Of a stretch of 64,000 nucleotides of DNA, positions 1-64,000 are shown one piece after another (positions within the stretch are counted from its first letter, which is position 1; each line of letters opens with the position of its first letter). Location of the stretch: assembly GCA_963805825.1 (NCBI GenBank), contig CAWDVO010000022.1, positions 79,641 to 143,640 on the forward strand. Reading direction: 5' to 3'. The notes beneath the pieces are model-generated. The model made no database searches, was not told the DNA's origin, and saw only the letters and a list, made by a program, of their open reading frames with translations. The DNA is from Candidatus Brocadiaceae bacterium (GTDB taxonomy: Bacteria; Planctomycetota; Brocadiia; SM23-32). A program made the translations under genes and the position numbers.

Positions 1-797
1 TCACGTCGGCCGAAGTGAAGCCTCCGCACCCACAGATAGAAGGCCAAGGCAAGGTACACCAGGCAACCCACCAGGAACACCAGGAGACCGGGGACGACGC
101 CGCGTATCCCTGATACGAGGAGCCACGCAACCGTGAGGCCGACCAGGACCAGCGTGGCATACCATGCGGGGCGCAGCCGGAGCCAGAGGCCGACGGCCAA
201 TGCGAGTTGGACCACGGCCAATGTGCCACGAAACAATGCCCAGGGCAACGTCAGCGTAGTCGCGGTCGCCAGACTGTGCATCCCGCCGAGACCCATGAGC
301 ACGCAGATGATCCACAGTCCGGGCAGGTGCTTGGGGCTTGGTTGAGCCGCCCCAGCCGGCGAGGCAGTCGGTCGCACCGCCAGCGCCTCCTCGCCGGCCC
401 CAGCAGTAGGCGACGGTTTCGCGCGCCGCTTCGGGCTGACCATCCACCAGGCCCAACTGGCGAGGGATACTGTCGCCAGGATCGCGAGTGGGAGGGCAAC
501 GACCAGAAAAGGCATCGTATGCCAGTCGACCGAATCTGGACCGCTGGTGAGCGTGAAGGCAATCGACAGCGCGGCTATCATCGCCCATGAGACGCCGACC
601 GCGACTGCGGCCTGCATGGCCAGAGGCCGACGCTTCACTGCCGCAGCCATGCAGGTCCCCCAGACCAGGGCCAGCACACAGAGCCCCACGAGCCAGCCGT
701 ATTCGTCGGGAACCAGGGCGCCCACAAGAAACCCGATGCCCCCGACAACACCCCCGATGGCGAAAGCACTTCCAAAGGCTTTCAGAATTCTCTTCAT
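1..797 (-). CDS. hypothetical polytopic membrane protein, partial (C-terminus lies beyond window start)
   Basis: Manual minus-strand translation from ATG (complement of 795-797) gives MKRILKAFGSAFAIGGVVGGIGFLVGALVPDEYGWLVGLCVLALVW... and stays open to position 1. It is absent from the ORF track only because no stop lies inside the window. Several long hydrophobic TM-like stretches; GAGGA Shine-Dalgarno about 7 nt upstream. The listed 1..588 ORF is a different, R/G-rich frame. Confidence 0.45.
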   Translation of the reverse strand, partial: MKRILKAFGSAFAIGGVVGGIGFLVGALVPDEYGWLVGLCVLALVWGTCMAAAVKRRPLAMQAAVAVGVSWAMIAALSIAFTLTSGPDSVDWHTMPFLVVALPLAILATVSLASWAWWMVSPKRRAKPSPTAGAGEEALAVRPTASPAGAAQPSPKHLPGLWIICVLMGLGGMHSLATATTLTLPWALFRGTLAVVQLALAVGLWLRLRPAWYATLVLVGLTVAWLLVSGIRGVVPGLLVFLVGCLVYLALAFYLWVRRLHFGRR

Positions 798-1399
798 GTC
801 GTCCTCGTCGAATCAGTGCTACTCAGCTTCAGCCTGCTGCGAAGCCAGCAAAGGCCTGCCAGGCCATCGGGTCTCGCTCCTCATTGGGCTTGGGTGCCAA
901 CTTCAGCTCATTATGCGGCCAAGCAAGAAGAAGCGCAAGGCCGGTGTTGCTGCGAGCCAATGCAGGAGCAGAGCCGGGGCCGGATACATGCCGTTTTTTG
1001 GCAGTTTGACGAGCAATGTCCACATGTGTAACTTTCTGCCAACGCGCTTCCAATAGCCCTTGCGCCACCGAACCCCGATCGCGCAGAATGCTCCCTGACA
1101 ACTGAAAACGGGCGACAGTCGGGCGGCCGATCACCGCCTGGCTGTGGAGCCAGAGAAAGACCAAGGCCGTCTGGGGCCAGACCCCCAGGCGGCCTTTTTT
1201 CTTTGGCGAATCGCCCCGGAACGCACACGGGAGCAACCCGATGACGGACGAGCTGGACGACCAGATCAGGGAGAACGCGGCCCAGCCCCGGCGCGCGAGC
1301 GCCGACGGCGTCGAGGCCGAGCAGCACTCCCTGAGCGAGCAGATCGAGGCTGACCGCTACCTGGAGTCGAAGGACGCCATGCGGCAGGGGCGGCAGGGT

Positions 1400-1428
1400 T
1401 TGCACCCGCCCCCTCACCCCGCTATACT
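1400..1428 (+). promoter_or_regulatory. sigma70-like promoter (TTGCAC - 17 nt - TATACT) upstream of the SNF transporter
   Basis: TTGCAC at 1400-1405, 17-nt spacer, TATACT at 1423-1428, about 40 nt before the transporter start. Seen directly in the sequence; no experimental support. Confidence 0.3.
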
Positions 1429-1468
1429 GTGCCGCCGCACGCACTTACCACTCTTGGCGAGGATGCGT

Positions 1469-3067
1469 ATGGCGGCACGTGAACGCTGGGGTAGCAAACT
1501 CGGCATCATCCTGGCCGTGGCCGGCAGCGCGGTCGGGCTCGGCAATTTCCTGCGCTTCCCGGTGCAGGCGGCCCGCAACGGCGGCGGGGCGTTCATGATC
1601 CCCTACTTCGTCGCCCTCATCCTCCTGGGCCTGCCGCTGGTCTGGATCGAGTGGACCGTCGGCCGCTTCGGCGGCGGGTTCGGCCACAGCACCGCCCCCG
1701 GCATGTTCCACAGCCTGTGGAACAAGAACCGCTTCATCAAGTACTTCGGCATCGTCGGCATCGTCGGGCCGCTCATCATCTACATCTATTACATCTACAT
1801 CGAGTCCTGGCTGCTGGGCTACAGCTACTTCGCCCTGGCCGGCTCCTACAAGGACTCCCTGACGCCGGACGGCATGCTGGCCTTCCTGCGCAACTATCAG
1901 GGCGTCACCCCCGGCGCCGGGCTGGAGAAGGCCTACATCTTCTTCGCCATCACGTTCGTCGTGAACGTCGCCATCGTCTACTTCGGCATCCAGCGCGGCA
2001 TCGAGCGCGTCTGCAAGCTCGCCCTGCCCGCCCTGTTCGTGCTCGGCGTCGTCCTGATGGTGCGCGTGCTGACGCTCGGCGCGCCCGACGCCTCCCAGCC
2101 GGACCGGAGCGTCATCAAGGGCCTGGCGATGCTCTGGACGCCGGACTGGTCGGCGCTGAAGAACGCCCACGTCTGGCTGGCCGCCGCCGGGCAGGTCTTC
2201 TTCACGCTGAGCGTCGGCATGGGCGTCATCCTCACCTACGCCAGCTACCTTACCCCGCGCGACGACATCGCCCTGTCCGGGCTGACGGCCGCATCGGCCA
2301 ACGAGGTGGCGGAGGTCGTCCTGGGCGGCAGCATCGTCATCCCGGCCGCCTGCGCCTTCTTCGGCGTGGTGGGCACGACGGCGCTGGCCGAGGGCGGCGC
2401 CTTCAACCTGGGCTTCGTCACCATGCCGCTGGTGCTCGGTAAGCTGCCGGCGGGCGCGTTCTTCGGCTTCATCTGGTTCGCCCTGCTCTTCCTGGCGGGC
2501 GTCACCTCCTCCATCTCGCTGGCGCAGCCGGCCATCGTGTTCCTGGAGGACGAGTTCAACATGAGCCGGCGCGAGGCGGTCGGCGCGTTCGCCGGCGCCA
2601 CCCTGCTGCTCACGCAGCCCGCCATCCTGTTCCTCGGCCACGGCGTGCTGGACGAGCTGGACTTCTGGGGCGGGACGGTCCTCATGGTCGTCTTCGCGGC
2701 CATCGAGGCGGTCCTGTTCGGATGGGTCTTCGGCATCGACAAGGCGTGGGACGAGCTGCACGTCGGCTCGGACATCACCATCCCGCGCATCTACCGCTAC
2801 GTCGTCAAGTTCATCACGCCCGTGGTGCTGCTCGGGATCCTGGGTTGGTGGTTCTACCAGGACTGGCTGCCCGTGATCATGCTCAAGAAGACGGCGCCGG
2901 AGGACGTGCCCTACATCATCTGGACGCGCCTGATGCTGCTGTTGCTGGTGGAGGCGCTGATCTTCATGGTCTGGGTGGCGTGGAAGCACCGGACCGAGCG
3001 AGGCGAGGAGCAGGCCCAGACGCTCCAGCCGCAGCCCTCAGAGGGAGGCGCCGACGATGCCCATTAG
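1469..3067 (+). CDS. sodium-dependent transporter, neurotransmitter:sodium symporter (NSS/SNF, SLC6-like) family
   Basis: ORF 1241..3067. Sequence from MAARERWGSKLGIILAVAGSAVGLGNFLRFPVQAARNGGGAFMIPYFVALILLGLPLVWIEWTVGRFGG matches the SNF family N-terminal signature (GLGNxWRFP, EW..GR). 11-12 TM helices apparent. Start chosen at ATG 1469 (GAGG 6 nt upstream); ATG 1463 or the far-upstream 1241 are less likely. Confidence 0.85.
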   Translation: MAARERWGSKLGIILAVAGSAVGLGNFLRFPVQAARNGGGAFMIPYFVALILLGLPLVWIEWTVGRFGGGFGHSTAPGMFHSLWNKNRFIKYFGIVGIVGPLIIYIYYIYIESWLLGYSYFALAGSYKDSLTPDGMLAFLRNYQGVTPGAGLEKAYIFFAITFVVNVAIVYFGIQRGIERVCKLALPALFVLGVVLMVRVLTLGAPDASQPDRSVIKGLAMLWTPDWSALKNAHVWLAAAGQVFFTLSVGMGVILTYASYLTPRDDIALSGLTAASANEVAEVVLGGSIVIPAACAFFGVVGTTALAEGGAFNLGFVTMPLVLGKLPAGAFFGFIWFALLFLAGVTSSISLAQPAIVFLEDEFNMSRREAVGAFAGATLLLTQPAILFLGHGVLDELDFWGGTVLMVVFAAIEAVLFGWVFGIDKAWDELHVGSDITIPRIYRYVVKFITPVVLLGILGWWFYQDWLPVIMLKKTAPEDVPYIIWTRLMLLLLVEALIFMVWVAWKHRTERGEEQAQTLQPQPSEGGADDAH

Positions 3068-3155
3068 CGGCTGGATATTCATGGGCGTGAGCTGGGCCGT
3101 CATCCTGACGCTCTTCGTCTACTGCTTCAGCCGCACGCTGCGGGGCGACGGCTGA
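3057..3155 (+). CDS. small single-TM membrane peptide (32 aa) overlapping the transporter stop; possible small subunit of the NSS transporter
   Basis: ATG 3057 overlaps the transporter TAG (3065-3067). Translation MPISGWIFMGVSWAVILTLFVYCFSRTLRGDG*. Strong SD GAGGGAGG 8 nt upstream. Below the ORF-track length cutoff. Small companion peptides such as MetS are known for some bacterial NSS transporters (established knowledge; homology not tested). Confidence 0.4.
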   Translation: MPISGWIFMGVSWAVILTLFVYCFSRTLRGDG

Positions 3156-3295
3156 CGGGGCTGCCCGTCCGGGGCGTCCGTGCTGAAGCCCAGGCCGCCC
3201 CGGTAGAAGCGGATCGAGACGGCCGTGTCCCGGACGCCGAGGGAGATGATGCTGATGCGCGGCTCCGTGCCGCCCCTCCTGCCGCCCGCCCCCGC

Positions 3296-6200
3296 TCAGA
3301 CCAGCGGGCCGACCTGGAAGTCGCCGTCGACGTACGGGATGTCGCCCGGCCCGATCTTCGTCTTGCCGATGGCGATCTTGCCGAACTGCACGGCGTAGAT
3401 GCCGAAGGCGTCGCCGCCGTTGTCCGTCTCGACCGCGCCGATCTTGGCGCCGCTCAGCAGGCCGTAGACGTCCATCTCGGCACCAGCGAGGAAGGTGCCT
3501 CCGCCGCCCTTGCCGCCGCTCATCTGCACCTTGCCGGCGTCGCTGTAGACGGTGAGCTTGCCGCCGAAGTCGGCGCCCTTGAGCGCCAGGCTGCTCAGCG
3601 CGCCGTAGATGGACACGTTCGCGTCGACGGTCAGCGTTCCGCCGCCCTTGGGGCTGGCCGCGGACAACTTGCCCGCGTCCCCGAAGATGTTGAGCACGCC
3701 GCTGAAAACGCCGCCGGTGAGCGTGAAGCCCGCCAGCGAGCCGTCGATGGTCATAGTCGAGTCGAAGCTGCCGCCCAGGGCGAACTTGCCGCCGTTGCCG
3801 GACGCCTTGAGGTCGCCCGTCAGGCCGCCGGTCTTGCTGCCGAAGGAGCTGAAGGACAGCCTCTTCTTCGGGTCGGCCCCGTTGATGAAGACGTCGCCCG
3901 CCATGTTGCCGACGAAAGACACCTTGCCGACCGCGCCGTCCGTGAACAGCGCCGTGGCGTCCGCGGTGTCGCCGTCGCCGTCGATGTCGGGGGCGAACGT
4001 CACGCCGCCCATCGTCTTGCCGTTCAGGTCGTAGCCCGTCATGCCGCTATTGAGCGCCAGACCCTTGATCGCGCTCTGGGACGTGATGAAGGCGATGTCA
4101 CCGACGGCGCCCTTGCGGCCGTCCTTGATCGTGCCGACCGACGTCGCCCCGTGGATGATGATGCCGAGCCCGCCCATCGCCTGCGTGCCGCCCAGGCCGA
4201 TGGAACTGACCGAGCCGTCCTTGCCGAACTTGACGCTGATGTCGGCCAGGGAGACGTCCACCGGACCCGACACGTCGTAGATGGAGACGGTCGTGTTGCC
4301 CTGAGTGAAGACGCCGATGAAGCCCTCCTCGACGGAGACGGGTGTGGCCGACGCCGCCGTGTTGTTCGCCTCGTTGGTCTCGGTCACCTGGTCACCGACA
4401 TCGGCGTAGGCGATCCAGTAGTAGGTCCCGCCGGAGAGACCGCCGACCGTGCTCAGGTCGATGGGCACCTGGTAGGGCTGCGAGGCGCCGCCGGCCAGGC
4501 TGGCGTCGTTCATCGTGGTGACCAGCGTGTCCCCCGCGTCCCAGGTCTGGTCCGTGCTCAGGTAGACGCCCAGTTCGGATGCCCCGCTCGGGTCGGCGCC
4601 CGTGTTGTTCAGGGTCAGGCTCACGGTCCCCTGCCCCTCCGTCCCGATTTGCGTCGGGCCGGAGACGCCGCTGACGGTCAGGTCCACCTGCTGCGGCGGT
4701 TCGAGCGTCACCGGCAGCGTGGCGGCGGCCCAGTTGTTGTCCTCGTTGCTCTCCGGCACCAGGCCGGTCGTGTCCGCGTAGGCGATCCAGTAGTAGGTGC
4801 CGGTGGAGAGGCCGCCGACGCCGCTCAGGTCGACGCTCACCTGGTAACCCGTCGAGCTGTCGGCCGCCTGGTTCGAGATGGTCCGGCTGGCCACGAGCGT
4901 GTCGCCGGAGTCCCACGTCTGGTCCGCGCTGAGGTAGATGCCCAGGTTGAAGGCGCCGCTGTCCGCCGTGCCGGTGTTGTGGACTGTCGCGTCGACCGTG
5001 TCCTGCCCGTCGACCGCCATCTGCGCCGGGCCGGAGACGTCGCTGACGGTCAGGTCGGCGGTCGCCGCGGGCTGGGTGATCTTCGCCAGGAAGCCGTCCT
5101 GGTTCAGGGAGTAGTCGTTGTTGTGGCCGACGAGGTCGGAGGAGGTCGTCAGCCCGGCCACAAACGCGTTGTCCGACGAGTCGACGGCAGCGCCGTATGC
5201 CTGCTGCCCCTGCGCACCGCCCAGGAAGATGGCCCACTGCTGGGAGCCGCCGGAGGAGACCTGCGCGGCGAAGGCGTCCTGGAAGCCGTCGTAGGTGCCG
5301 ACGCTGCCGGTAAAGTCCGACGAGTAGGTCCAGCCGGTCACGACGGCGCCGTCCTGGGAGTTCACCGCGATGCCCTGGCCGAAGTCGCCGTTCGTGCCTC
5401 CCAGGTAGGTGGACCAGGTCAACGCGCCGGCGTTGGTGAGCTTCGCGACGAAGATGTCCTCGAAGCCGCCCTGGTAGTCGTTGTTCGCGCCCACCATGTC
5501 ATCGGACGGCGTCTGGCCGCTCACCAGGAGGTTGTCGTTGGAGTCGACGGCGACGCCCTGCCCGTAGTCGTCGCCGCTGCCGCCCAGGTAGGTCGACCAC
5601 TGCACGGCGCCGGCGGAGGAGAGCTTGGCCGCGAAGGCGTCATCCAGCCCGCCCAGGTAGTCGTTGGTCTTGTTCTGGAGGTCGGTCGAGTCGGTCCATC
5701 CGGATACGAGAGCGTTGTCATTGCTGTCCACGGCGACGCCGCTCCCCCACTCGTCGCCTGTGCCGCCGAGGTAGGTCGCCCACTGGACGTCGCCGCTGGA
5801 GTCCACCTGCGCCACAAAGGCGTCGCGATGGTCGCCCTGGAAGCTGTTGGTCGCGCCGTCCAGGTCGGTCGAGTCGATCATGCCGGCGATCAGGGCGTTG
5901 TCATTGGAGTCCACTGCGATGCCGTCACCCTCGTCGTCCAGGCTGCCGCCCACGTAGGTCGCCCAGTTCAGCGTGCCGCTGGAGGAAAGCTGCGCCACGA
6001 AGGCGTCCTGCGCGCCGCCCTCGTAGGTGTTGGTGATCATGGCGAAGTCGTCGGTGGACTGCGTCAGCCCCGTTATCAGCGCGTTGTCGGCCGAGTCGAC
6101 GGCAATGGCGTCCGCCTCGTCGTAGGCGCCGCCCCCCACGTAGGTCAGCCATTGGAGTTCGCCGGCCGAGTCCACCTGCGCCACGAAGGCGTCCCCGCCC

Positions 6201-7087
6201 CCGATGGGGTCATTGGTGTTGCCGGGCAGGTCGTCGGAGGTGGCGTAGCCCGCCACGTCGGCGTTGTCATTGGAGTCCACGGCCACGCCGTAGGCCACGT
6301 CGTCGTAGCTGCCGCCCAGGTAGGTGCTCCACGCCACGGACGGGTCGATGATCAGCTCCTGCGTCGCGTCGTACTGGCCCGTGACCTGGAAGGAGTAGGT
6401 CGTCGAGTTCACGAGCACGAACTGCCCTGCCACGCCGACCTTCTGCCCCTCGATGACCTGGTAGATGTCGGGCGCCTGGTCGACCAGCTCGCCGGCGGCC
6501 GTCTGCACGTGCAGCGAGCCGTCGTCCGCCATGGAAAGTCCGTCGACGCCGCTGTAGCTGACCTGTATCTGGCCGTAGTCTGCCCCCGGCGCCACGTCGA
6601 ACTCATACTTCAGCCCGCCCGGCTGACCGTTCACCTGCAGGTCGATCCCGTCGTAGAGCCCGGCGTACTCAACGCCCGCGTAGCCGGAGACGCCCGTGCG
6701 CCACGTCGACTGGTCGCCGACGTAGTAGTTGAATGCCGCCCCCGAGGGATCGACGCCCACCGGCGTCACCGCGGCGGCGCCGACGAACGTGGCCGCGAAG
6801 TCCGCCGACTGCGCGTCCGCCCCGCTGCCGTCCCGGAGCCGGAAGAGCGGGCCGGCGTCCGTCATGGAGACGCTGAGGCCGTGGTCCTGGAAGCCGTAGC
6901 GCACGGAGGCGTCCGCCCACTGGCCCTGGTTTTCGATGAAGAGGGGAGATAGCGCGTCGAACAGGTCCAGCGCCGGCGTCGGCGTCCCGTTCAGCAGGAT
7001 GCGCGGCTCCAGGACCTCCAGACTCAGGACCATCTGCGCGGACTTCGGCACGTCGTTGAGACATGACATGATGCGGCTCCCACCCAA
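3296..7087 (-). CDS. large secreted repeat protein: N-terminal LEPR-XLL motif, multiple SBBP beta-propeller repeats, two CARDB-like domains, Gly-rich C-terminal region
   Basis: 1263-aa ORF. N-terminus contains LEVLEPRILLNG (the LEPR-XLL motif typical of Planctomycetes). About 8 repeats of the pattern DAFVAKLSSAGAxQWSTYLGGSGDDxGxGVAVDSNDNxLVSGxT.S.D (SBBP). Two copies of VDLTVSGVSGP...NTGTA...YYWIAYAD...NEDNN (CARDB-like). The 933-aa antisense ORF 4151..6952 is a GC-shadow. Confidence 0.8.
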   Translation of the reverse strand: MGGSRIMSCLNDVPKSAQMVLSLEVLEPRILLNGTPTPALDLFDALSPLFIENQGQWADASVRYGFQDHGLSVSMTDAGPLFRLRDGSGADAQSADFAATFVGAAAVTPVGVDPSGAAFNYYVGDQSTWRTGVSGYAGVEYAGLYDGIDLQVNGQPGGLKYEFDVAPGADYGQIQVSYSGVDGLSMADDGSLHVQTAAGELVDQAPDIYQVIEGQKVGVAGQFVLVNSTTYSFQVTGQYDATQELIIDPSVAWSTYLGGSYDDVAYGVAVDSNDNADVAGYATSDDLPGNTNDPIGGGDAFVAQVDSAGELQWLTYVGGGAYDEADAIAVDSADNALITGLTQSTDDFAMITNTYEGGAQDAFVAQLSSSGTLNWATYVGGSLDDEGDGIAVDSNDNALIAGMIDSTDLDGATNSFQGDHRDAFVAQVDSSGDVQWATYLGGTGDEWGSGVAVDSNDNALVSGWTDSTDLQNKTNDYLGGLDDAFAAKLSSAGAVQWSTYLGGSGDDYGQGVAVDSNDNLLVSGQTPSDDMVGANNDYQGGFEDIFVAKLTNAGALTWSTYLGGTNGDFGQGIAVNSQDGAVVTGWTYSSDFTGSVGTYDGFQDAFAAQVSSGGSQQWAIFLGGAQGQQAYGAAVDSSDNAFVAGLTTSSDLVGHNNDYSLNQDGFLAKITQPAATADLTVSDVSGPAQMAVDGQDTVDATVHNTGTADSGAFNLGIYLSADQTWDSGDTLVASRTISNQAADSSTGYQVSVDLSGVGGLSTGTYYWIAYADTTGLVPESNEDNNWAAATLPVTLEPPQQVDLTVSGVSGPTQIGTEGQGTVSLTLNNTGADPSGASELGVYLSTDQTWDAGDTLVTTMNDASLAGGASQPYQVPIDLSTVGGLSGGTYYWIAYADVGDQVTETNEANNTAASATPVSVEEGFIGVFTQGNTTVSIYDVSGPVDVSLADISVKFGKDGSVSSIGLGGTQAMGGLGIIIHGATSVGTIKDGRKGAVGDIAFITSQSAIKGLALNSGMTGYDLNGKTMGGVTFAPDIDGDGDTADATALFTDGAVGKVSFVGNMAGDVFINGADPKKRLSFSSFGSKTGGLTGDLKASGNGGKFALGGSFDSTMTIDGSLAGFTLTGGVFSGVLNIFGDAGKLSAASPKGGGTLTVDANVSIYGALSSLALKGADFGGKLTVYSDAGKVQMSGGKGGGGTFLAGAEMDVYGLLSGAKIGAVETDNGGDAFGIYAVQFGKIAIGKTKIGPGDIPYVDGDFQVGPLV

Positions 7088-7456
7088 GAGTCACAAGACT
7101 GCGGCTGTCGAAACGTACAATGTCCCCGTCGGCTCGTGCCCTGCGGCACACGCGGGACCAACAAGAACGCGAAGCGCCCCCGGCAGGAACTACAGGTTGC
7201 CCGTCCGGTACCCGTCCCCCACTACGCAGCGCCCCCAACGTCCCAAGAAGCTCGATACATCGACGTTAGCGGACGCCGGCGGACATGTCAAGGCTTCGTG
7301 CGCGCCGCATCACGAGTTTCCGGTGAGCGCCGCGCGCCCGGTCCCCTTTGACGCCGCCCCGTGCCTGGGGCATAATGCCCCTCCACGGGGAACGCCGGTT
7401 CGGCACATGGCCGGCGGCCGAGCCGTGGGGACTGGGTCGAGGAGGGCTGTCCCGCG

Positions 7457-8314
7457 ATGGGCAATGTCTGGGTGGCGCTGGGGCTGACCGTCTTCGCCGG
7501 CATGGCCACCGGCATCGGCAGCGCCATCGCCTTCTTTGCCCGCAGGACGAACTACCGCTTCCTCTCGGTGGCCACCGGTTTCTCGGCCGGCGTCATGCTC
7601 TACGTCTCGTTCGTCGAGATACTGCGCAAGGGCGCCGACGCGCTCACGGCGGCCTACGGGGACCGATGGGGCCCCTGGGTCAACGTCGCCGCCTTCTTCG
7701 GCGGCATCGTCCTGATCGGCCTGATCGACGCCCTGATCCCATCCGCCGAGAACCCGCACGAGACGCACTCCCCCGGTGAGATGGCCCCGCTGCGCACCGC
7801 GTCCGCCCCGCCGGACGAGCGCGACCACCCGCCGCACGACGCGAAACTGATGCGCATGGGCCTCTTCACTGCGCTGGCCATCGGCATCCACAACTTCCCC
7901 GAGGGGCTGGCGACCTTCCTGGCGGCCCTGGAGGACCCGGGGGTCGGCGTGGCCATCGCCCTGGCCATCGCGCTGCACAACATCCCCGAGGGCATCAGCG
8001 TGTCCGTGCCCATCTACTACGCCACCGGCAGGCGTGGGAAGGCGTTCGTCTGGTCCGTGCTCAGCGGCCTGGCCGAGCCGGTGGGCGCCGTGCTGGCCTA
8101 CGCGGCGCTTCGGTTCCTGATGGGCGGCGAGGCGGGCTTCGTGCCGCCGCAGATGATCGGCACGCTCTTTGCCGGGGTGGCCGGCATCATGGTCTACATC
8201 AGCCTGGACGAACTCCTGCCCACCAGCCGCGCCTACGGCAAAGGCCACGACAGCCTGCTGGGCCTGATGACGGGCATGGCCGTCATGGCCCTGAGCCTGC
8301 TGCTGATGAGGTGA
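7457..8314 (+). CDS. zupT: ZIP-family zinc transporter ZupT
   Basis: 285 aa: [27 protein letters not shown]...[10 protein letters not shown]...[19 protein letters not shown], with a His-rich cytoplasmic loop (HETHSPGEM...HPPHD). Classic ZupT/ZIP architecture. Confidence 0.85.
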
Positions 8315-8904
8315 CGCAGCCCCTTCGGGCCTTACCGTGCATACCTGCGGAGCCTTCCAAGCTGCCCGTTGTGACGGGGCGGCCGGGGCGCCGGCTCCGC
8401 CGCCCACGCCGACGGGCATGGTATGTGCCGGGAAGCCAGGCGCCTGACCCGGGGAATACAAAGAAGGCCCTACCCGCGGCACAGCCGGTGAGGAACCCAA
8501 CCCATCGCCGTCCCATCGACACATCTCTTGCGAGTGGCTATGCCGTCGGACTACAATGCCTCGCTCACAGTTGGTTTGCAGGACGAACACCCGGCCGTTC
8601 CGGGTGGGCGCCGTCCCGGAGGGGGATGGGCCCAACAGATGGTGTTCTACTGAGATGGTCTGGAGAGTTGGCGAACCGAGCCGCAGCCCGAGCGGCTCCG
8701 GATCCGGTCGGTTTCTGCCGAAGTGCCCGCTGTCCGCGGGCAGCGCCGGCGTCGCGCTCCGCAACGCGACGCCCCCCGTTCCCCTCGGCCCCGCCCCGAC
8801 GCACCAATCACCAGCAGGCCTCTGCCCCCGCCCCTCGAAGGAGATCGTGCGCTCTTGCCATTCACGAGGGACAGCTCCCGGCGGCCATCGCCAAGGGGGG
8901 CAAC

Positions 8905-9432
8905 ATGGGAGTTGAGGCCAATGCTGACTCCGGCGACGTCCTGGCCCTCAAGAGGGAAGGCACGCTGCGGGCGAGCGCGATAGGTTCGTGCGTGGTGGTG
9001 GCCGCATACGACCCGGACAGCGGCGTGGGCGGGATGGCGCACGTGATGCTGCCGGGCGCCCCCTGCGGTCCGCGCCACCCGAGGAAGACGATCTACGCCG
9101 AACCGGCGGTGGAAGAGATGATCGGCCGGATGTCGGCCCTCGGTGCGGAGCAGGAGCGCATACGCGCCTGCCTGGTCGGCGGCGGCAACCTGCTGGGTCC
9201 GGGCCACGAGGCCCCCGGCGTCCAGACCGTTGAGTCCCTGAGAGGCACCCTCGACGGACGGGGGATACCGATCATGGCGGAGGACGTCGGCGGAACGCAG
9301 AGGCGCAGTTGCATGATGGACGTGGCCTCCGGACGTGTCGCATACACGGTGGGCGGTTCGGAACAGAAGGAACTCTGGCGGTCCGGCTCCGGCCGGAAGA
9401 CGCCCGGTGACGGTAGTAAGGGGACAGCATGA
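8905..9432 (+). CDS. cheD: CheD-like chemoreceptor glutamine deamidase family protein (orphan)
   Basis: C-terminal 175 aa of ORF 8311..9432 from ATG 8905 (AAGGGGGG SD 5 nt upstream): MGVEANADSGDVLALKREGTLRASAIGSCVVVAAYDPDSGVGGMAHVMLP...CLVGGGNLLG...IPIMAEDVGGTQRRSCMMDVASGRV matches the CheD fold signature (SCV.V..YD...GG.AH.MLP ... GG..R). ATGA overlap with the downstream kinase start. Confidence 0.65.
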   Translation: MGVEANADSGDVLALKREGTLRASAIGSCVVVAAYDPDSGVGGMAHVMLPGAPCGPRHPRKTIYAEPAVEEMIGRMSALGAEQERIRACLVGGGNLLGPGHEAPGVQTVESLRGTLDGRGIPIMAEDVGGTQRRSCMMDVASGRVAYTVGGSEQKELWRSGSGRKTPGDGSKGTA

Positions 9433-12400
9433 AACAGAAGTCCAACGCGGAACTCGTCGAGGAACTCGAACAACTCCGGCGTCGCGTCGCCGACCTGGAG
9501 TCCGAGGGCGGTGCGCACCCGCCGCCCGGGGACGAGCCGGCCGGCAAGAACCGGTACCGCGAGGTCGTCCGAACCTCCATGGCCGGCTTCTGGCTCATCG
9601 ACATGGAGGGGCGGTTCCTCGACGTGAACGCCGCGTACTGCCGCCTGAGCGGCTACAGCCGCGAGGAACTCCTCCGGATGCGTATCCGCGACGTGGAGGC
9701 CATGGAGACGCCCGAAGAGACGGCGCGTCACATAACGGCGATTACCGAAGAGGGTTACGACCGCTTTGAGACAAAACACCGGCGCAAGGACGGGGCGACC
9801 GTCGACGTGGAGGTCAGCGCCAGCCTCTCGGACGTGGAGGACGGCCGGATCGTCGCCTTCGTGCGCGACATCACAAGGAGCAAACGGGCCGAGGAAGAAC
9901 TCACGGCAGCATACCAGCAGCTCCAGGCGAGCAATCAGCAACTGAAGGCCACCGAGCAGCAGCTCCGCGCCTCCAACCAACAGCTCGAGGCGAGCAACCG
10001 GCAGTTGCGTGCGGATGAAGAGGCGCTGCGCCGGAGCGAGACGCTCTACCGCCGCCTGGTCCAGCACCTCCCCCAGCGCATCTTCATCAAGGACCGCAAC
10101 TCGGTCTTCGTCTCCTGCAACGCCAACTTCGCCCACGACAGCGGACTTGAGCCGGAGCAGGTCATCGGGAAGGACGACTTCGCCCTCTACCCGCGCGAAT
10201 TGGCCGAGGCCTACCGGGCCGACGACCGCGCAGTGATGGAGGCGGGACAGCCGAAGGTCATCGAAGAGCCCGTCCCGGCGAGGGGAGAGACGCGCTGGGT
10301 ACACACGATCAAGGTGCCCTTCCACGACGAACGGGGGAACGTGATCGGCGTGCTGGGCATCTTCGAGGACGTCACGGAGCGCAGACAGGCCGAGGAGAGC
10401 GCCAGGCTGCTGGCGACGATAGTGGAGAGTTCCGAGGACGCCATCCTGAGCAAGACCCTCGACGGCGTCGTCACCTCGTGGAACGCCGGCGCCGAGAAGC
10501 TGTACGGCTACCCGGCAGAGGAGGCGGTCGGGCGCCGCATTGCCTTCCTGGTCCCTCCCGACAGGACGGACGAACTCCCCGAGATACTGAGGCGCCTGGC
10601 CAGGGGCGAGCTGGTGGAGCACCTCGAGACCGTCCGGGTGCGGAAGGACGGCACTGTAGTGGAGGTCTCCCTGACCGTCTCCCCGATCAAGGATGAGTCC
10701 GGGGGTGTCGTCGGCGCCTCGTCCATCGCCCGCGACATCACCGAGCGCAAGCGGCGCGAGGAGCGAAACCGCCTGACCCGCGAAGTGCTGGAAGAACTCA
10801 CCCGTCCGGGCACGGCGGCCGATTCGGCCCGCAGCGTCCTTAAGCTGATCGGGAAGGGGCTGGATTTCGAGGCGACGGGCATTCGCCTGCGCGACGGCGA
10901 TGACTACCCCTATTGCGAGACCAGCGGCTTTGACGACGAATTCGTGGAACTCGAGCGGCACCTGTGCGTGCGCGACCGGGCGGGGGACGTCGCGCGCGAC
11001 ACGAAGGGCAACCCCGTCCTCGAGTGCATGTGCGGCAACGTCATACTCGGCCGCGTCGACCCCAGCCTGCCTTTCTTCACCGAGGGCGGGAGCTTCTGGA
11101 CCAACAGCACGACGGAACTACTGGCGTCCACGACGGAAGCGGACCGCCAGGCGCGCACCCGTAACCGGTGCCACGGCGAAGGCTATGAGTCCGTGGCCCT
11201 CATCCCACTGCGGTCGGGCAGTGAGACCGTCGGCCTGCTGCAGCTCAACGATCACCGGTGGGGCAAGTTCACTCCGGAACTGGTCCAGTACCTCGAAGGG
11301 CTGGGCGTCACCATCGGCATTGCCCTCGCCCGCGAGAGGGCTCAGGAGGAACTCGAAGCCGTGGCCAGGTTCCCGTCCGAGGACCCCTCCCCCATCCTGC
11401 GCATCAGCGAGGACGGCAACCTGCTCTACGTGAACCCGAAAGGCGCGGAGCTGCTGACTCACTGGCGCCTGAAGGCCGGTCAGCCGGCCCCGCAGACGCT
11501 GCGCGACGTCGCCGACAGGGCGTTGACGGACGGGACGGCGCAGGCTGTCGAGATCGAGCACGACGGGCGGCTGTACCTGTTCGACGTCGTGCCGCTGGCG
11601 GGCGCCGGCTACGCCACTCTGTACGGGCGCGACATCACCGGACTCAGGCGGGCTGAGGACGCGCTGCGCCGCAGCGAGCGCAAGTTCCGCGCCATGGTGG
11701 AGAACGTGGGCATCGGCGTGGCCCTGATCGCCCCGGACATGCGCATCCTGGAGCTGAACCGCAAGATGCACGACTGGTTCCCGCAGGTCGACACGACGGC
11801 CTACCCGCCCTGCTACAAGGTCATCCAGCACCCTCCGCGCCAGGAGGCGTGCGAGGCCTGCCCGGTCCGGGCGACGCTGGACGACGGCCAGGTCCACGAG
11901 GCCACCAAGCGCCTCGCCACGCCACTGGGGGACCGCATCTTCCGCATCGTTTCCACTCCGGTGCGCAACGACCAGGGCGAAGTCACCGCCGCCATCCAGA
12001 TGATGGAGGACATGACGGACCACCTTTCCATGGAGGACCAGCTTCGCCAGGCCCAGAAGATGGAGGCCGTCGGCCAACTGGCGGGCGGAGTCGCCCACGA
12101 CTTCAACAACCTGCTGACGGGGATCGGAGGGTTCGTGGGCTTCGCGCGCGACGCCGTGGAACTGGGCTCCCCGGCCTACGACGACCTGGGTAAGGTGCTC
12201 GGCCTGGTGGACCGGGCGGCCGCCCTGACCCGCCAGCTCCTGGCGTTCAGCCGCCGGCAGATGCTCGAGCCGGTCGTCCTCGACGTTAACGAACTCCTGT
12301 CCGAGCAGGTCAAGCTGCTGAGGCGCCTGCTCGGGGAGGACATCGACCTGCAGTTCGCGCCGGCGCCCCAACTCCGGAACGTGTGTGCCGACCCCGGCCA

Positions 12401-13172
12401 GATCGAGCAGATAGTCCTGAACCTGGCCGTCAACGCCCGCGACGCCATGCCCACCGGCGGCCGGCTGATCATCGAGACCGCCGACGTCGAACTCAGCGAG
12501 GACTACGTGCGCGAGCACGCCGAAGCGACCGGCGGGCCGCACGTGATGATCGCGATGAGCGACACGGGCTGCGGCATGGACGCGGAGACCAGGCAGCGCA
12601 TCTTCGAGCCCTTCTTCACGACCAAGGAGCGCGGCAAGGGGACGGGGCTCGGCCTTGCCACGGTCTACGGCATCGTGAAACAGCACAACGGCAGCATCCA
12701 GGTCTACAGTGAGGAGGGCAAGGGAACGACGTTCAGGATCTACGTGCCCAGCGTCGGCCGGCAGGCGGAGGAACGGCCGACCCGCACCGAGTTCATCACG
12801 GGAGGGACGGAGACGATCCTGCTGGTGGAGGACGAGGAGGCCATCCGGGCGATCAGTTGCCGGCGTCTGGAACTGCTGGGCTACGACGTGCTCTGCGCCG
12901 CCGGACCCGACGAGGCCGAGCAAATGGCAGCCGAACACGGCGGCCCGCTCGACCTGCTGCTGACCGACGTCGTCATGCCGGGCCGCAACGGCCGTGAGCT
13001 GTATGAGTCGCTGCAGTCCAGGCAGCCCGGCCTCAAGGTGCTCTATATGTCAGGCTACACGGACAAGGCGGTCCTGCGCGACGGCCTGCTGGGCGAACAT
13101 GCGGGCATGCTCCAGAAGCCCTTTGGACAGCACGACCTGGCAGCCAAGGTGCGCCAGGCGCTGGACCGGTAG
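9429..13172 (+). CDS. hybrid sensor histidine kinase: coiled-coil, multiple PAS/PAC domains, Cys-containing GAF-like domain, HisKA, HATPase_c, C-terminal receiver
   Basis: 1247 aa. N-terminal coiled coil plus heptad repeats ([31 protein letters not shown]). Several PAS-like blocks. GAF-like region with CETSGF...CVRDRAG...ECMCGN...[17 protein letters not shown]-box [19 protein letters not shown]-boxes GCGMD and [18 protein letters not shown] domain [11 protein letters not shown]...[18 protein letters not shown]. Confidence 0.85.
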
Positions 13173-13174
13173 CC

Positions 13175-14560
13175 TCAAGCGCGCGTCATCTCCGCGCTCA
13201 ACTCCGGCTGCGGCAGGTAGGCCCCGTTCTCGCGCAGCGTCGTCACCAACCGCGCCGTGTCCAGCTCGCAAGCGGCCCGGCCCGTGGCCAGCGACTGCAC
13301 GGCCGCCGTGCCCGCGGCCTGGCCCATCATCGCCGCCGCCGGCATCACGCGGATGGAGCCGTGTACCTGCACGTCGCTGGAGTTGCAGCGCCCCGCCACC
13401 CACAGGTTCCGCCAGCCCTTCGGCACCAGGATGCCGTACGGTATGCCGTGGCACTCGCCCGGCCCCAGCCGGCCCGTCACGTCGCGCTCGCGCAGGTGGC
13501 GCTCCCACTCCTCGTCCGAGCAGTCGTAGATGTGGATGTCCACGAACTTGTTGAAGACACCGATCTGGTCCGGGAACTGCCGGCGCGCAAGGTAGTCGTC
13601 GACCGTCAGCTGGTACTCGCCCACGATGCGGCGCGACTCCCGCACGCCCATCAACGCCCCGGTGCCTACGCACTGCAGCCCCTCGCAGCCCGGAACGTGC
13701 TTCCGGAGGAACTCCACGAACTCCTGCACGAGCCGTCGCCCCTGCGCCATGCCCTCGCTCAGGTCCCGGCAGCGGCAGGCGTTCAGGCCGAAGACGTGCC
13801 CCCCGTTCAGGTAGCCCACGCCGCCGGAGACCGGGCTCATCCCGGGCAGATGGCGGTCGAACTGCGTGAACTCGCCCGCCGACAGGGCCCTGCAGTATTC
13901 GTTGTACACGTTGACGCCGCTCGCCCGCACCGCGGCCCAGTCGATGTTCGCGTGGAGGGACGCCAGGGTGGCCGGCATGATGTCCTCGGTGTCCCGCCCC
14001 GCTTCCCGGTAGGCCGCCCCGCAAAGCGCCGAGAGCACGGCGTCGCCGGTGGCGTCGATGAACGCGCGGGCGGGCACGTAGCGGTAGCCCTCGATGTTGT
14101 GCAGCACGACCCCGCCGACGCGGCCCTCCTCGGCCGCGGCGTCGGCGTCGATCACGCGCGTGAAGAAGCGCACCTCCACCCCGCTCCCGGCGGCCAGCTC
14201 GTCGAGGAGCAGCTTCAGCCCCTCGCCGCTGAACTGCGTCCAGCGGTGGTAGTGCTTCCGCCACGTGTCAGGCTGCACGCCCTCGGCCACGAAGCCGCGC
14301 TCGTGTAGCGTCTCGACCAGCTCGCGCATGAACCCGCCGACGAGCATCCTCTCGCCGTCGGCCATCGGGTCGAAGGCGTTGACCATGCCGGAGGTGCCCA
14401 TGCCGCCCAGGCACCCGGTCTGCTCGACCAGCAGCACGTCCGCCCCCAGCCGCGCCGCGCAGATGGCCGCCGCGCTCCCCGCCGGCCCGCCCCCGGCCAC
14501 GACGAGGTCATACTCCCGATCCACGGCGACATCGCGCACCAACTTGAAGGTCTCAGCCAT
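13175..14560 (-). CDS. FAD-dependent oxidoreductase (FAD_oxidored/PF12831-like)
   Basis: 461 aa: MAETFKLVRDVAVDREYDLVVAGGGPAGSAAAICAARLGADVLLVEQTGCLGGMGTSGMVNAF. Rossmann GxGxxG dinucleotide-binding motif. Antisense ORFs 13050..14264 and 13361..14308 are shadows. Confidence 0.75.
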   Translation of the reverse strand: MAETFKLVRDVAVDREYDLVVAGGGPAGSAAAICAARLGADVLLVEQTGCLGGMGTSGMVNAFDPMADGERMLVGGFMRELVETLHERGFVAEGVQPDTWRKHYHRWTQFSGEGLKLLLDELAAGSGVEVRFFTRVIDADAAAEEGRVGGVVLHNIEGYRYVPARAFIDATGDAVLSALCGAAYREAGRDTEDIMPATLASLHANIDWAAVRASGVNVYNEYCRALSAGEFTQFDRHLPGMSPVSGGVGYLNGGHVFGLNACRCRDLSEGMAQGRRLVQEFVEFLRKHVPGCEGLQCVGTGALMGVRESRRIVGEYQLTVDDYLARRQFPDQIGVFNKFVDIHIYDCSDEEWERHLRERDVTGRLGPGECHGIPYGILVPKGWRNLWVAGRCNSSDVQVHGSIRVMPAAAMMGQAAGTAAVQSLATGRAACELDTARLVTTLRENGAYLPQPELSAEMTRA

Positions 14561-15270
14561 CAGCTCTCTCTCCGTGTTGACGCGGCCCTGGCCCTCCCTG
14601 CAGCGCGGCCCATCATAGCCCCGTCGCCGGCGCCGAGCTCAACGCCCCTGCCCGTGGTCTCCGCGTCGACACCCCCGCCTTGCGCGGCACCTTCGGCACC
14701 CACCTCATCGGGACCTATGGAGGCAGTATTGCGCTCTTGCCCCCCTCCCGTGGACCCTGAGCCAGAAGCGCGCCTCGCCTCCGCGTAGCAGAAGCGCGTC
14801 TGGAAACTCAGGAAGCCATGCGGGCCGGGTTGCACGGGAGGCAGCCCGGTCTCCGCCCAGACCTCCTTGCTGAATCCCACGAACCCGCCCGTCTCCGCAC
14901 CCCGAAGCTCCCATTCGTCGCCCACCACCCGCTTGGTGAACTCGGCACTTTCGCCCGCTGTGGGGTTCACCGGCCCGACGTCGTCGAATTCCGCCGGCGG
15001 GTCCAAAGGACGACCGTTAACTTGGTTCACCATGAAGACGGGCAAGGCAGCCTTCTGCGGAAGCGGTGCCGTCCAGATCCCGCGCACGGTGGCGAGTTCG
15101 CCGAGCGGCAGGCCAAGTCTGCCGACAACCTTCACCCGCTCGGGGATATCGCTCCAGCGCACCACCCGTAGCTGCTCCTTCTGCCCACAGCCGGTTGAGA
15201 TCGACGCCAGAAGCACCAGCAGACACGCAGCAGCCAACCCAGCCAACATGCGTGAGGTGGGCAGGATCAT
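14560..15270 (-). CDS. putative lipoprotein of unknown function (signal peptide with LASISTGC lipobox); disordered Gly-rich tail
   Basis: 236 aa, MILPTSRMLAGLAAACLLVLLASISTGCGQ... Stop overlaps the oxidoreductase start by 1 nt (operon). The C-terminal 70 aa are low-complexity G/A/R-rich and may be partly spurious. Confidence 0.5.
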   Translation of the reverse strand: MILPTSRMLAGLAAACLLVLLASISTGCGQKEQLRVVRWSDIPERVKVVGRLGLPLGELATVRGIWTAPLPQKAALPVFMVNQVNGRPLDPPAEFDDVGPVNPTAGESAEFTKRVVGDEWELRGAETGGFVGFSKEVWAETGLPPVQPGPHGFLSFQTRFCYAEARRASGSGSTGGGQERNTASIGPDEVGAEGAAQGGGVDAETTGRGVELGAGDGAMMGRAAGRARAASTRRES

Positions 15271-15370
15271 TCCGGTGCCCTCCTGTGCTCGATTCCGCCG
15301 AACGCCGAGACCGGGCCCTGCCGCATAGCATACAAAGAGGACCGACGGTATGCCAACCAGGTCCTTGAGC

Positions 15371-15500
15371 CAGAACGGTCTCCCAGTTCATCCGGAGCCA
15401 CATGCGCCAGGCCCCGTTCTCGCCGGAGAGTCCACAGACTCCTGTCCATGGAAGAGAGCGCAGCCGCCTGCCGGAGACAACCGAGACGATGTCGTCGAAC
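15371..15500 (+). repeat. copy 1 (most diverged, with indels) of a ~150-bp intergenic repeat family
   Basis: GCCCCGTTCTCGCCGGAGAGTCCACAGACTCCTGTCCA aligns to copies 2 and 3 (GCCCCGTTTCTGCCGGAGCTTCCACAGACTCGAGTCCG and GCCCCGTTTCCGCCAGAGTTTCCACAGATTCCTGTCCA). A conserved minus-frame peptide motif VCG.SG.NGAW.M..W is present in all three copies. Confidence 0.5.
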
Positions 15501-15556
15501 TGGTCCATCGAAGCCATCAAGGCGCGCTGAACAGGTACATCGCCCAGCCCAGGCAG

Positions 15557-16270
15557 TCACGCCCCCATCGCAGGTAGCCGTCTCGGCCCTTGCGCGCGGT
15601 ATCGAGGAGTGCGTCCGAGTCCGGATCGTCGGGATGGGCTGCCGCGTACGCGTTCGGCAGCCTGCCACTGCAGTCCCTCGTACCTGTCCCAATCGTCCTC
15701 AGAGGAGACGATGGAGTACAGGAATGTAAGACCCAGGTCCACACCGGCCCGGACGTTGCTCGCGTGAGAGCCGAACGACTCGGCCTCCTGTCCGGTCAGC
15801 TTCAGGTATTCCGGCTCCGGGGGAACCTTCCAGAACGGCTCACCCGCGAGCACGAGACCGCCCGGCCTCACCATCTTGCTCAGGGCCTCGAGCGTTCTCT
15901 TGTGCCCCCCATAGACCCAGGAGGCGCCGATGCACGAGGCCATGTCCAGGCTCTCCTGTCGGTCCGGCTCATACTGGCCCCCGTCCATGTTCAGCAGATC
16001 GATACGATCCGTGAGCTGCCGGGCGGCGACGTTCTTCCGCGCTTCCTCGAAGGTGACGGGAGACAGGTCGAGCCCGGTGCCTGTCACCTCGTAGCGTTCC
16101 GCGACGAGGCAGAGAAACTCGGCCTTACCACAGGCCACGTCCAGGACCCGCCCCCCGTCAGGCAGGCGCAGGAGGTCGACGAGTTCCCTGGTCTTGGCCA
16201 GGCTCATCGGGTTCATGATCGTATGGTCGGTGTGGGTGATGCCGAAGTACTTCCACATGTCCATGTCCAC
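15557..16270 (-). CDS. class I SAM-dependent methyltransferase
   Basis: 237 aa; motif I VLDVACGKAE, post-I LDLS, motif II MVRPGGLVLAGE. The C-terminal 30 aa (R/G/P-rich) look like out-of-frame read-through, so a 3' frameshift is possible. Confidence 0.7.
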   Translation of the reverse strand: MDMDMWKYFGITHTDHTIMNPMSLAKTRELVDLLRLPDGGRVLDVACGKAEFLCLVAERYEVTGTGLDLSPVTFEEARKNVAARQLTDRIDLLNMDGGQYEPDRQESLDMASCIGASWVYGGHKRTLEALSKMVRPGGLVLAGEPFWKVPPEPEYLKLTGQEAESFGSHASNVRAGVDLGLTFLYSIVSSEDDWDRYEGLQWQAAERVRGSPSRRSGLGRTPRYRAQGPRRLPAMGA

Positions 16271-16374
16271 GGGTGGGTCCTTTCATCGTTGTCCGGCACT
16301 CGTCGCGACAGAGCCGCCGGAGTCGGCCGACCTCAAGTAGCCGTCGGCGCCGCCATCTTACCACCACCAGATCC

Positions 16375-16529
16375 TCATCCACCATGCCCCGTTTCTGCCG
16401 GAGCTTCCACAGACTCGAGTCCGTTCCTGGCGAGGCAGGCACGCTATGGCACGGAGCCGCCCGAGACGGAGGATAGGCGGGGTCCGCCTTCGCGCAAGGC
16501 TACGGCGGACGAAAGTCAGAAGCCCGCGG
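16375..16529 (+). repeat. copy 2 of the ~150-bp repeat family, followed at about 16595-16650 by a degenerate tRNA 3'-half-like segment
   Basis: About 85% identical to copy 3 over about 140 bp. Downstream GCGTGGAGCGG...GTGAAATTCGAAC...GACGTCCAGC is collinear with the GCGTGGAGCGGGCGAGGGGATTCGAACCCCCGACGTCCAGC segment after copy 3. Confidence 0.55.
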
Positions 16530-16715
16530 CCGGGGCGCAGATAAGGACTGCTGGCACGGCCGGACGCTGGATGGCACGAGAAAGCGTGGAGCGGTCGACG
16601 GGACTCGCCGGGCGGCGAGTGAAATTCGAACTTCATCCGCCTGCCGGCGGACCGCGACGTCCAGCGTCTTTCTCTTGGCGCCGTGATTGGTGCGCCTCCC
16701 CTTGCTCCCCGGGCT

Positions 16716-17048
16716 TCAGGGAGGCGAGCTGCCGTGACGCCTCTGTTCTGTGGCTCTGCGTTCCGAAACGAGGTACCACCCAAGCGCTGCGATGAACAGG
16801 ACGAAGGTGATACCGCCCCCGATGAGGACCTGATGGAGCCGGGACTGCGCTTCGTCGTAGACGGCTCTGTCCACCTGGTAGAGCTTTCCGTGGTTGTTGA
16901 TCACGTGCCGCCCGTCTTTCGTGACGTACGGCACGCCATGGCCGTAAGGCGCGACGAAGGTCCAGTATCCATACATGCCGAGCAGGCCCGGCAGTAGCGC
17001 CACCCACGCGAGCAACAGCAGGATCACGAAACGAGTCGGTGCTTTCAC
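16716..17048 (-). CDS. hypothetical small membrane protein (2 TM)
   Basis: 110 aa: MKAPTRFVILLLLAWVALLPGLLGMYGYW...GGGITFVLFIAALGWYLV. Hydrophobicity only; it sits in a repeat-rich, gene-poor stretch. Confidence 0.3.
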   Translation of the reverse strand: MKAPTRFVILLLLAWVALLPGLLGMYGYWTFVAPYGHGVPYVTKDGRHVINNHGKLYQVDRAVYDEAQSRLHQVLIGGGITFVLFIAALGWYLVSERRATEQRRHGSSPP

Positions 17049-17100
17049 TTCTGCCTGACCTCCAGAGGACCCACCGGCGACGCTCCTCCGTGTGCCCGAA

Positions 17101-17424
17101 TCAGTGCAAGAGGATGACCATCAGAAGAACGACCATGAACAGCGTTGATGAAATGGCCGAAAACAGGTAGAGCGGGAGCCACGCGTGGAGGTATTCGTCA
17201 ACGCCCATGCGGCGAATCCGGCCCGAGCTGCGCAGCAACGACCCGGCTCGGCGGTCGCCCTTCGCCCTTCTCTTTTGGACCCACGTCAAGTAGAGGTAGT
17301 AGAGCCACAACGATGCCCAAATGACTGCACATCCGGCAGCAAACGTGAGCAACATGTCGTGACGTGACATCCATATGACTGCACATCCAGCAGCGAACGT
17401 AAGCAACATGTCGTGAGGTGCCAT
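17101..17424 (-). CDS. hypothetical small membrane protein containing an internal 18-aa tandem duplication
   Basis: 107 aa with HDMLLTFAAGCAVIW repeated twice. Caused by a 54-bp tandem duplication at the DNA level. May be spurious. Confidence 0.2.
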   Translation of the reverse strand: MAPHDMLLTFAAGCAVIWMSRHDMLLTFAAGCAVIWASLWLYYLYLTWVQKRRAKGDRRAGSLLRSSGRIRRMGVDEYLHAWLPLYLFSAISSTLFMVVLLMVILLH

Positions 17425-17428
17425 CGGG
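17321..17428. repeat. 54-bp tandem duplication (2 copies, about 6 mismatches)
   Basis: ATGACTGCACATCCGGCAGCAAACGTGAGCAACATGTCGTGACGTGACATCCAT at 17321-17374, followed by ATGACTGCACATCCAGCAGCGAACGTAAGCAACATGTCGTGAGGTGCCATCGGG at 17375-17428. Confidence 0.7.
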
Positions 17429-17582
17429 AAGGCCCCGTTGCTGGTACCCGCGAGAAGTGACTGGACTTCGGTTAGGGCAGATGCCCATTCTCCTCAGTAT
17501 AGGCCCTTCATTGTGCTTCTGGCAAGCAGGCAGGGCGTGGCACCGCTGCGACTCGAAGGCCAAGACAGCTTCATCCAGAACT

Positions 17583-17707
17583 TCATCCACCATGCCCCGT
17601 TTCCGCCAGAGTTTCCACAGATTCCTGTCCAGCCCTGGCGCTGCTGGCACACTATGGCACGAAGGCGGCCGACACGGCGAGTTGGAGGAAGAGTCAGAAG
17701 CTCGCGG
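17583..17707 (+). repeat. copy 3 of the ~150-bp repeat family, immediately upstream of the tRNA-Gly 3'-half remnant
   Basis: TCATCCACCATGCCCCGTTTCCGCCAGAGTTTCCACAGATTCCTGTCCAGCCCTGGCG...CTATGGCACGAAGGCGGCCGACACGG...AGTCAGAAGCTCGCGG aligns with copy 2. Confidence 0.55.
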
Positions 17708-17755
17708 GGGTGGCCCACTTAGGCCACTGCTGTCACGTCCTGGCAGGTAATGGCG

Positions 17756-17806
17756 TGGAGCGGGCGAGGGGATTCGAACCCCCGACGTCCAGCTTGGGAA
17801 GCTGAC
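17756..17806 (-). tRNA. tRNA-Gly(CCC) 3'-half fragment (anticodon stem-loop through CCA), not a complete gene; att-site-like remnant
   Basis: Minus strand reads GTCAGCTTCCCAAGCTGGACGTCGGGGGTTCGAATCCCCTCGCCCGCTCCA. It matches E. coli tRNA-Gly(CCC) 3' half (AGCTTCCCAAGCT...GGGTTCGATTCCCTTCGCCCGCTCCA) nearly base for base. No complementary 5' acceptor strand (GCGGGCG) or D-arm upstream, so the cloverleaf cannot be completed. Confidence 0.6.
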
Positions 17807-18227
17807 GAGCGATGCCCCTAAGACACGACACAGGGCAGGCTTACAACTTACGTGCATGCCGTTTCCGCCCCCGTTTCCGCAACGCTTTGGGGTAACCGTT
17901 GGTCAGCGTGACGAGCGCGTCGGATGAGGAGGCCTGAATCGGTTTGGGCCCGGTCAGATGACCGCCCGCCAGGCACAGGTACAGGCGTCAAACTTGATTG
18001 CGATCAGCTGCTCCGAGCGCCTGGCAGTCACGACGCTCGGGCAACTGGCAGGTCAGACTGTCCGGGTTGCACAAGCAGAGCCGAAGGCTTGATCGCAACC
18101 CTTGCGCTGCAGAGACAGGCGGCCTCAAGGGAGCTTTGGCCCCAACTCTGTGCTCCGTGCCGGACCCGCGCGCGTCATAGGTCTGGGCGTCCCGCCACTT
18201 CCACCGGCTTCGTAGGCTCCTTGAGCA

Positions 18228-19640
18228 GGAGATACTCTTGAATGTTGTTGACGGAGGGAGGTGAGCGTATCTTTCGGGGAATGTCGCATTCGTTTCCCTG
18301 AGAGGCTCTCGCCAGAGGGCCAAGGAAGGATACGCTCGATGGGCAAGGATAGCGTGGTGGAGCTGCGAAAGCGAGTGGAAGCCGAGTCCAGGTCCACCCT
18401 GGACGAGACCCTGAGGCGGGGAGCCGAGCGCATGCTCCAGGTGGCGATCGAGGCGGAGGTGGCCGGCTATGTCGAGCGCCACGCCGCCCTGGTTGACGAC
18501 GAGACGGGCCGCCGCCTGGTGGTCCGAAACGGCCATCAGCGGGAGCGCACGATCCAGTCAAGCCTCGGCGAGGTACTGGTCACCAAGCCGCGCGTGCACG
18601 ACCGGCGTGAGGGCGAAGGGTTCACCAGCAGCATCCTGCCTCCCTACCTGCGTCGCACGCCGGCGCTGGAGGCGCTGATCCCCATCCTCTACCTGAAGGG
18701 CGTCTCGACCAACGACTTCCCCGAGGCGCTCTCGGCCATCCTGGGCCAGAATGCGGCCGGGCTCTCGGCCAGCACCGTGAGCCGCCTGAAAGACGTGTGG
18801 CAAAGGGAGCACGAGGAATGGGCGGGGCGCGACCTTACGGGCAAGCGCTACGTCTACTGGTGGGCGGACGGCGTCCACTTCAAGGTGCGCCTCACGGACG
18901 AGCGCCCGTGCCTGCTGGTCATCGTGGGCACGCTCGAAGACGGCACGAAGGAGCTGGTGGCCATTCAGGACGGGGAGCGGGAGAGCACTCTTTCCTGGCG
19001 GGAGCTCTTGAGGGAACTGAAGCGAAGGGGCATGGCCCAGGCCCCTGCCCTGTGCGTTGCGGACGGCGCCCTGGGCCTGTGGGCGGCGATGGCCGAGGAA
19101 CTGCCGGCGGTCAAGGAGCAGCGCTGCTGGGTGCACAAGACGGCCAACGTGCTCGACAAGATGCCGAAGAAGGTGCAGCCGGCCGCCAAACGCCTCATCC
19201 AGGAGATGTACATGTCGTCCACCAGGGCAGCCGCGCTGGAGGCTTACGAGGAGTTCCTGGCGCTCTACGAGGCGAAGCACCCGAACGCCTGCGCGTGTCT
19301 GAAGAAGGACAAGGACGTGCTCTTCACCTTCTACGACTTCCCGGCCGAGCACTGGAGACACTTGAGGACGACCAACCCGATCGAGAGCACCTTTGCCACC
19401 GTGCGGCACCGCAGCCGCCAGACGAAGGGATGCGGCTCGCGAGCGGCCACCTTGGCAATGGTTTTCAAGCCGGCGCGGGAGGCCGAGAAGACCTGGCGTA
19501 AGCTCAACGGCTACGAGCTGATCGCGAAGGTCATCCGGGGTGTGCGATTCGAGGACGGTGTGGAGGCGCGAGAGGCCGCGTAAACGGAGAGCCCGAAGGG
19601 TGCGCCAACACCTCCATCAACAACATTTGACAGTATCTCC
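18228..19640 (+). mobile_element. IS256-family insertion sequence, complete, with imperfect ~30-bp terminal inverted repeats and flanking direct repeat
   Basis: Left end GGAGATACTCTTGAATGTTGTTGACGGAGG (18228-18257). Right end CCTCCATCAACAACATTTGACAGTATCTCC (19611-19640), about 26/30 complementary. Flanked by direct repeat CTCCTTGAGCAGG (18217-18229 and 19637-19649), consistent with an 8-9 bp TSD partly overlapping the IR ends. Confidence 0.8.
18339..19583 (+). CDS. IS256-family (Mutator-like) transposase
   Basis: MGKDSVVELRKRVEAESRSTLDETLRRGAERMLQVAIEAEVAGYVERHAALVDDETGRRLVVRNGHQRERTIQSSLGEV...WWADGVHFKVR...LVAIQDG...CWVHKTANVL is characteristic IS256 transposase sequence, about 414 aa. The track ORF starts at 18261; the in-frame ATG at 18339 was chosen. 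Confidence 0.85.
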   Translation: MGKDSVVELRKRVEAESRSTLDETLRRGAERMLQVAIEAEVAGYVERHAALVDDETGRRLVVRNGHQRERTIQSSLGEVLVTKPRVHDRREGEGFTSSILPPYLRRTPALEALIPILYLKGVSTNDFPEALSAILGQNAAGLSASTVSRLKDVWQREHEEWAGRDLTGKRYVYWWADGVHFKVRLTDERPCLLVIVGTLEDGTKELVAIQDGERESTLSWRELLRELKRRGMAQAPALCVADGALGLWAAMAEELPAVKEQRCWVHKTANVLDKMPKKVQPAAKRLIQEMYMSSTRAAALEAYEEFLALYEAKHPNACACLKKDKDVLFTFYDFPAEHWRHLRTTNPIESTFATVRHRSRQTKGCGSRAATLAMVFKPAREAEKTWRKLNGYELIAKVIRGVRFEDGVEAREAA

Positions 19641-20626
19641 TTGAGCAGGGCCAGTGCCCGGTACAGGATCGGGTCTTCGCGAGGCAGTTCCAGAGGAGTG
19701 GTGGGGACGTGCACGTCAGGCTGTATCCCGCGCCCCTCGAAGCACGTCCCGTCCAGAAGCAGCGCCTGCCAGCAGGGCAACATGACGGTGACGCCGTTAC
19801 AGAGCGCGTAGGGCTGCGGGTTGCCAGAACTGCCGTATGAGGTCTCGCCCACGAGTACCAGCCGCGCACTCGCCTCATCATCAATAAGAAAGCCTCACTA
19901 CTGCTCCTGGTCGCCTGCCCCATGAGCACCGCGGTCTGGGCGCCGTAGTGCGGCCGGCCCCGTGTCGGCGCCAGCACTCTGTCCCATGGTGTGCTGAAGC
20001 CCGAACTGGCGCACGGGTCGCGTAGCTTGTGCCGCGCATAGACGACAGGCTCTCGCACAAAGCACCCAGCGAAGTGTTTGGCCACATCCTCCGAGCCGCC
20101 GCCATTGCTGCGCACGTCGACAACCAAGCCGCCCCCTTGCGAGAAGTTGTTGAGAGCCTCGAATGCGGGCTCCAACTCGAGGACTCTGTCCGCAGACCAA
20201 GTGCCTATCATGACGTACCCGATACCGTCTCCGAATCTGCCGACATAAACGCAAGGACTCGGGTGCGACCACTCGGCGGCGGCCCGCCTAAGAGTCTCAA
20301 GGTTGTAGTTGGGGACCACGTCCGGAGCGAAGCTCAGGAACGTCTCGCCGTCGACCTTCAGCGAGATGTGGGGGTCTCTGGCGTGCCCCAGGAGCAGGGC
20401 CGCCGCCCTCGCGAAGGCGTAGGGGGAATCAGCCCAAAGCAGGGACGCTGAATGCTCTTCGAAAAGACCGGCCCAGTCCAGGGAGTGAAGGCGATAGTAA
20501 GAGTATGAGTAATCAACTATGTCCTTCAGTTGGGCGGCGGCCGCCGTGTTGCGGGCACGACATCGGGCGATGTCGCGAAAGGAGGCAACCACTGCCCCGA
20601 TGCGGGTCCGGAGGTACCTGGCAGCA

Positions 20627-21058
20627 TCATTCATCCGAAATCCGGATCTGCCCCTCGAGGGATCTTACCAGATCTCGCCTAAACTCGGCGGCCGCCTTGC
20701 ACTTGCCGTGCCACAGCCAGTCGTGGAAGTGGAACTTCTCTGGACATTCCGGATTACTACACGCACGTACAGGGAAGTCCCGACAGACCTTGGGCCGCAC
20801 GTCATAGATTACGCAGAATGCCTTGCCATCGCGATGGTCCAGAAACGGGCACTCCTCTTTGCGCCACGGCTCATCCCCGTTGTCCGGATCGATCAGACGC
20901 CCACAGCACGGACAGATGTCCTTGAGCACGTCTTCCCTGCCGAGAGAGCGCCATCGTTCAATGTCGTCGCGGTGCACCATGTTGCGCAGCCATGCACCAC
21001 CTTTGCAGCACGACCCGCAGCGCTGGCATTTCCATGACAAGTCTGCCTTCGTTCTCAT
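20627..21058 (-). CDS. YkgJ-family CxxCxxCC (PF03692-like) zinc/iron-chelating cysteine-cluster protein
   Basis: 143 aa: MRTKADLSWKCQRCGSCCKGGAWL... with C-x2-C-x2-CC plus further Cys/His (CPCCGRL, CPF, CSNPEC). 8-nt overlap with the downstream S41 start; 24 nt after the B12-rSAM stop. Confidence 0.6.
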   Translation of the reverse strand: MRTKADLSWKCQRCGSCCKGGAWLRNMVHRDDIERWRSLGREDVLKDICPCCGRLIDPDNGDEPWRKEECPFLDHRDGKAFCVIYDVRPKVCRDFPVRACSNPECPEKFHFHDWLWHGKCKAAAEFRRDLVRSLEGQIRISDE

Positions 21059-21082
21059 TGCGGGGCGCTCCAGTGAGTTAGG

Positions 21083-22837
21083 TCACACCATGACAATGGC
21101 AGCTAAGTTGTCTTCACACTTCCTGTAGGTTCGCATGCACAGAGCTGCTGCCCGGTCGCGACCGCCAGGGTCACCGGCACTCAACCGGTCAGCGATCTGC
21201 TCGAAGGTAAGCTTCCCCGCGAAGTAGCGGTAGCACTCCCTTTCCTCCGCGGTGAGTTCGAACGCTTTCGGCGAACGCTCGTTGATGACAAAAGAGTCGT
21301 TCCAGGCGGAAAGGGTGTTCCCGTCAGCTCGCACGGGCGCGCACGCCATCAGACGTTCTGCCAACACTTCGGACAGAAAGCGATGGTCCTTGCGGCGCCT
21401 ACGTGTGACGATGTCCTCCACGTGGCGAAAGCGCCAGAGCTGCCTGACAATGAGGGACAACATCTGGCGTTCGGACGCAAGTACCACGAACTCCTTGAGT
21501 TCTGCAGCCGTTAGGAACGAGCATGCCTTGTCGAAGCTGTATCTCGATACCTCGTCCTTGAACAGGGTGACGAGCTGCTCGACCTGATCGCGCGACAGCT
21601 CGGAATTCCCCCCAAAGCAGTCCCTCGCAACAGTCCCCGTCACAAAGTCGTCATCCAGAAGCTCAAGGCCCCACGCTTCGGCGTTCTCCCTGAACTCTGT
21701 GCCGGGGAAAGGCGTAAGGGCCGAGACCTCAAGTTCAATCCGCCCGGGCGCCAAGTCCACAAGGCGCTTGGCGAACTCTATGTCACCGCGCACGTCTTCC
21801 TCCGTCTGCCCGGGTAAGCCGCATATAAAGGCCCCAAACACCGTAGGCACGGCAGCTTCGCTGCACTGGCTCACGACGGCCGTGATCTGCTCGACTCGCG
21901 TCTGCTTGTTCATCCGATCCAGCAGCGCCTGGCTGCCCGATTCGATGCCGATCTGCAGGCGCACAAGCCCTGACGCCTTCATCCGCCGGACTAGCTCAGG
22001 GTACTTCGCCAAGACGTTCACCCGGCCTTCGCAGTAGAACCCGAAGCGCGACTTGTCCGGGAACAGGCGGTCCATGATGTCGCAAACGGAATGGACCCGC
22101 TCGGGCGAGACAGTGAAAGTGTCATCGGCGAAGCTCAGATACAGCGCCCCCGCTGCATACCTGTTCTCGAAACGCCGCAGCTCGGCCTCGACCTGAGCCA
22201 TGCCAAGGGGCCGGTACCCGTGAGTCTTCCGGCCCTCACTGCAGAAGTGACAGGCATAGAGGCAGCCACGAGATGTCACTACGGAGGCCATATAGGGCGC
22301 GTCTTCGTCCAGCAATGAGTAATCCGGCAACGGAATGCACGCCACGTCTGAATATGGCCCGAAGTCCACCGGGGTCGACCGCGTCTTGCCATCCTGGACG
22401 TAAGTCAGGCCAGGTATCGCCGGCAAAGTGCCCTCGTCTTCGAGGAGATACCGGGCCAGCAGCAGCATGGGGTACTCTCCCTCCCCCCGCACCACGATGC
22501 GCCTTTCGGTGGCGTATGGCTCTGCCATGCAGGTCACGTGGGGGCCGCCCAGCACCACCGTGACTTGCGGGAACTCCGCCAAGACACTGTCACTCAAGCG
22601 CACGACACGGAAGATGTTGTCGCTGTCGCAGGTGAAACCCACGAGGCAGCGCTCTGTCCCGTCGACGGCTTGCTCGACATCAGGCCACGAGAGGTCATCG
22701 AGCTGTAGGTCGAACACAATTGTCGGAATGCCGTGGTCGCGCAGGACGCTACCGAGGTACAAGAGGCCAAGCGGTGGGCGTATGGCCCCACCACGACTAG
22801 GAAAGCGCACCGGCGCATTGACCAGTATTACCTGCAT
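21083..22837 (-). CDS. B12-binding (class B) radical SAM enzyme
   Basis: N-terminal cobalamin-binding-like domain (MQVILVNAP...GLLYLGSVLRDHGIPT...VVLGGPHVT) followed by radical SAM core CLYACHFC (C-x3-C-x2-C) and TIM-barrel motifs (LQIGIESGSQALLDRMNK). Start at internal ATG 22837 chosen to avoid a 78-bp overlap; the track start is 22924. Confidence 0.7.
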   Translation of the reverse strand: MQVILVNAPVRFPSRGGAIRPPLGLLYLGSVLRDHGIPTIVFDLQLDDLSWPDVEQAVDGTERCLVGFTCDSDNIFRVVRLSDSVLAEFPQVTVVLGGPHVTCMAEPYATERRIVVRGEGEYPMLLLARYLLEDEGTLPAIPGLTYVQDGKTRSTPVDFGPYSDVACIPLPDYSLLDEDAPYMASVVTSRGCLYACHFCSEGRKTHGYRPLGMAQVEAELRRFENRYAAGALYLSFADDTFTVSPERVHSVCDIMDRLFPDKSRFGFYCEGRVNVLAKYPELVRRMKASGLVRLQIGIESGSQALLDRMNKQTRVEQITAVVSQCSEAAVPTVFGAFICGLPGQTEEDVRGDIEFAKRLVDLAPGRIELEVSALTPFPGTEFRENAEAWGLELLDDDFVTGTVARDCFGGNSELSRDQVEQLVTLFKDEVSRYSFDKACSFLTAAELKEFVVLASERQMLSLIVRQLWRFRHVEDIVTRRRRKDHRFLSEVLAERLMACAPVRADGNTLSAWNDSFVINERSPKAFELTAEERECYRYFAGKLTFEQIADRLSAGDPGGRDRAAALCMRTYRKCEDNLAAIVMV

Positions 22838-22845
22838 AGACACGA

Positions 22846-24078
22846 TCAGTTCGCTTTCCGCATGACACGAACGGCCAGCAGCACTGAAAGCCCAACCACG
22901 ACGACTGCTGCGCCCAGTCCCCACGGCAGCCAGTTCCCGGCCGGCGCAACTGGGACAGCGGCAACCGGCGCAGCACGGGGTTCTCGGACTTCAGCCGGCC
23001 CGCCCTCGGGCGTGTGCGTGAAGGACTTCGCTGGCAGCGCCGCTGGGGCACCGGCACCGGCAGAGGAGCTAGCAACCTCCAGGAGCGCGCCAGGGCGTGG
23101 CTCCAGGACCGCGTCTGTCCTGTCTCTTGCCGCGGCCAGGAGTTGCTTTGCTGTGCCGGCCATGTGGTGGGTGGGGAACCGGGCCAAGTAGGTCTCGAAC
23201 CATCGCGCTGCCTCCGAGTATAGTCCCGCATGGAACGCCGTCTCCCCAAGCCGGTAATAGAGGGCCGCCAATGCCGGATCGACCCGGTTGTCGCGCAGTT
23301 CCGATTCGGCGACAACGTCAAACTCATACAGCCGCAAGCTGCCAGGCTCCTGCACGATCCCGGGTGTCTCCAGCGGGAAGAAGTAGGCGGCCCGACATAT
23401 CCAATCCCTGTTCCTATAGGACCGGATCAGCTGCCGCTCCCCTTCCATGAAGCCCGCTCGATCGCTCTTGTATTTCGTGAGGTAAACTTCGAGCAGTTGG
23501 CCCAGGAACAGCGATTGCTGCACTTGCCAGTCCTCCGTTCCGCCCTGCGATGCCTCTTCCAGCAAAGCGTTCCCCGCCGACAGAATGCTCAATGCCGTGC
23601 TGTCTGAACCAAGTCGGACTGCAGTCCGGGCATTTTGCAACAGCATGCGCCCCGCAGAACCGCACTCCTGCGACAGAGCAGTCCCCCCTCCCTCCACCAG
23701 GCCGGCAACGGTCTTGCTGCATTCAGCCAGTTCAGCAATGTGCTTCTGACGTAGCGCAGCCAAAGCGGCCCCGCTGGCTGCTGCCGTCTGGAGGTCACGG
23801 ACATGGTCGAGCTGCGCCGCCAGCTCCCCATACTGCAGCAATTTCAGATGCTGCACCGTCTCGTCCTGCGTTCCGCCGGTCGAAAGTTCGCCGATCTTCG
23901 TCATTTGGCGGGTAATGAGTTCTGCCGCCTCGCCAAGACGTCCGCCTGCGATCAGTTCGACAGACTGTCTCCGGGTCTGGAACATCTGCCCCACAAGCTC
24001 TCTCGCGGTCTCGGCGGATGCCGTTACGCAGAGCGACACGACTACCGCGATGGCTACAGGAATGCACCGCCGTTTCAT
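22846..24078 (-). CDS. membrane-anchored periplasmic protein with N-terminal signal peptide, TPR-like helical region and C-terminal TM anchor
   Basis: 410 aa. MKRRCIPVAIAVVVSLCVTASA signal. TPR-like YYRLGETAFHAGLYSEAARWFETYLARFP. C-terminal WLPWGLGAAVVVVGLSVLLAVRVMRKAN. Confidence 0.55.
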   Translation of the reverse strand: MKRRCIPVAIAVVVSLCVTASAETARELVGQMFQTRRQSVELIAGGRLGEAAELITRQMTKIGELSTGGTQDETVQHLKLLQYGELAAQLDHVRDLQTAAASGAALAALRQKHIAELAECSKTVAGLVEGGGTALSQECGSAGRMLLQNARTAVRLGSDSTALSILSAGNALLEEASQGGTEDWQVQQSLFLGQLLEVYLTKYKSDRAGFMEGERQLIRSYRNRDWICRAAYFFPLETPGIVQEPGSLRLYEFDVVAESELRDNRVDPALAALYYRLGETAFHAGLYSEAARWFETYLARFPTHHMAGTAKQLLAAARDRTDAVLEPRPGALLEVASSSAGAGAPAALPAKSFTHTPEGGPAEVREPRAAPVAAVPVAPAGNWLPWGLGAAVVVVGLSVLLAVRVMRKAN

Positions 24079-24094
24079 CTGTCACCTCCTCCTT

Positions 24095-25045
24095 CTACGC
24101 TGTGAAACAGACGGCAACTATCGCGCTCCCAATCACGCCTGTCGTCAGATTCGCGACCGTCGGGTCATCGTCCGCGCCGCAGCTATGAGTATAACACGAG
24201 TCGAAGTCAATGCCAAGTAAACAGCCGTCACTCGGACCGCATACGTTTGAAGTCCCACATGTGTTGCTTGCAGGCTTCCCGCACGTGTTCGTTGGCTCAC
24301 AGAAGTCCTTCTCGCAGTAATTCGTAACGTTGCAGGAATTCTTGAGTTCACACTCGTTGTCGTCCATGCAGACGTTCTCATCGTCGCATGAGTTCAGTCC
24401 CCAGCAGTGATCTCGAGTCGCGCAGGCATTAGCAGCTTCACAGTTGTCCGTGCCACCGCACAGATCATAGTCACACTGATCTGTCGAGGAACACGTGTCC
24501 GTTCCACTACAAGCGTTAGTGCCCGCGCAGATGTCTGACACGCAATTGTCATTGACCCAGCATGTATTGTAGCCCTTGCATCCGTCGCTGCTCTGGCAGT
24601 AATCGGTCGCGCAGTTGTTGCTGCTGCCTGTGCATGTGTCATATGCCTGGCAGTGATCGTCCTTCCCGCAGTCATTACGTCCCTGACAATAGTCACCGCT
24701 GGCACACGAGTCGTTCGTGTTGCACGTGTTCGTGACAGTGCAGGTGTTGCTCGTCGTACAATTATCCGTCGTCTCGCATGTGTTGTAAGTGCAGTTGTTT
24801 GTGCCGGAGCACACATTGGACGCGTTACATGTGTTCGTCGTACACGTCTTCGTTACCAAACACGTGTCAGAGCTGGTGCACGTGTTTGAGCCGCACGTAT
24901 AGGTTGGAGTACAGTTACAGTCTGCATCGGCTGCCCTCGGAGCCACGCCGCTGCCAACCAGCATGAGCCCTCCGACAGCCAGCGCCGTCTGCCCTACTGA
25001 GACGAGGAAACGCCGCCGACTACTCCGGTTCTCGTTCCGCTCCAT
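24095..25045 (-). CDS. Tat-signal cysteine-repeat protein: about 43 Cys arranged as about 40 consecutive C-x4/5 repeats rich in T/N/D/S; candidate substrate of the adjacent radical SAM/SPASM enzymes
   Basis: 316 aa. MERNENRSSRRRFLVSVGQTALAVGGLMLVGSGVAPRAADA is a twin-arginine signal. Then CNCTPTYTCGSNTCTSSDTCLVTKTCTTNTCNASNVCSGTNNCTYNTCETTDNCTTSNTC... continues for about 260 aa with Cys every 5-6 residues. About 18 C-x3-D and several C-x3-N motifs. Ends in a hydrophobic tail TVANLTTGVIGSAIVAVCFTA. Confidence 0.7.
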   Translation of the reverse strand: MERNENRSSRRRFLVSVGQTALAVGGLMLVGSGVAPRAADADCNCTPTYTCGSNTCTSSDTCLVTKTCTTNTCNASNVCSGTNNCTYNTCETTDNCTTSNTCTVTNTCNTNDSCASGDYCQGRNDCGKDDHCQAYDTCTGSSNNCATDYCQSSDGCKGYNTCWVNDNCVSDICAGTNACSGTDTCSSTDQCDYDLCGGTDNCEAANACATRDHCWGLNSCDDENVCMDDNECELKNSCNVTNYCEKDFCEPTNTCGKPASNTCGTSNVCGPSDGCLLGIDFDSCYTHSCGADDDPTVANLTTGVIGSAIVAVCFTA

Positions 25046-25125
25046 AAGTCACCTCCCTTTGGCATTTGGCTCAGCCTTGGCCGAGGCAGCGGTGCTGGCC
25101 GCGACCGATGCTGTTACTCAGTGGC

Positions 25126-26322
25126 TTACCATGTCCAGTGAAAGACCCAATCATGCAGCTGACTGTAGAAGGGGGGATCACTCTCACTTAGCCAGGCGAG
25201 ATGGCTCGCGATGGAAGCATGGACCACCCTCATCGCCTTACAATACCCAGAACCGGGGTCGAACAGGTCACCGTTGGTCTGCCAATTTGCTGCCGGGCAC
25301 CCACCGCCGCAGAACACTGCTGCCTCGCAGTTCGAGCAGTCTGACTTCAGGTCCTTGCGCACATCCACGGTCAGGAAGGCCCCCCGGCGATCGGGATGCC
25401 AGCCGCCGCCGGTATGGCCAATCAGCCATTCTTCTCTGGCTTCGATACCATTGAACCTATGGCATGGCCAGAGAAAGCCCTCGACGTCGACATGCAAGAG
25501 GCCCCGGCCCGCCCCGCAGGGCGCCGGCTGCATCGGCTGTCCATCACGCTGTACATACCTGTCCAGCCAGGTAAGCGAGTAGAACCTGCCTGCATTCTTC
25601 ATGCGTTCGGTGTGGATCCGCAGCACTTCCCGAGTTTGCTGAGCGAGCACCTCAAGTCGGTCAGCCGATTCCCACGCCGCAGAATGAGCAAGGTCGAACG
25701 CCACCTTCAGAAAGCCCTTGTCCAAGAAGTACGCGAAGCTCTCCGCCATCCGGTCCACCGTTTCCGGCACAACCGTGCTTCGAGCATGCGTTGTCCTCCA
25801 CGCCTTGAAGATACGCCGGAGGTTGCGCTCAACGGTCGCCGAGCTTCCCGTGCCGTCGGGATAGACGCGGGCGGCGTCCTGGACCTCTGGCACCCCGTCG
25901 ATCGACGAATGGATGCCTATATGCCAGAAGCGGAACAGCTCAAGATGCTCTTCAGTGAAGCGCGTCAGATTCGACGTGATGCCCACCGTCAGTTCTTTGT
26001 CGCGCTGACGACAGTAGTTGACGGCGAACGGCATCCAGTCTCGCAATGTGTCGAAGGCACACATCGGTTCGCCGCCCAACACCGAGATGTGCAGTTGTTC
26101 AGCGTCGCCCGAGTGCTTCACAAGCCATCGCACCATCTGCTTGGCGGTCTCCATGCTCATCCGGCGACGGAGCATGTCTCCCTTGAAGCAGTACGTGCAC
26201 CGAAGGGTGCATTCCTCCGTGAAGTCGACATCGAGCGACCTCACGGGCATCTCAAGAGGCGAGGGCCCTGTCTCCGGGAACGCTATGCGTTTCTTGAACA
26301 GAGTGCTCTCAAACGTTGGCAT
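25126..26322 (-). CDS. radical SAM / SPASM-domain enzyme (anSME/PapB/QhpD-like peptide-modifying family)
   Basis: 398 aa. CTLRCTYC (C-x3-C-x2-C) at residues about 38-45. C-terminal SPASM motifs CGAGRG...WPCHRF...CSNCEAAVFCGGGC...YCKAM. Confidence 0.75.
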   Translation of the reverse strand: MPTFESTLFKKRIAFPETGPSPLEMPVRSLDVDFTEECTLRCTYCFKGDMLRRRMSMETAKQMVRWLVKHSGDAEQLHISVLGGEPMCAFDTLRDWMPFAVNYCRQRDKELTVGITSNLTRFTEEHLELFRFWHIGIHSSIDGVPEVQDAARVYPDGTGSSATVERNLRRIFKAWRTTHARSTVVPETVDRMAESFAYFLDKGFLKVAFDLAHSAAWESADRLEVLAQQTREVLRIHTERMKNAGRFYSLTWLDRYVQRDGQPMQPAPCGAGRGLLHVDVEGFLWPCHRFNGIEAREEWLIGHTGGGWHPDRRGAFLTVDVRKDLKSDCSNCEAAVFCGGGCPAANWQTNGDLFDPGSGYCKAMRVVHASIASHLAWLSESDPPFYSQLHDWVFHWTW

Positions 26323-26977
26323 CTGCGTGCTCCATGGCAGCCGGCGACACGGCCATGTGTTCCAGGCGCACTTGCCCCTTGCTGCAGACCCAATGGCTGC
26401 GGGTGCCCGGCCGGGCTGTGGGCTCGTGCTGAGAGGTGAGGTCCGAGAGGAAGCCCTCCATAAGGGACTTCCGCATCTGGCATCTCAGCGCGAATGCACG
26501 GTCGTCGCTGGCAGCCGCAGGGCCGCCCCCAGCCAGCAGGTGGCATTCGCCGCCACAGAAGTAACGGAGCGCGCACTCCCCGCACTCAGTCCTCAGGGAT
26601 GGGGCCTGGTCTGCCGGTTCGAGCAGGGACCTCCAGCGCTCCTCTGACTGCGGTGCCAGTTGTGACGGTCTTCGGCGGCATTCCCATAAACAGCGCCCAA
26701 CGCGGCCGTCGCCATGCACGTAGACCGCCAGCCCGCACGCAGCCCGGCATCCGTGACAGTTCGGGTAAGCCCCGAGCCGCTTTCGCAGCAGTTGGTACAG
26801 TGTGTTCTGCGTCAGCGGAGGCCTGTCGCTGCCAACAACGTGGTCAAGTATCTGCTGGATCTGATCGGGCGCGGGCAATTGAAGCTCGGTACGCCGCTGC
26901 CGGTATCTCTGGCGTGCGAAGAGGTATGCTAAGAGAATAGAGGAAGCTCTCCCCCCACCTGTCCCAGAGCGTATCAA
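26309..26977 (-). CDS. Cys-rich protein with SPASM-like motifs but no recognisable radical SAM core
   Basis: 222 aa with NCHGCRAACGLAVYV...CLWEC...CGECALRYFCGGEC. Overlaps the 287-aa gene by 134 bp and the rSAM start by 14 bp. Could be a stand-alone accessory protein or the 3' half of a frameshifted gene. Confidence 0.4.
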   Translation of the reverse strand: MIRSGTGGGRASSILLAYLFARQRYRQRRTELQLPAPDQIQQILDHVVGSDRPPLTQNTLYQLLRKRLGAYPNCHGCRAACGLAVYVHGDGRVGRCLWECRRRPSQLAPQSEERWRSLLEPADQAPSLRTECGECALRYFCGGECHLLAGGGPAAASDDRAFALRCQMRKSLMEGFLSDLTSQHEPTARPGTRSHWVCSKGQVRLEHMAVSPAAMEHADANV

Positions 26978-27707
26978 GCGCCTCGCGAAGAACGCCGGAT
27001 GTGCGTCGGCTCAACACGAAAACGACGTTCAACAGAAAACCCCGTTCGATAAGGTAGTCGAGCCCTGATAGATGCTCTTCGCGCAGGATGCCACTGAGGA
27101 AGAGGCTCATGCGCACGTTCGGAACAATGAACATGCTGAGCTTCTTCACATCGGAAACCGCCACCTGCAAAGGCATGTCAAGGTAGTATGTGATTGGCCT
27201 CTGCGGCCCTCCGCCGAACGCACGACGGATGAAGGAGACCACAGGGACCAGTCTGTCATACAGCGACTTGCGGGCGTCAACACGGTTACAGATGAACTTA
27301 ACGTTGATTGGAGGCCCGCCAGGAAAGATGTCCCTGCATGCTTGCGCGCACGCCTCCAGCGAACGAAGCACCTGGCGCCGATTTGTCTGCGTGGTATCGA
27401 TGCGGATTGTCAGCGGGTCCGGACCGCGACTGTCTTGAGCGTCGCGTGTGCCGTTACAGGGAGCTGAGTCCCCGTCATGCTCAGGAACTATGATCCGATG
27501 GTCAGAGAGGAAGGAAATGAGGCCAGTCGCCAAGCTACCCAGATCACCAGCGCGTAGTGAACTCAACAGCGCTTCCGCCTCGCTGCCGCGGGCCACGGAT
27601 AGCGACAGGATGGAATTCCGACTGATTGAACAAGTAGCAAGTGCCGTCCGCGCTGTGGTAGGCCACGAGCCGGCCGGCTGTTCGGAAATGCTTCGCCGCG
27701 GACTCAC
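26844..27707 (-). CDS. hypothetical protein, first gene of the radical-SAM operon
   Basis: 287 aa, no recognised motif (one C-x3-C, CAQACRDIF). Start at 27707 lies 28 bp from the terminal IR of the IS427-like element. Confidence 0.4.
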   Translation of the reverse strand: MSPRRSISEQPAGSWPTTARTALATCSISRNSILSLSVARGSEAEALLSSLRAGDLGSLATGLISFLSDHRIIVPEHDGDSAPCNGTRDAQDSRGPDPLTIRIDTTQTNRRQVLRSLEACAQACRDIFPGGPPINVKFICNRVDARKSLYDRLVPVVSFIRRAFGGGPQRPITYYLDMPLQVAVSDVKKLSMFIVPNVRMSLFLSGILREEHLSGLDYLIERGFLLNVVFVLSRRTSGVLREALDTLWDRWGESFLYSLSIPLRTPEIPAAAYRASIARARSDPADT

Positions 27708-27735
27708 ATGGCGACGACTTGTCTTGAACTCTCAT

Positions 27736-28750
27736 AGGGCTCTGTAGAAAACCTACGGATCGGTAGTTAGAGGATCATGAGGTCGTGTGTCAGGACGCGG
27801 ACATAGCACTCGGCGTGACGCATGGCCCGCTTGCGCGCTCTGAGGCTGTCGCCCAGCCGCCGCTTGTGCTGGCTGATGGCGCTCTCGACGTGCGAGCGTT
27901 GGGCGGCCTTGCGCACCGGGAAGTGGCTCTTCATCTGACGCCTGTAAGGGCCCTTCGGCCTCACCTGCGGCCGTCCTCGGTCGTTGATGGGGATGATGGT
28001 GCAGGCGATGCCCAGCTCTTCCCTGCACAGACGGTGATGGGCCTCCGAGTCGTAGGCCGCGTCGGCGTAGAGGGTGTGGATGCGGAGCCGGCCTGCGGCC
28101 GCCCGCACCAGCGGCGGCAACAGGGGCGACTCGTTGCCCGGGCCGGCCCGCGCCAGGGCAGAGGCAAACATGTGCGTGCTGTGCTCGCAGAGCAGGGCCA
28201 GGCGCGGGAAAGGCGTGTAGCTCGAGGTGCGCCGTCCCGTGCGGCGCAGGTAGTAGGGGCTCACATGCCCGCTCTCCAGTCCCGTGGCGTCGACGGAGAC
28301 CTCGGCCTGCTGCGGTATCAGTCCGCGCTGTGCCGCGCGGGCGAGAGCAGCATCGAACAGAGGTCCCCAAAGCCCCTTTTTTCCAGGCGCTGCTGGGCCT
28401 TCTGCACGGTGGTGAGATGGGGGAGCTTCTTCAGGTGCAGGGCGTCTCTGAGCGCAGGCAGGTCGGCCAGCAGCTGCACCATGCCCCGCCAGTCGGTCTT
28501 GAAGAACTGCCGCAGCACCATGATGGCGAAGAGCTGGGAGAGCGTGAAATCGTGGCGCGAGCTGCTGCTGCCATAGCGTGGCAGGCCCTCCTCGCCGAGG
28601 GCGAGGGCCTCCTGGGCGAGGGCCAGCGGGGACTTGCTCATGCTGCGCGAACTGGGCATCGGCCGGCTCCCGTAGGGAAGTCTCTGTGGCCATAGCTGCT
28701 TTACTTGTGCCCATTCGCCGACCCCTAAGTCAAGTTTTCTACAGAGCCCT
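27736..28750 (-). mobile_element. IS5-family (IS427-group-like) insertion sequence, 1015 bp, perfect 17-bp terminal inverted repeats AGGGCTCTGTAGAAAAC, flanked by CTCAT direct repeat
   Basis: Left AGGGCTCTGTAGAAAAC at 27736-27752. Right GTTTTCTACAGAGCCCT at 28734-28750 is the exact reverse complement. CTCAT at 27731-27735 and 28751-28755. Two overlapping transposase ORFs inside. Confidence 0.75.
27767..28659 (-). CDS. IS5-family transposase, orfA and orfB joined by a putative -1 frameshift at an A6G run
   Basis: orfA (about 114 aa from ATG 28659): ...SSRHDFTLSQLFAIMVLRQFFKTDWRGMVQLLADLPALRDALHL (DUF4096/InsH N-terminal-like). orfB in the -1 frame has a DDE domain ...VSVDATGLESGHV...LYADAAYDSEAHHRLCREELGIACTIIPINDRG. 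Slippery site CTGGAAAAAAGGGG on the minus strand (A run = complement of 28377-28382). Confidence 0.7.
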
Positions 28751-29006
28751 CTCATAGGACAAACCCTTCGGGCAGAGCCACACACCTACGCAATGTCGCA
28801 GCCGTTCACGTGATCTCCGGCCTCCTGTCCGCGTGCACGTTGTCCAAGAGCAAAGGAGTACAGCCGCACGTACGCCGACTGGTGTCTAGCTCAGCGATGG
28901 ACCTATCGACACAGCCTGCGTTCGCTATGCGCCTCGGGCAGCTTCGTGCTGTCCACCTTCCCACCTGTCCTTGCCATACACTTGCACCAAGGTCGCGGCT
29001 CAGAAC

Positions 29007-29276
29007 CTAAGTGACTATAGAACCACCCGCATCACGCTCTCGCTCTGGTTTGCCCGCATTCTCATCCAACCGGACGGCGTCCATGACCTCCTTCTCGACC
29101 TGCTCCTTGAGGCCCTGCGCCTCGCCGACGCCTCTCTTGAACTCAACGACGCTGCTGCCCAGCGAGCGAGCTATCTTCGGCAACCGCGTGCCGAAGAGCA
29201 GCAAGACTATTCCTCCGATGAGGATCAGTTCCCATGTTCCAAGCGGACCAACTACGGCGATGACAAAGGACCCCAT
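29007..29276 (-). CDS. tatA: twin-arginine translocase subunit TatA/TatE
   Basis: MGSFVIAVVGPLGTWELILIGGIVLLLFGTRLPKIARSLGSSVVEFKRG matches the TatA TM helix plus amphipathic helix signature (LLLFG..KLP...LG....FK). Start may be 29294 (MKEDSGM...). Confidence 0.7.
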   Translation of the reverse strand: MGSFVIAVVGPLGTWELILIGGIVLLLFGTRLPKIARSLGSSVVEFKRGVGEAQGLKEQVEKEVMDAVRLDENAGKPERERDAGGSIVT

Positions 29277-29290
29277 GCCACTGTCCTCCT

Positions 29291-29542
29291 TCACACCTTT
29301 ATGTTGTCAACGTCGAACTGCTGGATGACCAAGGTTGCGCCCAAGTCACTGGCGACCTTCTTCATCTCGTCTTTCAGGCGGGCACACTCCGGGCATGACT
29401 CGCCCGAAAAGGCGCAGGCGTGGATGACCGGCTTGGCTAGCGGGTCGCAGCGACCGGAAGAAGACGCGCATACGACGAACAGAGCCACAGCAGCGCTCAG
29501 GGCCAGGAAGCGGGCCGCTGTTCTGTCGTGGCTTCTCCGCAT
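29291..29542 (-). CDS. small secreted thioredoxin/glutaredoxin-like protein with CPEC motif
   Basis: 83 aa. Signal-like MRRSHDRTAARFLALSAAVALFVVCASS, then CAFSGESCPECARLKDEMKK...ATLVIQQFDVDN. A C-x2-C in a thioredoxin-like context; low-confidence fold call. Confidence 0.4.
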   Translation of the reverse strand: MRRSHDRTAARFLALSAAVALFVVCASSSGRCDPLAKPVIHACAFSGESCPECARLKDEMKKVASDLGATLVIQQFDVDNIKV

Positions 29543-29556
29543 ACCTGCGTTCTCGT

Positions 29557-32052
29557 TCAGCGGTTTGGCCTGCCGTTGCCGCTTGCATTAGCTGTCAGCC
29601 GGTCAACCAGCGGGCCTGCCTTCTTAGCATATTCGGAATCGGGATAGCGACGCTGCAACTCTCTGAGTGCTGAGGCCGCCTCGTCGTAGCGTTGATGCGT
29701 CAGCAGCAGGTAGCCAAGCGTGTACTGAGCCTTGCTGGCTGCGGCCGCATCTGAGTCCCGAGCCGCCACTGCCCGTAGCACTTGGGCCGCCCGGTCCATA
29801 TCGTCCTGGTTGGCGTAGCAGAGCGCGAGCAGTATCTCTGCGTTCGCCGTGTTGACGACTGCTTTGTGCCGCTCAATGGCCCCCTGAAGCGACTTGGCCG
29901 CCTTGTCGTAAGCACCTTCGAGATAGTGGTACTGGCCCGTCAGGAAATCTGCTTCGACTGCCTCCTTCGACTCAGGAAACTCCTTGATGAGCTTCTCGCA
30001 CTCACCTACGGCTGCACCGTAGCTTTTCCACTCAGATGCTGTCAATCTCGCCACCTGCAGCTGGGCCGCAGCAGCACACGTTGCATCGGGATAGCAGTCG
30101 ACCAGCCGCCTGAACGAGTCCACCGCCTTGCCTGTCTCCGTCATCTGGGCGTATGCGTCTCCCTCTTTCTTCAAGCAGGCTGCCGCTGCTCCACTTTCGG
30201 TTGCCCTGTCAGCAGCCAGTTCGTACAAGGCTGCGGCTTCACCGAAACGCTTCACCTGAGCAGAGAAGTCGCCGAACTCCTCGATCTGTGCCGCTGTGCG
30301 GAGAGCGTCTGGAAGGCTCTCCATGCGCTGGGTGAGTTCCGTCGGATTGCGCAGCAGCAACATCTGGCCAAGCGCGAAGTCCGCCAGGGCGGTGCGGGCA
30401 GCATCGCTCTGAAGACCCTTGCCGGTCTCCTTCAGTTGAGCCAGCAGATCCTCCTCCACCGACGTGTAGACGCTCTGTTCGAGCAGCTTCAGAAAACGCC
30501 TCGTCTCTGTGTCCAGACCAGCGTGCTCCGAGAGTCCCCTCGGCAGGCTCGCCTGGGCCGCTCGGAACCAGCGTTCAGCCTGGAGGCGGACATCGGCCGG
30601 GTGCGTCTTCCCGCCTGAGGGCCCGGATGCTGCCTTCGCCATACTAGCCGCCGCTCTCTTGTCCAGAACCACCCAGTCAGCAATGAACGAGGTCCATGCC
30701 ATGTCCTTGCGCCATCGTTGCCCGACCAGCGCACGGAAACGCGGAAGCGCCGCAGCCAAGGCTTCTCTAGGCTGGCCGGCATCCAGCAGGCTTTCGACCC
30801 GCTCGATGCTCGTGTCTGCTGTGCCGTCCTCGGGAGATGTCCCCTGGTCTACGGGAGCAAGCCAGGCCGCGTATCCGTTGATGCTCTCCTCCAGCCGGGT
30901 GTAGTCGACGACTGACCTCGCGGCGTCGAGGGCCTCCTGAGGTCGAGCCACCTGCGACATGGCCGAGACTGCATAGTCTCTGGCCTGGCCGAAGTGTCCC
31001 ATCGCGCAAGCTATCTCTCCCATCAGGAGCTTGCCCTGCCAGGCTTCCCGCGGAGATTCCAGGGCAGCCTTCTCTGCCTCACCCAGAGCTTCCGCATAGT
31101 TCCGCTGCGCCAGAAGCTTCCTCACCCGCGCAAAGATATCCGATGCAACAACGACGGATGTTGTCGAGGCACTGCCGTCCTCCAGCCCACGACCTTTCAA
31201 CGACAGCGCAAACCCCTGCAACGCCCGCTCGCCGTCTGCTGCCCGGAACTTGCCTGAGGCGAGTATCTGCAGAAACTCTTTGCCCGCCTTCTCGAACTCA
31301 CCCGTCCAAAGCAGCTCATCCCCGACGCGGAACGCCGCAGTCATGTCATCAGGTGTGACGGGACGTACCCTAAGCGCTTCGGAAGGTTCATCAATGTCCA
31401 GTCCGAGGCGACGGGGAGGCGGGCCACTGGAACCGCCCAGCTCCGAGGGGCCGGAGTCCCCCATCATCTGCAGACGACCTCTGGCGTGCCTCCGGGCGAA
31501 CTCGTTCTCCGGGTAACGGGAGAGCAACCACTCGAAATGCTGCCGCGCAGCATCCCTGCGTCCGGCCCAGAGCAGGAGGTCACCCGCAGCACACTCGCTC
31601 CGCACGATTTCATCCGGACTCTGTGCCCCAGCTATGGCCATCTGCAGCTTGACCATCTGCTCGTTGAAGCGTTTCTCGGCGCTTCGGTACTGGTCAGCTG
31701 CGGCGACGGCCTGTGACAGGTAGCCGGCCTGGTTCACGTGACGCATGGCAATATCGAGCGCCCCTTGCGCATCCGCCATGGCCTCCGCGAACCGGCCTTG
31801 GAGGTGGTAGACGTCCGCCAACGCAAGCCTTGCCTCGGCCTCGGATGCGGGGAATCGCTTCAGTACCTCGCCAAGGAGTGCTTCGGCATCGTTGAAGCGC
31901 TTCTCGGCAGCGCGCGAAGCGGCCACGTCCAGAAGGGCCCTGGCCTCCTGCTCTTCGCCCCCACCTGCCCGCGCTGTCAGCGCCCCCCCGGCAACGCAAG
32001 CCAGTGCCACAGCATACTGCAGGAATCTCGTCTTGACACGCAAGTGCTTCAT
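29557..32052 (-). CDS. secreted TPR-repeat protein
   Basis: 839-aa ORF (track start 32076). Signal peptide MKHLRVKTRFLQYAVALACVAGGALTARA from ATG 32052. Many TPR-like A/L/Y-rich helical repeats. Confidence 0.65.
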   Translation of the reverse strand: MKHLRVKTRFLQYAVALACVAGGALTARAGGGEEQEARALLDVAASRAAEKRFNDAEALLGEVLKRFPASEAEARLALADVYHLQGRFAEAMADAQGALDIAMRHVNQAGYLSQAVAAADQYRSAEKRFNEQMVKLQMAIAGAQSPDEIVRSECAAGDLLLWAGRRDAARQHFEWLLSRYPENEFARRHARGRLQMMGDSGPSELGGSSGPPPRRLGLDIDEPSEALRVRPVTPDDMTAAFRVGDELLWTGEFEKAGKEFLQILASGKFRAADGERALQGFALSLKGRGLEDGSASTTSVVVASDIFARVRKLLAQRNYAEALGEAEKAALESPREAWQGKLLMGEIACAMGHFGQARDYAVSAMSQVARPQEALDAARSVVDYTRLEESINGYAAWLAPVDQGTSPEDGTADTSIERVESLLDAGQPREALAAALPRFRALVGQRWRKDMAWTSFIADWVVLDKRAAASMAKAASGPSGGKTHPADVRLQAERWFRAAQASLPRGLSEHAGLDTETRRFLKLLEQSVYTSVEEDLLAQLKETGKGLQSDAARTALADFALGQMLLLRNPTELTQRMESLPDALRTAAQIEEFGDFSAQVKRFGEAAALYELAADRATESGAAAACLKKEGDAYAQMTETGKAVDSFRRLVDCYPDATCAAAAQLQVARLTASEWKSYGAAVGECEKLIKEFPESKEAVEADFLTGQYHYLEGAYDKAAKSLQGAIERHKAVVNTANAEILLALCYANQDDMDRAAQVLRAVAARDSDAAAASKAQYTLGYLLLTHQRYDEAASALRELQRRYPDSEYAKKAGPLVDRLTANASGNGRPNR

Positions 32053-32136
32053 GGAACCGCCTTCGCACCAGAACACAGAGCACCACGGACATCACGCCAC
32101 ACCAATGCCACCTCCGTCCAGAACGCTTCGCGCGGT

Positions 32137-34188
32137 TCACTTCGAATCGACGGTCACGGAAAACCGGTAGACTCGCTCTTCGCCCTGCTGAAGCTTCACG
32201 GCCTCGCCGACCCCGAAGGCAAAGTTGCTCCCACCCCAGACCCGCTCGTCAACGACATGCGACATCGCGGGCAGCCGCATGGTGACCGCCTCTCCGGTAC
32301 GGCTCTGGAACCTGCATTCGTCCGTCCATTTCGGAGTCACCAAATGCTTCCCCGGCACGGGTTCCTGTGGCAGGACGAGATTACGTTCCCCCCTGTCATA
32401 CAACATGGTGGTGCCGGCAAAGACTTCTGCCGGGAACCGAGCGCTCATGCTGACACTGCTGACATCGACCGCCGTCAGCGCCTTCCACCGCCACTCCAGG
32501 TCCAGGCTTCTGCCGAGAGGAGTCACCCTCAAGGTATACTCGAGCGACTGTTCGCCGTCCGTTCGCTTCCCTCTGAAGACAACCGAGCCATCGTCGTTGA
32601 TGTCAAAGGCCTCGTCCTCAGCCCGAAAGTTCTGGTAACGGTCGTCCTTTATGACAAGTGACTGGATCGACGTCACGAGTTTCTCACTATCTCCCCATAC
32701 GCCCATACATTGGCCGGGCTGAACGAAGCGCGCCGCCCCCGTCTGCCAGCGGACCGCTACGCTCTCGTCTTTTGCGAATGCTCCCGATGGACCCGCCAGA
32801 GTCAAGGCGGGCTCGTCGGTCCACCTGCCCTGCCGTACTTCGTCGCTAGTCGGAACGAAGATCCGGCCGTCCAGCGCAGGCACCACGAATCTTGAGCTAA
32901 CCGCGTCGCTGCTAACATCGCGATAGCTTTTCCCCAGATCCACCCGTATGTCCCACGCCGTTGGGTTCACGATTACGATGCCTCCCTCGAATTCGCGGCG
33001 CCAAGTCCCATCAAGCTCAGGTCCGGATGGAGCGATAGGGTATCTCAATGGAACGTCGTATTCAGGGTACCACATCGCCCGACCCCGCCACCGCGAGTTG
33101 ATGTCGGCTGTTCCCAGGTCGAAGCTAAAGTATCCATCGCCCATGAGGGTCGTGGCCAACCCGAACCGCATCCGACGGAGTACGCCAGGCTCATCGCCCA
33201 TAGCGGCCAAGGTGCTTCCGCCGGCCGCCCCTACGGCAGCTGCCTTCCCTGCTTGGCCAGCAGTGGCGCCGAGGACGGTGACGCTCGGTTTGTGGGGGGT
33301 GTCCGTCCACTCCTTGTACACGCGCATGAGGTAAGCCCAGTCCCACATTCCTGCGAGGAAGGTATCAATGGCGTCATCCGCCAACACCGCCCCATTCAAC
33401 TGTTCATGGCCGAACGAGCCATTGGTTTGCGCCAGGAACAGGGTGCCATCGCCGATCGCTTCACGCAGTCTCTCGACAAGCTCCTTCTTGGCCGCGTCTC
33501 GAGGGGCTATCACGTCTGCTCTCACGTCGTCTTCGCCGTCTTGATCCGCATCGATTGTGAATGGCTGGCCCGTAGTGATTTCACAGGCCTGAAGGTCGAG
33601 ACCCGGCATCATGGAGTCAAGGAAGACTCCGTCGAGTCCCCGCTCCTTGATACCTTTGCTTGCTCTCGCCACGAGCCAGGCAATCGCCTCCGCCTTGTTC
33701 GTGTCGAGCATGTAGCGGCCAGGCCACGCCGAAATCCTCTCGCCCGTGACCTGCCGGAGCCAGACGTCGTCCGCCGGAGCGGCTGTGATGCTCGGTGCCA
33801 ACTCCGTCGGCGTGGGGTATGCATACTCACCGTTCCCCGCGCGGTCCAACACCAGGATGTGGGGGTTGAGCGCCCTCAGCTGCCCGATCCGCTCCCTCAG
33901 TGCAGGCCACGAGTTGGGGTCGCTCCAGGGGCCGTATACGCCGATCAGAACGTCGTATTTCGCCAGGTCTTTGATGGCGACCGGTTCGCCGGTGATGTAC
34001 TTACATTCCTGGCTTCCGGGGTACATCCACACGCCCTCAACGTAGGCAATCCGCGGGAAGGGAGGACCTGACCGCGAGGCATCATCGGCAAAGCAGAGCG
34101 AAAGGGGAAGAAAGAACAGCGTCATCAGCACCAAGAGACGGGAATAGACAACGGACCCAGACATCGGGCAGCTCCTTTCGGACGGCAT
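32137..34188 (-). CDS. secreted TIM-barrel glycoside-hydrolase-like protein (function tentative)
   Basis: 683 aa. Signal peptide (LVLMTLFFLPLSLCFA). Motifs LVLDRAGNGEY...GVFLDSMMPG...WDWAYLMRVYKEW resemble GHL/GH114-like polysaccharide hydrolases. Assignment from motif memory only. Confidence 0.4.
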   Translation of the reverse strand: MPSERSCPMSGSVVYSRLLVLMTLFFLPLSLCFADDASRSGPPFPRIAYVEGVWMYPGSQECKYITGEPVAIKDLAKYDVLIGVYGPWSDPNSWPALRERIGQLRALNPHILVLDRAGNGEYAYPTPTELAPSITAAPADDVWLRQVTGERISAWPGRYMLDTNKAEAIAWLVARASKGIKERGLDGVFLDSMMPGLDLQACEITTGQPFTIDADQDGEDDVRADVIAPRDAAKKELVERLREAIGDGTLFLAQTNGSFGHEQLNGAVLADDAIDTFLAGMWDWAYLMRVYKEWTDTPHKPSVTVLGATAGQAGKAAAVGAAGGSTLAAMGDEPGVLRRMRFGLATTLMGDGYFSFDLGTADINSRWRGRAMWYPEYDVPLRYPIAPSGPELDGTWRREFEGGIVIVNPTAWDIRVDLGKSYRDVSSDAVSSRFVVPALDGRIFVPTSDEVRQGRWTDEPALTLAGPSGAFAKDESVAVRWQTGAARFVQPGQCMGVWGDSEKLVTSIQSLVIKDDRYQNFRAEDEAFDINDDGSVVFRGKRTDGEQSLEYTLRVTPLGRSLDLEWRWKALTAVDVSSVSMSARFPAEVFAGTTMLYDRGERNLVLPQEPVPGKHLVTPKWTDECRFQSRTGEAVTMRLPAMSHVVDERVWGGSNFAFGVGEAVKLQQGEERVYRFSVTVDSK

Positions 34189-34356
34189 GTCAAGACACCT
34201 CCTTTAGCCGACTGAGCCCATCACGTCAACGTCTCCCTGTAGCAGACTACCCATAGCTTGGCGGCATACCTACTCTAAGTGCCAGAATTGCACCTTCCAT
34301 CACGGGGCCGCGGCCTTACGTGGCCATTTCCGCGCCCGAGCATCCCGTCCGGCTGT

Positions 34357-35631
34357 TCACCGCAACTTCTGGAGTAGTTCCGAAGCCCGCTTGGCAGCCG
34401 GGCTGTCGGGAAAACGCTGCCCGATCTGCTCAAAGAGTTCGCGGGCTCGGGCGTAGTCACCTGCGGCAAGAGCGCTGGTTCCCTGCCAGAAGAGCACCGG
34501 TGCGACGACCTCATTGTCAGGGTACTGTCTCACAAGCCGTTCAGCCACATCCTTCCCCGCCTCTGCGTCTCCGGTCTTGACCAGCGCCCACCACTTCAGG
34601 TAAAGCAGCTGCGCCTGTCTGGGTCCAGCCTTCGCATGCTGCAGAAGCGGCTCCACGCCATGGAGCACGGCCCCCGCTTGCCCCTGCTTGGACATGGCTA
34701 TGAGACGAATGTATGCAGCGTCGGAACCCGGGACTGCTCCGTTCGCATGGTCCGGCGAGTCCTGCTCGACCAGGTCGTAGTTCCCCGCCCTCAGGGCAAC
34801 CGCCATGCCCTGGAGCCGCAGTCGGTCCGCCGTCGCCTGGTCCGAGACAGCATGCGACGCTGCATATTGGAGTAGCCCATACGCTACGTCAGGTCGGAAG
34901 TGCGCCTCCATTTCTGCACTCGTGTCGGTGGAGTATCGGACGATGTCAAGGGTCTTTCCAGAGCGGCTTGCCGACCAGGATGCTATGCGGAAAGCGGGTC
35001 CAACAAGACCGAGGTCCTCCAGGCAGAACTGCGACATCGTCCGGGCCTGGTCGGCAGAGGGCCTCAGAGTGTCCATCACGCGGTTCCAGTCCACGGCTGA
35101 TGGGTCACCCAGGTAGTGCAGGATGGGCAGCACGAGCGCCCACTCAAGCGGATCCGCAGACTTGTCGGTCTGCGCGGGCACAGATCGGGTGGCGGCGAGA
35201 ACGTCATCCGCCATCGCCTGCATCTGTTTGTGGTAGTGCGGTGACAAGCGCCCTTGACTGGGCACGCCGGCAAATTCGGCGGCCCGGCTCAGAACGAGGT
35301 AGGCGGCCGACGGCGCCAGACCGGCCGACCTCCTGTGCCCGGCCTTCACGAGGCTGCTGTCAGTGAAGAGGCCGGCCTCGAGCCCGGCATCCAGGGACGA
35401 GACCGCCCTCTCATTCAGCGCAGACAGTATGCGGTCCCGGACCACGGCAGCCATCGACACCCGGCGCTCTGCTGCCGCATCTCCAGGTATCTGGATCCTC
35501 CCCCACTCCCAGCCCTGCCCCCCCCTCAGTTGCCATCCGGCCCTGCCCATCAACTCGCGTGCTGACAGGTCCGGGTCGTGTCCCACCGACGGCGCTCCCC
35601 GCCTTCCCGAAATCAACGATGAGGGCTTCAC
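34357..35631 (-). CDS. hypothetical protein with C-terminal TPR-like motif
   Basis: 424-aa ORF, C-terminal AGDYARARELFEQIGQRFPDSPAAKRASELLQKL. Start uncertain. Confidence 0.45.
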   Translation of the reverse strand: MKPSSLISGRRGAPSVGHDPDLSARELMGRAGWQLRGGQGWEWGRIQIPGDAAAERRVSMAAVVRDRILSALNERAVSSLDAGLEAGLFTDSSLVKAGHRRSAGLAPSAAYLVLSRAAEFAGVPSQGRLSPHYHKQMQAMADDVLAATRSVPAQTDKSADPLEWALVLPILHYLGDPSAVDWNRVMDTLRPSADQARTMSQFCLEDLGLVGPAFRIASWSASRSGKTLDIVRYSTDTSAEMEAHFRPDVAYGLLQYAASHAVSDQATADRLRLQGMAVALRAGNYDLVEQDSPDHANGAVPGSDAAYIRLIAMSKQGQAGAVLHGVEPLLQHAKAGPRQAQLLYLKWWALVKTGDAEAGKDVAERLVRQYPDNEVVAPVLFWQGTSALAAGDYARARELFEQIGQRFPDSPAAKRASELLQKLR

Positions 35632-35672
35632 CCGATTGGACGGCGACGGCTTCTATGCGCAGCATCCCCGCG

Positions 35673-37415
35673 TCATATCTCCAGTCTTGCCGAGGCAATT
35701 CCTCGGTACAACGTGCGCACCTTCGAGGGGAGAAGGTCGGCCGGTAGCCTCAGCTCAATCTGAACGGCCTCCTTGACCGGTTCCGGCCACACTGTGTAGA
35801 CGCCGCCGACCTGCGCGCGGCGCATCCTCTCGGTGTCGAGCAGCACGACGATGGCAGCGCTGTCCCCCACGAGCAGCGCACGGGCGCCGATCCTGCTGCT
35901 GGACGAACTCGCCCACTCGACCGGGCAAGCTCGGCATAGCAGGGGCTTCAGGGCCTGCAGCTCCAGGTTGAGGCGGGCAAACCTCGACTGCTCAAGGAGG
36001 TCCAGGGGGGGGTTGCCGACCGACCGGTAGATGATCCCTCGCGAGCCGGCCGCAAGGGACACGTACACCGTGAAGCGCGTGTCATCCACCGATGGAACGT
36101 GGTCACCATAGTCCTGGAAATATGGATCAGGTCCCAGCCCCTCCGTCGTCATGAAAGGACGCGGGCGGCATGCCAGGCGCGACTGGCTCCTCAGCCAGAA
36201 AAACGGGTGCAGGGCGGTGCGATAGGACGCCGGTGAGCTGGGGTCATTCAGGGGATACAGGGCCCGGTCGATGTTGAAGGAGCTGACGTCTGCGAGGGCC
36301 CCGAACTGGTAGTACGCCTGCGGCGCTCCCGCCCGGCAAATGTGAATGGTGTGGACCTTGTTCTGGTGCGCAAGGTATATTGCATTGCTCTGTTTCATGA
36401 ACTTCGCCGCCGCTTCACTCGCAGTCCCGTGAGCGTGGGCGATGCAGTTGATGATCTGCACGTAGGGGTCCGGATAGGGATTGCCGAAGGCGATGGGGCT
36501 GAATATCCTGTTGCCAACCGGGTCCAGGTGCGGGGCAACCGCAAAGGGGAGCGCCCCCCCGACCACGGGAAACATGGCCTGCGCACGTACGAATGCAGGG
36601 GCGCTTGTCTCGTGCTGGCCATCGGTTGCGCGCACGCACACATAGGCATACGAAGCAACTTCAGGGGCTTCCGCAAGGTGCTGGACGACGCAGCCAGTCT
36701 CACCTGGATGCAGGGGGCTGTTCACCAGGGCGGGGACGTCGGGCACGGGTTCTCCGTTGAACTCGACGGTCTCCAGACTCCAATCCCTGTCGGACTGATT
36801 CGTCACGTAAACGTCGAGTTCGTGCAGGTCCTGGGAAAAGCCCACCGACTCAACCCTCAGTGGGGAGAGAGCGCAAGTCCCTTGATACCCCGTGAGCGAA
36901 GTGCCCTGCCTGGAGACTGCCACCTCGAATCTGCCCGAGGTCGGTAGCCCGTCCACCGGTTTCAGGCACAACTCCCCGACCTGGGCAGGCGGGAGAACTG
37001 GGGGAAGCAGATGAAGCCAGACGAGGGGAAGGTCTCGCGTGGCGCCCCGCGCACCGTCCACGACCTCCAGGTCTGCTGTCAGGTCGTCGACCGGACTGTC
37101 CGATTCATTCCGTACGAAGAGTCGCAGGAGTCCGGCGGTCCACTCGCCTTGCGGCTCATATTGCACATCGACCACCTCCAATGTGGGGCCCTCGGAGTCC
37201 TCCTCGGCCGCGTAGGCCAGGACTGGGAGCACGGACAGGCAGACAGCCCATGCGAGCACGACTATGCTTCGCGGCTTCATTAATGCCAACGGACGACGGT
37301 CTTGGTGGCGACGGAATGACATACGAGTACCTCCTTGGAGCCGGACCGCTTGTATGCCGTCATGACGACCACAACGGCTCACCTTGCCCCGCGCCAAGCA
37401 GGGACAGGTATTCAC
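35673..37415 (-). CDS. secreted hypothetical protein
   Basis: 580-aa ORF. Internal signal peptide MKPRSIVVLAWAVCLSVLPVLAYA suggests the true start is near 37280. No recognised domain. Confidence 0.5.
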   Translation of the reverse strand: MNTCPCLARGKVSRCGRHDGIQAVRLQGGTRMSFRRHQDRRPLALMKPRSIVVLAWAVCLSVLPVLAYAAEEDSEGPTLEVVDVQYEPQGEWTAGLLRLFVRNESDSPVDDLTADLEVVDGARGATRDLPLVWLHLLPPVLPPAQVGELCLKPVDGLPTSGRFEVAVSRQGTSLTGYQGTCALSPLRVESVGFSQDLHELDVYVTNQSDRDWSLETVEFNGEPVPDVPALVNSPLHPGETGCVVQHLAEAPEVASYAYVCVRATDGQHETSAPAFVRAQAMFPVVGGALPFAVAPHLDPVGNRIFSPIAFGNPYPDPYVQIINCIAHAHGTASEAAAKFMKQSNAIYLAHQNKVHTIHICRAGAPQAYYQFGALADVSSFNIDRALYPLNDPSSPASYRTALHPFFWLRSQSRLACRPRPFMTTEGLGPDPYFQDYGDHVPSVDDTRFTVYVSLAAGSRGIIYRSVGNPPLDLLEQSRFARLNLELQALKPLLCRACPVEWASSSSSRIGARALLVGDSAAIVVLLDTERMRRAQVGGVYTVWPEPVKEAVQIELRLPADLLPSKVRTLYRGIASARLEI

Positions 37416-39301
37416 CGGTAGCCGAGCGAGCGCAGTTGTTCGATGAGTTCGCTGGACGGCCTGCCCGGATTCACGAACGAACCCTCGTTATCCTCCAACA
37501 ACTTCTGGTTCTCCCGTATGGTTTCCTGGATACGGGTCAGCATCTGCCGTGAGACCTCAGGCTCCAGAGAATACAGGTTACGGGTCTCGGCCGGGTCAGT
37601 CTCCAGGTTGAACAGCCTCCTTGGCGCCAACTGCCCGTACCAGACGCTCGAGCCCACGTCCGCAGGGCCCGCCGACGACTCGTCGGAGGAAGGCGTGTAG
37701 ATCAGCTTCCATCTTCCTGACGTGTAGGCCTTCCGGTCCGGCCCCCAGTCTGGGCCCTCGCTGTACGCCCACCCGTAGTCCTCGCTACTCGCGCTGCCCT
37801 GCAGCAGAGGCATCAATGAGGTCGCCTGGACCGTAGGCGGCACCTGCACGTGGGCGATGTCCAGTACGGTCGGCATGAGGTCCATATTCTGGATGCGCGT
37901 TTCGATGACCTTGCCAGCCGGTACACCCGGCCCAACGAGGATCATCGGCACGTGCAACAGGGTCTGGTAGAGACACTGCCCATGCTCGCCGACCGGGCTG
38001 CCCTCCTTGTCGTAAACGTCCCTGAAGTCGTCTCCATGATCGGCAAACACAACCACGACTGTCCTGTCGAGCAATCCGAGAGCCTCCAGCTCCTGCCAGA
38101 GCTTCTGCACGTAGTCGTCCACGTACCGTATGCCGCTGTCGTAGTTCCGAATGGCCGTCTCCTGACGATCCTCCTCAGGACCGACGAAGACCCTTCGGGT
38201 GTAGGGAGAATGCACCTCGTAGGTATGAAAGAAGAGAAGGAACCGCTCGTCCCGATGTTGCTCCAGCCACCGTACCGCCGCATCATACACCGGAGGCACC
38301 TTCCCCCAGCCGGGAGTTGTCTGATAGGCGTCGAAGCCTTGGGCAAGTCCTCTCTCGGGGACCGTCGCTCCCCCGCCCGTCACCCCCATCGTGTTGTATC
38401 CGTGCGCGGATAGGAGACGCGCCAGGGTCACAGCGCGGGAGTTGAAGGTCGCCGGGCCGTCTCTCTTCCCACTCCAGTTGCACAGCGGATATTGCCCGGT
38501 GAACACGGAAAAAAGGGATGGTGACGTCCAGGGCGCCTGGCTGTTGCAGGCTGCGAACCGCGTCCCGCCCTTCGCCAATCGGTCCAGGAACGGGCTGGTC
38601 TGGCGCCAGTAGCCGTAGCAGCCGAGGTGGTCGGCACTCAGGGTATCGAGGCAGATCAGGACCATGTTCGGCCGTTCGGCCGAAGCGCGCCCGTAAGGGC
38701 CCGCAAGGCTGACGGCGACCTCATAGGCCTTCCCGGGCAGGACCTCCGACCTGACGAAGAGTTGACCCCGTTCTCCGGCGTGCCCTGACAGGTCCAGACG
38801 AGTCGTCCCCCAAGCCGGAACGTTCGCATCGACGCGCAGTCGGGCAATGGGGAACACTTCGCCCTTCTCGGTCATGTACTCAACGTCGCACTCCACGAAC
38901 CCACCCGCGTTAGCGCCCGAAGCACCCAGGAGAGAGAGTTCATAGAGCGATGCGTCAGGCGTTGGTTCCACCTCGCGCTTCCACACGGGTCCATCCTCGG
39001 TCAGAAGGCCCAGGACCGGGCGAGACAGCCTGTCAACCGTAGCCAGCCCCAGGGCCGGGAGGTAAGTCACAGGGCTCTTGGCCGTCTCCTGCAGGTCCCC
39101 ATCGAACGAGTGCAGCTCCAGCTTGGTCGGCAGATCGGCCTGACCTCTGGCCGTCGCCCCGCAGGCCAGGAGGGCCACTACCAAAACGCACGTGAACCAC
39201 CCGGCTGTGTGTCCCCGCCAGTCGATGCCCGTCCCCACCATCCTGCCAATCCCGCCCATGTCGTTCACTCCGCCAGTGTCATCCGCCATCGCGCACGGCA
39301 C
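37412..39301 (-). CDS. sulfatase-like hydrolase/transferase (alkaline phosphatase superfamily) lacking the canonical C/S-x-P-x-R formylglycine motif
   Basis: MVLICLDTLSADHLGCYGYWRQTSPFLDRL...NSQAPWTSPSLFSVFTGQYP. Sulfatase N-terminal fold, but T-S-P-S-L replaces C-T-P-S-R. N-terminal TM/signal segment. Confidence 0.6.
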   Translation of the reverse strand: MPCAMADDTGGVNDMGGIGRMVGTGIDWRGHTAGWFTCVLVVALLACGATARGQADLPTKLELHSFDGDLQETAKSPVTYLPALGLATVDRLSRPVLGLLTEDGPVWKREVEPTPDASLYELSLLGASGANAGGFVECDVEYMTEKGEVFPIARLRVDANVPAWGTTRLDLSGHAGERGQLFVRSEVLPGKAYEVAVSLAGPYGRASAERPNMVLICLDTLSADHLGCYGYWRQTSPFLDRLAKGGTRFAACNSQAPWTSPSLFSVFTGQYPLCNWSGKRDGPATFNSRAVTLARLLSAHGYNTMGVTGGGATVPERGLAQGFDAYQTTPGWGKVPPVYDAAVRWLEQHRDERFLLFFHTYEVHSPYTRRVFVGPEEDRQETAIRNYDSGIRYVDDYVQKLWQELEALGLLDRTVVVVFADHGDDFRDVYDKEGSPVGEHGQCLYQTLLHVPMILVGPGVPAGKVIETRIQNMDLMPTVLDIAHVQVPPTVQATSLMPLLQGSASSEDYGWAYSEGPDWGPDRKAYTSGRWKLIYTPSSDESSAGPADVGSSVWYGQLAPRRLFNLETDPAETRNLYSLEPEVSRQMLTRIQETIRENQKLLEDNEGSFVNPGRPSSELIEQLRSLGYR

Positions 39302-39995
39302 CGCCGCTGTCCGTCACCTTCTCCGCTCCCGACCTCTGGCTCGAGTCCAGGCTCCTGGCGGTGGAGGGCTGGGGTGTGTAGCCGGTGAGTTCGGAACTCA
39401 GCCGCACCTGCTGGAACTCGAGCCACTCCCGCCACTCGGGGCGCTTCTCACGAGGTAGGGCAGACTCCACCAGGTCCAGGGTCTCCTTAGTTTGCTCCCC
39501 CATCCGGACATACGTGCGAACGAGATTGCCCATCACCAGAGCGTTCCCAGGTGCCAGGCGCAGGGCGGTACGGTACGCCTCCGCGGCTTCACGTAGCTGG
39601 CCGCCCCTCTCGAGCACCAGGCCCATGTTGTAGTACGGCTCATATTGCCTGAGCACGGAAGCCGCGGCGTCAAACGACACGGCCGCAGAGTAATAGTCAT
39701 GCAGCCGGTAGTACACAACGCCCAGGTCGTTCTGGGCGGTACCGTAGTAGGGGTCGTTCTGCAGCGCCAGTCCGAAGAGACGCTTGGCCTCTTCAAGCCG
39801 CCCCTCCGTCAACGCCCGTGAACCATCGGCGTACAGTCTCTGCGCCCGCTCCTTCGCCTGGTTGCTCTCCAGAAGGAGGGCATCTATGCCCTTCGGGGCA
39901 CCCCGGCTCGCTGCACAGCCGTCCGAAAGGAACCCGAGCACAGCCATGAAGCCGAACGCCAGCAGAAGCAGCGGTTCGCGAGATGGTCCGGTCAC
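39279..39995 (-). CDS. TPR-repeat lipoprotein, possible secretin pilotin (PilF/Tgl-like)
   Basis: 238 aa. Lipobox GFLSDGC. TPR repeats (AKRLFGLALQNDPYYGTAQNDLGVVYYRL...). Immediately downstream of the secretin with a 4-bp overlap. Confidence 0.5.
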   Translation of the reverse strand: MTGPSREPLLLLAFGFMAVLGFLSDGCAASRGAPKGIDALLLESNQAKERAQRLYADGSRALTEGRLEEAKRLFGLALQNDPYYGTAQNDLGVVYYRLHDYYSAAVSFDAAASVLRQYEPYYNMGLVLERGGQLREAAEAYRTALRLAPGNALVMGNLVRTYVRMGEQTKETLDLVESALPREKRPEWREWLEFQQVRLSSELTGYTPQPSTARSLDSSQRSGAEKVTDSGGAVRDGG

Positions 39996-42155
39996 TTGGC
40001 ACCTCCTATGGCGATAGGGTCGCTCGTCGGATAGCCGCTGCTGACCCCTGCTGCTTCGGCGTTCTTCTCGCTGACGTGCTTGAGGACCTCGAACTGGCGG
40101 TCCCTGACGATCGTCAAATGAACGAACGCATATACTGTCACGTTGGTTCTGCTGTTCGACCTGTTCTGGAACAGGAGCCCCAACAGAGGCACGCGTCCGA
40201 GCAGAGGGACCCGATCGATGGAGTGACGCACATCGCTGTTTCGCAATCCCCCGATGATGATGGTGTGACCATCGGGCACGACCGCCACGCTTTGTATCGA
40301 GTCGGTGGCCCGCGGCGGCGGCACGTTCGGGGTCGGCGGTTCGTCGGTGAAGGTGTTCATCGTCAAGAGGTCCTCCAGGCGAATGGAGTTCGATTCGCTG
40401 ATGTGGGGAATGAGCTCAAACGATGTGCCCGCCGTCGCATAGCCGCCGAAGGTGGTCGTTGAGACTGTCTGTCCCTCATTGATCGATGTGAATGGCTGTT
40501 CCTGCACGCTGTCGATGACACCATGTGCGTTGTCGTTGACGAGCAGCTTGGGCGCGCTGCTGATCGTGGCGTCGCCGCTCGATTCTAGTGCGTGAATTAT
40601 CAGCGGAACGTCGTCCGGACGAACTATCGCTGTAGTCAGGCCGGACCGCACGAGGGGCACCCTGGCGCCTGTTGCGGGGTCTAGCGTGGAGAGGCCGAAG
40701 GCTGTGAAGAGAAGGTGCCCCGTGCCATGGGCGCCCGGCAAGTCGGAAGATTCGACTTCCACCCCAAGTGAGAAATCGTCCGTGGCCGCTATCTGCACTA
40801 TGATGGCCTCGATGAGCACCTGCGCTTTCGGCCTGTCGAGCTCCGCAATCAGCCGGCCGATCTCCTCCTGCTGCCTCGCCGTGGCCCGCACGATGACGGC
40901 ATTCGCCTCCTCATCGGGACCTGACGGCCGGGCGCTCCGCCACAACCCCCGCTTCGGGCGTTTCAGCCCCTTGGCCGGCTGTCCCCGGCGTCGGCTGCTC
41001 GGGCGGCGAAGGCGTTGCCGGTGCCGTTGTCTCGCCCTTTGGAGTGCCGGGCTGGTACTGAACGCCTCGAAGGCTGACGCCTCGCGAGCCGGTGGTCGCA
41101 ACGCCTCGGCCTACACCGGCTCCCGTCCGCCCCGCCTCCGTGGTATCGAGAAAAAGGTCCGATATGACCTGGGCGACCGATGCCGGCGCCGAGTTCTCCA
41201 GCCTGTAGACGCGAACACCGCTCGGCACTTCCCGGATCGGCACGTCTACCTGGCGCAGGAACTCCTGAATGCGGTCCTGGTCTTCCTGCGTTCCGGTTAC
41301 GATAATCGTGTTGCCCTGCTCACCCAGGGACACTGCCAGGCGGGGCTCCCCCTTCTCCTGTCTCCCCTCCGCCAACCCGAAATGGGTCAGCAAGTTATCG
41401 TAGACCTCTTTCGCGTCGAGGTTCACGATCTGGTAGTTGCGGACCTGAACTGACCGGGGCTGGTCGAGTTGCCGGGCGAGCTCAGCGAGCTGGGCAACGG
41501 TCTGGTCACTGCCTCTAAGTACGAGGCTGTTGCTCTGGGCGCTCGCGAAGAGCGAGAGAGCTGAACCTGCCGATTCGCCAGTGGGGTAAAGCCCCTTGAG
41601 TTTGTCGGCGAGGTCCTGTGCGGAAGCCCGATGCAGCTGAACCACTCGGATGGCCGGCGCAGCGGACGGCACATCCAGTAACGCAATCACCCTCTTGGCC
41701 TCCGTCAGTGCTCCCGCCGTGTCGTAGATCACGAGGTCGCCGGACTGCGGTTCAGCTACGACCTTCCCCTGCTTGCTCAGGAACGGTTGGACCACGGGCG
41801 CCAACTTGACAGGATCGAGATGCTGCAGTTCCACCACGGCCTTCTCGACGCCGTAGCGTTGCTGGTATTCCTCCCAGCTCATGACGTTGACCGCGTCGCC
41901 CTCTACCACGTAGGTTGCTCCAGAGGCGTCCACGGCGCGCCGCAAGAGTTCCATCGGGTCGATGTCTCGGCCCCAGACGCCCACGCGGGCCTTGACCTCC
42001 GGACTCACGAAGATGCTCAGGCCGGTCGTATCAGATACCACCTTGCAGACGGCCCGGATGTCGGTGTCGGTGAACTCCACCCTCGGGATTGGCGCGAAGG
42101 TGCGTGTGTTCGCCTGACCGGCCGAGGCCCCAGGCGCGCCGGTCACTTCCGCCAT
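39992..42155 (-). CDS. gspD: secretin GspD/PilQ family, apparently frameshifted (two overlapping ORFs 40911..42155 and 39992..41101)
   Basis: N-part carries secretin N-domains. C-part carries ANAVIVRATARQQEEIGRLIAELD... and the secretin C-domain VPLLGRVPLLGLLF...TNVTVYAFVHLTIV. The 190-bp overlap lies in different frames. Confidence 0.65.
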
Positions 42156-42295
42156 GCCTGATGCCGCAATGAAGGCGAGTACCGACGAGCCCGACAGTGC
42201 ACTGTTTCGCGGAACCGCGCATCGCTTCCAGCAGACCTGTCATGCCGCCATTCGTCATTTGCCGACTCCTACGGCGATGCGCAGTTCGAGACGTT

Positions 42296-42844
42296 CTACA
42301 TGGTGAACGTCACCTGTTGTCCCGCCACCTCCAGCACAACACTGCCAGCCCCGACATCGACGACGGTGAAGTCGTCTACCATGTCACCTTCGGCGTAGAG
42401 CCCAAGTGTTCCCTTCCCGCCCTTCTCGACCTCGAAATAGGCCGCTCGTTTTCCTCCCACATTGGCGATCCCGCAGAGGGTCAGGCGCTTCTTTGCGTCT
42501 GCAATCGCATCGGCAACTGCCGTCGTCGGCGGTCCGGGAGATGGCAAGACAAAGAGCTTCCGGCCGCCGATGTGGCTCCTGTAGTCGCCGACACCTGCAG
42601 CCGCACTCCTTACAGCAGGCGAAGGTCCCGTCAACGCAGAGGTCGCGGCAGGGGGCTCGAGAGGTCTTGTCAGGCGCCAGAGCCGGAAGACGGCAAGACC
42701 TGTAACGACCGTCAGGGCGACAAGAAGCACAAGGTTGCCGCGCCGCCACTGGCGGCATATCCTGGCCCAGTCGGCTTCCGTCAGGCTTAGGCCAAGACGG
42801 GGCATTCCAGGCCATATCTGTCCTGGGCGGCCTCTGGCTCTCAT
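42296..42844 (-). CDS. single-TM periplasmic protein, PilP/GspC-like (tentative)
   Basis: 182 aa. TM LVLLVALTVVTGLAVF. C-terminal beta-rich domain. Assignment mainly by position between the PilO-like gene and the secretin. Confidence 0.35.
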   Translation of the reverse strand: MRARGRPGQIWPGMPRLGLSLTEADWARICRQWRRGNLVLLVALTVVTGLAVFRLWRLTRPLEPPAATSALTGPSPAVRSAAAGVGDYRSHIGGRKLFVLPSPGPPTTAVADAIADAKKRLTLCGIANVGGKRAAYFEVEKGGKGTLGLYAEGDMVDDFTVVDVGAGSVVLEVAGQQVTFTM

Positions 42845-43395
42845 CCATGCCCCTCCAGGTGTATGGCGGGTTCCAAGACGGTGATAGCGCTGACCAACAC
42901 CACTGCGCGCAGCACCTCGTAACTGCCGCTGGCGCGCAGGACCATCTCTTCAACGCGGAAGCTCTCTTTGGCCCTGACCAGAGAATCCATGAAACCGGCG
43001 ATCGGTATGACGCCCCCCTCAAGCTCCAGCCGGAACCTGAACCGTCGGTAGAAGCTTCCTTCCTCAACCGGGTAGACACGGACGCCCCTGTCTGTGACCC
43101 CATGGGCCTTCATCGTGCCGGTCACCGTCTGGAGCAGCTGTGCGATCTGCTCCTCGTCACTTCCTTTCTGCTGTGTGATCGCGCCGACCGCCCTGTATTG
43201 CTGCTCCACCTGTCGTTTCTGCCTCAGGCTTGCCTGGTGCTGAGCGAGTTCCGTTTCCAGGTCCGTTACCTGTGCGTGCAAATCGGTCCAACGGCGCAGA
43301 ACAGGACGGAGAGCCCAGCCCCAGCCGAAATGGATCAGCACGGCCACGCCGACAAGGACCACGAGGTATTTCTCGCGCTGGCTCAGCTTTCTCAC
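42841..43395 (-). CDS. GspM/PilO-like bitopic assembly protein
   Basis: 184 aa. N-terminal TM YLVVLVGVAVLIHF, a coiled coil, then a periplasmic domain. Confidence 0.45.
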   Translation of the reverse strand: MRKLSQREKYLVVLVGVAVLIHFGWGWALRPVLRRWTDLHAQVTDLETELAQHQASLRQKRQVEQQYRAVGAITQQKGSDEEQIAQLLQTVTGTMKAHGVTDRGVRVYPVEEGSFYRRFRFRLELEGGVIPIAGFMDSLVRAKESFRVEEMVLRASGSYEVLRAVVLVSAITVLEPAIHLEGHG

Positions 43396-43528
43396 GGTCG
43401 GGTTTGTCCCTTCTCCTGGGGACGTAAACTGGCCTCACACGTGTACGTGAACTCGGTCAGCGTGCTCCCGCTTCTGCTTACGGGGTGCGTCCCGTGGATG
43501 GTGACCTTGCTCAACACGTCGGACTCCA

Positions 43529-44864
43529 TCAGTTTCCCGAGATAGGATACGCCAAGTCCGTAGACTCCGCCTGCCCGGTGATCGATACCTCCGAACCAGT
43601 CGTCTTGAGTTCCGTGACGTAGATGCCCTGTGGGGTCCTCTGGTACAGCTCGGCCATAACCGCCAGCGGTAGGTCCCTGTCGGCGAGATGGCTCTGCACC
43701 AGAGCCAACTGCTGTCGCTTCCGGCTCACCGACAGAGCGGTCTCCTTAATGGGATCGATCTGCTCGTGCAGGGCCGCTATGCGCTGCCGGATGCCGCGGA
43801 CCTCAAAGGCAAGGGTGACGCCGCAGACAACGGCCAGCGCTGTGCAGAGCGCCGCAGTGGCAAGTGCAAGCGCCCCCACTCTTCTGCGCCTTTCGCGCCT
43901 GCGAAGGGATGTCGGTCTCAGGTCCGCTGACGCCAGTGCGGGCACGCCCCCAGAGGCCGCCGCACCAGCGGCACGCGCCACGCTCGCGCACATCTCCTGC
44001 GGGACATCGCCGGCACCTCCCCTGAGCGGCGCTGCACATCGGACAACCGGCACGTCGCCGCCCGTTTCCGCTCGCTCGGTCGGGGAAACATGTTTGCGCC
44101 AGCATCCCCTTACCGCTGCCACCAGCCCGTCCTGCAAGCTCTCTGGCACGATGATCAGTATCTGCTGAGGCACTATCTTCAGGCGTTCTGCCGCGAGCAG
44201 ACAACCCTCGACGACCTGCCTGCTGACCTTTCCGCCGGCGGCGGGCCCGCTCTCCCACACAGCGCTCCGAAGGTACACCACAGCACCATCTCCTGGTGGC
44301 CACCAGTTCCATGGAGGTGGCGTCGACCAGCACGGCCAACACGGTCTCGCCGCCGTGTCCAGAGATGTCCGCGAACGCTCCCATCCACGCAACGACGGCG
44401 GCCGGGCTGGGCAGCAACGCCTCCGGCACCAGGCCGACCTCCGTGAGGGGGCGGACGAAGGACTCTGCCAGCTGCTCAGAACTCAGGAAAGCGCAGACAT
44501 CGGAGTAACCGGGCTTCTGCACCACGTCCTTGAAGGCAAAGCCGAACAGGCTATCCCCATCGAACAGCGGCGCATCCGAAAGCTCGAACGCAAGCATGGA
44601 ACGGATCTCGTCCGTCTCAGTGCTCGGCAGTTCACACTGCCTGACGGCGAGCACCTTCCGCGGGAAGACCACGCGCAGGTTCCCCCAGGGTACGCGCTTT
44701 GAGCGCAGGTCCCCGAGAAGGGCCGCTGGCGACTCGGCGCAGAGCACTTCCGGCTCCCCGGCGTTCTTCCACAGGACGGCCACTGCTCCTCCGTTGGAGC
44801 AGACGTCTATGCCGACCGCCGTGGGCCGTCTGCTGAACACCATCCTGGCGGGATCCTTTCTCAT
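43529..44864 (-). CDS. GspL-like (PilM actin-like N-domain + PilN-like TM/periplasmic domain), apparently frameshifted
   Basis: ORF 43803..44864 starts well (MVFSRRPTAVGIDVCSNGGAVAVLW...GHGGETVLAVLVDATSMELVA), then degenerates into an R/C/G-rich tail. ORF 43529..44392 carries the plausible continuation ...GDGAVVYLRSAVWESG...LKIVPQQILIIVPESL...TM VGALALATAALCTALAVV...PilN-like. Confidence 0.5.
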
Positions 44865-45950
44865 TGACTTCCGGCAGCGCCATGGTACGCGGACGCACGC
44901 GGATCACCCCATGCCTCCTTCCGGAGGATGGGCGTGAGACGACCGCCTGACCTTTGCACAACAAGCTCGACTTCGTATCGGTGCCGGCCGTTGCTTCCGG
45001 CTGCTGCCGACGTGATGCTGAAGAACTGCGAACGCACGGTGCAGGAACCAGCGATGACGCTGCGTTCGACGTCGGTGAGGCCGGGGATGCGGGAAAGGTC
45101 GTCCCAGGATCGCACAATGCTGTCATCGACAGTAGCCGGCACTCCGTCCGTGCCGCGCCGCCACTTGATCACCTCAGCCGCCGCCTGCTCTCCAAGGCCC
45201 GCAATGTGACTTAGGACTTCGAGAGAGGCGGTGTTGACGTTCACTCGACCGTCCCCATAGGTCGTCACCAGATCACGAAGCCCCATTCTCAGCTTGCCAT
45301 CACCATCGTCGAGAGGGTAGCTCCGAGCCCCGTCGTTCTCATTGTCGTCGAGCAGGCCGTTTCTGTTTGCGTCCTCGCCGTAGTACGCCACGGAATCGAC
45401 TCCTTCGACAAGCAGCAGTTCCACGGGGTGCTCGGGAGCGGCGTGCTTGGGACTTGGACGGCACTCCTTCCCGCTCATATGCGCCGGCCGAAGCCCCCCC
45501 CTCATCGGGACCCATCCACTCCAGTATGGCGGCGGCCATGTCCGCGTCCCCGCCACACAGGTCCCTGAGGTCCTCGGCCGATATCCCCAACAGGTTCAAC
45601 TTGCTCTCCTCGTCGACACAGGTCACTTCGATGGACCGTCCTGCGGCCTCTGACTGGTTGTCGGCGCTCCCCCACAGCAGGCTGTCGACGACGAGCCGAG
45701 AATGCCACGGCTCCGCTAGGTAGTCGGCATCGTCGTTGTCGGCCCTCAGCCGTGCACACGCAAGCGTGATCCCCGCTTCCGCCAGTTCACGCAGACTCGC
45801 CTGTTCGTAACGGTACTGCGCCACCCGCAGTTCGAGGCGGGAACGATGGGCGATGCCAAGAACGAAGAGGGACAGGCCGGACAGGACCACAAGCATCACG
45901 ATCAGCACGAAACCCGAGTCGCCCCGTCCACCTGGTGTCTGTCTGCGCAT
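44861..45950 (-). CDS. gspK: minor pseudopilin GspK, apparently frameshifted (ORFs 45339..45950 and 44861..45556)
   Basis: N-part GFVLIVMLVVLSGLSLFVLG...KLNLLGISAEDLRDL. C-part ...RVNVNTASLEVLSHIAGLGEQAAAEVIKWR (helix-hairpin-helix typical of GspK). The 218-bp overlap contains a C7 homopolymer at about 45491-45499. Confidence 0.55.
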
Positions 45951-45961
45951 CGTGTCGCCAT

Positions 45962-46612
45962 CTACGGCGTTTCAATCGCCGTCGCCACAGGAAATGTTGA
46001 TCGCAGGCTGATGACATCGCTTCGCCGAGGCCTGCGGCCGGCCCGGACAGACAACTCGATTCGGACCGCTTCGGGGATTGCGCCTTTCCGGTCCCATGAG
46101 TCCATCCACTGGGGCGAACCGCTCCCCTGACCGAGGTACTCTACATGCCACTCTTCGACGCCCGACAATACGCGGTCACCGGCGATAGCCGAAATGGGCT
46201 TACTGCCTGCAAAGAACTGGCGCGTACGCTCCACGGTCCCACCTCCTTCGGCAAGTCCCTGTCCCGGATCCAGCTTGTACGCCACATGGGTCAGCGCAGA
46301 AGCCGCTTTGACTGAAGGGTCCACCATGGAGGCTGTGGTAAAGAACGCCAGGCCATTCTGGTCTCCAACGAACGGCGCCTCATCTCCGGACTGCACTTTG
46401 ATCGCGCAACGAAGCTCCACACCCATCCTGTCGACAAACACCCGCCCGGCTGTCAGAGCCGAAAGCCGCGACTCTGTCCTGTCGCCTGATTCCACCAGCG
46501 TCCCGAAGCAGTGGTAGAGTCCGAGCATGAGAACACTGGCCATCGCACTGGCCACCAGGACCTCCAAGAGCGTGAAACCGGCGGTCCGCTTCTCCCCATG
46601 CTGCCTCATCAT
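45962..46612 (-). CDS. gspJ: pseudopilin GspJ-like
   Basis: Prepilin-type N-terminus RTAGFTLLEVLVASAMASVLMLGL. 216 aa. Confidence 0.5.
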   Translation of the reverse strand: MMRQHGEKRTAGFTLLEVLVASAMASVLMLGLYHCFGTLVESGDRTESRLSALTAGRVFVDRMGVELRCAIKVQSGDEAPFVGDQNGLAFFTTASMVDPSVKAASALTHVAYKLDPGQGLAEGGGTVERTRQFFAGSKPISAIAGDRVLSGVEEWHVEYLGQGSGSPQWMDSWDRKGAIPEAVRIELSVRAGRRPRRSDVISLRSTFPVATAIETP

Positions 46613-47013
46613 TACGGTGTTCCCCCGACAAGACCAAGACCCGCCAGAAGGGAGGTCAACCGTGCGGCGTTCGTCGTGCCGCCTTCGTCCCAGGAGACCT
46701 CCACTTCGGCCCTGAAGAGGTCTTCATCCGGCACGGGCTGCACCACTGTCCGCCACCTGAACCTGCTGTATTCTCCCTCATACGCGCCATCCGCGGCGCC
46801 CAGGGTCTGCGGGCCGAGCGAGCGCAGTTCGGCCATCTTCTCTGACGCAAGCAGCACGCCAATGGAAGAGTTCTCCGCCCGCCGAGCCGCGGCCAGGCTG
46901 GTTCGGAAGGCGAACAGGACCGCCATCAGGGAAACGGAAAGAATCACCAGTGCCAGCACCGCCTCCAGCAGCAGGTAGCCGCTCCGGGAACCAACGGTCC
47001 GCACGTGGTTCAT
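46612..47013 (-). CDS. gspI: pseudopilin GspI-like
   Basis: SRSGYLLLEAVLALVILSVSLMAVL prepilin-like N-terminus. 133 aa. Confidence 0.5.
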   Translation of the reverse strand: MNHVRTVGSRSGYLLLEAVLALVILSVSLMAVLFAFRTSLAAARRAENSSIGVLLASEKMAELRSLGPQTLGAADGAYEGEYSRFRWRTVVQPVPDEDLFRAEVEVSWDEGGTTNAARLTSLLAGLGLVGGTP

Positions 47014-47537
47014 GGCCCCGCTCCGCTGTCGTTCGGCACGACATCCACAACGCCGGGCAGAGAGCCTATTCTTACGGTCAGGCTCTCGGTCCTGTACCCC
47101 AACTGCACCTGTCCGCTCGCGCCACTACCGTCCGGATAGAAGACGAGAGAACCCGTGCTGGAAGTCCCGTCCATGCCCACAAGGTCCTTCCTCTGCAGCA
47201 CGACGCCTTCAGGCAAGGACACCTCCCCCGGGTGGACGCCTGGCAAGAGCGCAAACGTGGGAACGACAGGATCAGGGGCGTACTCCACTCGATAGGCTCC
47301 CGTGGCGTCACGAAAGAGAACTCGCGTGACCACACCATCCATGATCGCCCTGGACTGGGCGTACCTGATGTCCGCAGCCAGGCTTGCAGCGGCCTCACGA
47401 AGGCCCATGGTCCCGAACGAGCGCCGCACCTGCGGAACGGCAGCGGCGGCCAGGATGGACACAATGGCCACGACGAGCAGCAGCTCCAGAAGAGTGAAGC
47501 CGTCTCTGCTACTCGGTCGGCATGTTCGATATGTCAT
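47010..47537 (-). CDS. gspH: pseudopilin GspH-like
   Basis: RDGFTLLELLLVVAIVSILAAAA prepilin N-terminus. Start placed at the internal ATG. Confidence 0.5.
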   Translation of the reverse strand: MTYRTCRPSSRDGFTLLELLLVVAIVSILAAAAVPQVRRSFGTMGLREAAASLAADIRYAQSRAIMDGVVTRVLFRDATGAYRVEYAPDPVVPTFALLPGVHPGEVSLPEGVVLQRKDLVGMDGTSSTGSLVFYPDGSGASGQVQLGYRTESLTVRIGSLPGVVDVVPNDSGAGP

Positions 47538-47955
47538 CTGCGGTGCCAAGTTGCCCATCCGCTCCAGGACTTGCCAGTTCGTACATGGTCGGGTACGCGG
47601 CACGAGGGTACCGGTATTCGTAGGCGTTGCCCCAGGGGTCCAGAGGGACCTTTGGCGTCTTCAGGTATGGGCCCTTCCAGCCCTGCGCGCCCGCCGGGGC
47701 CTCTACAAGGGATCCCAACCCCTGCTCGGTGGTCGGATACACGCCACAGTCCTGTTCGTACACGTCAAGGGCAACCCCCAGCGCCCCAAAGACATCTTGT
47801 TTGGCAGCAGCAATGCGCGCCTCGGTGGCACGTCCGGCAAGGCTCGGTATCACCGTTGCTGCCAGGATGCCAATGATTACGACAACGAGGAGAATCTCGA
47901 GCAGCGTGAACGCGGCCCTCCGCCCTCTTCGCGACTGACGACCGGTTTGGCTCAT
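47509..47955 (-). CDS. gspG: major pseudopilin GspG
   Basis: 148 aa: RRAAFTLLEILLVVVIIGILAATVIPSL...AKQDV...GVYPTTEQGL..L...P......GWKGPYL...DPWGN.Y.Y is the classic GspG signature. Confidence 0.8.
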   Translation of the reverse strand: MSQTGRQSRRGRRAAFTLLEILLVVVIIGILAATVIPSLAGRATEARIAAAKQDVFGALGVALDVYEQDCGVYPTTEQGLGSLVEAPAGAQGWKGPYLKTPKVPLDPWGNAYEYRYPRAAYPTMYELASPGADGQLGTADDISNMPTE

Positions 47956-47984
47956 CTGTTCTCTGCCTTTCCGTCCAGTTGATG

Positions 47985-49187
47985 CTAGCCCACGAGCGCG
48001 CTCGCGCGGAAGACGGGGAGAAGTATGGCTGCGACAACGAAGGCCACCATCCCCGCCAGCACTATGATCAGCCCCGACTCAACCAGTTGCGCCAGCCCAC
48101 TCGCAGCTGCCTCGACCTCCTGCTGATAGAACGACGCCACATTCAGAAGCATCCTGTCGAGTGACGCCGATTGTTCGCCCACGGCGACCATGTTCACCAA
48201 CGAATCAGGGAACCCCTCCTGCTCTCGCAGCGCCTCCGCCACGCTGACGCCCTCACTCACCCTGTCCCGGACCTTGATCACCTGCTCCGCGATCACTGCA
48301 TTCCCGACCGTCTCAGCCGCAACACCGAGGGCCGGCAGCACCCGGACGCCGCTCGAACAGAGGCTGCCGAAAGTCCCCGCAAAGCGGGCTGTCTCGACGC
48401 GCCTGATGAGCCGGCCAAAGTAAGGCGTGCCCAACAAGAGCCCGTGCCAAAGCCTCCTGCCCGAGCCCTGCCGCGTCGCACGGTACAGCCCCACAGCTGC
48501 CAGGAAGAGCGCGGGGCCGGCATATGGACCGTAGCTCTGGGCAGACCGGCTCGCACTCAGAAGCATCCGCGTGGCCAGGGGCAAGCGTTGCCCGTAGGAG
48601 GCGAAGAGCACCTGGAACTTCGGGACGACCACGACGAGAAGCAGAGATACTACTATGACGCCTACGACGAACAGGAACACCGGATAGAGCAATGCCGAAC
48701 GCATCCTGACTCGGGCTGCCTGCTGCCTCTCGGCCGTGTCAGCAAGCTGGCCGGCGGCCTCCGCCAGGCGCCCGGTGAGTTCTCCCGCCGATAGGATGCT
48801 GGCGCTCACCGGACCGAATGTCCCTCCAAGCTCCCTCACGGCCGAAGACAGTGACACTCCGCGCGAGACTGACTCGTGCAGCATCTGCACGGCCCGGCGA
48901 ACGTGCGTGCTCTCACACTGGGAGGCCGTGCTCTGTAGGGCCTGCACGAGGGGAAGCCCCGCTGTCAGCAGGCTCTCCAACTGGCGCCAGAACACCGCCG
49001 CATCCCTCGTCTTCGCCCTGCCCAACTTACTCGGCTTGCCGAAGGCCCCCGTCGGCTCCGCAAGTTCAAGGATGCTCAGGTCCATGCCCTTGAGCACCGC
49101 GATGGCGTGCGCCCGGTCCGCCGCGTCTACGGTGCCGGCCACTATCCGCTCCGGCCCCTTCTTCGCCCTATATGCGAACGATGGCAC
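47985..49187 (-). CDS. gspF: T2SS/T4P inner-membrane platform protein GspF/PilC family
   Basis: 400 aa. Duplicated GspF domains (LLTAGLPLVQAL, LLYPVFLFVVGVIVVSLLLVVVVPKF). 3 TM. Confidence 0.75.
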   Translation of the reverse strand: MPSFAYRAKKGPERIVAGTVDAADRAHAIAVLKGMDLSILELAEPTGAFGKPSKLGRAKTRDAAVFWRQLESLLTAGLPLVQALQSTASQCESTHVRRAVQMLHESVSRGVSLSSAVRELGGTFGPVSASILSAGELTGRLAEAAGQLADTAERQQAARVRMRSALLYPVFLFVVGVIVVSLLLVVVVPKFQVLFASYGQRLPLATRMLLSASRSAQSYGPYAGPALFLAAVGLYRATRQGSGRRLWHGLLLGTPYFGRLIRRVETARFAGTFGSLCSSGVRVLPALGVAAETVGNAVIAEQVIKVRDRVSEGVSVAEALREQEGFPDSLVNMVAVGEQSASLDRMLLNVASFYQQEVEAAASGLAQLVESGLIIVLAGMVAFVVAAILLPVFRASALVG

Positions 49188-49202
49188 TGCACGCGCTCCG
49201 CC

Positions 49203-50921
49203 CTATTGGTCGTCAGACTGCGTAACCCTCAGGACCTCTTCGACCGTTGTGACGCCCTTCCTCACCTTCTCCCAGCCGGCCTGGCGAAGGGTCCTCATGC
49301 CTTCGGCCAGGGCCGCCCGCAGGATTTCCGTGGAGGGGCTCCGCTGGAGCGTAAGCTCCCGTATTCGCTCTGAATTCACCAGTGTCTCGTAGATCGCCGT
49401 CCTTCCACGGTAGCCCGTGAGCCGGCAGTATTCGCATCCCCTGCCGGTGTACAGGACATCAGTGCCGGCAGTCTGCTCTGGGGTGCCAAACGCCTCCAAC
49501 TCCTGTTCCCGAGGGGTGTAGGCTTGCCGACAGCGGGGGCAGATAGTGCGCACGAGACGTTGGCTGATGGTGGCCAGAAGGGAGCTCGAAATCAGATACG
49601 GCTCAATGTCCATGTCGAGCAGCCGGGTCACGGCACCGGCGGCGTCGTTCGTATGTATCGTGCTGAAGACGAGGTGTCCGGTGAGCGCCGTGCGTATGGT
49701 GATCTGTGCCGTCTCCGGGTCGCGAATCTCGCCGATCAGCATCACGTCGGGATCGTGCCTCAACATAGACCTAAGCGCCCGCGCGAACGTGAACCCGATG
49801 TGGGGAGCGACCTGCATCTGCTGGACGCCCTCCATCAGGTACTCGACGGGGTCTTCGATGGTGATCACCTTCTTGTCAGAGGAGTTGACCCTGTTCAGAC
49901 AGGCATACAGCGTCGTGGTCTTGCCACTTCCGGTGGGCCCCGAAACAAGGACGATACCGTGCGGCTTCTTGAGCAGATCCCCCACTTTCTCCAGATCAGG
50001 CGTGTCCAGTCCGAGGGAGGGCAGGTCGTCGAACACCGGCCTGCGAGGGAGGATTCGCAGGTTGACCGCCTCGCCCCAGGATACGGGAAGGACCGACACG
50101 CGCAGGTCGAACTCCTCATCTCCCGTCCTGACGTGCGTCCGGCCGTCTTGGGGCAAGCGCTTTTCCGCGATGTCGAGGTTGGACAGCACCTTGATGCGGG
50201 AGATGATGGCATTCCGGAAGTGCTTGGCGCCGCGCGGAACACCCGCCTCCCGCAGCATGCCGTCAACGCGGTAACGTACCCGCAGTTCGCTTTCGTACGG
50301 TTCGAGATGGATGTCGGTCGCACGCTCGCGGATGGCATCGAGGATGATCTGATTCACAAGCTTGACGACAGAGGCCTTCTGGACCTCGCTCTCTTCCTCC
50401 AGGGTGCCCTGGACCGCTGCAGAGTCCTCAACGATGAGTTGGCCCTCTTCATCACCGATCAGCCCCTCGATCGTCTCGGCACCGACACCGTAGACGCCTC
50501 TGGAAGTCTTGGTGATGGCATCCTTGCAGGCCAAGGCCAGGCGCACGTCGCAGCCCAGTACCAGCGATACCTCATCCAGCACGTCGCTTCTGAACGGGTC
50601 GTCAAACGCGACCTGGAGGCGCCCTCCTTCAAGCGAGAGGGGGAGGATCCCGTAGCGCTCCGCCACCTTCGCGGGGACCCGTTGCACGGACTGCGGATCG
50701 ACGGTGCCAGGGGACGGCTCGACGTACTCAAGCCCCAACTGGGCTGCTGCACGACGCAGGAGCTTCGCCTCCTGGACCAGACCCAGGTTGACGAGGAGTT
50801 CCTTCGGCGACTTCCCAGATGAAGCTGCTTCCGCTTCGACTGCTGCCAGTTGATCCTTCGGGATCCCAAGCAAGTCGTCTCCAAGTATGCTACGAGACCA
50901 TGCGTTGACGCCGACGTTCAT
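49203..50921 (-). CDS. gspE: T2SS/T4P assembly ATPase GspE/PilB family
   Basis: 572 aa. N1/N2 domains. Walker A GIVLVSGPTGSGKTTTLYA. His box GHLVFSTIHTND. Tetracysteine CPRC...CEYC. Confidence 0.85.
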   Translation of the reverse strand: MNVGVNAWSRSILGDDLLGIPKDQLAAVEAEAASSGKSPKELLVNLGLVQEAKLLRRAAAQLGLEYVEPSPGTVDPQSVQRVPAKVAERYGILPLSLEGGRLQVAFDDPFRSDVLDEVSLVLGCDVRLALACKDAITKTSRGVYGVGAETIEGLIGDEEGQLIVEDSAAVQGTLEEESEVQKASVVKLVNQIILDAIRERATDIHLEPYESELRVRYRVDGMLREAGVPRGAKHFRNAIISRIKVLSNLDIAEKRLPQDGRTHVRTGDEEFDLRVSVLPVSWGEAVNLRILPRRPVFDDLPSLGLDTPDLEKVGDLLKKPHGIVLVSGPTGSGKTTTLYACLNRVNSSDKKVITIEDPVEYLMEGVQQMQVAPHIGFTFARALRSMLRHDPDVMLIGEIRDPETAQITIRTALTGHLVFSTIHTNDAAGAVTRLLDMDIEPYLISSSLLATISQRLVRTICPRCRQAYTPREQELEAFGTPEQTAGTDVLYTGRGCEYCRLTGYRGRTAIYETLVNSERIRELTLQRSPSTEILRAALAEGMRTLRQAGWEKVRKGVTTVEEVLRVTQSDDQ

Positions 50922-52015
50922 GTCGCATACCGATAGCTAGTGCGCTTCTGCGGCTCTCTCTCGCCTCCGAGTGGGCCGGAAGACGCGTATTGACTACTGT
51001 GAATGGGCGCCCTCAAAACACCTATTGCCATACCTTCTGCTTTGTAGTAACATGATGGGCCTTTCGATCCTGACCGTGGTCTCGGCCAGCGAGCCCAGCC
51101 GCGACAGAGGGGTATGGGTGCGTCGTGTGAAGCAGGCCCGCTGGCCCTTCCGCCACAAGAGCCGCATGTGACGCGCCCAGCGCCCTCGTTCGAAGCCTGT
51201 CCACTTAGTGAGCACTCTCGGCGGCGTGTCACGCGGCAGGCTACACCCCCAGGGCTACCCCGAAACCACTGCGGAGCCCCCCGCGAACGAGGCCCACGCA
51301 GCGGGCGCGGAAGGCCCCGGCCGCCCAGATCGGCGGGCATCTGGACACCAGGACAAGCCCCTCCGCAGGGCCGCGCATCTTTCCTTGGCGCTGTCCCCAT
51401 GGGACGGCAAGGGCGGCCCTGCAACGTAGCGTCATGAACTCCCCATCGCGCCCGAGAACCAGGCCGCCCTTCTTGTGCGGCTGACTCGCGCATCCGGGGA
51501 CGGCGAGTAGCCCGGCGGCGGCTACCGAACATAGCTCCGCCGTTGACGCTCAAAGGGTCAGGCCGACAGGGGAAGAAGAGACAAGGGCCAGTACGCCTGG
51601 AGGCGGCAGAGGGGGATAGGGTGCACCGCCTGAGCCAGCATAGCTGGCCCCTGTTTCGGTGGGAGGACTCGTCGTATGACTTCTCTGGCGCATTTCGCGA
51701 CAGACGGAACTCCTGGGTCAGAGACTTCTTCGATGCGGCCTGATGTAACGGCGGTTCGTGCCGCCAAGGTGCACCGTACGGATCTCTCGCATTGGTGCTT
51801 AGTGAAGCGGGGCGGCGAAACGTCACGCGCTGAGTTGGACGACCACGCCAGAGGCAAACACCTTGCCCATTCTCTCTGCCGCGCACAAGTCACCAGTGGC
51901 CACCGGTGGAGACTGAGCGGACAATCGGAAACGCTGCCTCTCATACGGACGACCGCGCAAGCGACATGGCTGGTGTCGTAGCGAACGTTGCAGGCTCCAC
52001 ACGGCCAGAACGCAG

Positions 52016-53764
52016 TCAGCGATTCGCCGCCTCGGGAGTTCTCTGATCGAACAGCTTTACCTCACCGTCCCCGACCTCAAGGATCAGGTCGCAAGCGTCT
52101 CGCGGCGGAAGGCGATGGCCCGCAACAAGGATCGTCCGCTTGCCCGTCAGCGCCTCCAGGGCCCGCCAGAGCTGCGCTTCTGTGAGGCGGTCGACGTTGG
52201 CGAAGGGCTCGTCGAGGAGCAGAATGGGGCTTTCCTTCAGAAAGGCCCTCGCCAGGGTCAGACGGTGAGCTTGGCCGGCCGACAGACTCACGTGCTCGGA
52301 TTCCAGATGGCTGTCCAATCCGTCGGGCAGATCCTCGACGAACTCATGGGCGCACGCAAGCTCAAGTGCTTGCACGACTTCTGCAGCGGAGGCAGATGGT
52401 CGCCCATAGAGCACGTTCTCCATTACCGTCCCTGAGAAGAGGGTGGCCTCCTGCGGCGCGACGCTGACGAGACTCCGGACCTGACGGGGCGAAAGACGCG
52501 AGAGCGGCTCGTCTCCGAAGAAGACGTCGCCGGTGTGGCACTCGCAAAGGGCACTGCAGAGCCTGAAGATAGTGGTCTTTCCCGCACCGCTGGCCCCGAT
52601 GAGCACGGCCAGGCGCCCGGCAGGCACCTCGAAGTCTGCGTCGCTCAGGACGGCGGCGGCCGTTCCATAGGAAAACGTGACGTGCGAGAACCTGACGCCA
52701 AGCGCACGCGTGGAGGACGTCCGGCGCGGCAGTGCCCTCGTGCTCTCCTGGGGTTGCCGCAGGAACTGCAGCACCCGGTCCCCGGGAGCCAGCCCTGCGA
52801 TGAGCCGTTGGAGTATGGACGCGAACGCCAGGAACGGGGAGGCAACCATGCCAAAGTACATGGAGAATGCGACCGCGGACCCCAGCGTCATCGAGCCCCG
52901 AATGACCATGAGCCAGCCGGCGCACATCAGCACGAACGGCGGCCCGGACTCCAGGAACCACTGGATCTGGCTGAGCGTTCGCTCCCGTCGCCAGAGCCGA
53001 AAGTCCGCACGAATGGCAGGCTTCGCCTCGGCCGCGTAGCGGTGGAACTCCCTGGTCTCTTGGCCGAAGAGCTTCGCAAGAGGGAGAAGACGGATCGCCT
53101 CGAGGAGAACTCCGCTCGCCCTCGCGCGGACGTCGCGGAGGTCGCGGCGCAGAGGGAGGAGCCTGCCGCTGGAGAAGACACGGAACAGGCAAAGGGCAGG
53201 CAGCAGCATCAGGTACGGCACTGCCAGATCCCATCTGAGCCTCACCATGATGAACGCGGCGATGACCAGCGTACAGCCGTTGTTCAGCAGAGAAGGGAAG
53301 ATCGAGAGGATCATCTCCGCCACCGCCTCAAGGTCCGACATCATGCTGAAAGTGTGTTCGCCCGGACGTTTCGCCTGGATCCCCGATAGCGGCAGAGAAC
53401 TCAGGTGACGGAAGTAGGCCACTCGAAGCCGCCACTTCACCCACGAGGACAGGTACAGGGAGAGGTATGACTGCAGGAGCCTCAGGCCCTGTATGACGAG
53501 CAGCGCACCGGCACAGACCCCGATGAACAGGTAGAAAAGGGGGAGGTCCCTGCGGGCCAGGATGTCGTCGATGATGTACTTGCTTACGAACGGGGTGAGC
53601 GCCTGGACCGCACTGCCCAGACCGCCCAAGAGGACGACAAAGGCAAGTTTGCGGCGGTAGGGCCGCAGATGGGGCATGAAGGCCCGCACCATGCGAACCG
53701 ACGAGGTCAGGGCTGCTATGGTGCCACTCGTTGCAGTCACTCGATGTGCGGGCTCCGGAGACAA
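52016..53764 (-). CDS. ABC transporter, fused permease-ATPase exporter (type I ABC exporter)
   Basis: 582 aa. 6 TM N-terminal domain. Walker A GASGAGKTT. Signature LSAGQAHRLTLARAF. Walker B ILLLDEP. Confidence 0.8.
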   Translation of the reverse strand: MSPEPAHRVTATSGTIAALTSSVRMVRAFMPHLRPYRRKLAFVVLLGGLGSAVQALTPFVSKYIIDDILARRDLPLFYLFIGVCAGALLVIQGLRLLQSYLSLYLSSWVKWRLRVAYFRHLSSLPLSGIQAKRPGEHTFSMMSDLEAVAEMILSIFPSLLNNGCTLVIAAFIMVRLRWDLAVPYLMLLPALCLFRVFSSGRLLPLRRDLRDVRARASGVLLEAIRLLPLAKLFGQETREFHRYAAEAKPAIRADFRLWRRERTLSQIQWFLESGPPFVLMCAGWLMVIRGSMTLGSAVAFSMYFGMVASPFLAFASILQRLIAGLAPGDRVLQFLRQPQESTRALPRRTSSTRALGVRFSHVTFSYGTAAAVLSDADFEVPAGRLAVLIGASGAGKTTIFRLCSALCECHTGDVFFGDEPLSRLSPRQVRSLVSVAPQEATLFSGTVMENVLYGRPSASAAEVVQALELACAHEFVEDLPDGLDSHLESEHVSLSAGQAHRLTLARAFLKESPILLLDEPFANVDRLTEAQLWRALEALTGKRTILVAGHRLPPRDACDLILEVGDGEVKLFDQRTPEAANR

Positions 53765-53921
53765 GGGTTGGCGGCCCTATCGCGCAGCTTCGATCTCTGG
53801 CACCTGATCGCCGGATGGCATGGGAATCCACCCCTGCGCCGCATCGAAGCCGACATGCACTTACCGCCTGCAGGTTGGCGCGGGAGGGTCGACTGACACC
53901 TGCTGTCGAAGGGGACTTCTC

Positions 53922-55448
53922 TCACTGCAGCGGGGCCTCATAACGCGGAGCCTTGGGGCAGGCCGGATGGGGCGCAAAACGGGTGCCATAGGCCTTATAC
54001 TGCAGCATCAGGCATCCCCCCTTCAGCACCTGGCATCTGTCGAACTCCTCGCACTCTGAGCAAGGAGTGCCGGCGTAGTCCGCATGGCGGGCCTCCTTGA
54101 ACCGTCGCATCGTTTCCGACTGCCAGACATCCACCAAACTGCAATTGGTCACGTTCCCGACGATGAACTCGTCATCCTGAGGCGACTGCTCACACATCGT
54201 CACTCGGCCGTCGGGCGCAACGATGATGGTCTCTCTGCCTGCTCCACACCTGGGGAAGTCGCGGAACGCCGCCGACCGCTCGCCCTCGTCCATGTCCAGG
54301 TAGTCGGACCGGCACTCGAACTTGATCTTGCCCTCCGGGTACTCCTGCTGAAGGATGGCGACCTGCTCCCGCAGCCACCTCTTCTGCACCTCCGTCAACA
54401 GCAACCCTTCGCGATGGCGGTGGGCCGACCTGAAGGCCGACGCGATCTTCATGTCGCGCAGAGGGAGCGTGTGCAGCAGAGCGACCAGTTCGCGGACGTG
54501 CGAATGGGTATCCTGAACGAGGATGCTGTTCGTCCTGCATGCAATCCCCGCCTCCGCGCAGTTCGTGATTGACTCCAGCGTCCGACGGAAATGCCCTTTC
54601 CTACCCACCACGCGGTCGAACAACTCGGGGTACGGGGCGTCGAACCCGAACTGCATGGTCCGGATGCCGGCGTCGTAGAGCTCCCGAGCGCGGGACTTCG
54701 ATACGTACGCTTTGGTCGACAGGTCGACGCTGAGCCCCTTCGAGACCGCATAGCCGAGCAGTCCAGTGATGCCCTTGCGGCAGAGAGCGTCCCCGCCGTC
54801 GACGTTCACTGAGCATACCCCGATAGCCGCGGCCTCGTCCATGAGTCCCTTGACCCTCTGGTCGGAAAGTCGTGCCGACGCGGGGACCGGTCTTCGCGTG
54901 GCGTAGCAGTAGACGCAGTCCGTCTGACAGACGTCCGTGGGCATCCAGAGCATCGTGATGGGGGCATCGAGTTCGGCCGTGAGTCGCACCTCTGCACCAG
55001 GTATCACGTAATCCCGAGGGTTGTAAGCCCTGAAAGGGCGTGACGGATAGACTTCCCGGCTGAACAGGCCCGGCGCCGCAGGGCCGAAGGCGTCCACGGT
55101 GGCCAGCGCTTTCCTCACCTTGAAGTCGTTCAGCTCCTTGCTCCCGCCGCAGTGCTCCCGCAGGAGTGCCGAGACGTCATCGAGCGTGCGGGAGCCGTTC
55201 AAACACGCAACGACAACCGCCAGGCCGGGGTTGAGCCGACGCGACCAGACGTCAAGGAAGGTCGCCCCGTAAAAGACCACCTGCGCACGGTCCCGGCGCA
55301 GCCGAGCCTGCTCGGAGATGGCGAGTCGGGTGTCACCCCGCATGCCGAACGCGCGGTGCTGCTCTTCCAGCGAACTCAGGCACCCTTGCTCGGTCCATGC
55401 CCTGAAGAGCTCCTCGTCGATCGTGGGTTCAGCGGTTCGTTCGTCCAA
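53922..55448 (-). CDS. radical SAM / SPASM-domain peptide maturase with about 170-aa N-terminal extension (possible RRE-like substrate-binding domain)
   Basis: 508 aa. CQTDCVYCY (C-x3-C-x2-C) at about residue 180. SPASM CEQS...CSECEEFDRCQVLKGGC. Confidence 0.75.
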   Translation of the reverse strand: MDERTAEPTIDEELFRAWTEQGCLSSLEEQHRAFGMRGDTRLAISEQARLRRDRAQVVFYGATFLDVWSRRLNPGLAVVVACLNGSRTLDDVSALLREHCGGSKELNDFKVRKALATVDAFGPAAPGLFSREVYPSRPFRAYNPRDYVIPGAEVRLTAELDAPITMLWMPTDVCQTDCVYCYATRRPVPASARLSDQRVKGLMDEAAAIGVCSVNVDGGDALCRKGITGLLGYAVSKGLSVDLSTKAYVSKSRARELYDAGIRTMQFGFDAPYPELFDRVVGRKGHFRRTLESITNCAEAGIACRTNSILVQDTHSHVRELVALLHTLPLRDMKIASAFRSAHRHREGLLLTEVQKRWLREQVAILQQEYPEGKIKFECRSDYLDMDEGERSAAFRDFPRCGAGRETIIVAPDGRVTMCEQSPQDDEFIVGNVTNCSLVDVWQSETMRRFKEARHADYAGTPCSECEEFDRCQVLKGGCLMLQYKAYGTRFAPHPACPKAPRYEAPLQ

Positions 55449-55512
55449 TGTGTCCGCTTCCTAAACTGGCCAATGGAGAACAGACCTGAGGAAGGAGGCG
55501 CCTCCACGGCGC

Positions 55513-56610
55513 TCACTCATCCGAGGAGCGGACCCCGTTGACGGTGAGGTCGGTGAACCATTCCTCGCCCCGCAGTTGATAGCCCATGTAGTACCGCACA
55601 GTGTGCTCAGGGTAGTAGATGCCGCCCACGTTCCGGTACTGGATAGCCATCGCATCGTAGATGGACGGCTCCCCGGATTTCGCGTTGACCTGCCTGGCCA
55701 CGACGAAGTCGGCCATCCCGGTCTCGTGACTGAACCAGAACCCCTTCTCCAGTTCGGGAGGGGCGTCCACCAGCATCGTGATGACGTCGTATTCGGTGGC
55801 CCTGGCACCGGCAGTGAAGGCCTCAAGGCCCGGCAGCTTCAGGTCCATCCGCCGGCCCTGGTCGATGCCGTCCCCATACTTCAGAAGCACGGCAACCTGC
55901 AGTAAGCTCTCCCCGTCCAGGTAGGCTGGCACCCAGCTCTCGCCCACCCCGAGGGTGCCGTTGCTTGTCTTGCCGGCGGGTGTGATAAGCTCCGACACAT
56001 CTCTTCCCTCGCTGATGGAGCCTTCCATTCTGAAGTACGCCGGTGACCGCGTCGCCTCGACGGCAACGGACCAGTTGTCCGCAGCGGCACGTGATTGCAT
56101 TGCAGCGCTCGTCGGGGTGTCCTCGGCTGCGGTTACAACTCTCCTGTGGTGGAGGGAGAGCGAGCCGATGTGCGAGAAGTTGCGTTCATACCGGAGGAGT
56201 ATGGGCTCCGCCTTCGCGAAGTCCTCTTTCGAGAAGCCCTCCGGGACACCGTCGAAACGAGGTCGGCGCCACACCGTGGGGACCGGCTCGGAGACCGTGC
56301 CGTCGACAAGACCGGGCAGTTCGATCCCCACCGCATCTGACAGAGGAGCGGGACCAGGATGTGGCTGCTCCGGGGCTCCGGGACGTAGGGCGTGCGTGTC
56401 ATCCGTCTCGCGACCCGCCGGCACCTGCTGTTCACTCTCCACAGGCACCGGGCCACGCACACTGCTTTGTGGCGCGAAAGAGAACAGGTAGAACAGAAAG
56501 AAGACGATCGCCAGGCAGACACCGCCAGCCAACAAAACCCTTGCCCTCACCTTGCCCTCCACGTCAGCAGGAATCTCCTCGGGCTCCGCCGCGCACCGTA
56601 CGCTCTCCAT
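55513..56610 (-). CDS. bitopic membrane protein with large periplasmic domain, paralogous to the C-terminal domain of the anti-sigma factor at 57251..59137
   Basis: 365 aa. TM LLAGGVCLAIVFFLFYLF. Periplasmic ...ELITPAGKTSNGTLGVGESWVPAYLDGE...EYDVITMLVDAPPELEKGFWFSHETGMADFVVARQ...YRNVGGIYYPE aligns with EIVTPVGKISNGYFGAGESAIPAYLDGE...RYDVIALTAKTSGAVSEYWFNEATGMLDYCVARY...YQDVGGILYLE. Confidence 0.6.
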   Translation of the reverse strand: MESVRCAAEPEEIPADVEGKVRARVLLAGGVCLAIVFFLFYLFSFAPQSSVRGPVPVESEQQVPAGRETDDTHALRPGAPEQPHPGPAPLSDAVGIELPGLVDGTVSEPVPTVWRRPRFDGVPEGFSKEDFAKAEPILLRYERNFSHIGSLSLHHRRVVTAAEDTPTSAAMQSRAAADNWSVAVEATRSPAYFRMEGSISEGRDVSELITPAGKTSNGTLGVGESWVPAYLDGESLLQVAVLLKYGDGIDQGRRMDLKLPGLEAFTAGARATEYDVITMLVDAPPELEKGFWFSHETGMADFVVARQVNAKSGEPSIYDAMAIQYRNVGGIYYPEHTVRYYMGYQLRGEEWFTDLTVNGVRSSDE

Positions 56611-56864
56611 GTGTATCAGCCGTCAACGCGACCAAAGCCGTCAGCCTAGCGCGCTGTGTTCGCCTCAAGCCGAACCGATACAGCTGCCGCAACTGCACGT
56701 GCCAGCGCTGCCGGCTAAGCGAGCAACCGCTGCGTACGGGGGAGGTGGTTCGCTCTCGGCAGCCAAGTTCGGCGAGACGGGTGCCTCGGAATCTCGCGGT
56801 CCGTGCCGTACCAAGCGGGGTACCGTCTCGGGCCACTGCCCTCCCCCAGAACAAACGCGCCATG

Positions 56865-57146
56865 TCAGTCAGCCTGTCCTCGAGACAGATGGCTGCAGTC
56901 ACCGACCGCACACACAGAAACCATCGCGTCCCCGCCCGAGCCGTTGGTGCAAGCGCCGTCAATACAGGCGTGCGAAGGCACGCCGCAGGCACTGCCGCCG
57001 CAGGACACCCTGCCGGCGCACACCAGTGTATTGCAGCCGAAGTTGAGCGGGCAGAGAGATGGACACGTGGTGCTGTCAGCGGCTCCGCCCAAAGCACTCA
57101 GTCCCAGGTCCACAAAGAGGCCTCCCAGCAATTGATCGAGTGTCAC
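56865..57146 (-). CDS. Cys-rich small peptide (93 aa, 11 Cys), candidate radical SAM/SPASM precursor (SCIFF/ranthipeptide-like); GTG start
   Basis: Translation (GTG)TLDQLLGGLFVDLGLSALGGAADSTTCPSLCPLNFGCNTLVCAGRVSCGGSACGVPSHACIDGACTNGSGGDAMVSVCAVGDCSHLSRGQAD*. Strong SD GAGGGGAGGAAG 5-6 nt upstream of GTG (complement of 57144-57146). The ORF track shows it as an M-initial ORF. Confidence 0.55.
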   Translation of the reverse strand: MTLDQLLGGLFVDLGLSALGGAADSTTCPSLCPLNFGCNTLVCAGRVSCGGSACGVPSHACIDGACTNGSGGDAMVSVCAVGDCSHLSRGQAD

Positions 57147-57250
57147 TCGCTTCCTCCCCTCTTGGCGCTCGCATGGAGATGGTCAGAACCGACGCCTGTC
57201 ACCGTTCTGCCGCAGGTTCCGGCTGCGCGGGCGTACCGTTCACCACCAGG

Positions 57251-59137
57251 CTAGTTATGGTGTCTTCGCGCTTTATTTCTTCCGAATAGTTGCACCAGGC
57301 CCATCGCTTCCAGGTACAGGATGCCTCCCACATCCTGGTAACCGAAGGCCAATGCCTCGCGCAACGCTCCTTTCCCGCCGTCGACTGCCGGGTAGCGGGC
57401 GACGCAGTAGTCCAACATGCCCGTCGCTTCATTGAACCAGTACTCCGAAACGGCGCCTGACGTCTTCGCCGTCAGGGCGATCACATCGTATCTCGAGGCT
57501 GCCTGAGAGCTGACGTACTCCTCAAGCCCCGGCAGGTCTTCGGTCATTGCGACTCCTGTCTGCACGCTGTCCGCTCGCCCCATCAGGTCGCTCACATTGA
57601 AGCGCAGCTCTCCGTCCAGGTAGGCGGGGATGGCGCTCTCACCTGCGCCAAAGTACCCGTTACTGATCTTGCCCACCGGCGTAACGATCTCGCTTATCGG
57701 CGCGCCTCTTCCGTCCTGGCCCAACATCTGGAGGAAGAGCGGTTGGCGAGTGGCCTCGACGTCCAACACGAAGCTCATGTCGTCCAGAGGGCCGCGACTG
57801 CCGCTCCCGCTGAAGTGGGCCGCTTCTTGCCGGCGCTGGAACGATACGGACGATATTCTCGCGAAGTTCGCGGCATAGCGGGATAGCGTGCTCTTGGCTG
57901 TCCGCAGGTCCGAACGAGACAACTCCTCGGACGGCCCCAGCCGCGGCCTGCTCCACGCGAGCGGCTGCAGATCCCCTATCTCCTTATCCACGAAATCCGA
58001 CAGGACTCCGCCCTCTACCGGTTCCGTCTGCGTCACAGTGTCGCCGGCTGTCGACGAGGGCGCTGGCTTGCTGGCACCAGCAGCGGGTGGCCGGGGCAGG
58101 GTTCTTCGTAACAGGAACTCAGCGAGAGCGTTCGCGTCCTCGAGATGCGCTGTCCAGCTGACTTCGGACGAAACATCCGCCTGGGCCGACGGTATAAGTC
58201 TGTCGGTGCCAAGAACACTGGCCATCCCACCGGCAAGCACATGGGTCCAGTCGGATGGCTTGGTGGATGCCGCAACGCGTGCGCTTCCCCGCAGAAGGAA
58301 CACGTCTGTCTGTGCCGGAGCTGCCCGAACGTCCAAGATGGTGCCAGTGACGCCGACAACCGCATTGTCCGTCCTGATGCTGAAGGGGTGCCCGGGGACC
58401 ACCTCCAGATAGACCTCGCCTGCCACGAGTTGGACGGCGACGCCCGCCGGACCAAGCCTCCCGTCCGCCGGGTGCGCTGCTATGCGAGTGAACACAGCCC
58501 TGCTGTGCGCATTGAGGATGGCCCGGTGCTTCCCATCGAGCAGTATTTCCTGTGCGTCGTCCCCGGTGCTGATGTCGTTACCCCTGACAGCCACCCTCTC
58601 TCCAGACGACGTCAGGAGCGCGACGAAATCGCCCTCCCCCCCCTGCTCCGGTGCATCCGCACTTACAGTCGGAGTCGGACGCGGAGCCAGGAACCCACCG
58701 TGAGTGATAATCAGCAGAGCAGTTCCCACCGCCAGCAGCAGGGAAGCTGCCACGGCAAGCGCAACGTGTGGTCGGCGCCAGATGGTGCGTGCGGAGGGGT
58801 CTCCACTGACCTCAGCCTTCCCCCTCCCTGTCGCGCCGGATTCTCCGGCGGCCCTCTCCCTCCAGCCGCCCGCCGCGGCGTGCCCTGCCTCAACTCCGGT
58901 ACGGCGCGCCAGCGCACGTAGGGTCCTGGGATGGAGGCTTCCCCACCTCGTCCGAAGGAACGGGACCAGTCTGGCCGTCTCCTCGTAGTCGGTGCGACAA
59001 ACGGGGCACACCTCCAGGTGGCTCTCAAGCGCCTCCCTGTCGGCCTGTGTGAGGTCCGGGTCAGACTCGATGTACAATGACAGCAGCAGCTGTGCCTCAC
59101 AGCACTTCAGCGTCCGCTGGTCTTCGTTACTGCCCAA
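57251..59137 (-). CDS. anti-sigma factor: N-terminal ZAS zinc-finger, TM helix, FecR-like domain and extra C-terminal domain shared with the 365-aa protein
   Basis: 628 aa. H-x3-C-x2-C (HLEVCPVCRTDYEE). TM ALAVAASLLLAVGTALLII. FecR-like GEVYLEVVPGHPFSIRTDNAVVGVTGTILDVR. Confidence 0.7.
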   Translation of the reverse strand: MGSNEDQRTLKCCEAQLLLSLYIESDPDLTQADREALESHLEVCPVCRTDYEETARLVPFLRTRWGSLHPRTLRALARRTGVEAGHAAAGGWRERAAGESGATGRGKAEVSGDPSARTIWRRPHVALAVAASLLLAVGTALLIITHGGFLAPRPTPTVSADAPEQGGEGDFVALLTSSGERVAVRGNDISTGDDAQEILLDGKHRAILNAHSRAVFTRIAAHPADGRLGPAGVAVQLVAGEVYLEVVPGHPFSIRTDNAVVGVTGTILDVRAAPAQTDVFLLRGSARVAASTKPSDWTHVLAGGMASVLGTDRLIPSAQADVSSEVSWTAHLEDANALAEFLLRRTLPRPPAAGASKPAPSSTAGDTVTQTEPVEGGVLSDFVDKEIGDLQPLAWSRPRLGPSEELSRSDLRTAKSTLSRYAANFARISSVSFQRRQEAAHFSGSGSRGPLDDMSFVLDVEATRQPLFLQMLGQDGRGAPISEIVTPVGKISNGYFGAGESAIPAYLDGELRFNVSDLMGRADSVQTGVAMTEDLPGLEEYVSSQAASRYDVIALTAKTSGAVSEYWFNEATGMLDYCVARYPAVDGGKGALREALAFGYQDVGGILYLEAMGLVQLFGRNKARRHHN

Positions 59138-59335
59138 CGGAATGGGCTCCCTTCGGGATTTGCACCTTGATGTAGCTTAGTGACGGGTGGGGGGCCGGTG
59201 TCACGAACTTGCCTGGTCCCCCGGCCCAAAATCCGGCGGGTCTACCGGGTGTCCGTACGCACCCCAGCCCTCCGGCGAGACAGGGGGGTCCCGCTCTTCA
59301 CGAACGAACCGAGAGGCCATGCGCGGGTACCTCCC

Positions 59336-59932
59336 TCAGCGCCATAGGGTCATCCCCGTGATCAGGAAGACGGCAGTCCCCCTTAGCAGTTCTCGGAGGG
59401 CTTTACGGGCCCTGTACAATCGGTTGCGGAACTGGTTGGGGTTACAGTCGGCCATCTCAGCAGCCTCCCCAACCGGGATCTCCAACACATGGACCAGTTC
59501 AAAGGCCTCACGCTGCTCGGGCGTCAAGTGAGACTTGGCACGTTCGATGGCCGCGGCCGTTTCCTCTGCTTCCAGGCCCCTGCTCTCATCGGTCCGTCGT
59601 CCTTCCACTTCATACTCGACATCATCGAATGAGACCGCCGCTCTGCGGTGTCGACCACGCACATTCTCTCGGAGGACGTTCTTCGCGATGCCCAGAACAT
59701 AGGTCTTCACCGACGAATCGCCGCGAAAGCGCTCTCTGTGCTCCCACAGCCGCACAAAGACCTCTTGCACAAGTTCTGGCAGGTCGCTCCGACTAACGCC
59801 AACGGCGCGACTGCTGAGGAAGTCGCGCACAACAGGAGAATAGACCCGGTAGATGTCCTCAAACGACCCGTCAGGACACCGGTCGGCGCTCCCCAAAGTG
59901 CGGTCTCCCTCATTGTCGGCTGGAGGTGCCAT
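59336..59932 (-). CDS. ECF (sigma-24-type) RNA polymerase sigma factor
   Basis: 198 aa. Region 2 FEDIYRVYSPVVRDFL...VQEVFVRLWE. Region 4 LTPEQREAFELVHVLEIPVGEAAEMADCNPNQFRNRLYRARKAL. Confidence 0.8.
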   Translation of the reverse strand: MAPPADNEGDRTLGSADRCPDGSFEDIYRVYSPVVRDFLSSRAVGVSRSDLPELVQEVFVRLWEHRERFRGDSSVKTYVLGIAKNVLRENVRGRHRRAAVSFDDVEYEVEGRRTDESRGLEAEETAAAIERAKSHLTPEQREAFELVHVLEIPVGEAAEMADCNPNQFRNRLYRARKALRELLRGTAVFLITGMTLWR

Positions 59933-60378
59933 AGGCCTCTCTCCCGAACATCAGGGCCACGCGCTGTTGCGGACTGACCTCGTGTACGAGCGACAGATAG
60001 ACCGGTTGCACTCAGTTGAGGGCAGCACAGCCTGTCTGTCTCAGGACTCAGCCCACTTCCCGGTTCTGTCCTACACAATTCTCCCGAAGATGCACTGGCA
60101 GCAGTATAGGCGTTTGGCCGTCGGAGTCAAGACTCCCTCCGTCCCCACTTGCAGAGCCACAGTCTGCTTCCCACGAAGTCGAACGGGGTGCGCTCCATGG
60201 AACGGTGTCCCGACGAGATCCCTCGTTCCGGCCGTTACGGAGGCATCTGAGCTTGACGGGCATGCATCGGTCGGCCTCTCCGCCTCAGGCGAAGCGTGAT
60301 GAACCGGCCCCGAATGGCACAAATACACGGGTAGTATGCGTGGCGGTATGGCCTTCCCTTGGCCAGTGAGGTGGAGCG

Positions 60379-60699
60379 ATGGTGGGCAAGCCCCCGAGGC
60401 AGCTTGCCGGGCGTTTGCGTCGTGGGTCGCACGCTTGGCTTCTGCCTGCATTCGGCGTTCTTGGTTGCAGTCTACTGCTGGACCGGCCTGCGCTTGCCTA
60501 CATCGATCCCGGCACGGGAGGGGCCGTCTTCGGTTCGCTGGTGCCCCTGATCGGACTCTTGAGCGCTTTCGTGGCTTCGATCTGGGGCATGCGTCGCTTC
60601 TTCCCCAGTGCTCTTCGTGCCTTTGTTCGGCGTCACCCGGTCTGGCTAGGTGCCGCTGCCGCTTTGTCTATAATGGCTGTCCTGTTGGCGCTGGGGTGA
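60379..60699 (+). CDS. hypothetical small membrane protein
   Basis: 106 aa, 3 hydrophobic segments. SD GAGGTGGAG 5 nt upstream of the ATG. Confidence 0.4.
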   Translation: MVGKPPRQLAGRLRRGSHAWLLPAFGVLGCSLLLDRPALAYIDPGTGGAVFGSLVPLIGLLSAFVASIWGMRRFFPSALRAFVRRHPVWLGAAAALSIMAVLLALG

Positions 60700-60709
60700 G
60701 CCGGGGCTA

Positions 60710-61860
60710 GTACCTGGTTGCGTTAGTTTGCGTATGTTGGATTGAGGGCCTTCGGGCCCACGTTCCGCTTCGTCCACTCGAAGGGGGCGGCCTGTTCGTT
60801 ATGCGCTTCGACATAGGCATCTATCGCCTGGCGCACCTGGCGAGTGTGCGTGAAGCTGCGCGGCTTCAGGGCGTGCCGCGTCAGCAGGCTGAACCATATC
60901 TCGATCTGGTTCAGCCACGAGGCGTGCGTCGGGGTGTAGTGGAAGCGCACGTTCTTGTGCCGGGCCAACCAGCCGTCGTGTCGGGGCTTGTGGGTGCTCA
61001 GGTTATCGAGGATCACGTGGACCTCCTCGTCGGGGTGGTCGGCGAGCAGCTCGTTCATGAACTCCAGGAACTCCCTGCGGCGTCGGCGCCGGAAGTGGCC
61101 TGCCTTGACCAGGCCCGTGGCGACCTCCAGGGCGGCGAAGAGCGTGGTGGTGCCGTGCCGCTTGTACTCGTGGCTGTAGCCCGTCATGGCCTTGCCGTTG
61201 GGCAGCCGAAGCCACCCTTGCGCGCGCTCCAGAGCCTGGATGTGGGGCTTCTCGTCCACGCACAGGACCAGAGCATTCTGGGGCGGATCCAGATAGAGCC
61301 CCACGATGTCGGCGGCCTTGCGGGCGAACTCCGGGTCGGTGCTCACGCACCAGGAGCGGCGCCTCTGCAGGTGGATGCCGTGGCGGCGCAGCACGCGCCA
61401 GACCTGGTCGGCGCTCACGTCGCCCAGCCGCTTTGCCAGCAGGCTGCCCGTCCAGGTGGCGTAGCCCTTGGGCGGGGGGCTGTCGAGCGCCTCCAGGATG
61501 CGCCGCTCGGCCGCCTGTCTGTAGCGGGCGGGTTTGCCCGAGCGCGGGGCGTCCGAGAGCCCCGCCAGGCGCTCGGCGGCGAAGCGCGTGCGCCACTTGG
61601 AGACGCGCGCGGCCCGCGTGCCGAGTTCCCGGGCGACCTCTTCGTTGGTGGCCCCGTCGGCCAGGCGCAGGATCATGCGCGCCCTCTCTGCCGCCCGATG
61701 CTCGCTGGTGCCGCAGCGCACCCAGGACTGGAGCACCGTGCGTTCCTCCTCGCTCAACGAGATCTCCGTCCCCTTCACCATGCCATCGTCCCCTTTCTCA
61801 GCCCATTCGGACCTCGGCCAGGGACGATTATATCATACGCTAACTAACGCTGGCAAGTAC
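60710..61860 (-). mobile_element. IS630-family insertion sequence (1151 bp) with ~30-bp terminal inverted repeats and TA target duplication
   Basis: Left TA(60708-9)-GTACCTGGTTGCGTTAGTTTGCGTATG. Right CATACGCTAACTAACGCTGGCAAGTAC-TA(61861-2). About 25/30 of the IR is complementary. Confidence 0.75.
60723..61781 (-). CDS. IS630-family (Tc1/mariner-like) transposase
   Basis: 352 aa. HTH N-terminus (LSEEERTVLQSW...ATNEEVARELG). DDE_3 core (LVLCVDEK...HVILDNLSTHK...YTPTHASWLNQIE). Confidence 0.8.
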   Translation of the reverse strand: MVKGTEISLSEEERTVLQSWVRCGTSEHRAAERARMILRLADGATNEEVARELGTRAARVSKWRTRFAAERLAGLSDAPRSGKPARYRQAAERRILEALDSPPPKGYATWTGSLLAKRLGDVSADQVWRVLRRHGIHLQRRRSWCVSTDPEFARKAADIVGLYLDPPQNALVLCVDEKPHIQALERAQGWLRLPNGKAMTGYSHEYKRHGTTTLFAALEVATGLVKAGHFRRRRRREFLEFMNELLADHPDEEVHVILDNLSTHKPRHDGWLARHKNVRFHYTPTHASWLNQIEIWFSLLTRHALKPRSFTHTRQVRQAIDAYVEAHNEQAAPFEWTKRNVGPKALNPTYAN

Positions 61861-62140
61861 TAGGACGATTCCCCGGGCCAATCTATGTATCATGCGAATG
61901 GACCGAGCACAAGACAGATCTGAAGCCTCCGGGAGGCCTTTCGCTCCAGAGCAGTGCAACCCGCGGCGAAGAGCGCAGAGGGGCAGAGGGTGTCTTGACA
62001 CGTCTTCTGCTGGAGCATGTCGCGCGGTTGACACATCAGATGGCGCCACTACGAGAGACGGCACTCTCACCAGGCGAACGCTCCTCAGACGGGCGGCCCT
62101 CATAGGCGGCGCCGCCCTCTGGTTGAGGTGGGGTGGCCCG

Positions 62141-64000
62141 ATGGCGGCCGGACACGGACCGACAGGCAGAAGGAACGCGCCACGGAAAGTGGTCTTGTGC
62201 GGGATCGACGGACTGGATCCCGCAGTGCTCACGCTCTTACGGGAAGAGGGAGCCGTCCCCAACATCGACCGCTTGTGGCGGGAGGGAAGCGGCGGCCCCC
62301 TGGCAACCGCCACCCCTGCCCAGAGCCCGGTTGTGTGGACGACGCTGGCCACCGGTGTCAACCCGGGTATGCACGGGGTGTTCGACTTCATCCACCGCGA
62401 TCCCGAGACCCTCCTTCCCTACCTCTCCATCTGCCAGGAAGACCCGGGCCGGGGTGCGCCCCGCTATCGTGTGCCTCGCCAGGCCCCTGCGTTCTGGAAC
62501 GTGCTGACAGACGCGGGGGTCCCGGTCACAGCCCTCCGATGGCCCGTGACCTTCCCCCCAGAGGTGATCAACGGCCGCATGTTGTCCGGGCTCGGGACCC
62601 CCAGCCTGCGCGGCACACTGGGGCACTATGCCGTCTACACCGACTCCCCCAGCGATCTGCCCGACGCCCTGCCTGAACACGTCATAGAGGTCGAGTTGCG
62701 CGACGGCAAGTACGTGGCCGACATCCAGGGGCCGTTGGTTCGCCACCTGACAGGAGTGCGTGCTTCCACCCTCCGGCTTACGGTCAGACCGACGACCGAT
62801 GGCGTGTCGGTCGACTTGGACCAGCAGAATGCCGTTCTCAGAGAAGGGCAATGGAGCGACTGGATGCCGGTCCACTTTTCAACGGGGGTCCTGAGCAAAG
62901 TCCAGGGAATGGTCAAGTTCCGGCTGATGCGGCGCCAAGGGCCCCTTATCTTGTACATGACGCCTATCGAACTTGACCCGCGGGCCACCGCGATGCCGTT
63001 GGCCGCACCAAGTGGCTACGGCGCAGAGCTGGCTGCCGCCATCGGGGCATACCATACCCTTGGGATGCCGGAGGACACGAAGGCGCTGAACGAAGGGGCG
63101 CTCAGCGATGAAGCCTTTCTTGAGCAGTGCAGGGAGATACATTCCGAACGTGTGGCGATGTTCTGGCATGAGTTCGGTAGGATGCGAGAGGGAGTGCTGG
63201 CCTGCGTCTTCGACACCAGCGACCGCATCCAACACATGTTCTGGCGGCAGAACGACCTGGGCCCGGACCTGGAGATCCGCAGCCTAAGTCCCGCAATACA
63301 CGAGCATTACGTAGCGCTGGACCGCTTCCTTGGCCAGGTGATGGCGGCTACCGACTCCGAGACCGCCCTCCTCGTCTTCTCCGACCATGGCTTCACGCGG
63401 TTCCACACGTGCTTTGACCTGAACGCATGGCTCGTGGACCGGGGCTACATGAGCCTGAAGCGGGCGCCGTCAGGGACCGCAGACCAAGGGAACGCCCTCT
63501 TCTACCTGGTGGACTGGGAGCGGACGGTGGCATACGCCTGCGGTTTCTCGGGACTCTACCTCAATCTGCGTGGCCGGGAAAAGCACGGCATCGTGGGCGG
63601 GAATGATGCCGATGGATTGGTGCAGAAGCTCCAGGAGGACCTCCTCTCATACAAGCTCGACGGACTGCAGACCTGTCCCGTGCTGCAGGCAGCGTCAAGG
63701 CGTGAGCTGTATTCGGGGCCGGAGGCAGTTTCGAGCCCCGACATCGTGGTCGGCACGGCGCCGGGATACCGAATGGACTGGCAGGCCACCATCGGAGGCG
63801 TCGGTCCGAACGTTGTCAGGCCGAACCAGCAGAAATGGTCCGGAGACCACATTGTCGCGCCAACGTGCGTCCCGGGTACGCTGTGCTCGAACCTGCAGCT
63901 TGACCTGCAAGACGCCACGGTATATGACATCCTACCGACCGTCCTTTCCCTGCTCGGTATTGCGCCGAGCGCCGGTCTTCCGGGCAGGTCCCTGGTTCGG
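62141..64000 (+). CDS. alkaline-phosphatase-superfamily type I phosphodiesterase / nucleotide pyrophosphatase-like protein, 3'-partial
   Basis: Manual translation MAAGHGPTGRRNAPRKVVLCGIDGLDPAVLTLLREEGAVPNIDRLWREGSGGPLATATPAQSPVVWTTLATGVNPGMHGV...SDHGF... is open to the window end, so it is missing from the ORF track. GAGGTGGGG SD upstream. Confidence 0.6.
   Translation, partial: MAAGHGPTGRRNAPRKVVLCGIDGLDPAVLTLLREEGAVPNIDRLWREGSGGPLATATPAQSPVVWTTLATGVNPGMHGVFDFIHRDPETLLPYLSICQEDPGRGAPRYRVPRQAPAFWNVLTDAGVPVTALRWPVTFPPEVINGRMLSGLGTPSLRGTLGHYAVYTDSPSDLPDALPEHVIEVELRDGKYVADIQGPLVRHLTGVRASTLRLTVRPTTDGVSVDLDQQNAVLREGQWSDWMPVHFSTGVLSKVQGMVKFRLMRRQGPLILYMTPIELDPRATAMPLAAPSGYGAELAAAIGAYHTLGMPEDTKALNEGALSDEAFLEQCREIHSERVAMFWHEFGRMREGVLACVFDTSDRIQHMFWRQNDLGPDLEIRSLSPAIHEHYVALDRFLGQVMAATDSETALLVFSDHGFTRFHTCFDLNAWLVDRGYMSLKRAPSGTADQGNALFYLVDWERTVAYACGFSGLYLNLRGREKHGIVGGNDADGLVQKLQEDLLSYKLDGLQTCPVLQAASRRELYSGPEAVSSPDIVVGTAPGYRMDWQATIGGVGPNVVRPNQQKWSGDHIVAPTCVPGTLCSNLQLDLQDATVYDILPTVLSLLGIAPSAGLPGRSLVR

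Follow-up and report, generated by a model that had tools for sequence, protein, structure and literature searches.

A Tat-signal cysteine-repeat protein family of Planctomycetota as candidate substrate of an adjacent radical SAM/SPASM enzyme

A 64,000 nt stretch of DNA from a Candidatus Brocadiaceae bacterium (termed here the window) carries an open reading frame for a 316 aa protein with a twin-arginine (Tat) signal and a long array of regularly spaced cysteines, and a radical SAM (rSAM)/SPASM enzyme is encoded next to it. This raises the question of whether the repeat protein is the substrate of the enzyme and, if so, which residues of each repeat are joined. The explanation proposed here, which is tentative and is given slightly less than an even chance, is that the enzyme would install one Cys-to-Asn/Asp thioether per repeat and that the product would be exported by the Tat pathway. 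The repeat protein would then probably be a protein-sized, multiply cross-linked relative of the small ranthipeptide natural products.

The repeat protein and the genes around it

The original prediction described a 316 aa open reading frame; its coordinates (Table 1) and length are exact, and the gene is on the minus strand. A strong Shine-Dalgarno site, GGGAGGTGA, is found 6 nt 5′ of the ATG. The twin-arginine signal that had been described is also present. The N-terminus reads MERNENRSSRRRFLVSV, followed by a hydrophobic region and then by A-D-A, the predicted signal-peptidase cleavage site. A motif test for Tat substrates, which uses sequence only, finds S-R-R-R-F-L-V, the hydrophobic region and the A-D-A site, and the n-region is 8 residues long. 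In alignments of 20–23 relatives R10 and R11 are invariant and F13 is nearly so; Pfam TAT-signal matches are weak and occur in 6 family members. Arrays start with a Cys right behind the AxA site, and residue 43 of the 316 aa protein is the first repeat Cys. Among the homologues, only the closest ones (L003, L004 and L006) have hydrophobic C-terminal tails similar to TVANLTTGVIGSAIVAVCFTA, and the tail is a possible membrane anchor or sorting signal.

Table 1. Features of the repeat-protein locus, with positions in the window
Feature	Position	Strand	Basis
Precursor gene, 316 aa Tat-signal Cys-repeat protein	24095..25045	(-)	ORF and translation
Twin-arginine signal peptide, residues 1-41	24923..25045	(-)	SRRRFL, hydrophobic region, A-D-A; read from sequence
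Repeat array, residues 43-295, ~42 units C-x(2-4)-[D/N]-x, end C-G-A-D-D-D-P	24161..24919	(-)	spacing, motif counts
C-terminal hydrophobic tail	24098..24160	(-)	read from sequence
Radical SAM/SPASM maturase, 398 aa, without N-terminal RRE domain	25126..26322	(-)	NCBIfam, Pfam Radical_SAM, Cys pattern
Partner, rSAM/SPASM-like protein without Cx3Cx2C, in three reading frames	26309..27735	(-)	tblastn with L003 orthologue
TPR-like protein, 410 aa, N-terminal signal and C-terminal transmembrane segment	22846..24078	(-)	weak TPR matches
B12-binding radical SAM protein, 613 aa	21083..22924	(-)	Pfam B12-binding and Radical_SAM
CxxCxxCC (YkgJ-type) Zn/Fe-chelating protein, 143 aa	20627..21058	(-)	Pfam PF03692, 7.4e-8
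S41 (C-terminal processing) peptidase, frameshift-split	19511..20634	(-)	profile positions over two ORFs
TatA/E-family translocase subunit	29007..29294	(-)	Pfam TatA_B_E, 1e-11
Small exported protein with CPEC motif, beside TatA	29291-29542		translation

About 40 repeats and 43 Cys had been estimated for the array; the count gives approximately 42 units of the form C-x3-[D/N]-x and a total of 44 Cys. Neighbouring Cys are most often spaced by 6 (30 cases) or 5 (8 cases), and spacings of 7, 8 and 9 each occur once. C-x3-[D/N] occurs 29 times (14 C-x3-D and 15 C-x3-N), so the figure of about 18 C-x3-D motifs given earlier does not hold; 18 is the count of D-x-C. The motif [D/N]-x-C is found 38 times, and N or D stands two residues upstream of 38 of the 44 Cys in a protein with 26% N/D (p = 1.4e-16). 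A peptide of two to three repeats is exemplified by DCTSSDTCLVTNTCTTNTP. Tandem Repeats Finder (TRF) finds no DNA tandem repeat in the gene. Thus the Cys periodicity is kept at the protein level and does not come from a recent expansion.

The adjacent SPASM radical SAM enzyme of the original prediction, 398 aa long, is likewise found, and 80 nt separate the end of its gene from the repeat gene downstream. Its Cx3Cx2C motif is intact (C38/C42/C45), as are seven Cys of the SPASM pattern (269, 287, 329, 332, 338, 342, 361), and it passes the cut-off of the TIGR04085 SPASM model (47 bits, cut-off 27). A scan with Pfam and TIGRFAM models, proposed earlier as a check, puts PapB at the top (NF047865, 217.4 bits, E = 3e-64, under the cut-off of 340), followed by a nif11-type model (185 bits, under cut-off) and QhpD (TIGR03906, 170.7 bits, under the cut-off of 453); none of the curated NCBIfam maturase-family cut-offs is reached by the enzyme. 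Scores are lower for SCIFF (128 bits, also under cut-off), CXXX-repeat (114), CcpM (113) and CefA/CefB (65), for the cyclophane models (53–65 bits, GrrM/OscB 53) and for anSME (TIGR03942, 63 bits, cut-off 349). The enzyme of the distant clade gives 237.6 bits with the PapB model. The best solved structure for the window enzyme is the thioether synthase CteB (PDB 5WGG, 7.7e-30). The SAM cluster follows approximately 37 residues after the start of the chain, and the alignment with RRE-bearing profiles begins at their positions ~74–98.

The third core gene, that of the partner, is present in 18 of 23 loci. The window copy has two frameshifts, around 26880-26915 and 27560-27590, and the intact 450 aa L003 orthologue matches it in frames -3, -1 and -2 by tblastn. 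The three core genes of L003 are at 462-1814, 1819-3021 and 3091-4410. The partner protein has a sub-threshold SPASM match, aligns with full-length rSAMs by hhalign (probability 81%, E = 1e-5), and is homologous to a protein of about 410 aa in the distant clade (probability 96.7%, E = 3.6e-10).

The other genes are less widely shared. Homologues of the TPR-like protein are found at the same position in L003, L004, L006 and L016, and its gene is an accessory gene of the close clade. The B12-binding rSAM protein has orthologues of 48–50% identity in L003, L004 and L016; its NCBIfam matches are all far under cut-off and it is an accessory protein, probably a tailoring enzyme. In L003 a 140 aa gene corresponds by position to the CxxCxxCC gene. 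S41 profile positions 2–110 fall in the open reading frame 19531-20634 and positions 117–165 in 19511-19852, with the frameshift around 19840-19910; S41 homologues are found near the system in L028, L034–L036 and L040. A transposase gene lies between the TatA gene of the window and the cluster, and L003 has a TatA-fusion gene within the cluster (7606-8961). Two transposase genes in all are found at or within the window's cluster. Given these, together with the two frameshifts in the partner gene and the one in the S41 gene, either the window copy may have lost activity or the assembly may be prone to errors.

Linkage and distribution of the family

Homologues of the maturase, 28–62% identical to the window enzyme, were fetched from genomes and metagenomes, and loci with enough flanking sequence were counted. 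All 23 of the 23 non-redundant loci have a Tat-signal Cys-repeat open reading frame on the enzyme's strand and no more than about 4 kb from it. The hosts are Planctomycetota MAGs and one Hydrogenedentes MAG. A search in the reverse direction, starting from the repeat protein P0073, shows an rSAM gene 650 bp away. A search for the repeat architecture in other Planctomycetota had been suggested, and the gene pair is kept in every locus examined. As read from the sequences, the repeat gene encodes the precursor of a system that is conserved and has no name. Relatives carry 13–60 repeats in proteins of 150–440 aa.

The statement that nothing known resembles the repeat protein agrees with the searches. 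The 316 aa protein has no match in Pfam, NCBIfam or PDB, and both it and its L003 homologue are absent from a collection of 15 billion proteins. A word-indexed search of 5.8 billion proteins gives no match either. Exhaustive phmmer comparison with 1.84 billion representatives shows 19 weak matches (56 bits or less), 17 of them true members, and the family profile adds only 5 proteins, all annotated as hypothetical. One homologue had been called in the wrong frame. Literature searches on the repeat-protein family produced nothing relevant. In RiPP-mining pipelines a precursor of more than 600 bp is discarded as a false positive (PMC10288494). The family is rare and is largely missing from protein databases.

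Ring register and competing explanations

Each unit has a single Cys and a single conserved N/D, which suggests a substrate logic for Cys-N/D rings. By the proposed mechanism the rSAM enzyme would move along the repeat array in the cytoplasm, abstract a hydrogen from the conserved Asn/Asp of each unit, most likely at C-beta, and couple that carbon to a Cys thiol bound at an auxiliary Fe-S cluster. The product would have one thioether ring per repeat, about 40 in the window protein and as many as there are repeats in each relative. The partner without a SAM cluster probably binds or presents the long substrate, a role proposed because the enzyme of this clade itself lacks a recognition domain. 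Being cross-linked and rigid, and both very acidic and hydrophilic, the product could not be threaded through Sec, which would explain the twin-arginine signal; it would leave folded via Tat, and the cluster is accompanied by a TatA gene. Its final place would be the periplasm or the envelope, and in the clade of the window it may be retained through its hydrophobic tail, or the S41 peptidase may trim it.

The register slightly favoured is freyrasin-like, i.e. each Cys would be joined to the Asn/Asp three residues downstream (range 2–10), giving in-line rings with a single residue joining them. In PapA each C-x3-D-x unit receives one thioether from PapB, between Cys S and Asp C-beta, and the freyrasin precursor has CSANDA as its first unit and a 13 aa two-ring core (PMC9413430, PMC8566587); up to six intervening residues, or none, are tolerated by PapB (PMC9413430). 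The hexapeptide layout of the repeats is the same, and to this extent the earlier assignment of a C-x3-D/E motif of the PapB type stands. It does not stand for the acceptor, which family-wide is Asn over Asp by about 3:1 with no Glu, nor for the spacing, as [N/D]-x-C is better kept. PapB needs a carboxylate and does not cross-link Asp-to-Asn variants (PMC8172795). Since Asn dominates in the repeats, this would not be PapB chemistry as such. Asn does have a precedent in NxxcB, for which its C-beta is a proven rSAM thioether acceptor and Asp is tolerated too (PMC9389541).

In the opposite register the Asn/Asp partner of each Cys would stand two residues upstream of it (N/D-x-C), and fixed three-residue rings would be joined by variable linkers. 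In 38 family proteins N/D is found at -2 of 82.3% of the 916 Cys, against a background of 24%, and this is the strongest positional signal, with 58% at +4 and 31% at +3. The -2 position is kept whether the Cys-Cys spacing is 5, 6 or 7. In the 116 long units N/D is found at -2 of the next Cys in 74% and at +4 of the previous Cys in 22%, which is background, and in distant members such as L009, L029 and L039 only N-x-C is retained. This invariant spacing fits the opposite register better than the favoured one. There is also chemical precedent: the Asn whose C-beta NxxcB joins to Cys lies upstream of that Cys (PMC9389541), and rSAM/SPASM enzymes form i/i+2 rings onto Asn/Asp C-beta in triceptides (PMC11002830). 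However, the array ends point the other way. N/D stands at -2 of the first Cys in just 3 of 37 proteins, so that nearly all arrays would begin with an orphan Cys, and the N/D conserved at +4 of the last Cys (24/37, p = 2e-7) would be an orphan as well, whereas both fit the Cys-first register of the original prediction. Moreover the nearest enzyme families, PapB, QhpD and SCIFF/CteB, use a Cys upstream of the acceptor (PMC9413430, PMC8172795). The upstream linkage is therefore regarded as unlikely, though it is the most serious of the alternatives. N/D-x-C had also been considered as the sole meaningful unit; this was withdrawn after the array-end analysis and the comparison with the freyrasin core layout.

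A different rSAM reaction on the repeats, such as a sactionine (C-alpha) link, a link to a residue other than N/D, or an anSME-like oxidation of Cys, appears improbable; the N/D would then be a recognition or structural residue. Similar SPASM sequences catalyse diverse reactions and full-length similarity alone is insufficient for assigning function (PMC10288494, PMC10114670), which together with scores below all curated cut-offs leaves room for it. Yet the anSME and cyclophane models score far below the thioether model, and the stoichiometry of one Cys to one N/D points to these two residues as the partners. The repeat protein has no sulfatase-type C-x-[PA]-x-R motif, and a sulfatase/anSME reading was rejected on this ground and on the anSME score. 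A disulfide-laddered beta-solenoid of the type seen in the Tenebrio antifreeze protein (TmAFP), with Cys oxidised after export and the rSAM enzyme unrelated or tailoring, is quite improbable for the repeat protein. Like TmAFP the repeats have Cys at every sixth residue in a Thr/Ser/Asn-rich sequence without hydrophobic core, a small exported CPEC protein adjoins TatA, and the only PDB matches of the family profile are scytovirin (E = 0.015) and, second, TmAFP (1EZG, E = 0.076, 15 bits). But neither match is significant and both are mostly compositional bias; homology to TmAFP was dismissed as an effect of composition, since a direct comparison of the sequences gave 2.8 bits set against a bias of 42 bits. 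TmAFP, which is eukaryotic, secreted and has no rSAM enzyme, shows a 12-residue superperiod with paired Cys and, as aligned, no N/D at -2; in the repeats here no 12- or 18-residue superperiod and no unit-level autocorrelation is found. The Cys count is odd in 20 and even in 18 of the 38 family proteins, thus nothing points to an all-disulfide design, and the antifreeze-like alternative raised in the original prediction is weakened, with the six-residue spacing remaining in its favour. Such a solenoid would also not explain why the protein has a Tat signal and is so strictly linked to an rSAM enzyme of the cytoplasm. AlphaFold2 predicts no autonomous fold and no solenoid (mean pLDDT 39.9, alignment of only 23 sequences), a low-confidence model that proves nothing by itself. 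Cofactor proteins are the typical cargo of Tat, several genes of the cluster code for Fe-S-type proteins, and the repeat protein is rich in Cys and Asp/Asn. A metal- or Fe-S-binding polycysteine protein, loaded in the cytoplasm by the SPASM and CxxCxxCC proteins and exported folded, is nevertheless very improbable: the 316 aa protein has single, evenly spaced Cys and no ferredoxin-type CxxCxxCxxxC motif, no metallothionein or other Pfam match is found, and the maturase retains all of its SAM-cleaving cluster and falls among the peptide maturases.

Relation to known systems and implications

The PapA/PapB system of Paenibacillus polymyxa, a ranthipeptide system, has the best-scoring enzyme model and a precursor of in-line hexapeptide units, C-x3-D-x. 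However, PapA has 6 units on a leader-bearing peptide, whereas the window protein has about 42 units in 316 aa and a Tat signal. PapB uses RRE-type recognition and an Asp acceptor; the enzyme here has no RRE, reaches 217 bits against the cut-off of 340, and faces mostly Asn. The present system also has the dead-rSAM partner, TatA, the B12-rSAM protein and the S41 peptidase. QhpD, the third-best model, is an rSAM/SPASM enzyme that makes Cys-Asp/Glu thioethers within a periplasm-bound protein subunit (PMC10114670, PMC8172795). Unlike the repeat protein, that subunit, QhpC, has three cross-links and no repeat and is part of an enzyme complex; among the scanned neighbours (TPR-like, B12-rSAM, CxxCxxCC, S41, TatA) there is no QHNDH-type dehydrogenase match.

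The streptococcal RaS-RiPP pair NxxcB/NxxcA, with an Asn acceptor before the Cys and Asp tolerated in its place (PMC9389541), matches the N/D-before-Cys order and the N/D interchange of the repeats, but NxxcA is a short quorum-sensing-linked peptide in shp/rgg context with a single N-x-x-C (i, i+3), whereas N/D-x-C (i, i+2) occurs here by the dozen. Triceptides (OscB/GrrM, XncB) have i/i+2 rings onto Asn/Asp C-beta made by rSAM/SPASM enzymes on repeat-containing precursors (PMC11002830); however, their bond is C-C from an aromatic residue and not C-S from Cys, and the GrrM/OscB model scores low here. The uncharacterised Cys-repeat rSAM targets described by Haft (CXXX-repeat, the Cys-every-fifth CefA/CefB, CcpM) also pair a SPASM maturase with a peptide of regularly spaced Cys. 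Their period and motif are different, and the protein reported here has no NCBIfam precursor match, carries a Tat signal and is of protein size.

Thioether stapling by rSAM enzymes is known from QhpC, a single small enzyme subunit, and otherwise from peptides with one to six rings. It is possible, if doubtful, that rods of 13–60 concatenated thioether rings form an unrecognised class of ribosomal structural protein, built in the cytoplasm by a ranthisynthase-like rSAM enzyme with a catalytically dead rSAM paralogue as its substrate-handling subunit, exported already cross-linked via Tat, and with an Asn-directed C-S chemistry or register unlike that of PapB. If true, this would extend thioether stapling to whole proteins with dozens of rings and would tie RiPP-type chemistry to Tat export and to a dead-rSAM partner. 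It would also place on the planctomycete envelope an oxygen-independent, reduction-proof counterpart of the disulfide-laddered beta-helix. The family exposes a blind spot of protein databases and of RiPP mining. For enzymology it would offer a naturally iterative substrate for questions of processivity and acceptor specificity (Asn vs Asp), and for microbiology a candidate envelope component of the Planctomycetota.

Repeat protein gene

The open reading frame predicted from sequence alone, a Tat-signal protein with a long array of Cys repeats, is real and is located on the minus strand (table). A strong Shine-Dalgarno site (GGGAGGTGA) is situated 6 nt upstream of the ATG. After the N-terminal sequence MERNENRSSRRRFLVSV come hydrophobic residues and then A-D-A, with the array opening at Cys 43. 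There are 44 Cys, with a Cys-Cys spacing mostly of 6 (30 cases) or 5 (8 cases), and the repeat unit is C-x3-[D/N]-x. C-x3-D is found 14 times, and not about 18 times as originally counted; the counts for C-x3-[DN] and [DN]-x-C are 29 and 38. Position −2 is N/D in 38 of the 44 Cys (p = 1.4e-16 given a 26% N/D composition). The mature protein is strongly acidic (D/E 37 vs K/R 8) and hydrophobic residues are nearly absent. TRF shows no DNA tandem repeat in the gene, and a search of the protein for a 12- or 18-residue superperiod gave none. AlphaFold2 predicts no fold (mean pLDDT 39.9), which is weakly compatible with a chain that would need cross-links.

Features at and around the repeat protein gene in the window
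Feature	Position	Strand	Basis or remark
Mutator-family (Mutator/IS256-type) transposase gene	18261–19583	plus	Abuts S41 gene
S41 peptidase, split by frameshift	19511–20634	minus	Pfam profile positions in two ORFs
Repeat protein ORF, 316 aa	24095–25045	minus	Window translation
Radical SAM/SPASM protein	25126–26322	minus	Cx3Cx2C at residues 38–45; seven-Cys SPASM pattern
Partner gene, radical SAM/SPASM-like, no Cx3Cx2C	26309–27735	minus	Upstream of radical SAM gene; L003 orthologue mapping
DDE transposase gene (DDE_Tnp_1)	27767–28714	minus	Between cluster and TatA gene
TatA gene	29007–29294	minus	Cut off from cluster by DDE transposase gene
83 aa ORF, signal-like N-terminus and C-P-E-C motif	29291–29542	minus	Directly upstream of TatA

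Radical SAM enzyme, partner and neighboring genes

The adjacent SPASM radical SAM enzyme of the original prediction displays both Cys patterns of its class. The top NCBIfam model is PapB (217 bits, E-value = 3e-64, cut-off 340), followed by the nif11-type maturase (185), QhpD (171) and SCIFF maturase (128) models; none of these four cut-offs is passed. The closest solved structure is the thioether synthase CteB (5WGG, 7.7e-30). Alignment to RRE-bearing models begins only at profile positions ~74–98, thus the enzyme has no recognition domain. The window enzyme also lacks the N-terminal extension found in enzymes of the distant clade of the family, which are 420–450 aa long.

The partner shows a sub-threshold SPASM match and no Cx3Cx2C motif, and its profile aligns with full-length radical SAM/SPASM enzymes over 255 columns (hhalign probability 81%, E-value = 1e-5). 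The intact 450 aa orthologue in the homologous locus L003 maps to three different window frames; the window gene therefore contains two frameshifts, with breaks near 26885–26911 and 27566–27585, and represents either a pseudogene or an assembly error. Homology links the window-clade partner to the ~410 aa protein encoded beside the distant-clade radical SAM gene (hhalign 96.7%, E-value = 3.6e-10), which makes the partner a third core gene of the system. It is found in 18 of 23 non-redundant loci.

From ~27735 down to 19511 the genes share one strand and either overlap slightly or are separated by short gaps. On the 3′ side of the repeat gene are a TPR-like protein with a signal and a transmembrane segment, a B12-binding radical SAM protein, a CxxCxxCC protein and the S41 peptidase, whose Pfam profile positions 2–110 are in one open reading frame and 117–165 in an overlapping one of another frame. 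Given its three frameshifts and the two transposase genes within or next to the cluster, the window copy may be defective; alternatively, the assembly may be error-prone. The 83 aa open reading frame has no Pfam match; its sequence suggests a thioredoxin-like protein. The listed B12-binding radical SAM open reading frame, with a GTG start, shares 79 nt with the end of the TPR-like gene (22846–22924); translation probably begins further in, e.g. at the Met of MQVILVNAP.

Other loci show additional genes. In L003, the homologous cluster encodes a 451 aa fusion protein that joins a TatA domain to an EF-hand and alpha/beta-hydrolase region (7606–8961, plus strand). L053 alone carries glycosyltransferase family 2 and sulfotransferase genes after the radical SAM gene (9475–11205, plus strand), possible extra tailoring enzymes. 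Seven distant-clade loci (e.g. L018 8712–9788 and L025 12465–13553) conserve a ~360 aa protein that has a signal at its N-terminus, a transmembrane segment at its C-terminus and no family match; it may be the counterpart of the TPR-like protein of the window clade.

Occurrence in other genomes

The repeat protein matched no entry in Pfam, NCBIfam or PDB, and neither the exact window sequence nor that of L003 is present in a collection of 15 billion proteins. An exhaustive phmmer search of 1.84 billion representatives gave 19 matches at E ≤ 1e-3, none above 56 bits, of which 17 are Tat-signal Cys-repeat proteins. Repeat genes are mishandled by gene callers; in L002 the precursor (6730–7647, plus strand) was missed and a 118 aa product in another frame (7127–7483) was called. 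Because searches with the repeat protein were weak or empty, the search was made from the enzyme side, and 68 radical SAM homologues were found and 52 loci fetched from genomes and metagenomes. A six-frame scan placed a Tat-signal Cys-repeat open reading frame next to the radical SAM gene wherever enzyme identity was at least 31% and the flank was long enough; it is absent only from short contigs, a 28% clade (L044–L046) and two weak partial matches. In a clustering of 23 non-redundant loci, the enzyme and the repeat protein are both present in 23/23 (the latter 19 by BLAST, 4 by motif), and the pairing first seen in the window thus recurs elsewhere. Starting in reverse from P0073, an independently found repeat protein, a radical SAM gene is found 650 bp downstream.

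Named hosts are Phycisphaerae, Pirellulales, Planctomycetales and Planctomycetaceae MAGs and one Hydrogenedentes MAG; in 185,579 species-representative genomes, only 7 loci were found. The family, which is rare and has no name, goes largely unseen by protein catalogues and by RiPP miners, which drop precursors >600 bp (PMC10288494). Distant-clade precursors (L018, L021, L024, L026, L028, L032, L034 and relatives; alignment A4) share a ~25-residue segment before the RR, M..D.LK.L...L.A.D..ER..R...MSRRWF, which may be a leader peptide contained within the Tat n-region. L009 carries tandem paralogous precursors (11176–12174 and 12844–14373, plus strand) with near-identical N-termini and long spacers, in which only N-x-C is kept.

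Proposed cross-links and their register

Strict gene linkage, the affinity of the enzyme to thioether synthases and the presence of one Cys and one conserved N/D per unit are together most economically explained by a radical SAM-installed Cys-to-Asn/Asp thioether in each repeat. PapB forms Cys to Asp C-beta links in the freyrasin precursor, which has six C-x3-D units in line, starting with CSANDA; a core with two rings measures 13 aa (PMC9413430, PMC8566587). QhpD makes Cys-Asp links inside a protein subunit (PMC10114670). Across 38 family proteins (916 Cys), N/D is at −2 in 82.3%, at +4 in 58%, at +3 in 31%, and at other offsets from −5 to +5 in ≤16%. In the family as a whole, Asn outnumbers Asp by approximately three to one, the window protein being unusually Asp-rich, whereas PapB rejects Asn (PMC8172795); the window enzyme must therefore differ in acceptor specificity. 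NxxcB links Cys to Asn C-beta and tolerates Asp (PMC9389541). The original interpretation is supported in part, by the thioether-type affinity of the enzyme and the conserved pairing, but not as regards the acceptor, a position dominated by Asn.

Which Cys would pair with which Asn/Asp is less clear-cut, and the originally proposed Cys-first register (C-x3-[D/N]) is slightly favored. Arrays open with a Cys 1–3 residues past the AxA site, with N/D at −2 of this first Cys in only 3/37, and end with N/D exactly at +4 after the last Cys in 24/37 (p = 2e-7), followed by x-Pro in seven cases. The nearest enzyme families all place Cys upstream of the acceptor. The less favored opposite register, with N/D at i linked to Cys at i+2, would account for the invariant −2 spacing, as the +n spacing ranges from 3 to ~10, and for the 116 long units, where N/D is at −2 of the next Cys in 74% and at +4 of the previous Cys in 22%, i.e. 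background. Members of the L009 type retain only N-x-C, and triceptides have three-residue rings onto Asn/Asp C-beta (PMC11002830). The array ends argue against this register.

The disulfide ladder first offered as an alternative, a TmAFP-like solenoid, is weakened by a non-significant match (E-value = 0.076), Cys counts that are odd in 20 and even in 18 of 38 family proteins and the missing superperiod, and it leaves the radical SAM linkage unexplained. Nothing specific supports a metal-binding reading. anSME-type chemistry was rejected, its motif being absent from the repeat protein.

Under the thioether reading, the substrate would be cross-linked in the cytoplasm and then exported by Tat, which fits the twin arginines, invariant in family alignments, and the TatA gene found in or next to the cluster. 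The system thus described would be ranthipeptide-like, with a Tat-exported repeat protein as its putative substrate.

Follow-up and report, generated by a model that had tools for sequence, protein, structure and literature searches.

A Putative RiPP Operon Combining a Conserved Cys-Rich Precursor, an RRE-Radical SAM-SPASM Maturase and a LolA-Like Protein

Genetic Organization of the Locus

The window analysed in this work is a stretch of 64,000 nucleotides from a Candidatus Brocadiaceae bacterium. The operon of interest occupies positions 52016-59932 of the minus strand and comprises genes for an ECF sigma factor, an anti-sigma factor, a precursor peptide, a LolA-like protein, a maturase of the RRE-radical SAM (rSAM)-SPASM type and an ABC exporter. 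The first gene of the unit (59336-59932, minus strand) codes for an ECF-type sigma-70 factor of 198 aa that matches Sigma70_r2 (1.3e-11) and Sigma70_r4_2 (3.2e-11) and reaches 82.9 bits with TIGR02937 (cut-off 42.9). It is followed by the gene for a membrane anti-sigma factor of 628 aa (57251-59137, minus strand), which contains a zf-HC2 domain (3.9e-6), a transmembrane helix at about residues 121-147, a FecR domain (5.6e-11) and a C-terminal LolA-like region (approximately residues 343-610).

The gene for the 93-aa precursor peptide (56865-57146, minus strand) had been described in an earlier note as adjacent to that of the maturase (508 aa, TTG start; 53922-55448, minus strand), but the two are separated by an ORF of 365 aa (55513-56610, minus strand) coding for the LolA-like protein. 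This gene, the ECF sigma/anti-sigma pair and the absence of a leader protease had been overlooked in that note. The ABC exporter (582 aa; 52016-53764) does come next in line, as proposed, since its gene follows that of the maturase on the same minus strand. It is a fused permease and ATPase, with Pfam matches to ABC_membrane (residues 42-309, 2.7e-30) and ABC_tran (residues 373-522, 1.1e-23). ABC_membrane begins at residue 42 and no PF03412 match was obtained, so that the exporter has no C39 peptidase domain. The presence of two separate SPASM systems in the window also proved correct: the other one, at about 21-27 kb, is PapB/QhpD-like and unrelated (21% identical).

The order (sigma)/anti-sigma/LolA-like/peptide(s)/rSAM-SPASM/(S8-like)/(B12-rSAM)/ABC recurs in the fetched rSAM-homologue loci L005-L011 and L092-L094, and the minimal gene set of L093 is that of the window. 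L010 and L011 also have a sigma gene at the equivalent place. Anti-sigma factors of the FecR or zf-HC2 type precede the cluster in L006, L009, L010, L011 and L092, although without the LolA-like fusion. An orthologous ABC exporter comes after the rSAM gene in seven fetched loci; the window exporter is 61-63% identical to that of L003 and, over the full length, 32-33% identical to those of L005, L006, L007, L009 and L011, the seventh being that of L092. When the S8-like, B12-rSAM, glycosyltransferase and C39 genes of the relatives were compared with the window by tblastn, no orthologue was detected: the B12-rSAM of the window itself (21083-22924) is only 23-25% identical to those of the relatives, and the stand-alone C39 peptidase of L003 has no homologue in the window. 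Scans for promoters and terminators yielded nothing convincing, nor did searches for ECF-like -35/-10 motifs and common k-mers in the regions that precede the sigma, peptide and LolA-like genes; Rfam had no match in the window.

The Precursor Peptide and Its Homologues

The 93-aa ORF starts with a GTG codon (57146-57144, minus strand). The strong ribosome-binding site attributed to it is readily recognized in the sequence itself: the Shine-Dalgarno region GAGGGGAGGAAG (57150-57161, minus strand, read from 57161 to 57150) places GGAGG 6 nt before the GTG. The peptide can be divided into a leader of about 25 residues (MTLDQLLGGLFVDLGLSALGGAADS) and a core with 10 Cys residues (positions 28, 32, 38, 43, 49, 54, 61, 66, 79, and 84), and not 11 as previously counted; the motifs CIDGAC, CAVGDC, and LGG are all present as described. 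Pairs of Gly occur at residues 8-9 and 20-21, the second site being SG, GG or GA in the relatives. The spacing of the Cys residues is irregular (3, 5, 4, 5, 4, 6, 4, 12, and 4), with four of the nine gaps being of the x4 type, and the peptide has fewer Cys than most of its relatives. Neither Pfam nor NCBIfam matched this Cys-rich precursor, from which the Val-Tyr and Glu...Tyr motifs of the MftA and PqqA types are absent. The supposition that the ORF was probably unannotated holds for the ENA gene call of the same contig, which lacks it, whereas it is called in one Logan assembly (P0028). With respect to codon usage, the GC3 of the ORF (0.68) is indeed lower than that of its neighbours (0.73-0.81), a difference that is not decisive. 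Another ORF, of 49 aa (56665-56814), ends in TCSCGSC and has the look of the remnant of a second precursor; it gave no HMM match and was put down to chance.

In all nine distinct rSAM-homologue loci that were fetched with upstream sequence (all from metagenomes), one to three homologous peptides are encoded beside the rSAM gene: one each in L006, L007, L008/L094, L009, L010, and L093, and tandem precursors in L005 (two), L011 (two), and L092 (three). The host genomes differ greatly in GC content. The peptides share a leader of the form MSLxxLLGG...F.lPsLsG, and M1, L3 and six Cys are invariant in the alignment, in which the GTG of the window lines up with the Met start of all the homologues. 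The Cys framework consists mostly of Cx4C pentads, in which the residues between the Cys are hypervariable. Spacing of the x4 type accounts for 82 of the 130 Cys-Cys gaps of the family, relatives of the L005-L009 type show 9-11 consecutive x4 gaps, and the number of Cys per peptide ranges from 10 to 18. The two copies in L011 have a near-identical leader and different cores. For L010 and L011, neighbouring genes are 96-98% identical while the peptides are only 83% identical, with all the Cys kept. An invariant Cys register whose spacers are hypervariable points to a scaffold that could be under diversifying selection.

A profile HMM was built from 13 homologous peptides of other loci, the window peptide being left out. 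Run against the window translated in six frames (1,444 segments), it had the 93-aa ORF as its sole match (E 2.2e-6); the leader alone gave an E of 2.1e-4, and the next best values were 0.12 and 0.66. Only three called proteins were retrieved when the peptide profile was used in a word-indexed protein search. The earlier suggestion of a genuine precursor is thus upheld by the conservation of leader and Cys framework in the nine distinct loci, and the GTG-started ORF is, judging from these comparisons, a real and conserved precursor of a rare Cys-rich peptide that is presumably modified.

The Radical SAM/SPASM Maturase

The maturase is composed of an RRE (PqqD-like winged-helix) domain at about residues 38-120 (55089-55337, minus strand), a radical SAM core and a SPASM region. 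The CxxxCxxC cluster motif (C174, C178, and C181; 54906-54929, minus strand) is invariant in 15 homologues, and is preceded by about 173 aa, in agreement with the 170 or so previously indicated. The SPASM region (53958-54314, minus strand) contains eight Cys that are invariant in the alignment (C379, C401, C419, C463, C466, C472, C479, and C497). The core scores 61 bits with PF04055 (cut-off 29.5), and the SPASM domain 45 bits with PF13186 (cut-off 21.5) and 43.6 bits with TIGR04085 (cut-off 27). With these domains, the PqqD-like RRE and a co-located precursor whose leader is conserved and whose core varies, the enzyme belongs to the generic class of rSAM/SPASM RiPP maturases.

The Pfam PqqD profile did not match any of 14 members of the maturase family. 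The best Foldseek match of the enzyme is SuiB (E 2e-16), which has the same RRE-rSAM-SPASM architecture. TAL-effector repeats, the sole PDB matches obtained when an HMMER profile of the N-terminal part of the maturase was used, are spurious, since each stretch has an individual E above 100 and the score is a sum over 12 repeats. The best sequence matches are MftC (109 bits) and PqqE (101 bits), the latter being the nearest solved sequence, and both remain below their equivalog cut-offs (265 and 381, respectively). The same occurs with the sacti- and ranthipeptide synthases SkfB (52.5 bits, cut-off 300), AlbA (42 bits, cut-off 850), and StsB (55.8 bits, cut-off 625). The PapB, SCIFF and QhpD models are absent from the 25 best families of the full-length protein, and the SPASM fragment alone scores 17-29 bits with them. 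About 20 homologues of the maturase, all metagenomic, were found among 5.8 billion protein clusters, and none among GTDB species representatives, in a search whose patterns did match the window's own sequence, so that this collection does not contain the source genome or its near relatives. With respect to the host, GspE comparisons (identities of 53% or less) gave only a broad placement among MAGs of the PVC group, the nearest being from Omnitrophota, Planctomycetota, Kiritimatiellia and Verrucomicrobiota. Neither the maturase nor the peptide is claimed by any curated family.

The LolA-Like Protein

The 365-aa protein consists of a transmembrane helix (residues 15-45), a disordered linker and a folded domain (approximately residues 110-365). 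Its AF2 model, for which the sequences from representative-search matches were used as input, has a pLDDT of 84 overall and above 90 over the folded domain. Foldseek matched the model to PDB 3bk5 (E 8e-7), 4z48, LolA3, LolA, LolB, LprG, MucB, and RseB; with a probability of 1.0 for 3bk5, 4z48, LolA, LolB, LprG, and MucB, and TM values of 0.47-0.52 on the target, the domain adopts the open beta-barrel fold of the LolA superfamily. No sequence match was found in Pfam, NCBIfam or PDB. The protein family is represented by only 35 cluster representatives, all metagenomic, in 1.84 billion proteins, and an orthologue is present in every fetched locus with upstream sequence.

The C-terminal 260 aa of the anti-sigma factor are 36% identical to the 365-aa protein (E 4e-45). 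This fusion and the gene neighbourhood suggest that the LolA-like domains could bind either the periplasmic part of the anti-sigma factor or a ligand by which it is controlled.

Proposed Mechanism and Alternative Explanations

The locus is probably a RiPP operon of a rare and undescribed family. The 93-aa precursor would be synthesized in the cytoplasm, where its conserved leader of about 25 residues would be bound by the N-terminal, PqqD-like RRE of the maturase. Through radical chemistry, the 508-aa rSAM/SPASM enzyme would then modify the core with its Cys framework, most likely by forming intramolecular thioethers of the sactionine/ranthionine type between the invariant Cys thiols and carbons of neighbouring residues, rendering a rigid "ladder"; the formation of sacti- and ranthipeptides by rSAM-SPASM enzymes is established (PMC10114670). 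The product would be exported by the ABC transporter, and removal of the leader would fall to a trans-acting protease from another locus; in the relatives, an S8-like protein or a stand-alone C39 peptidase is encoded. An envelope signal would turn the operon on through the ECF sigma factor and the membrane-bound anti-sigma factor, a mode of control for which bufferins provide a precedent among Cys-containing RiPPs (PMC11626156). The exported peptide may itself be this signal, and might be read by the LolA-like domains, both at the C-terminus of the anti-sigma factor and in the membrane-anchored paralogue. Counted against this explanation are the irregular Cys spacing of the window peptide and its low number of Cys with respect to most relatives, and the location of its gene upstream of the LolA-like gene and not directly before that of the rSAM enzyme. 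In addition, neither a leader protease nor an identifiable promoter or ECF motif was found in the window.

The pairing of peptide and enzyme might also be real and lead to a different chemistry. The enzyme could be one that introduces C-C cross-links, epimerises residues or oxidises Cys, with the Cys acting as disulfides or metal ligands, and the product would be a periplasmic metal buffer under ECF control, bufferin-like in function. MftC and PqqE as nearest sequence relatives, PqqE as nearest solved one and SuiB as best Foldseek match are consistent with this possibility. Likewise, the eight invariant Cys of the SPASM region are enough for full ligation of both auxiliary clusters, peptides with 10-18 Cys would have thiols left over for metal, and an ECF sigma/anti-sigma pair regulates bufferin clusters (PMC11626156). 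We regard this alternative as tenable though rather unlikely, thioether cross-links being the most likely modification. It is improbable that the locus is a divergent member of the "Cys-every-fifth" CefA/CefB system of NCBIfam, and hence already catalogued. The Cx4C periodicity is the same, both systems have an rSAM/SPASM maturase, and six of eight family peptides match NF038108 (CefA; best E 3.1e-6). However, the scores of these peptides (8.6-27 bits) are below the cut-off of 30 and cover the Cys-repeat core but not the leader, and the peptides of the window and of L010 do not match NF038108 at all. Moreover, CefB (NF038107, cut-off 600) is absent from the 25 best families of the maturase, which means that it scores below 40.6 bits.

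A further explanation, which is effectively refuted, is that GC-rich DNA produced the 93-aa open frame by chance and that the rSAM enzyme acts elsewhere, for instance on the LolA-like protein or on a non-peptide substrate. The low GC3 of the ORF, its absence from the ENA annotation, its distance from the rSAM gene and the abundance of long spurious ORFs in the window would all fit a chance frame. Nevertheless, the same start, leader and Cys framework appear beside every rSAM homologue with upstream sequence, in genomes of varied GC; the profile built without the window peptide retrieves it with an E of 2.2e-6; the Shine-Dalgarno sequence is strong and properly spaced; and the maturase possesses an RRE, that is, a domain that binds peptide leaders.

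Returning to the RiPP operon, a bolder proposal, which we consider doubtful, is that it represents a new class of RiPPs: multi-cross-linked "Cys-ladder" peptides, with up to 18 Cys in Cx4C register, produced by a PqqE/MftC-like rSAM-SPASM clade devoid of a curated model, in which a dedicated LolA-fold sensor, linked to the ECF sigma/anti-sigma pair, would read the peptide once exported. If this were true, the system would constitute a self-inducing peptide signal or an envelope-defence circuit specific to uncultured bacteria nearest the PVC group.

Irrespective of this proposal, the unit of the window is an uncatalogued variant within the rSAM/SPASM Cys-rich RiPPs. What the locus adds to the radical-SAM RiPPs is a well-defined and extremely rare family, so far seen only in some 20 uncultured bacteria, that brings together a precursor, a maturase with a fused RRE, a LolA-like protein and an ABC exporter under ECF sigma control. 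The locus also shows that such precursors escape automatic annotation. The invariant Cys register with its hypervariable spacers would be a good test bed for the choice of cross-link sites by SPASM enzymes, and the LolA-fold partner could help to explain how diderm cells perceive or deal with a modified peptide of their own.

Comparison with Known Systems

The closest curated family is the Cef system (CefA NF038108, CefB NF038107), with which the locus shares a core of Cx4C pentads and a radical SAM/SPASM maturase. However, the leader of the window family is unrelated, the CefA matches are sub-threshold and limited to the core, and the maturase does not resemble CefB. Neither the family of the window nor "Cys-every-fifth" was found described in literature searches. 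The maturase is also far below every equivalog cut-off for SkfB, AlbA, CteB, PapB/freyrasin, SCIFF ScfB, and QhpD. In contrast to sacti- and ranthipeptides, the family lacks a conserved acceptor residue of the kind represented by the Asp of CxxxD repeats, is much richer in Cys (10-18), and is encoded together with a LolA-like protein and an ECF sigma/anti-sigma pair.

The best matches of the maturase in fold (SuiB, involved in streptide) and in sequence (MftC and PqqE) are enzymes that form C-C bonds on Lys/Trp, Glu/Tyr or Val/Tyr motifs, but these motifs are absent from the window family. In addition, the RRE is a separate protein in the synthesis of PQQ (PqqD) and mycofactocin (MftB), whereas it is fused to the maturase in the window.

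Among the characterised rSAM/SPASM RiPP systems with which the locus was compared, none has an equivalent of the obligatory LolA-fold partner. The association of an ECF membrane anti-sigma factor with a LolA-fold protein resembles RseA/RseB and MucA/MucB, whose LolA-fold member is periplasmic, and MucB and RseB are among the Foldseek matches of the 365-aa protein. However, there is no sequence similarity between them and the LolA-like protein of the window, which, unlike RseB and MucB, is membrane-anchored, duplicated as a C-terminal fusion of the anti-sigma factor, and located inside a RiPP cluster. Bufferins, in turn, are Cys-containing RiPPs whose clusters are also under the control of an ECF sigma/anti-sigma pair (PMC11626156), although they differ from the window system in employing MNIO enzymes instead of rSAM, precursors with signal peptides instead of the leader/RRE pair, and no ABC exporter.

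Organization of the peptide gene cluster

The 93-aa Cys-rich peptide encoded at 56865-57146 (-) belongs to a radical SAM/SPASM RiPP system (RiPP, ribosomally synthesised, post-translationally modified peptide); the finding is real, and the interpretation given in an earlier note is supported and extended here. The ORF starts with GTG (57146-57144, minus strand), preceded by GAGGGGAGGAAG at 57161-57150, in which GGAGG lies six bases upstream of the start. Its translation, MTLDQLLGGLFVDLGLSALGGAADSTTCPSLCPLNFGCNTLVCAGRVSCGGSACGVPSHACIDGACTNGSGGDAMVSVCAVGDCSHLSRGQAD, contains the motifs CIDGAC, CAVGDC and LGG quoted in that note, and 10 Cys instead of the 11 counted there. The comparison of GC3 is not decisive either way: the peptide ORF has a GC3 of 0.68 versus 0.73-0.81 in its neighbours, with 0.67 in the sigma gene, and therefore its coding status is not decidable from composition alone.

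The same-strand order starts with an ECF sigma factor (59336-59932 (-)) and an anti-sigma factor of 628 aa with zf-HC2, TM and FecR regions (57251-59137 (-)), followed by the peptide, a 365-aa LolA-like protein (55513-56610 (-)), the 508-aa radical SAM/SPASM enzyme, or maturase (53922-55448 (-)), and an ABC transporter (52016-53764 (-)). The enzyme had been described as adjacent to the peptide; the 365-aa ORF sits between them. Beyond the ABC transporter, a 1.1-kb gap is followed on the same strand by a type II secretion operon (gspE, gspF and onward). In the ENA record of this contig, the anti-sigma ORF (record 6313-8198, window 57251-59137) is split into products of 174 and 447 aa, the LolA-like protein is cut to 345 aa and the precursor is omitted; the NCBI record holds full versions of the anti-sigma (628 aa) and LolA-like (365 aa) proteins.

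A 49-aa TTG ORF (56665-56814 (-)) is located between the peptide and LolA-like genes. Its end, ...ARLAGSAGTCSCGSCIGSA, recalls the leader-core junction (..SLSG..CTCxxCG) of related peptides, and it has no match with the peptide HMM described below. This ORF is probably due to chance, or possibly a decayed second precursor.

A family of homologous precursors

A protein search with the maturase retrieved only 16 close homologues (47-69% identity, ~505-513 aa), all metagenomic, beyond which identity falls to 25%. The contigs carrying homologues, together with three from a JGI metagenome scan, were searched for Cys-dense segments in all six reading frames. Wherever a locus includes sequence upstream of the maturase gene, it carries between one and three small ORFs of 82-121 aa, in most cases immediately before that gene: three in L092, two in L005 and L011, and one each in L006, L007, L008/L094, L009, L010 and L093. 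The small ORF is thus conserved in related genomes, a point on which the earlier note had made its reading depend. Such precursor ORFs are often missed by gene callers or put in the wrong frame.

The peptides of the relatives align with the window ORF from residue 1 and share the leader consensus M-S-L-x-x-L-L-G-G-x-x-x-x-F-x-(L/I)-P-(S/A)-L-(S/G)-G. In the core, the only invariant residues are Cys, and 82 of the 130 Cys-Cys gaps across the family are of exactly four residues. An HMM was built from 13 peptides of other loci, the window being excluded to avoid circularity. When it was run on the six-frame translation of the window (1,444 segments), the 93-aa ORF alone was matched (E 2.2e-6); a leader-only HMM gave this ORF an E-value of 2.1e-4, the next best segments having 0.12 and 0.66. 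This match and the homologous ORFs support the small ORF as a genuine precursor.

Tandem precursor copies within single loci are one RiPP hallmark of the family; for instance, the two L011 precursors have near-identical leaders and different cores. A second one is the divergence of the precursor cores, much faster than that of neighbouring genes. The L010 (6347-6610) and L011 (4458-4724) peptides are 83% identical and their sigma and anti-sigma genes 96-98%, and the figures for L006 and L009 are 47% for the peptide and 89% for the anti-sigma, all Cys being kept in both pairs. This looks like diversifying selection on inter-Cys residues. Ten irregularly spaced Cys (3, 5, 4, 5, 4, 6, 4, 12, 4) mark the subtype to which the window, L010 and L011 peptides belong; the peptides of L005-L009, L092 and L093 have 16-18 Cys in near-perfect Cx4C register.

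The maturase and its N-terminal region

Pfam recognizes Radical_SAM and SPASM domains in the 508-aa enzyme. Its CxxxCxxC motif consists of C174, C178 and C181, and eight C-terminal Cys are invariant in 15 homologues. No NCBIfam equivalog cut-off is reached, the best scores being those of MftC (109 bits, cut-off 265) and PqqE (101 bits, cut-off 381); the SkfB, AlbA and StsB models give 42-56 bits, and the nearest solved sequence is PqqE.

Conservation within the family extends to the first 160 residues, of which R51, D53, Q56, Y60, F64, L65, G85 and L115 are invariant. The proposal that they contain a PqqD-like RiPP recognition element (RRE) finds no backing in routine domain scans, since there is no Pfam match, and is supported by the fold. 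In the AlphaFold model (pLDDT 83), residues 41-117 form four N-terminal strands and then three helices, the first and second of which are separated by one short strand; the best Foldseek matches of the model are SuiB, SkfB, PqqE and CteB; and hhalign aligns the N-terminal alignment with PqqD over beta3-alpha1-alpha2 (probability 55%), using a PqqD sequence confirmed by its match to PDB PqqD entries. A PDB profile search with this region returned only TAL-repeat matches, which are spurious: the RRE helix motif rLTPaqAvvlAllDGkRTLddvsaLL (residues 69-97; window 54969-55448 (-)) resembles the 34-residue TAL-effector repeat, and the summed E-values of 1e-9 against TAL structures are misleading, each individual stretch being insignificant.

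The LolA-like protein and the regulators

No sequence match in Pfam or PDB exists for the 365-aa protein, which has only 35 cluster representatives among 1.84 billion proteins. In its structure model, a TM helix at the N-terminus is joined by a disordered linker to a domain modelled with confidence (residues ~110-365). The domain has a predicted LolA-superfamily fold, matching the OM lipoprotein-sorting domain 3bk5, DUF1329, LolA, LolB, LprG, LppX, MucB and RseB. All loci with upstream sequence encode an orthologue of the protein. A paralogue of the LolA-like domain (36% identity, E 4e-45) makes up the C-terminal 260 residues of the 628-aa anti-sigma; anti-sigma and sigma genes also precede the LolA-like gene in L006, L009, L010, L011 and L092, their anti-sigmas being without the fusion. 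By likeness to RseB and MucB, sensing or handling of the peptide after export is the probable role of the LolA-like domains.

Exporter, accessory genes and genomic surroundings

The loci share an orthologous ABC exporter, which carries no peptidase domain. Accessory genes are variable: an S8-like protein (L005, L006, L007, L009, L011, L092), a B12-radical SAM enzyme (L005, L006, L007, L092), a glycosyltransferase (L007) and a stand-alone C39 peptidase (L003). The window has no orthologue of any of these, and L093 carries the same minimal gene set.

Between the ABC gene and gspE (50922-52015, 1.1 kb) there is no convincing gene; a 322-aa ORF in the ENA record is Arg/Pro/Gly-rich and has no family match. 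At the equivalent position L003, which encodes the closest maturase relative (69% identity), has five extra genes, among them those for the C39 peptidase and for a secreted Cys-rich protein of 133 aa; the window shows no trace of any of the five. In three loci the cluster adjoins genes for type II secretion or a secretin: the window (gspE/F/G/H/I/J, 47985-50921 and downstream), L003 (gspE, 8356-9709) and L008 (DUF1573 and a secretin fragment, 3321-4809). This neighbourhood may reflect nothing more than shared synteny, or else a connection with passage across the outer membrane.

GC drops from ~0.69 to ~0.62 near 15 kb (1-15000 versus 15000-64000), and in the lower-GC part three transposase genes (Mutator family, 18261-19583; DDE_Tnp_1, 27767-28714; IS630-like DDE_3, 60723-61781) flank or interrupt the two radical SAM systems, which suggests an island-like, mobile region. 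GTDB species representatives include no relative of the maturase, and GspE shows at most 53% identity to proteins of Omnitrophota, Planctomycetota, Kiritimatiellia and Verrucomicrobiota MAGs. The host is therefore an uncultured bacterium, probably from the PVC group, and has no close genome among those representatives.

A separate SPASM system

The claim that the window holds two separate SPASM systems is borne out. In the other one (21083-27707 (-), ~21-27 kb), the radical SAM/SPASM enzyme (25126-26322 (-); PapB-family 217 bits, cut-off 340; QhpD 171; SCIFF 128) is RRE-less and shares only 21% identity with the 508-aa maturase. Its companions are a B12-radical SAM enzyme (21083-22924 (-)), a TPR protein (22846-24078 (-)) and, at 24095-25045 (-), a 316-aa protein that combines a twin-arginine (Tat) signal with long Cx4-5C repeats. 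The 316-aa protein is the likely substrate; a large secreted Cys-repeat protein in this role recalls QhpC/QhpD and not a small RiPP.

Proposed mechanism and chemistry

The cluster very likely encodes a functional RiPP system, in which the leader would be bound by the RRE, the Cys framework modified by the radical SAM/SPASM enzyme, the product exported by the ABC pump and the leader removed by a protease encoded elsewhere. Within such a system, thioether cross-links on Cys are the favoured chemistry, with a chance that we put at about even, because the core conserves only Cys and the enzyme class has a precedent for Cys-to-carbon thioether formation (PMC10114670). Backbone C-alpha (sactionine-type) links would agree better with the hypervariable acceptor positions than links to specific side chains. 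The main rival is a non-thioether chemistry, the Cys being free or in disulfides, possibly in a metal-buffering periplasmic peptide. In favour of this rival, the 508-aa enzyme is closest by sequence to the C-C-forming MftC and PqqE, and ECF sigma/anti-sigma control is likewise known from bufferin RiPP clusters (PMC11626156).

Comparison with known families

Among catalogued systems, the NCBIfam 'Cys-every-fifth' pair CefA/CefB comes nearest. Of eight family peptides, six match CefA, with scores (8.6-27 bits) that all stay under the cut-off of 30 and come from the Cys repeats only; the window peptide has no CefA match, and CefB is absent from the 25 best NCBIfam families of the 508-aa enzyme. 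By these profile scores, the system is therefore Cef-like in its core pattern and outside Cef membership. Literature searches found no description of Cef or of the present peptide family, which comes with an unusual conserved LolA-like partner and with ECF control.

What the first reader, a model, noticed from the sequence alone, without database searches (positions are those of the whole stretch)
55513..59932. ECF sigma / ZAS-FecR anti-sigma pair whose anti-sigma carries an extra C-terminal domain duplicated as a separate membrane protein beside the rSAM maturase
The periplasmic C-terminus of the 628-aa anti-sigma factor (TPVGKISNGYFGAGESAIPAYLDGE...YDVIALTA...YWFNEATGMLDYCVARY) is clearly paralogous to the periplasmic domain of the 365-aa protein encoded directly next to the maturase. 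The Cys-peptide gene lies between the two. This looks like a dedicated envelope-signalling circuit (cell-surface-signalling-like) in which the shared domain could sense the exported peptide, giving autoregulation of a RiPP.
Basis: partly seen in the sequence, partly recalled or inferred. Interest (0 to 1): 0.55.

Follow-up and report, generated by a model that had tools for sequence, protein, structure and literature searches.

The report
Anti-sigma factor borrows peptide-cluster LolA-like domain
A probably planctomycete gene cluster for a cysteine-rich modified peptide encodes a rare membrane-anchored LolA-fold protein, and a second copy of that domain forms the outer sensor end of the neighbouring anti-sigma factor, which suggests (unproven) that the cell senses its own peptide.

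Summary
Residues 343-610 of the anti-sigma factor and residues 75-335 of the 365-aa protein are 36% identical over 276 aa (BLASTP E=3e-45). The Cys-rich peptide gene lies between the two genes, and the rSAM/SPASM maturase follows.

The shared domain is not a generic FecR appendage. It matches no Pfam, NCBIfam or PDB sequence. A profile search of 1.84 billion representative proteins found only 35 relatives. A confident AlphaFold model (domain pLDDT above 90) has a LolA-superfamily fold, like LolA, LolB, LprG and MucB/RseB.

All six loci that carry an orthologous maturase (55-60% identity) have the stand-alone protein and one to three precursor peptides next to it. A FecR-type anti-sigma factor is adjacent in four lineages. 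Only three lineages have the domain fused to it, and those fused copies form one clade. Two lineages carry a different C-terminal domain, and two loci have no regulator nearby.

So the domain is a hallmark of the peptide cluster that one lineage copied into its regulator. This fits product sensing, as proposed for MibX/MibW, but ligand binding is only inferred. Lipid or envelope sensing, as in RseB, remains a live rival. Strict cell-surface signalling is not supported. The anti-sigma 3' end carries a probable frameshift.

The parts
60103..60130 (-). Sigma-70-type promoter-like site (TTGACT-16-TATACT) about 170 nt upstream of the ECF sigma gene
   Evidence: Found by the scan. The same TTGACT...TATACT pair is conserved upstream of the sigma gene in the related locus L002, while the flanking sequence has diverged.
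59336..59932 (-). ECF (group 4) sigma factor, 198 aa
   Evidence: Pfam Sigma70_r2 (44.5 bits) and Sigma70_r4_2 (43.1 bits). TIGR02937 sigma70-ECF scores 82.9 bits against a cut-off of 42.9. It is 52% identical to the sigma factor of L002.
57199..59137 (-). Anti-sigma factor. Order of parts: ZAS domain, one TM helix, FecR domain, Pro/Ala/Ser linker, C-terminal LolA-fold domain. The ORF as read ends at 57251 (628 aa). The likely true end is 57199, after a frameshift near 57313.
   Evidence: Pfam zf-HC2 covers aa 14-48 and FecR covers aa 188-286. The H40-x3-C44-x2-C47 motif and the hydrophobic segment at about aa 124-150 are visible in the sequence. The C-terminal domain scores 264 bits against the family HMM, and the overlapping frame hits HMM positions 233-262 at E=2.7e-4.
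58994..59098 (-). ZAS (zf-HC2) cytoplasmic sigma-binding motif of the anti-sigma factor
   Evidence: 27.3 bits against a cut-off of 22.2. The HLEVCPVC motif is visible.
58280..58576 (-). FecR domain (extracytoplasmic) of the anti-sigma factor
   Evidence: PF04773, 43.2 bits against a cut-off of 24, aa 188-286.
57199..57970 (-). LolA-fold domain copy fused to the anti-sigma factor (aa ~390 to the end)
   Evidence: It keeps all the near-invariant family residues. It clusters with the fused copies of L002 and P0004.
58636..58643 (-). G8 homopolymer (on the coding strand) inside the anti-sigma gene. It is G7 in the other public assembly, which splits the gene there.
   Evidence: The G8 version gives an intact protein collinear with the L002 orthologue.
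56865..57146 (-). Precursor peptide gene, 93 aa, GTG start with GGAGGA about 7 nt upstream. It has a conserved ~22-aa leader (MTLDQLLGGLFVDLGLSALGG) and a core with 13 Cys.
   Evidence: Homologous peptides with the same leader sit in L002, L006, L009, L010, L012 and L015 (three tandem copies).
55513..56610 (-). Stand-alone membrane-anchored LolA-fold protein, 365 aa. It has an N-terminal TM helix, a disordered Pro-rich linker and the domain at aa ~110-365.
   Evidence: AlphaFold2 with a 26-sequence alignment: mean pLDDT 85, above 90 from residue ~110 to ~360. Foldseek hits are all LolA superfamily. No Pfam, NCBIfam or PDB sequence match.
53922..55448 (-). Radical SAM/SPASM peptide maturase, 508 aa, with a ~155-aa N-terminal extension
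   Evidence: Pfam Radical_SAM and SPASM. No NCBIfam equivalog reaches its cut-off. Orthologues at 55-60% identity occur in L006, L009, L010, L012 and L015.
52016..53764 (-). ABC exporter (fused TMD-NBD half transporter, no peptidase domain), 582 aa
   Evidence: Orthologues at 33-34% identity sit at the end of the cluster in L006, L009, L012 and L015.

Best explanation
This is a pathway-specific ECF sigma/anti-sigma pair built into a previously undescribed rSAM/SPASM peptide (RiPP-like) gene cluster.

The core of the cluster is a precursor with a conserved ~22-residue leader and a core with Cys at about every fifth residue, an rSAM/SPASM maturase, an ABC exporter, and a single-pass membrane protein that displays a LolA-fold domain on the outer face of the cytoplasmic membrane.

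Proposed mechanism. The peptide is cross-linked in the cytoplasm and exported by the ABC transporter. Outside, it meets the LolA-fold protein, which binds it as a receptor, chaperone or immunity protein. In the lineage of this window, a duplicate of that domain replaced the original C-terminal domain of the adjacent ZAS-TM-FecR anti-sigma factor. Exported peptide is therefore also bound by the anti-sigma factor. Binding destabilises or inactivates the anti-sigma factor, the ECF sigma factor is released, and cluster expression rises (feed-forward or auto-induction).

Shown here: the paralogy, the fold, the domain architecture, the conserved synteny, and that the duplication is older than the split between the window and L002 lineages.

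Inferred: the topology, the peptide as ligand, sigma release, and the sigma factor's target genes.
For: - Paralogy: E=3e-45.
- Rarity: 35 hits among 1.84e9 representative proteins. The family is absent from Pfam, NCBIfam and PDB sequences.
- Co-occurrence: in 6 of 6 loci with an orthologous maturase (window, L006, L009, L010/11, L012, L015), the stand-alone protein and one to three homologous precursors are adjacent.
- Regulator linkage: a ZAS/FecR anti-sigma gene sits immediately upstream in the window, L002/3, L006 and L015.
- Domain swap: the LolA-fold domain is fused in the window, L002/3 and L004. L006 and L015 share a different C-terminal domain instead. This points to a functional link between the anti-sigma factor and the LolA-fold protein.
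- Age: the fused copies form one clade and the stand-alone copies another, so both have been kept since before these lineages split. The fused copy keeps all near-invariant family residues.
- Fold: LolA superfamily, a half-barrel that binds hydrophobic ligands.
- Placement: the ZAS domain must be cytoplasmic, so with one TM helix the fused domain must lie outside.
- Precedent: the MibX/MibW ECF/anti-sigma pair is proposed to give feed-forward control of microbisporicin production after export of the peptide (PMC4973701).
Against: There is no direct evidence that the domain binds the peptide. Characterised LolA-fold proteins bind lipids or acyl chains, not peptides (PDB hits).

I found no ECF-type promoter in front of the peptide or biosynthetic genes. 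The only recognisable promoter is a conserved sigma-70-type one upstream of the sigma gene.

Two clusters (L009, L010) have no adjacent sigma/anti-sigma pair, and L015 has no sigma gene within 10 kb, so regulation by this route is optional.

More distant family members (P0016, P0018) sit in unrelated contexts.

The anti-sigma gene as assembled has a frameshift that removes the last strand(s) of the domain.

Only about ten loci could be inspected.
Confidence: 0.45

Rival explanations
1. Envelope or lipid sensor. The LolA-fold domain of the anti-sigma factor binds a lipid or mislocalised envelope component, as RseB/MucB do. The sigma factor then responds to membrane damage, possibly damage caused by the peptide, rather than to the peptide itself.
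For: All structural neighbours are lipid or lipoprotein binders: LolA, LolB, LppX, LprG with PIM or triacylglyceride, MucB and RseB. MucB/RseB are LolA-like modulators of an anti-sigma factor that are released by lipid signals (PMC7400510). The MibW model also allows indirect sensing through envelope stress.
Against: This does not explain why the family is tied so tightly to the precursor and maturase (6 of 6 loci) and is otherwise almost absent from 1.84e9 proteins. It does not explain why clusters without any anti-sigma factor keep the stand-alone protein. There is no sequence-level relation to MucB_RseB or LolA families.
Confidence: 0.2
2. RseB-like partner. The stand-alone protein is a trans-acting regulator that docks onto the extracytoplasmic part of the anti-sigma factor. 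It would bind the paralogous domain here and the alternative C-terminal domain in L006/L015. This docking would protect the anti-sigma factor from proteolysis until a signal removes the partner.
For: The anti-sigma gene and the stand-alone gene are adjacent in four lineages. Replacement of the alternative domain by a copy of the partner looks like a fusion of interacting proteins. The RseA-RseB and MucA-MucB systems are precedents.
Against: The stand-alone protein is kept in clusters with no anti-sigma factor nearby (L009, L010), so regulation cannot be its only role. No interaction could be modelled here.
Confidence: 0.15
3. Export or immunity component only. The stand-alone protein is a periplasmic acceptor for the ABC exporter (as LolA is for LolCDE) or a LanI-like immunity protein. 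The anti-sigma copy would be an evolutionary leftover, or a pseudogene, with no sensing role.
For: The protein always occurs with the ABC exporter and maturase. The window copy of the anti-sigma gene has a 3' frameshift and is split in the other assembly.
Against: The fused copy is conserved as an intact domain in L002 and P0004, keeps the family's invariant residues, and has diverged as its own clade. The frameshifts look technical. The same window has a split gspD, and the two assemblies differ at a homopolymer.
Confidence: 0.1

Closest known systems
MibX/MibW (microbisporicin) and similar pathway-specific ECF sigma/anti-sigma pairs in actinobacterial lantibiotic clusters
   Same: An ECF sigma factor and a membrane anti-sigma factor are encoded inside a RiPP cluster that also has an ABC exporter. 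The proposed logic is the same: exported peptide, or its effect, inactivates the anti-sigma factor and gives feed-forward expression (PMC4973701).
   Different: The phylum, the peptide class (rSAM/SPASM with a Cys-rich core rather than a lanthipeptide) and the anti-sigma architecture (ZAS-TM-FecR-LolA-fold) all differ. Here the sensor domain is a paralogue of a dedicated cluster protein. To my knowledge (not checked here) this has not been described for MibW.
RseA/RseB (E. coli) and MucA/MucB (P. aeruginosa)
   Same: A LolA-fold extracytoplasmic protein is coupled to a single-pass anti-sigma factor of an ECF sigma factor. MucB and RseB are among the Foldseek hits at E about 1e-3. Release of MucB by a lipid ligand is described in PMC7400510.
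   Different: RseB and MucB are soluble two-domain proteins that act in trans. Here the domain is single, membrane-anchored and also fused in cis. There is no sequence-level membership. The context is a peptide biosynthesis cluster, not rpoE/algU.
FecI/FecR/FecA cell-surface signalling
   Same: An ECF sigma factor is paired with an anti-sigma factor that carries the Pfam FecR domain outside the membrane.
   Different: There is no TonB-dependent transducer with a signalling domain nearby. The N-terminus is ZAS-type. The C-terminal domain is LolA-fold rather than the FecR C-terminal domain.
LolA/LolB/LprG/LppX lipoprotein and lipid carriers
   Same: The predicted fold is the same. An ABC transporter is encoded next to it, which recalls LolCDE handing cargo to LolA.
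   Different: No detectable sequence similarity. The protein is N-terminally membrane-anchored. It occurs only with a Cys-rich peptide and an rSAM maturase.
Cys-rich rSAM/SPASM RiPPs: CefA 'Cys-every-fifth' peptides (NCBIfam NF038108), SCIFF/ranthipeptides
   Same: The precursor has a leader plus a repetitive Cys-rich core, with an adjacent rSAM/SPASM enzyme. Two homologues give weak hits to NF038108.
   Different: The hits are below the cut-off (17.4 against 30 bits), and the window peptide gives none. The maturase reaches no curated equivalog cut-off. The leader motif LLGGL-F-FS(I/L)PSLSG hit no NCBIfam or Pfam model apart from the sub-threshold CefA matches.

Membership tests
ECF (group 4) sigma-70 factors | Only sigma regions 2 and 4, about 200 aa | tested here: met
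   Sigma70_r2 and Sigma70_r4_2 above Pfam cut-offs. TIGR02937 scores 82.9 bits against 42.9.
ZAS (zinc-binding) class I anti-sigma factors | N-terminal anti-sigma domain with an H-x3-C-x2-C motif | tested here: met
   zf-HC2 scores 27.3 bits against a cut-off of 22.2. H40-x3-C44-x2-C47 is read directly from the sequence.
ZAS (zinc-binding) class I anti-sigma factors | Binds its cognate sigma factor; zinc or redox dependence | not testable with these tools
   Only the gene adjacency and the 198-nt spacing were seen.
FecR-domain anti-sigma factors | Pfam FecR (PF04773) domain after a single TM helix | tested here: met
   43.2 bits against a cut-off of 24, aa 188-286. The hydrophobic segment at about aa 124-150 is visible.
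FecIRA-type cell-surface signalling | Adjacent TonB-dependent transducer with an N-terminal signalling domain that contacts the anti-sigma C-terminus | tested here: not met
   No such gene among the called genes within about 10 kb either side or among the neighbours scanned. The related loci also lack one.
LolA superfamily (fold level) | Unclosed antiparallel beta-barrel with a helical lid or plug | tested here: met
LolA superfamily (sequence families LolA, LolB, LolA_like, DUF1329, DUF4367, MucB_RseB) | Match to a curated family HMM | tested here: not met
   None of the 26 family members matches any such Pfam model at E<=1. NCBIfam gives nothing. A profile search of PDB sequences gives nothing relevant.
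RseB/MucB anti-sigma modulators | Soluble two-domain periplasmic protein that binds the C-terminus of RseA/MucA | tested here: not met
   The protein has a single domain with an N-terminal TM anchor. Fold hits to MucB/RseB are weak, E about 1e-3. The binding partner is not testable here.
Radical SAM/SPASM peptide maturases | C-x3-C-x2-C radical SAM core plus a C-terminal SPASM auxiliary-cluster domain, next to a precursor peptide | tested here: met
   Radical_SAM scores 61.3 bits and SPASM 45 bits. CQTDCVYC is visible in the sequence. A precursor lies within about 1.4 kb.
Curated rSAM/SPASM equivalogs (mycofactocin MftC, PqqE, SCIFF ScfB, PapB, AlbA and others) | Score above the NCBIfam equivalog cut-off | tested here: not met
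   The best hit is TIGR03962 at 109 bits against a cut-off of 265. All others are further below their cut-offs.
CefA 'Cys-every-fifth' RiPP precursors (NF038108) | Score above the 30-bit cut-off | tested here: not met
   The window peptide gives no hit. The L006 homologue scores 17.4 bits and the L010 homologue 11.6 bits.
Pathway-specific ECF regulation of a RiPP cluster (MibX/MibW type) | Sigma/anti-sigma pair encoded inside the cluster | tested here: met
   Same strand and contiguous with the precursor, maturase and exporter. The synteny is conserved in L002 and L006.
Pathway-specific ECF regulation of a RiPP cluster (MibX/MibW type) | Sigma-dependent promoters in front of the biosynthetic genes | tested here: inconclusive
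   No shared AAC...CGT-type motif or conserved two-box motif was found in the intergenic regions of the window and related loci. There are too few loci for motif discovery.

The most novel reading that the evidence does not exclude
The LolA-fold family is a dedicated extracytoplasmic receptor for a new class of rSAM-cross-linked 'Cys-every-fifth' peptides. One planctomycete lineage copied this receptor into an ECF anti-sigma factor. The result would be a peptide auto-inducer circuit, quorum-sensing-like, that signals through an ECF sigma factor in a diderm bacterium. It would also be a natural case of a sensor built by duplicating a pathway's own ligand-binding protein.
Probability: 0.2. Interest if true: 0.75.

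Novelty: new variant of a known kind. Interest (0 to 1): 0.55.

Why it matters
It defines an undescribed RiPP-like cluster family. The parts are a leader motif, a Cys-rich core, an rSAM/SPASM enzyme, an ABC exporter and a hallmark LolA-fold membrane protein. So far it is seen almost only in metagenomes, and one relative is labelled Planctomycetota.

It also offers a concrete, testable case of how an ECF anti-sigma factor could gain ligand specificity: by capturing a copy of a pathway protein. If the domain binds the peptide, LolA-fold proteins would gain a new ligand class. The sigma/anti-sigma pair could then be used to switch on an otherwise silent cluster, or as a peptide biosensor.

Tried and rejected
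- Word-index homologue searches with the 365-aa protein, the family alignment and the anti-sigma factor returned essentially only self-hits. The exhaustive profile search was needed.
- The first AlphaFold run, with a two-sequence alignment, was unusable (pLDDT 31) and was discarded. The 26-sequence run was used instead.
- With the maturase alignment, the search for related loci found only an unrelated rSAM (22% identity) in an Omnitrophica genome and nothing in metagenome contigs. The organism range and the total number of clusters therefore stay poorly sampled.
- Two searches for ECF-type promoters gave nothing credible: an AAC-N15-18-CGT scan and a shared two-box k-mer search between the window and L002.
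- Rfam gave only one sub-threshold chance hit.
- There is no DNA-level repeat between the two domain-coding regions.
- Literature searches for LolA-like domains in anti-sigma factors or RiPP clusters found nothing in the held library.
- Rejected readings: strict FecIRA-type cell-surface signalling (no transducer), and a generic domain present on all FecR proteins (35 hits in 1.84e9 proteins, and the anti-sigma factors of L006 and L015 lack it).
Full report
**What is there.** Six co-directional genes lie on the minus strand:
- an ECF sigma factor (59336-59932);
- a 628-aa anti-sigma ORF (57251-59137);
- a 93-aa Cys-rich ORF (56865-57146);
- a 365-aa protein (55513-56610);
- an rSAM/SPASM enzyme (53922-55448);
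- an ABC exporter (52016-53764).

Pfam and NCBIfam confirm sigma regions 2 and 4. In the anti-sigma factor they confirm a zf-HC2 (ZAS) motif at aa 14-48 and a FecR domain at aa 188-286. They also confirm Radical_SAM plus SPASM, and ABC_membrane plus ABC_tran. Nothing matches the anti-sigma C-terminus, the 365-aa protein or the peptide. The peptide ORF starts at a GTG with GGAGGA about 7 nt upstream.

BLASTP aligns anti-sigma residues 343-610 with residues 75-335 of the 365-aa protein at 36% identity over 276 aa, E=3e-45. Conserved blocks run along the whole domain, for example VEATR-P, TP-GK-SNG, ESxxPAYLDGE, LPGLE, YDVI and WF...TGM. A family HMM finds exactly two copies in the window. There is no DNA-level repeat, so the duplication is old.

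**Assembly caveats.** The window is 99.97% identical to ENA contig ERZ25039500:contig_13851. That contig has G7 instead of G8 at 58636-58643, which splits the anti-sigma gene into 174 and 447 aa. The window version is collinear with the intact orthologue in L002, so G8 is probably right.

The last ~30 residues of the family consensus are missing from the 628-aa frame. They are present in the overlapping frame that ends at 57199 (...WKRWAWCNYSEEIKREDTITSLVVNGTPAQ...). That stretch matches orthologue P0004 (...YWRRWELCDYSTGIEQSNEVTRLLVNG...) and hits the HMM at positions 233-262 with E=2.7e-4. The shift is a single base at TAC-C-TGG near 57313. The gspD secretin gene in the same window is also split into two overlapping ORFs. 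I therefore think these are sequencing errors and the true anti-sigma factor is about 645 aa, but a real truncation is not excluded.

**What the shared domain is.** A profile of the two copies was searched against 1.84 billion representative proteins. It found 35 hits at E<=0.001 and 27 at E<=1e-10. Nearly all are 330-360-aa proteins with an N-terminal TM helix, a variable linker and the domain at the C-terminus. None of 26 members matches a Pfam family over the domain, and a profile search of PDB sequences gives nothing.

With the 26-sequence alignment, AlphaFold2 gives mean pLDDT 85, above 90 from residue ~110 to ~360. The model has a TM helix at 15-45, a disordered linker, one long helix, then 11 strands with short helices. 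The top 40 or so Foldseek PDB hits are nearly all LolA-superfamily proteins. They include an outer-membrane lipoprotein-sorting domain (3bk5, E=5.8e-7), DUF1329, LolA3, NE2245, LolA, LolB, LppX, LprG, MucB and RseB, with target-normalised TM-scores of about 0.5. So the fold is generic, a half-barrel that binds hydrophobic ligands. The sequence family is rare and unannotated.

**Genomic context elsewhere.** I fetched the contigs that encode ten family members.

| Locus (member) | What is there |
|---|---|
| L002/L003 (P0002; 46% BLASTP identity to the 365-aa protein, 50% over the domain) | sigma, then 619-aa ZAS/FecR anti-sigma with the same C-terminal domain (241 bits), then 84-aa homologous peptide, then stand-alone protein, then an IS insertion |
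| L004 (P0004) | a partial anti-sigma orthologue with the domain |
| L006 (P0005) | sigma-like sequence, then FecR anti-sigma without the domain, then stand-alone protein, 110-aa peptide, rSAM/SPASM (56% identical to the window enzyme), S8-like protease, B12-rSAM, ABC |
| L015 (P0044) | FecR anti-sigma without the domain, then stand-alone protein, three tandem precursors, rSAM/SPASM (55%), S8-like protease, B12-rSAM, ABC |
| L009 (P0006, labelled a Planctomycetota MAG by NCBI) | stand-alone protein, peptide, rSAM/SPASM (58%), ABC; no adjacent regulator |
| L010/L011 (P0008) | stand-alone protein, peptide, rSAM/SPASM (60%) |
| L012 (P0010) | stand-alone protein, peptide, rSAM/SPASM (58%), S8-like protease, B12-rSAM, glycosyltransferase, ABC |
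| L007 (P0007) | three tandem copies of the domain protein |
| L013 (P0016, distant member) | unrelated context: a MoxR/DUF58 operon |
| L016 (P0018, distant member) | unrelated context: housekeeping genes |

Every locus with an orthologous maturase (6 of 6) therefore has the LolA-fold protein and at least one precursor next to it.

The precursors share the leader M-S-L-x-x-L-L-G-G-L-x-F-x-F-S-(I/L)-P-S-L-S-G and a core with Cys at about every fifth residue. Two of them give sub-threshold hits to the NCBIfam CefA 'Cys-every-fifth RiPP' model. The maturase reaches no curated equivalog cut-off.

**Evolution of the fusion.** The anti-sigma factors of L006 and L015 are homologous to each other over their full length (E=3e-40). 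They share a different C-terminal domain with the motif FPWIF...DY-ELL-SGD-WQF. In the window, L002 and L004 lineages the LolA-fold domain sits in that position.

A neighbour-joining tree of the domain puts the fused copies (window, P0004, L002 and the fragment P0009) in one clade. The stand-alone proteins of the window and L002 fall in another. The duplication and fusion therefore predate the split of these organisms, and both copies have been kept since. The fused copy retains every near-invariant family residue.

**Most likely mechanism.**
- Shown: the architecture, the fold, the synteny and the age of the duplication.
- Inferred from topology rules: the ZAS domain must be cytoplasmic to hold the sigma factor. 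With one TM helix, the FecR and LolA-fold parts are therefore outside. The stand-alone protein has a positively charged N-terminus before its TM helix, so its domain is outside as well.
- Inferred: the peptide is cross-linked by the rSAM/SPASM enzyme, exported by the ABC transporter and bound by the LolA-fold protein. In the fusion lineage it is also bound by the anti-sigma factor, which then releases the sigma factor.

This is the same logic as proposed for MibX/MibW in microbisporicin production. There, exported peptide either interacts with the anti-sigma factor or causes envelope stress that the anti-sigma factor perceives (PMC4973701).

The domain swap next to an always-adjacent stand-alone protein also fits an RseB-like in-trans interaction. 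MucB/RseB are LolA-like and are released by lipids (PMC7400510). I rank product sensing first at 0.45. The family's near-exclusive linkage to the peptide and maturase is hard to explain by a generic lipid ligand. Lipid or envelope sensing (0.2), an RseB-like partner role (0.15) and an export- or immunity-only role (0.1) remain open.

**What is not supported.** There is no TonB-dependent transducer, so this is not cell-surface signalling in the FecIRA sense. I could not find ECF-type promoters in the cluster. The one convincing promoter is a sigma-70-type TTGACT-N16/17-TATACT upstream of the sigma gene, conserved between the window and L002. It would give basal expression of the regulatory pair.

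**Novelty and score.** RiPP clusters with their own ECF/anti-sigma pair are known, and so are LolA-fold modulators of anti-sigma factors. Three things are new here:
- the cluster family itself;
- the unannotated LolA-fold family as its hallmark;
- an anti-sigma sensor domain that is a paralogue of that hallmark protein.

I rate it a new variant of a known kind, interest 0.55. The sample is small, about ten loci, all from metagenomes. The capped searches could not enlarge it.

Noticed in passing
window 57199-57330 (minus strand): A probable 1-nt frameshift at TAC-C-TGG near 57313 cuts the last ~30 residues off the anti-sigma LolA-fold domain. The missing end is encoded in the overlapping frame that stops at 57199. 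The site contains CCTGG, a Dcm-type motif known (from my own knowledge) to cause systematic nanopore errors.
   Followed up: yes
window 58636-58643; L001 ~7909: The window and the ENA contig ERZ25039500:contig_13851 are the same organism (99.97% identity). They differ at a G8/G7 homopolymer that splits the anti-sigma gene in the ENA copy, and at four substitutions.
   Followed up: yes
window 39992-42155 (minus strand): The gspD secretin gene is split into two overlapping ORFs. The N0 and Secretin_N domains are in 40911-42155. A further Secretin_N and the Secretin domain are in 39992-41101. This is another probable frameshift in this assembly.
   Followed up: partly
window 56665-56814 (minus strand): A second small ORF (49 aa, TTG start) ends in ...AGSAGTCSCGSCIGSA. 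It lies in the 254-nt gap between the peptide gene and the 365-aa gene. It has no leader-like N-terminus and no obvious counterpart in L002. It may be a decayed second precursor copy (L015 has three tandem precursors) or may be chance.
   Followed up: partly
window ~39992-50921 (minus strand); L010 5697-6029, L011 2988-3320: A complete type II secretion operon (GspE, F, G, H, I, J ... D) starts directly downstream of the ABC exporter. In L010/L011 a secretin fragment and a DUF1573 protein lie just upstream of the LolA-fold gene. This could be a link between the peptide cluster and outer-membrane secretion, or coincidence.
   Followed up: no
window 60723-61781 (minus strand); L002 9722-10818: An IS630-like transposase (HTH plus DDE_3) lies just upstream of the sigma promoter in the window. 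In L002 a similar HTH_29/DDE_3 element sits right after the LolA-fold gene, where the maturase would be expected. The cluster borders appear to be hot spots for this IS type.
   Followed up: partly
L006 5908-9166; L012 3753-8041; L015 14425-17792: Related clusters carry extra genes between the maturase and the exporter: an S8-like protease, a B12-binding rSAM (methyltransferase-like) and, in L012, a glycosyltransferase. The window cluster lacks these. Its only B12-rSAM, at 21083-22924, is 25% identical and 30 kb away.
   Followed up: partly
L007 3-1823: Three LolA-fold family genes lie in tandem on one short contig. The family can therefore expand by tandem duplication.
   Followed up: no
window 50918-51886 (minus strand): A 322-aa Arg-rich ORF between the ABC exporter and gspE is called as a gene in the ENA annotation. 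It has no Pfam hit and an odd composition, and is probably not a real gene.
   Followed up: partly
L001 2543-4411; L002 498-2159: A Phosphodiest-family (PF01663) gene lies a few kb upstream of the sigma gene both in the ENA copy of the window's contig (L001; this stretch lies beyond the window's end) and in L002. Synteny between these two organisms thus extends beyond the cluster.
   Followed up: no
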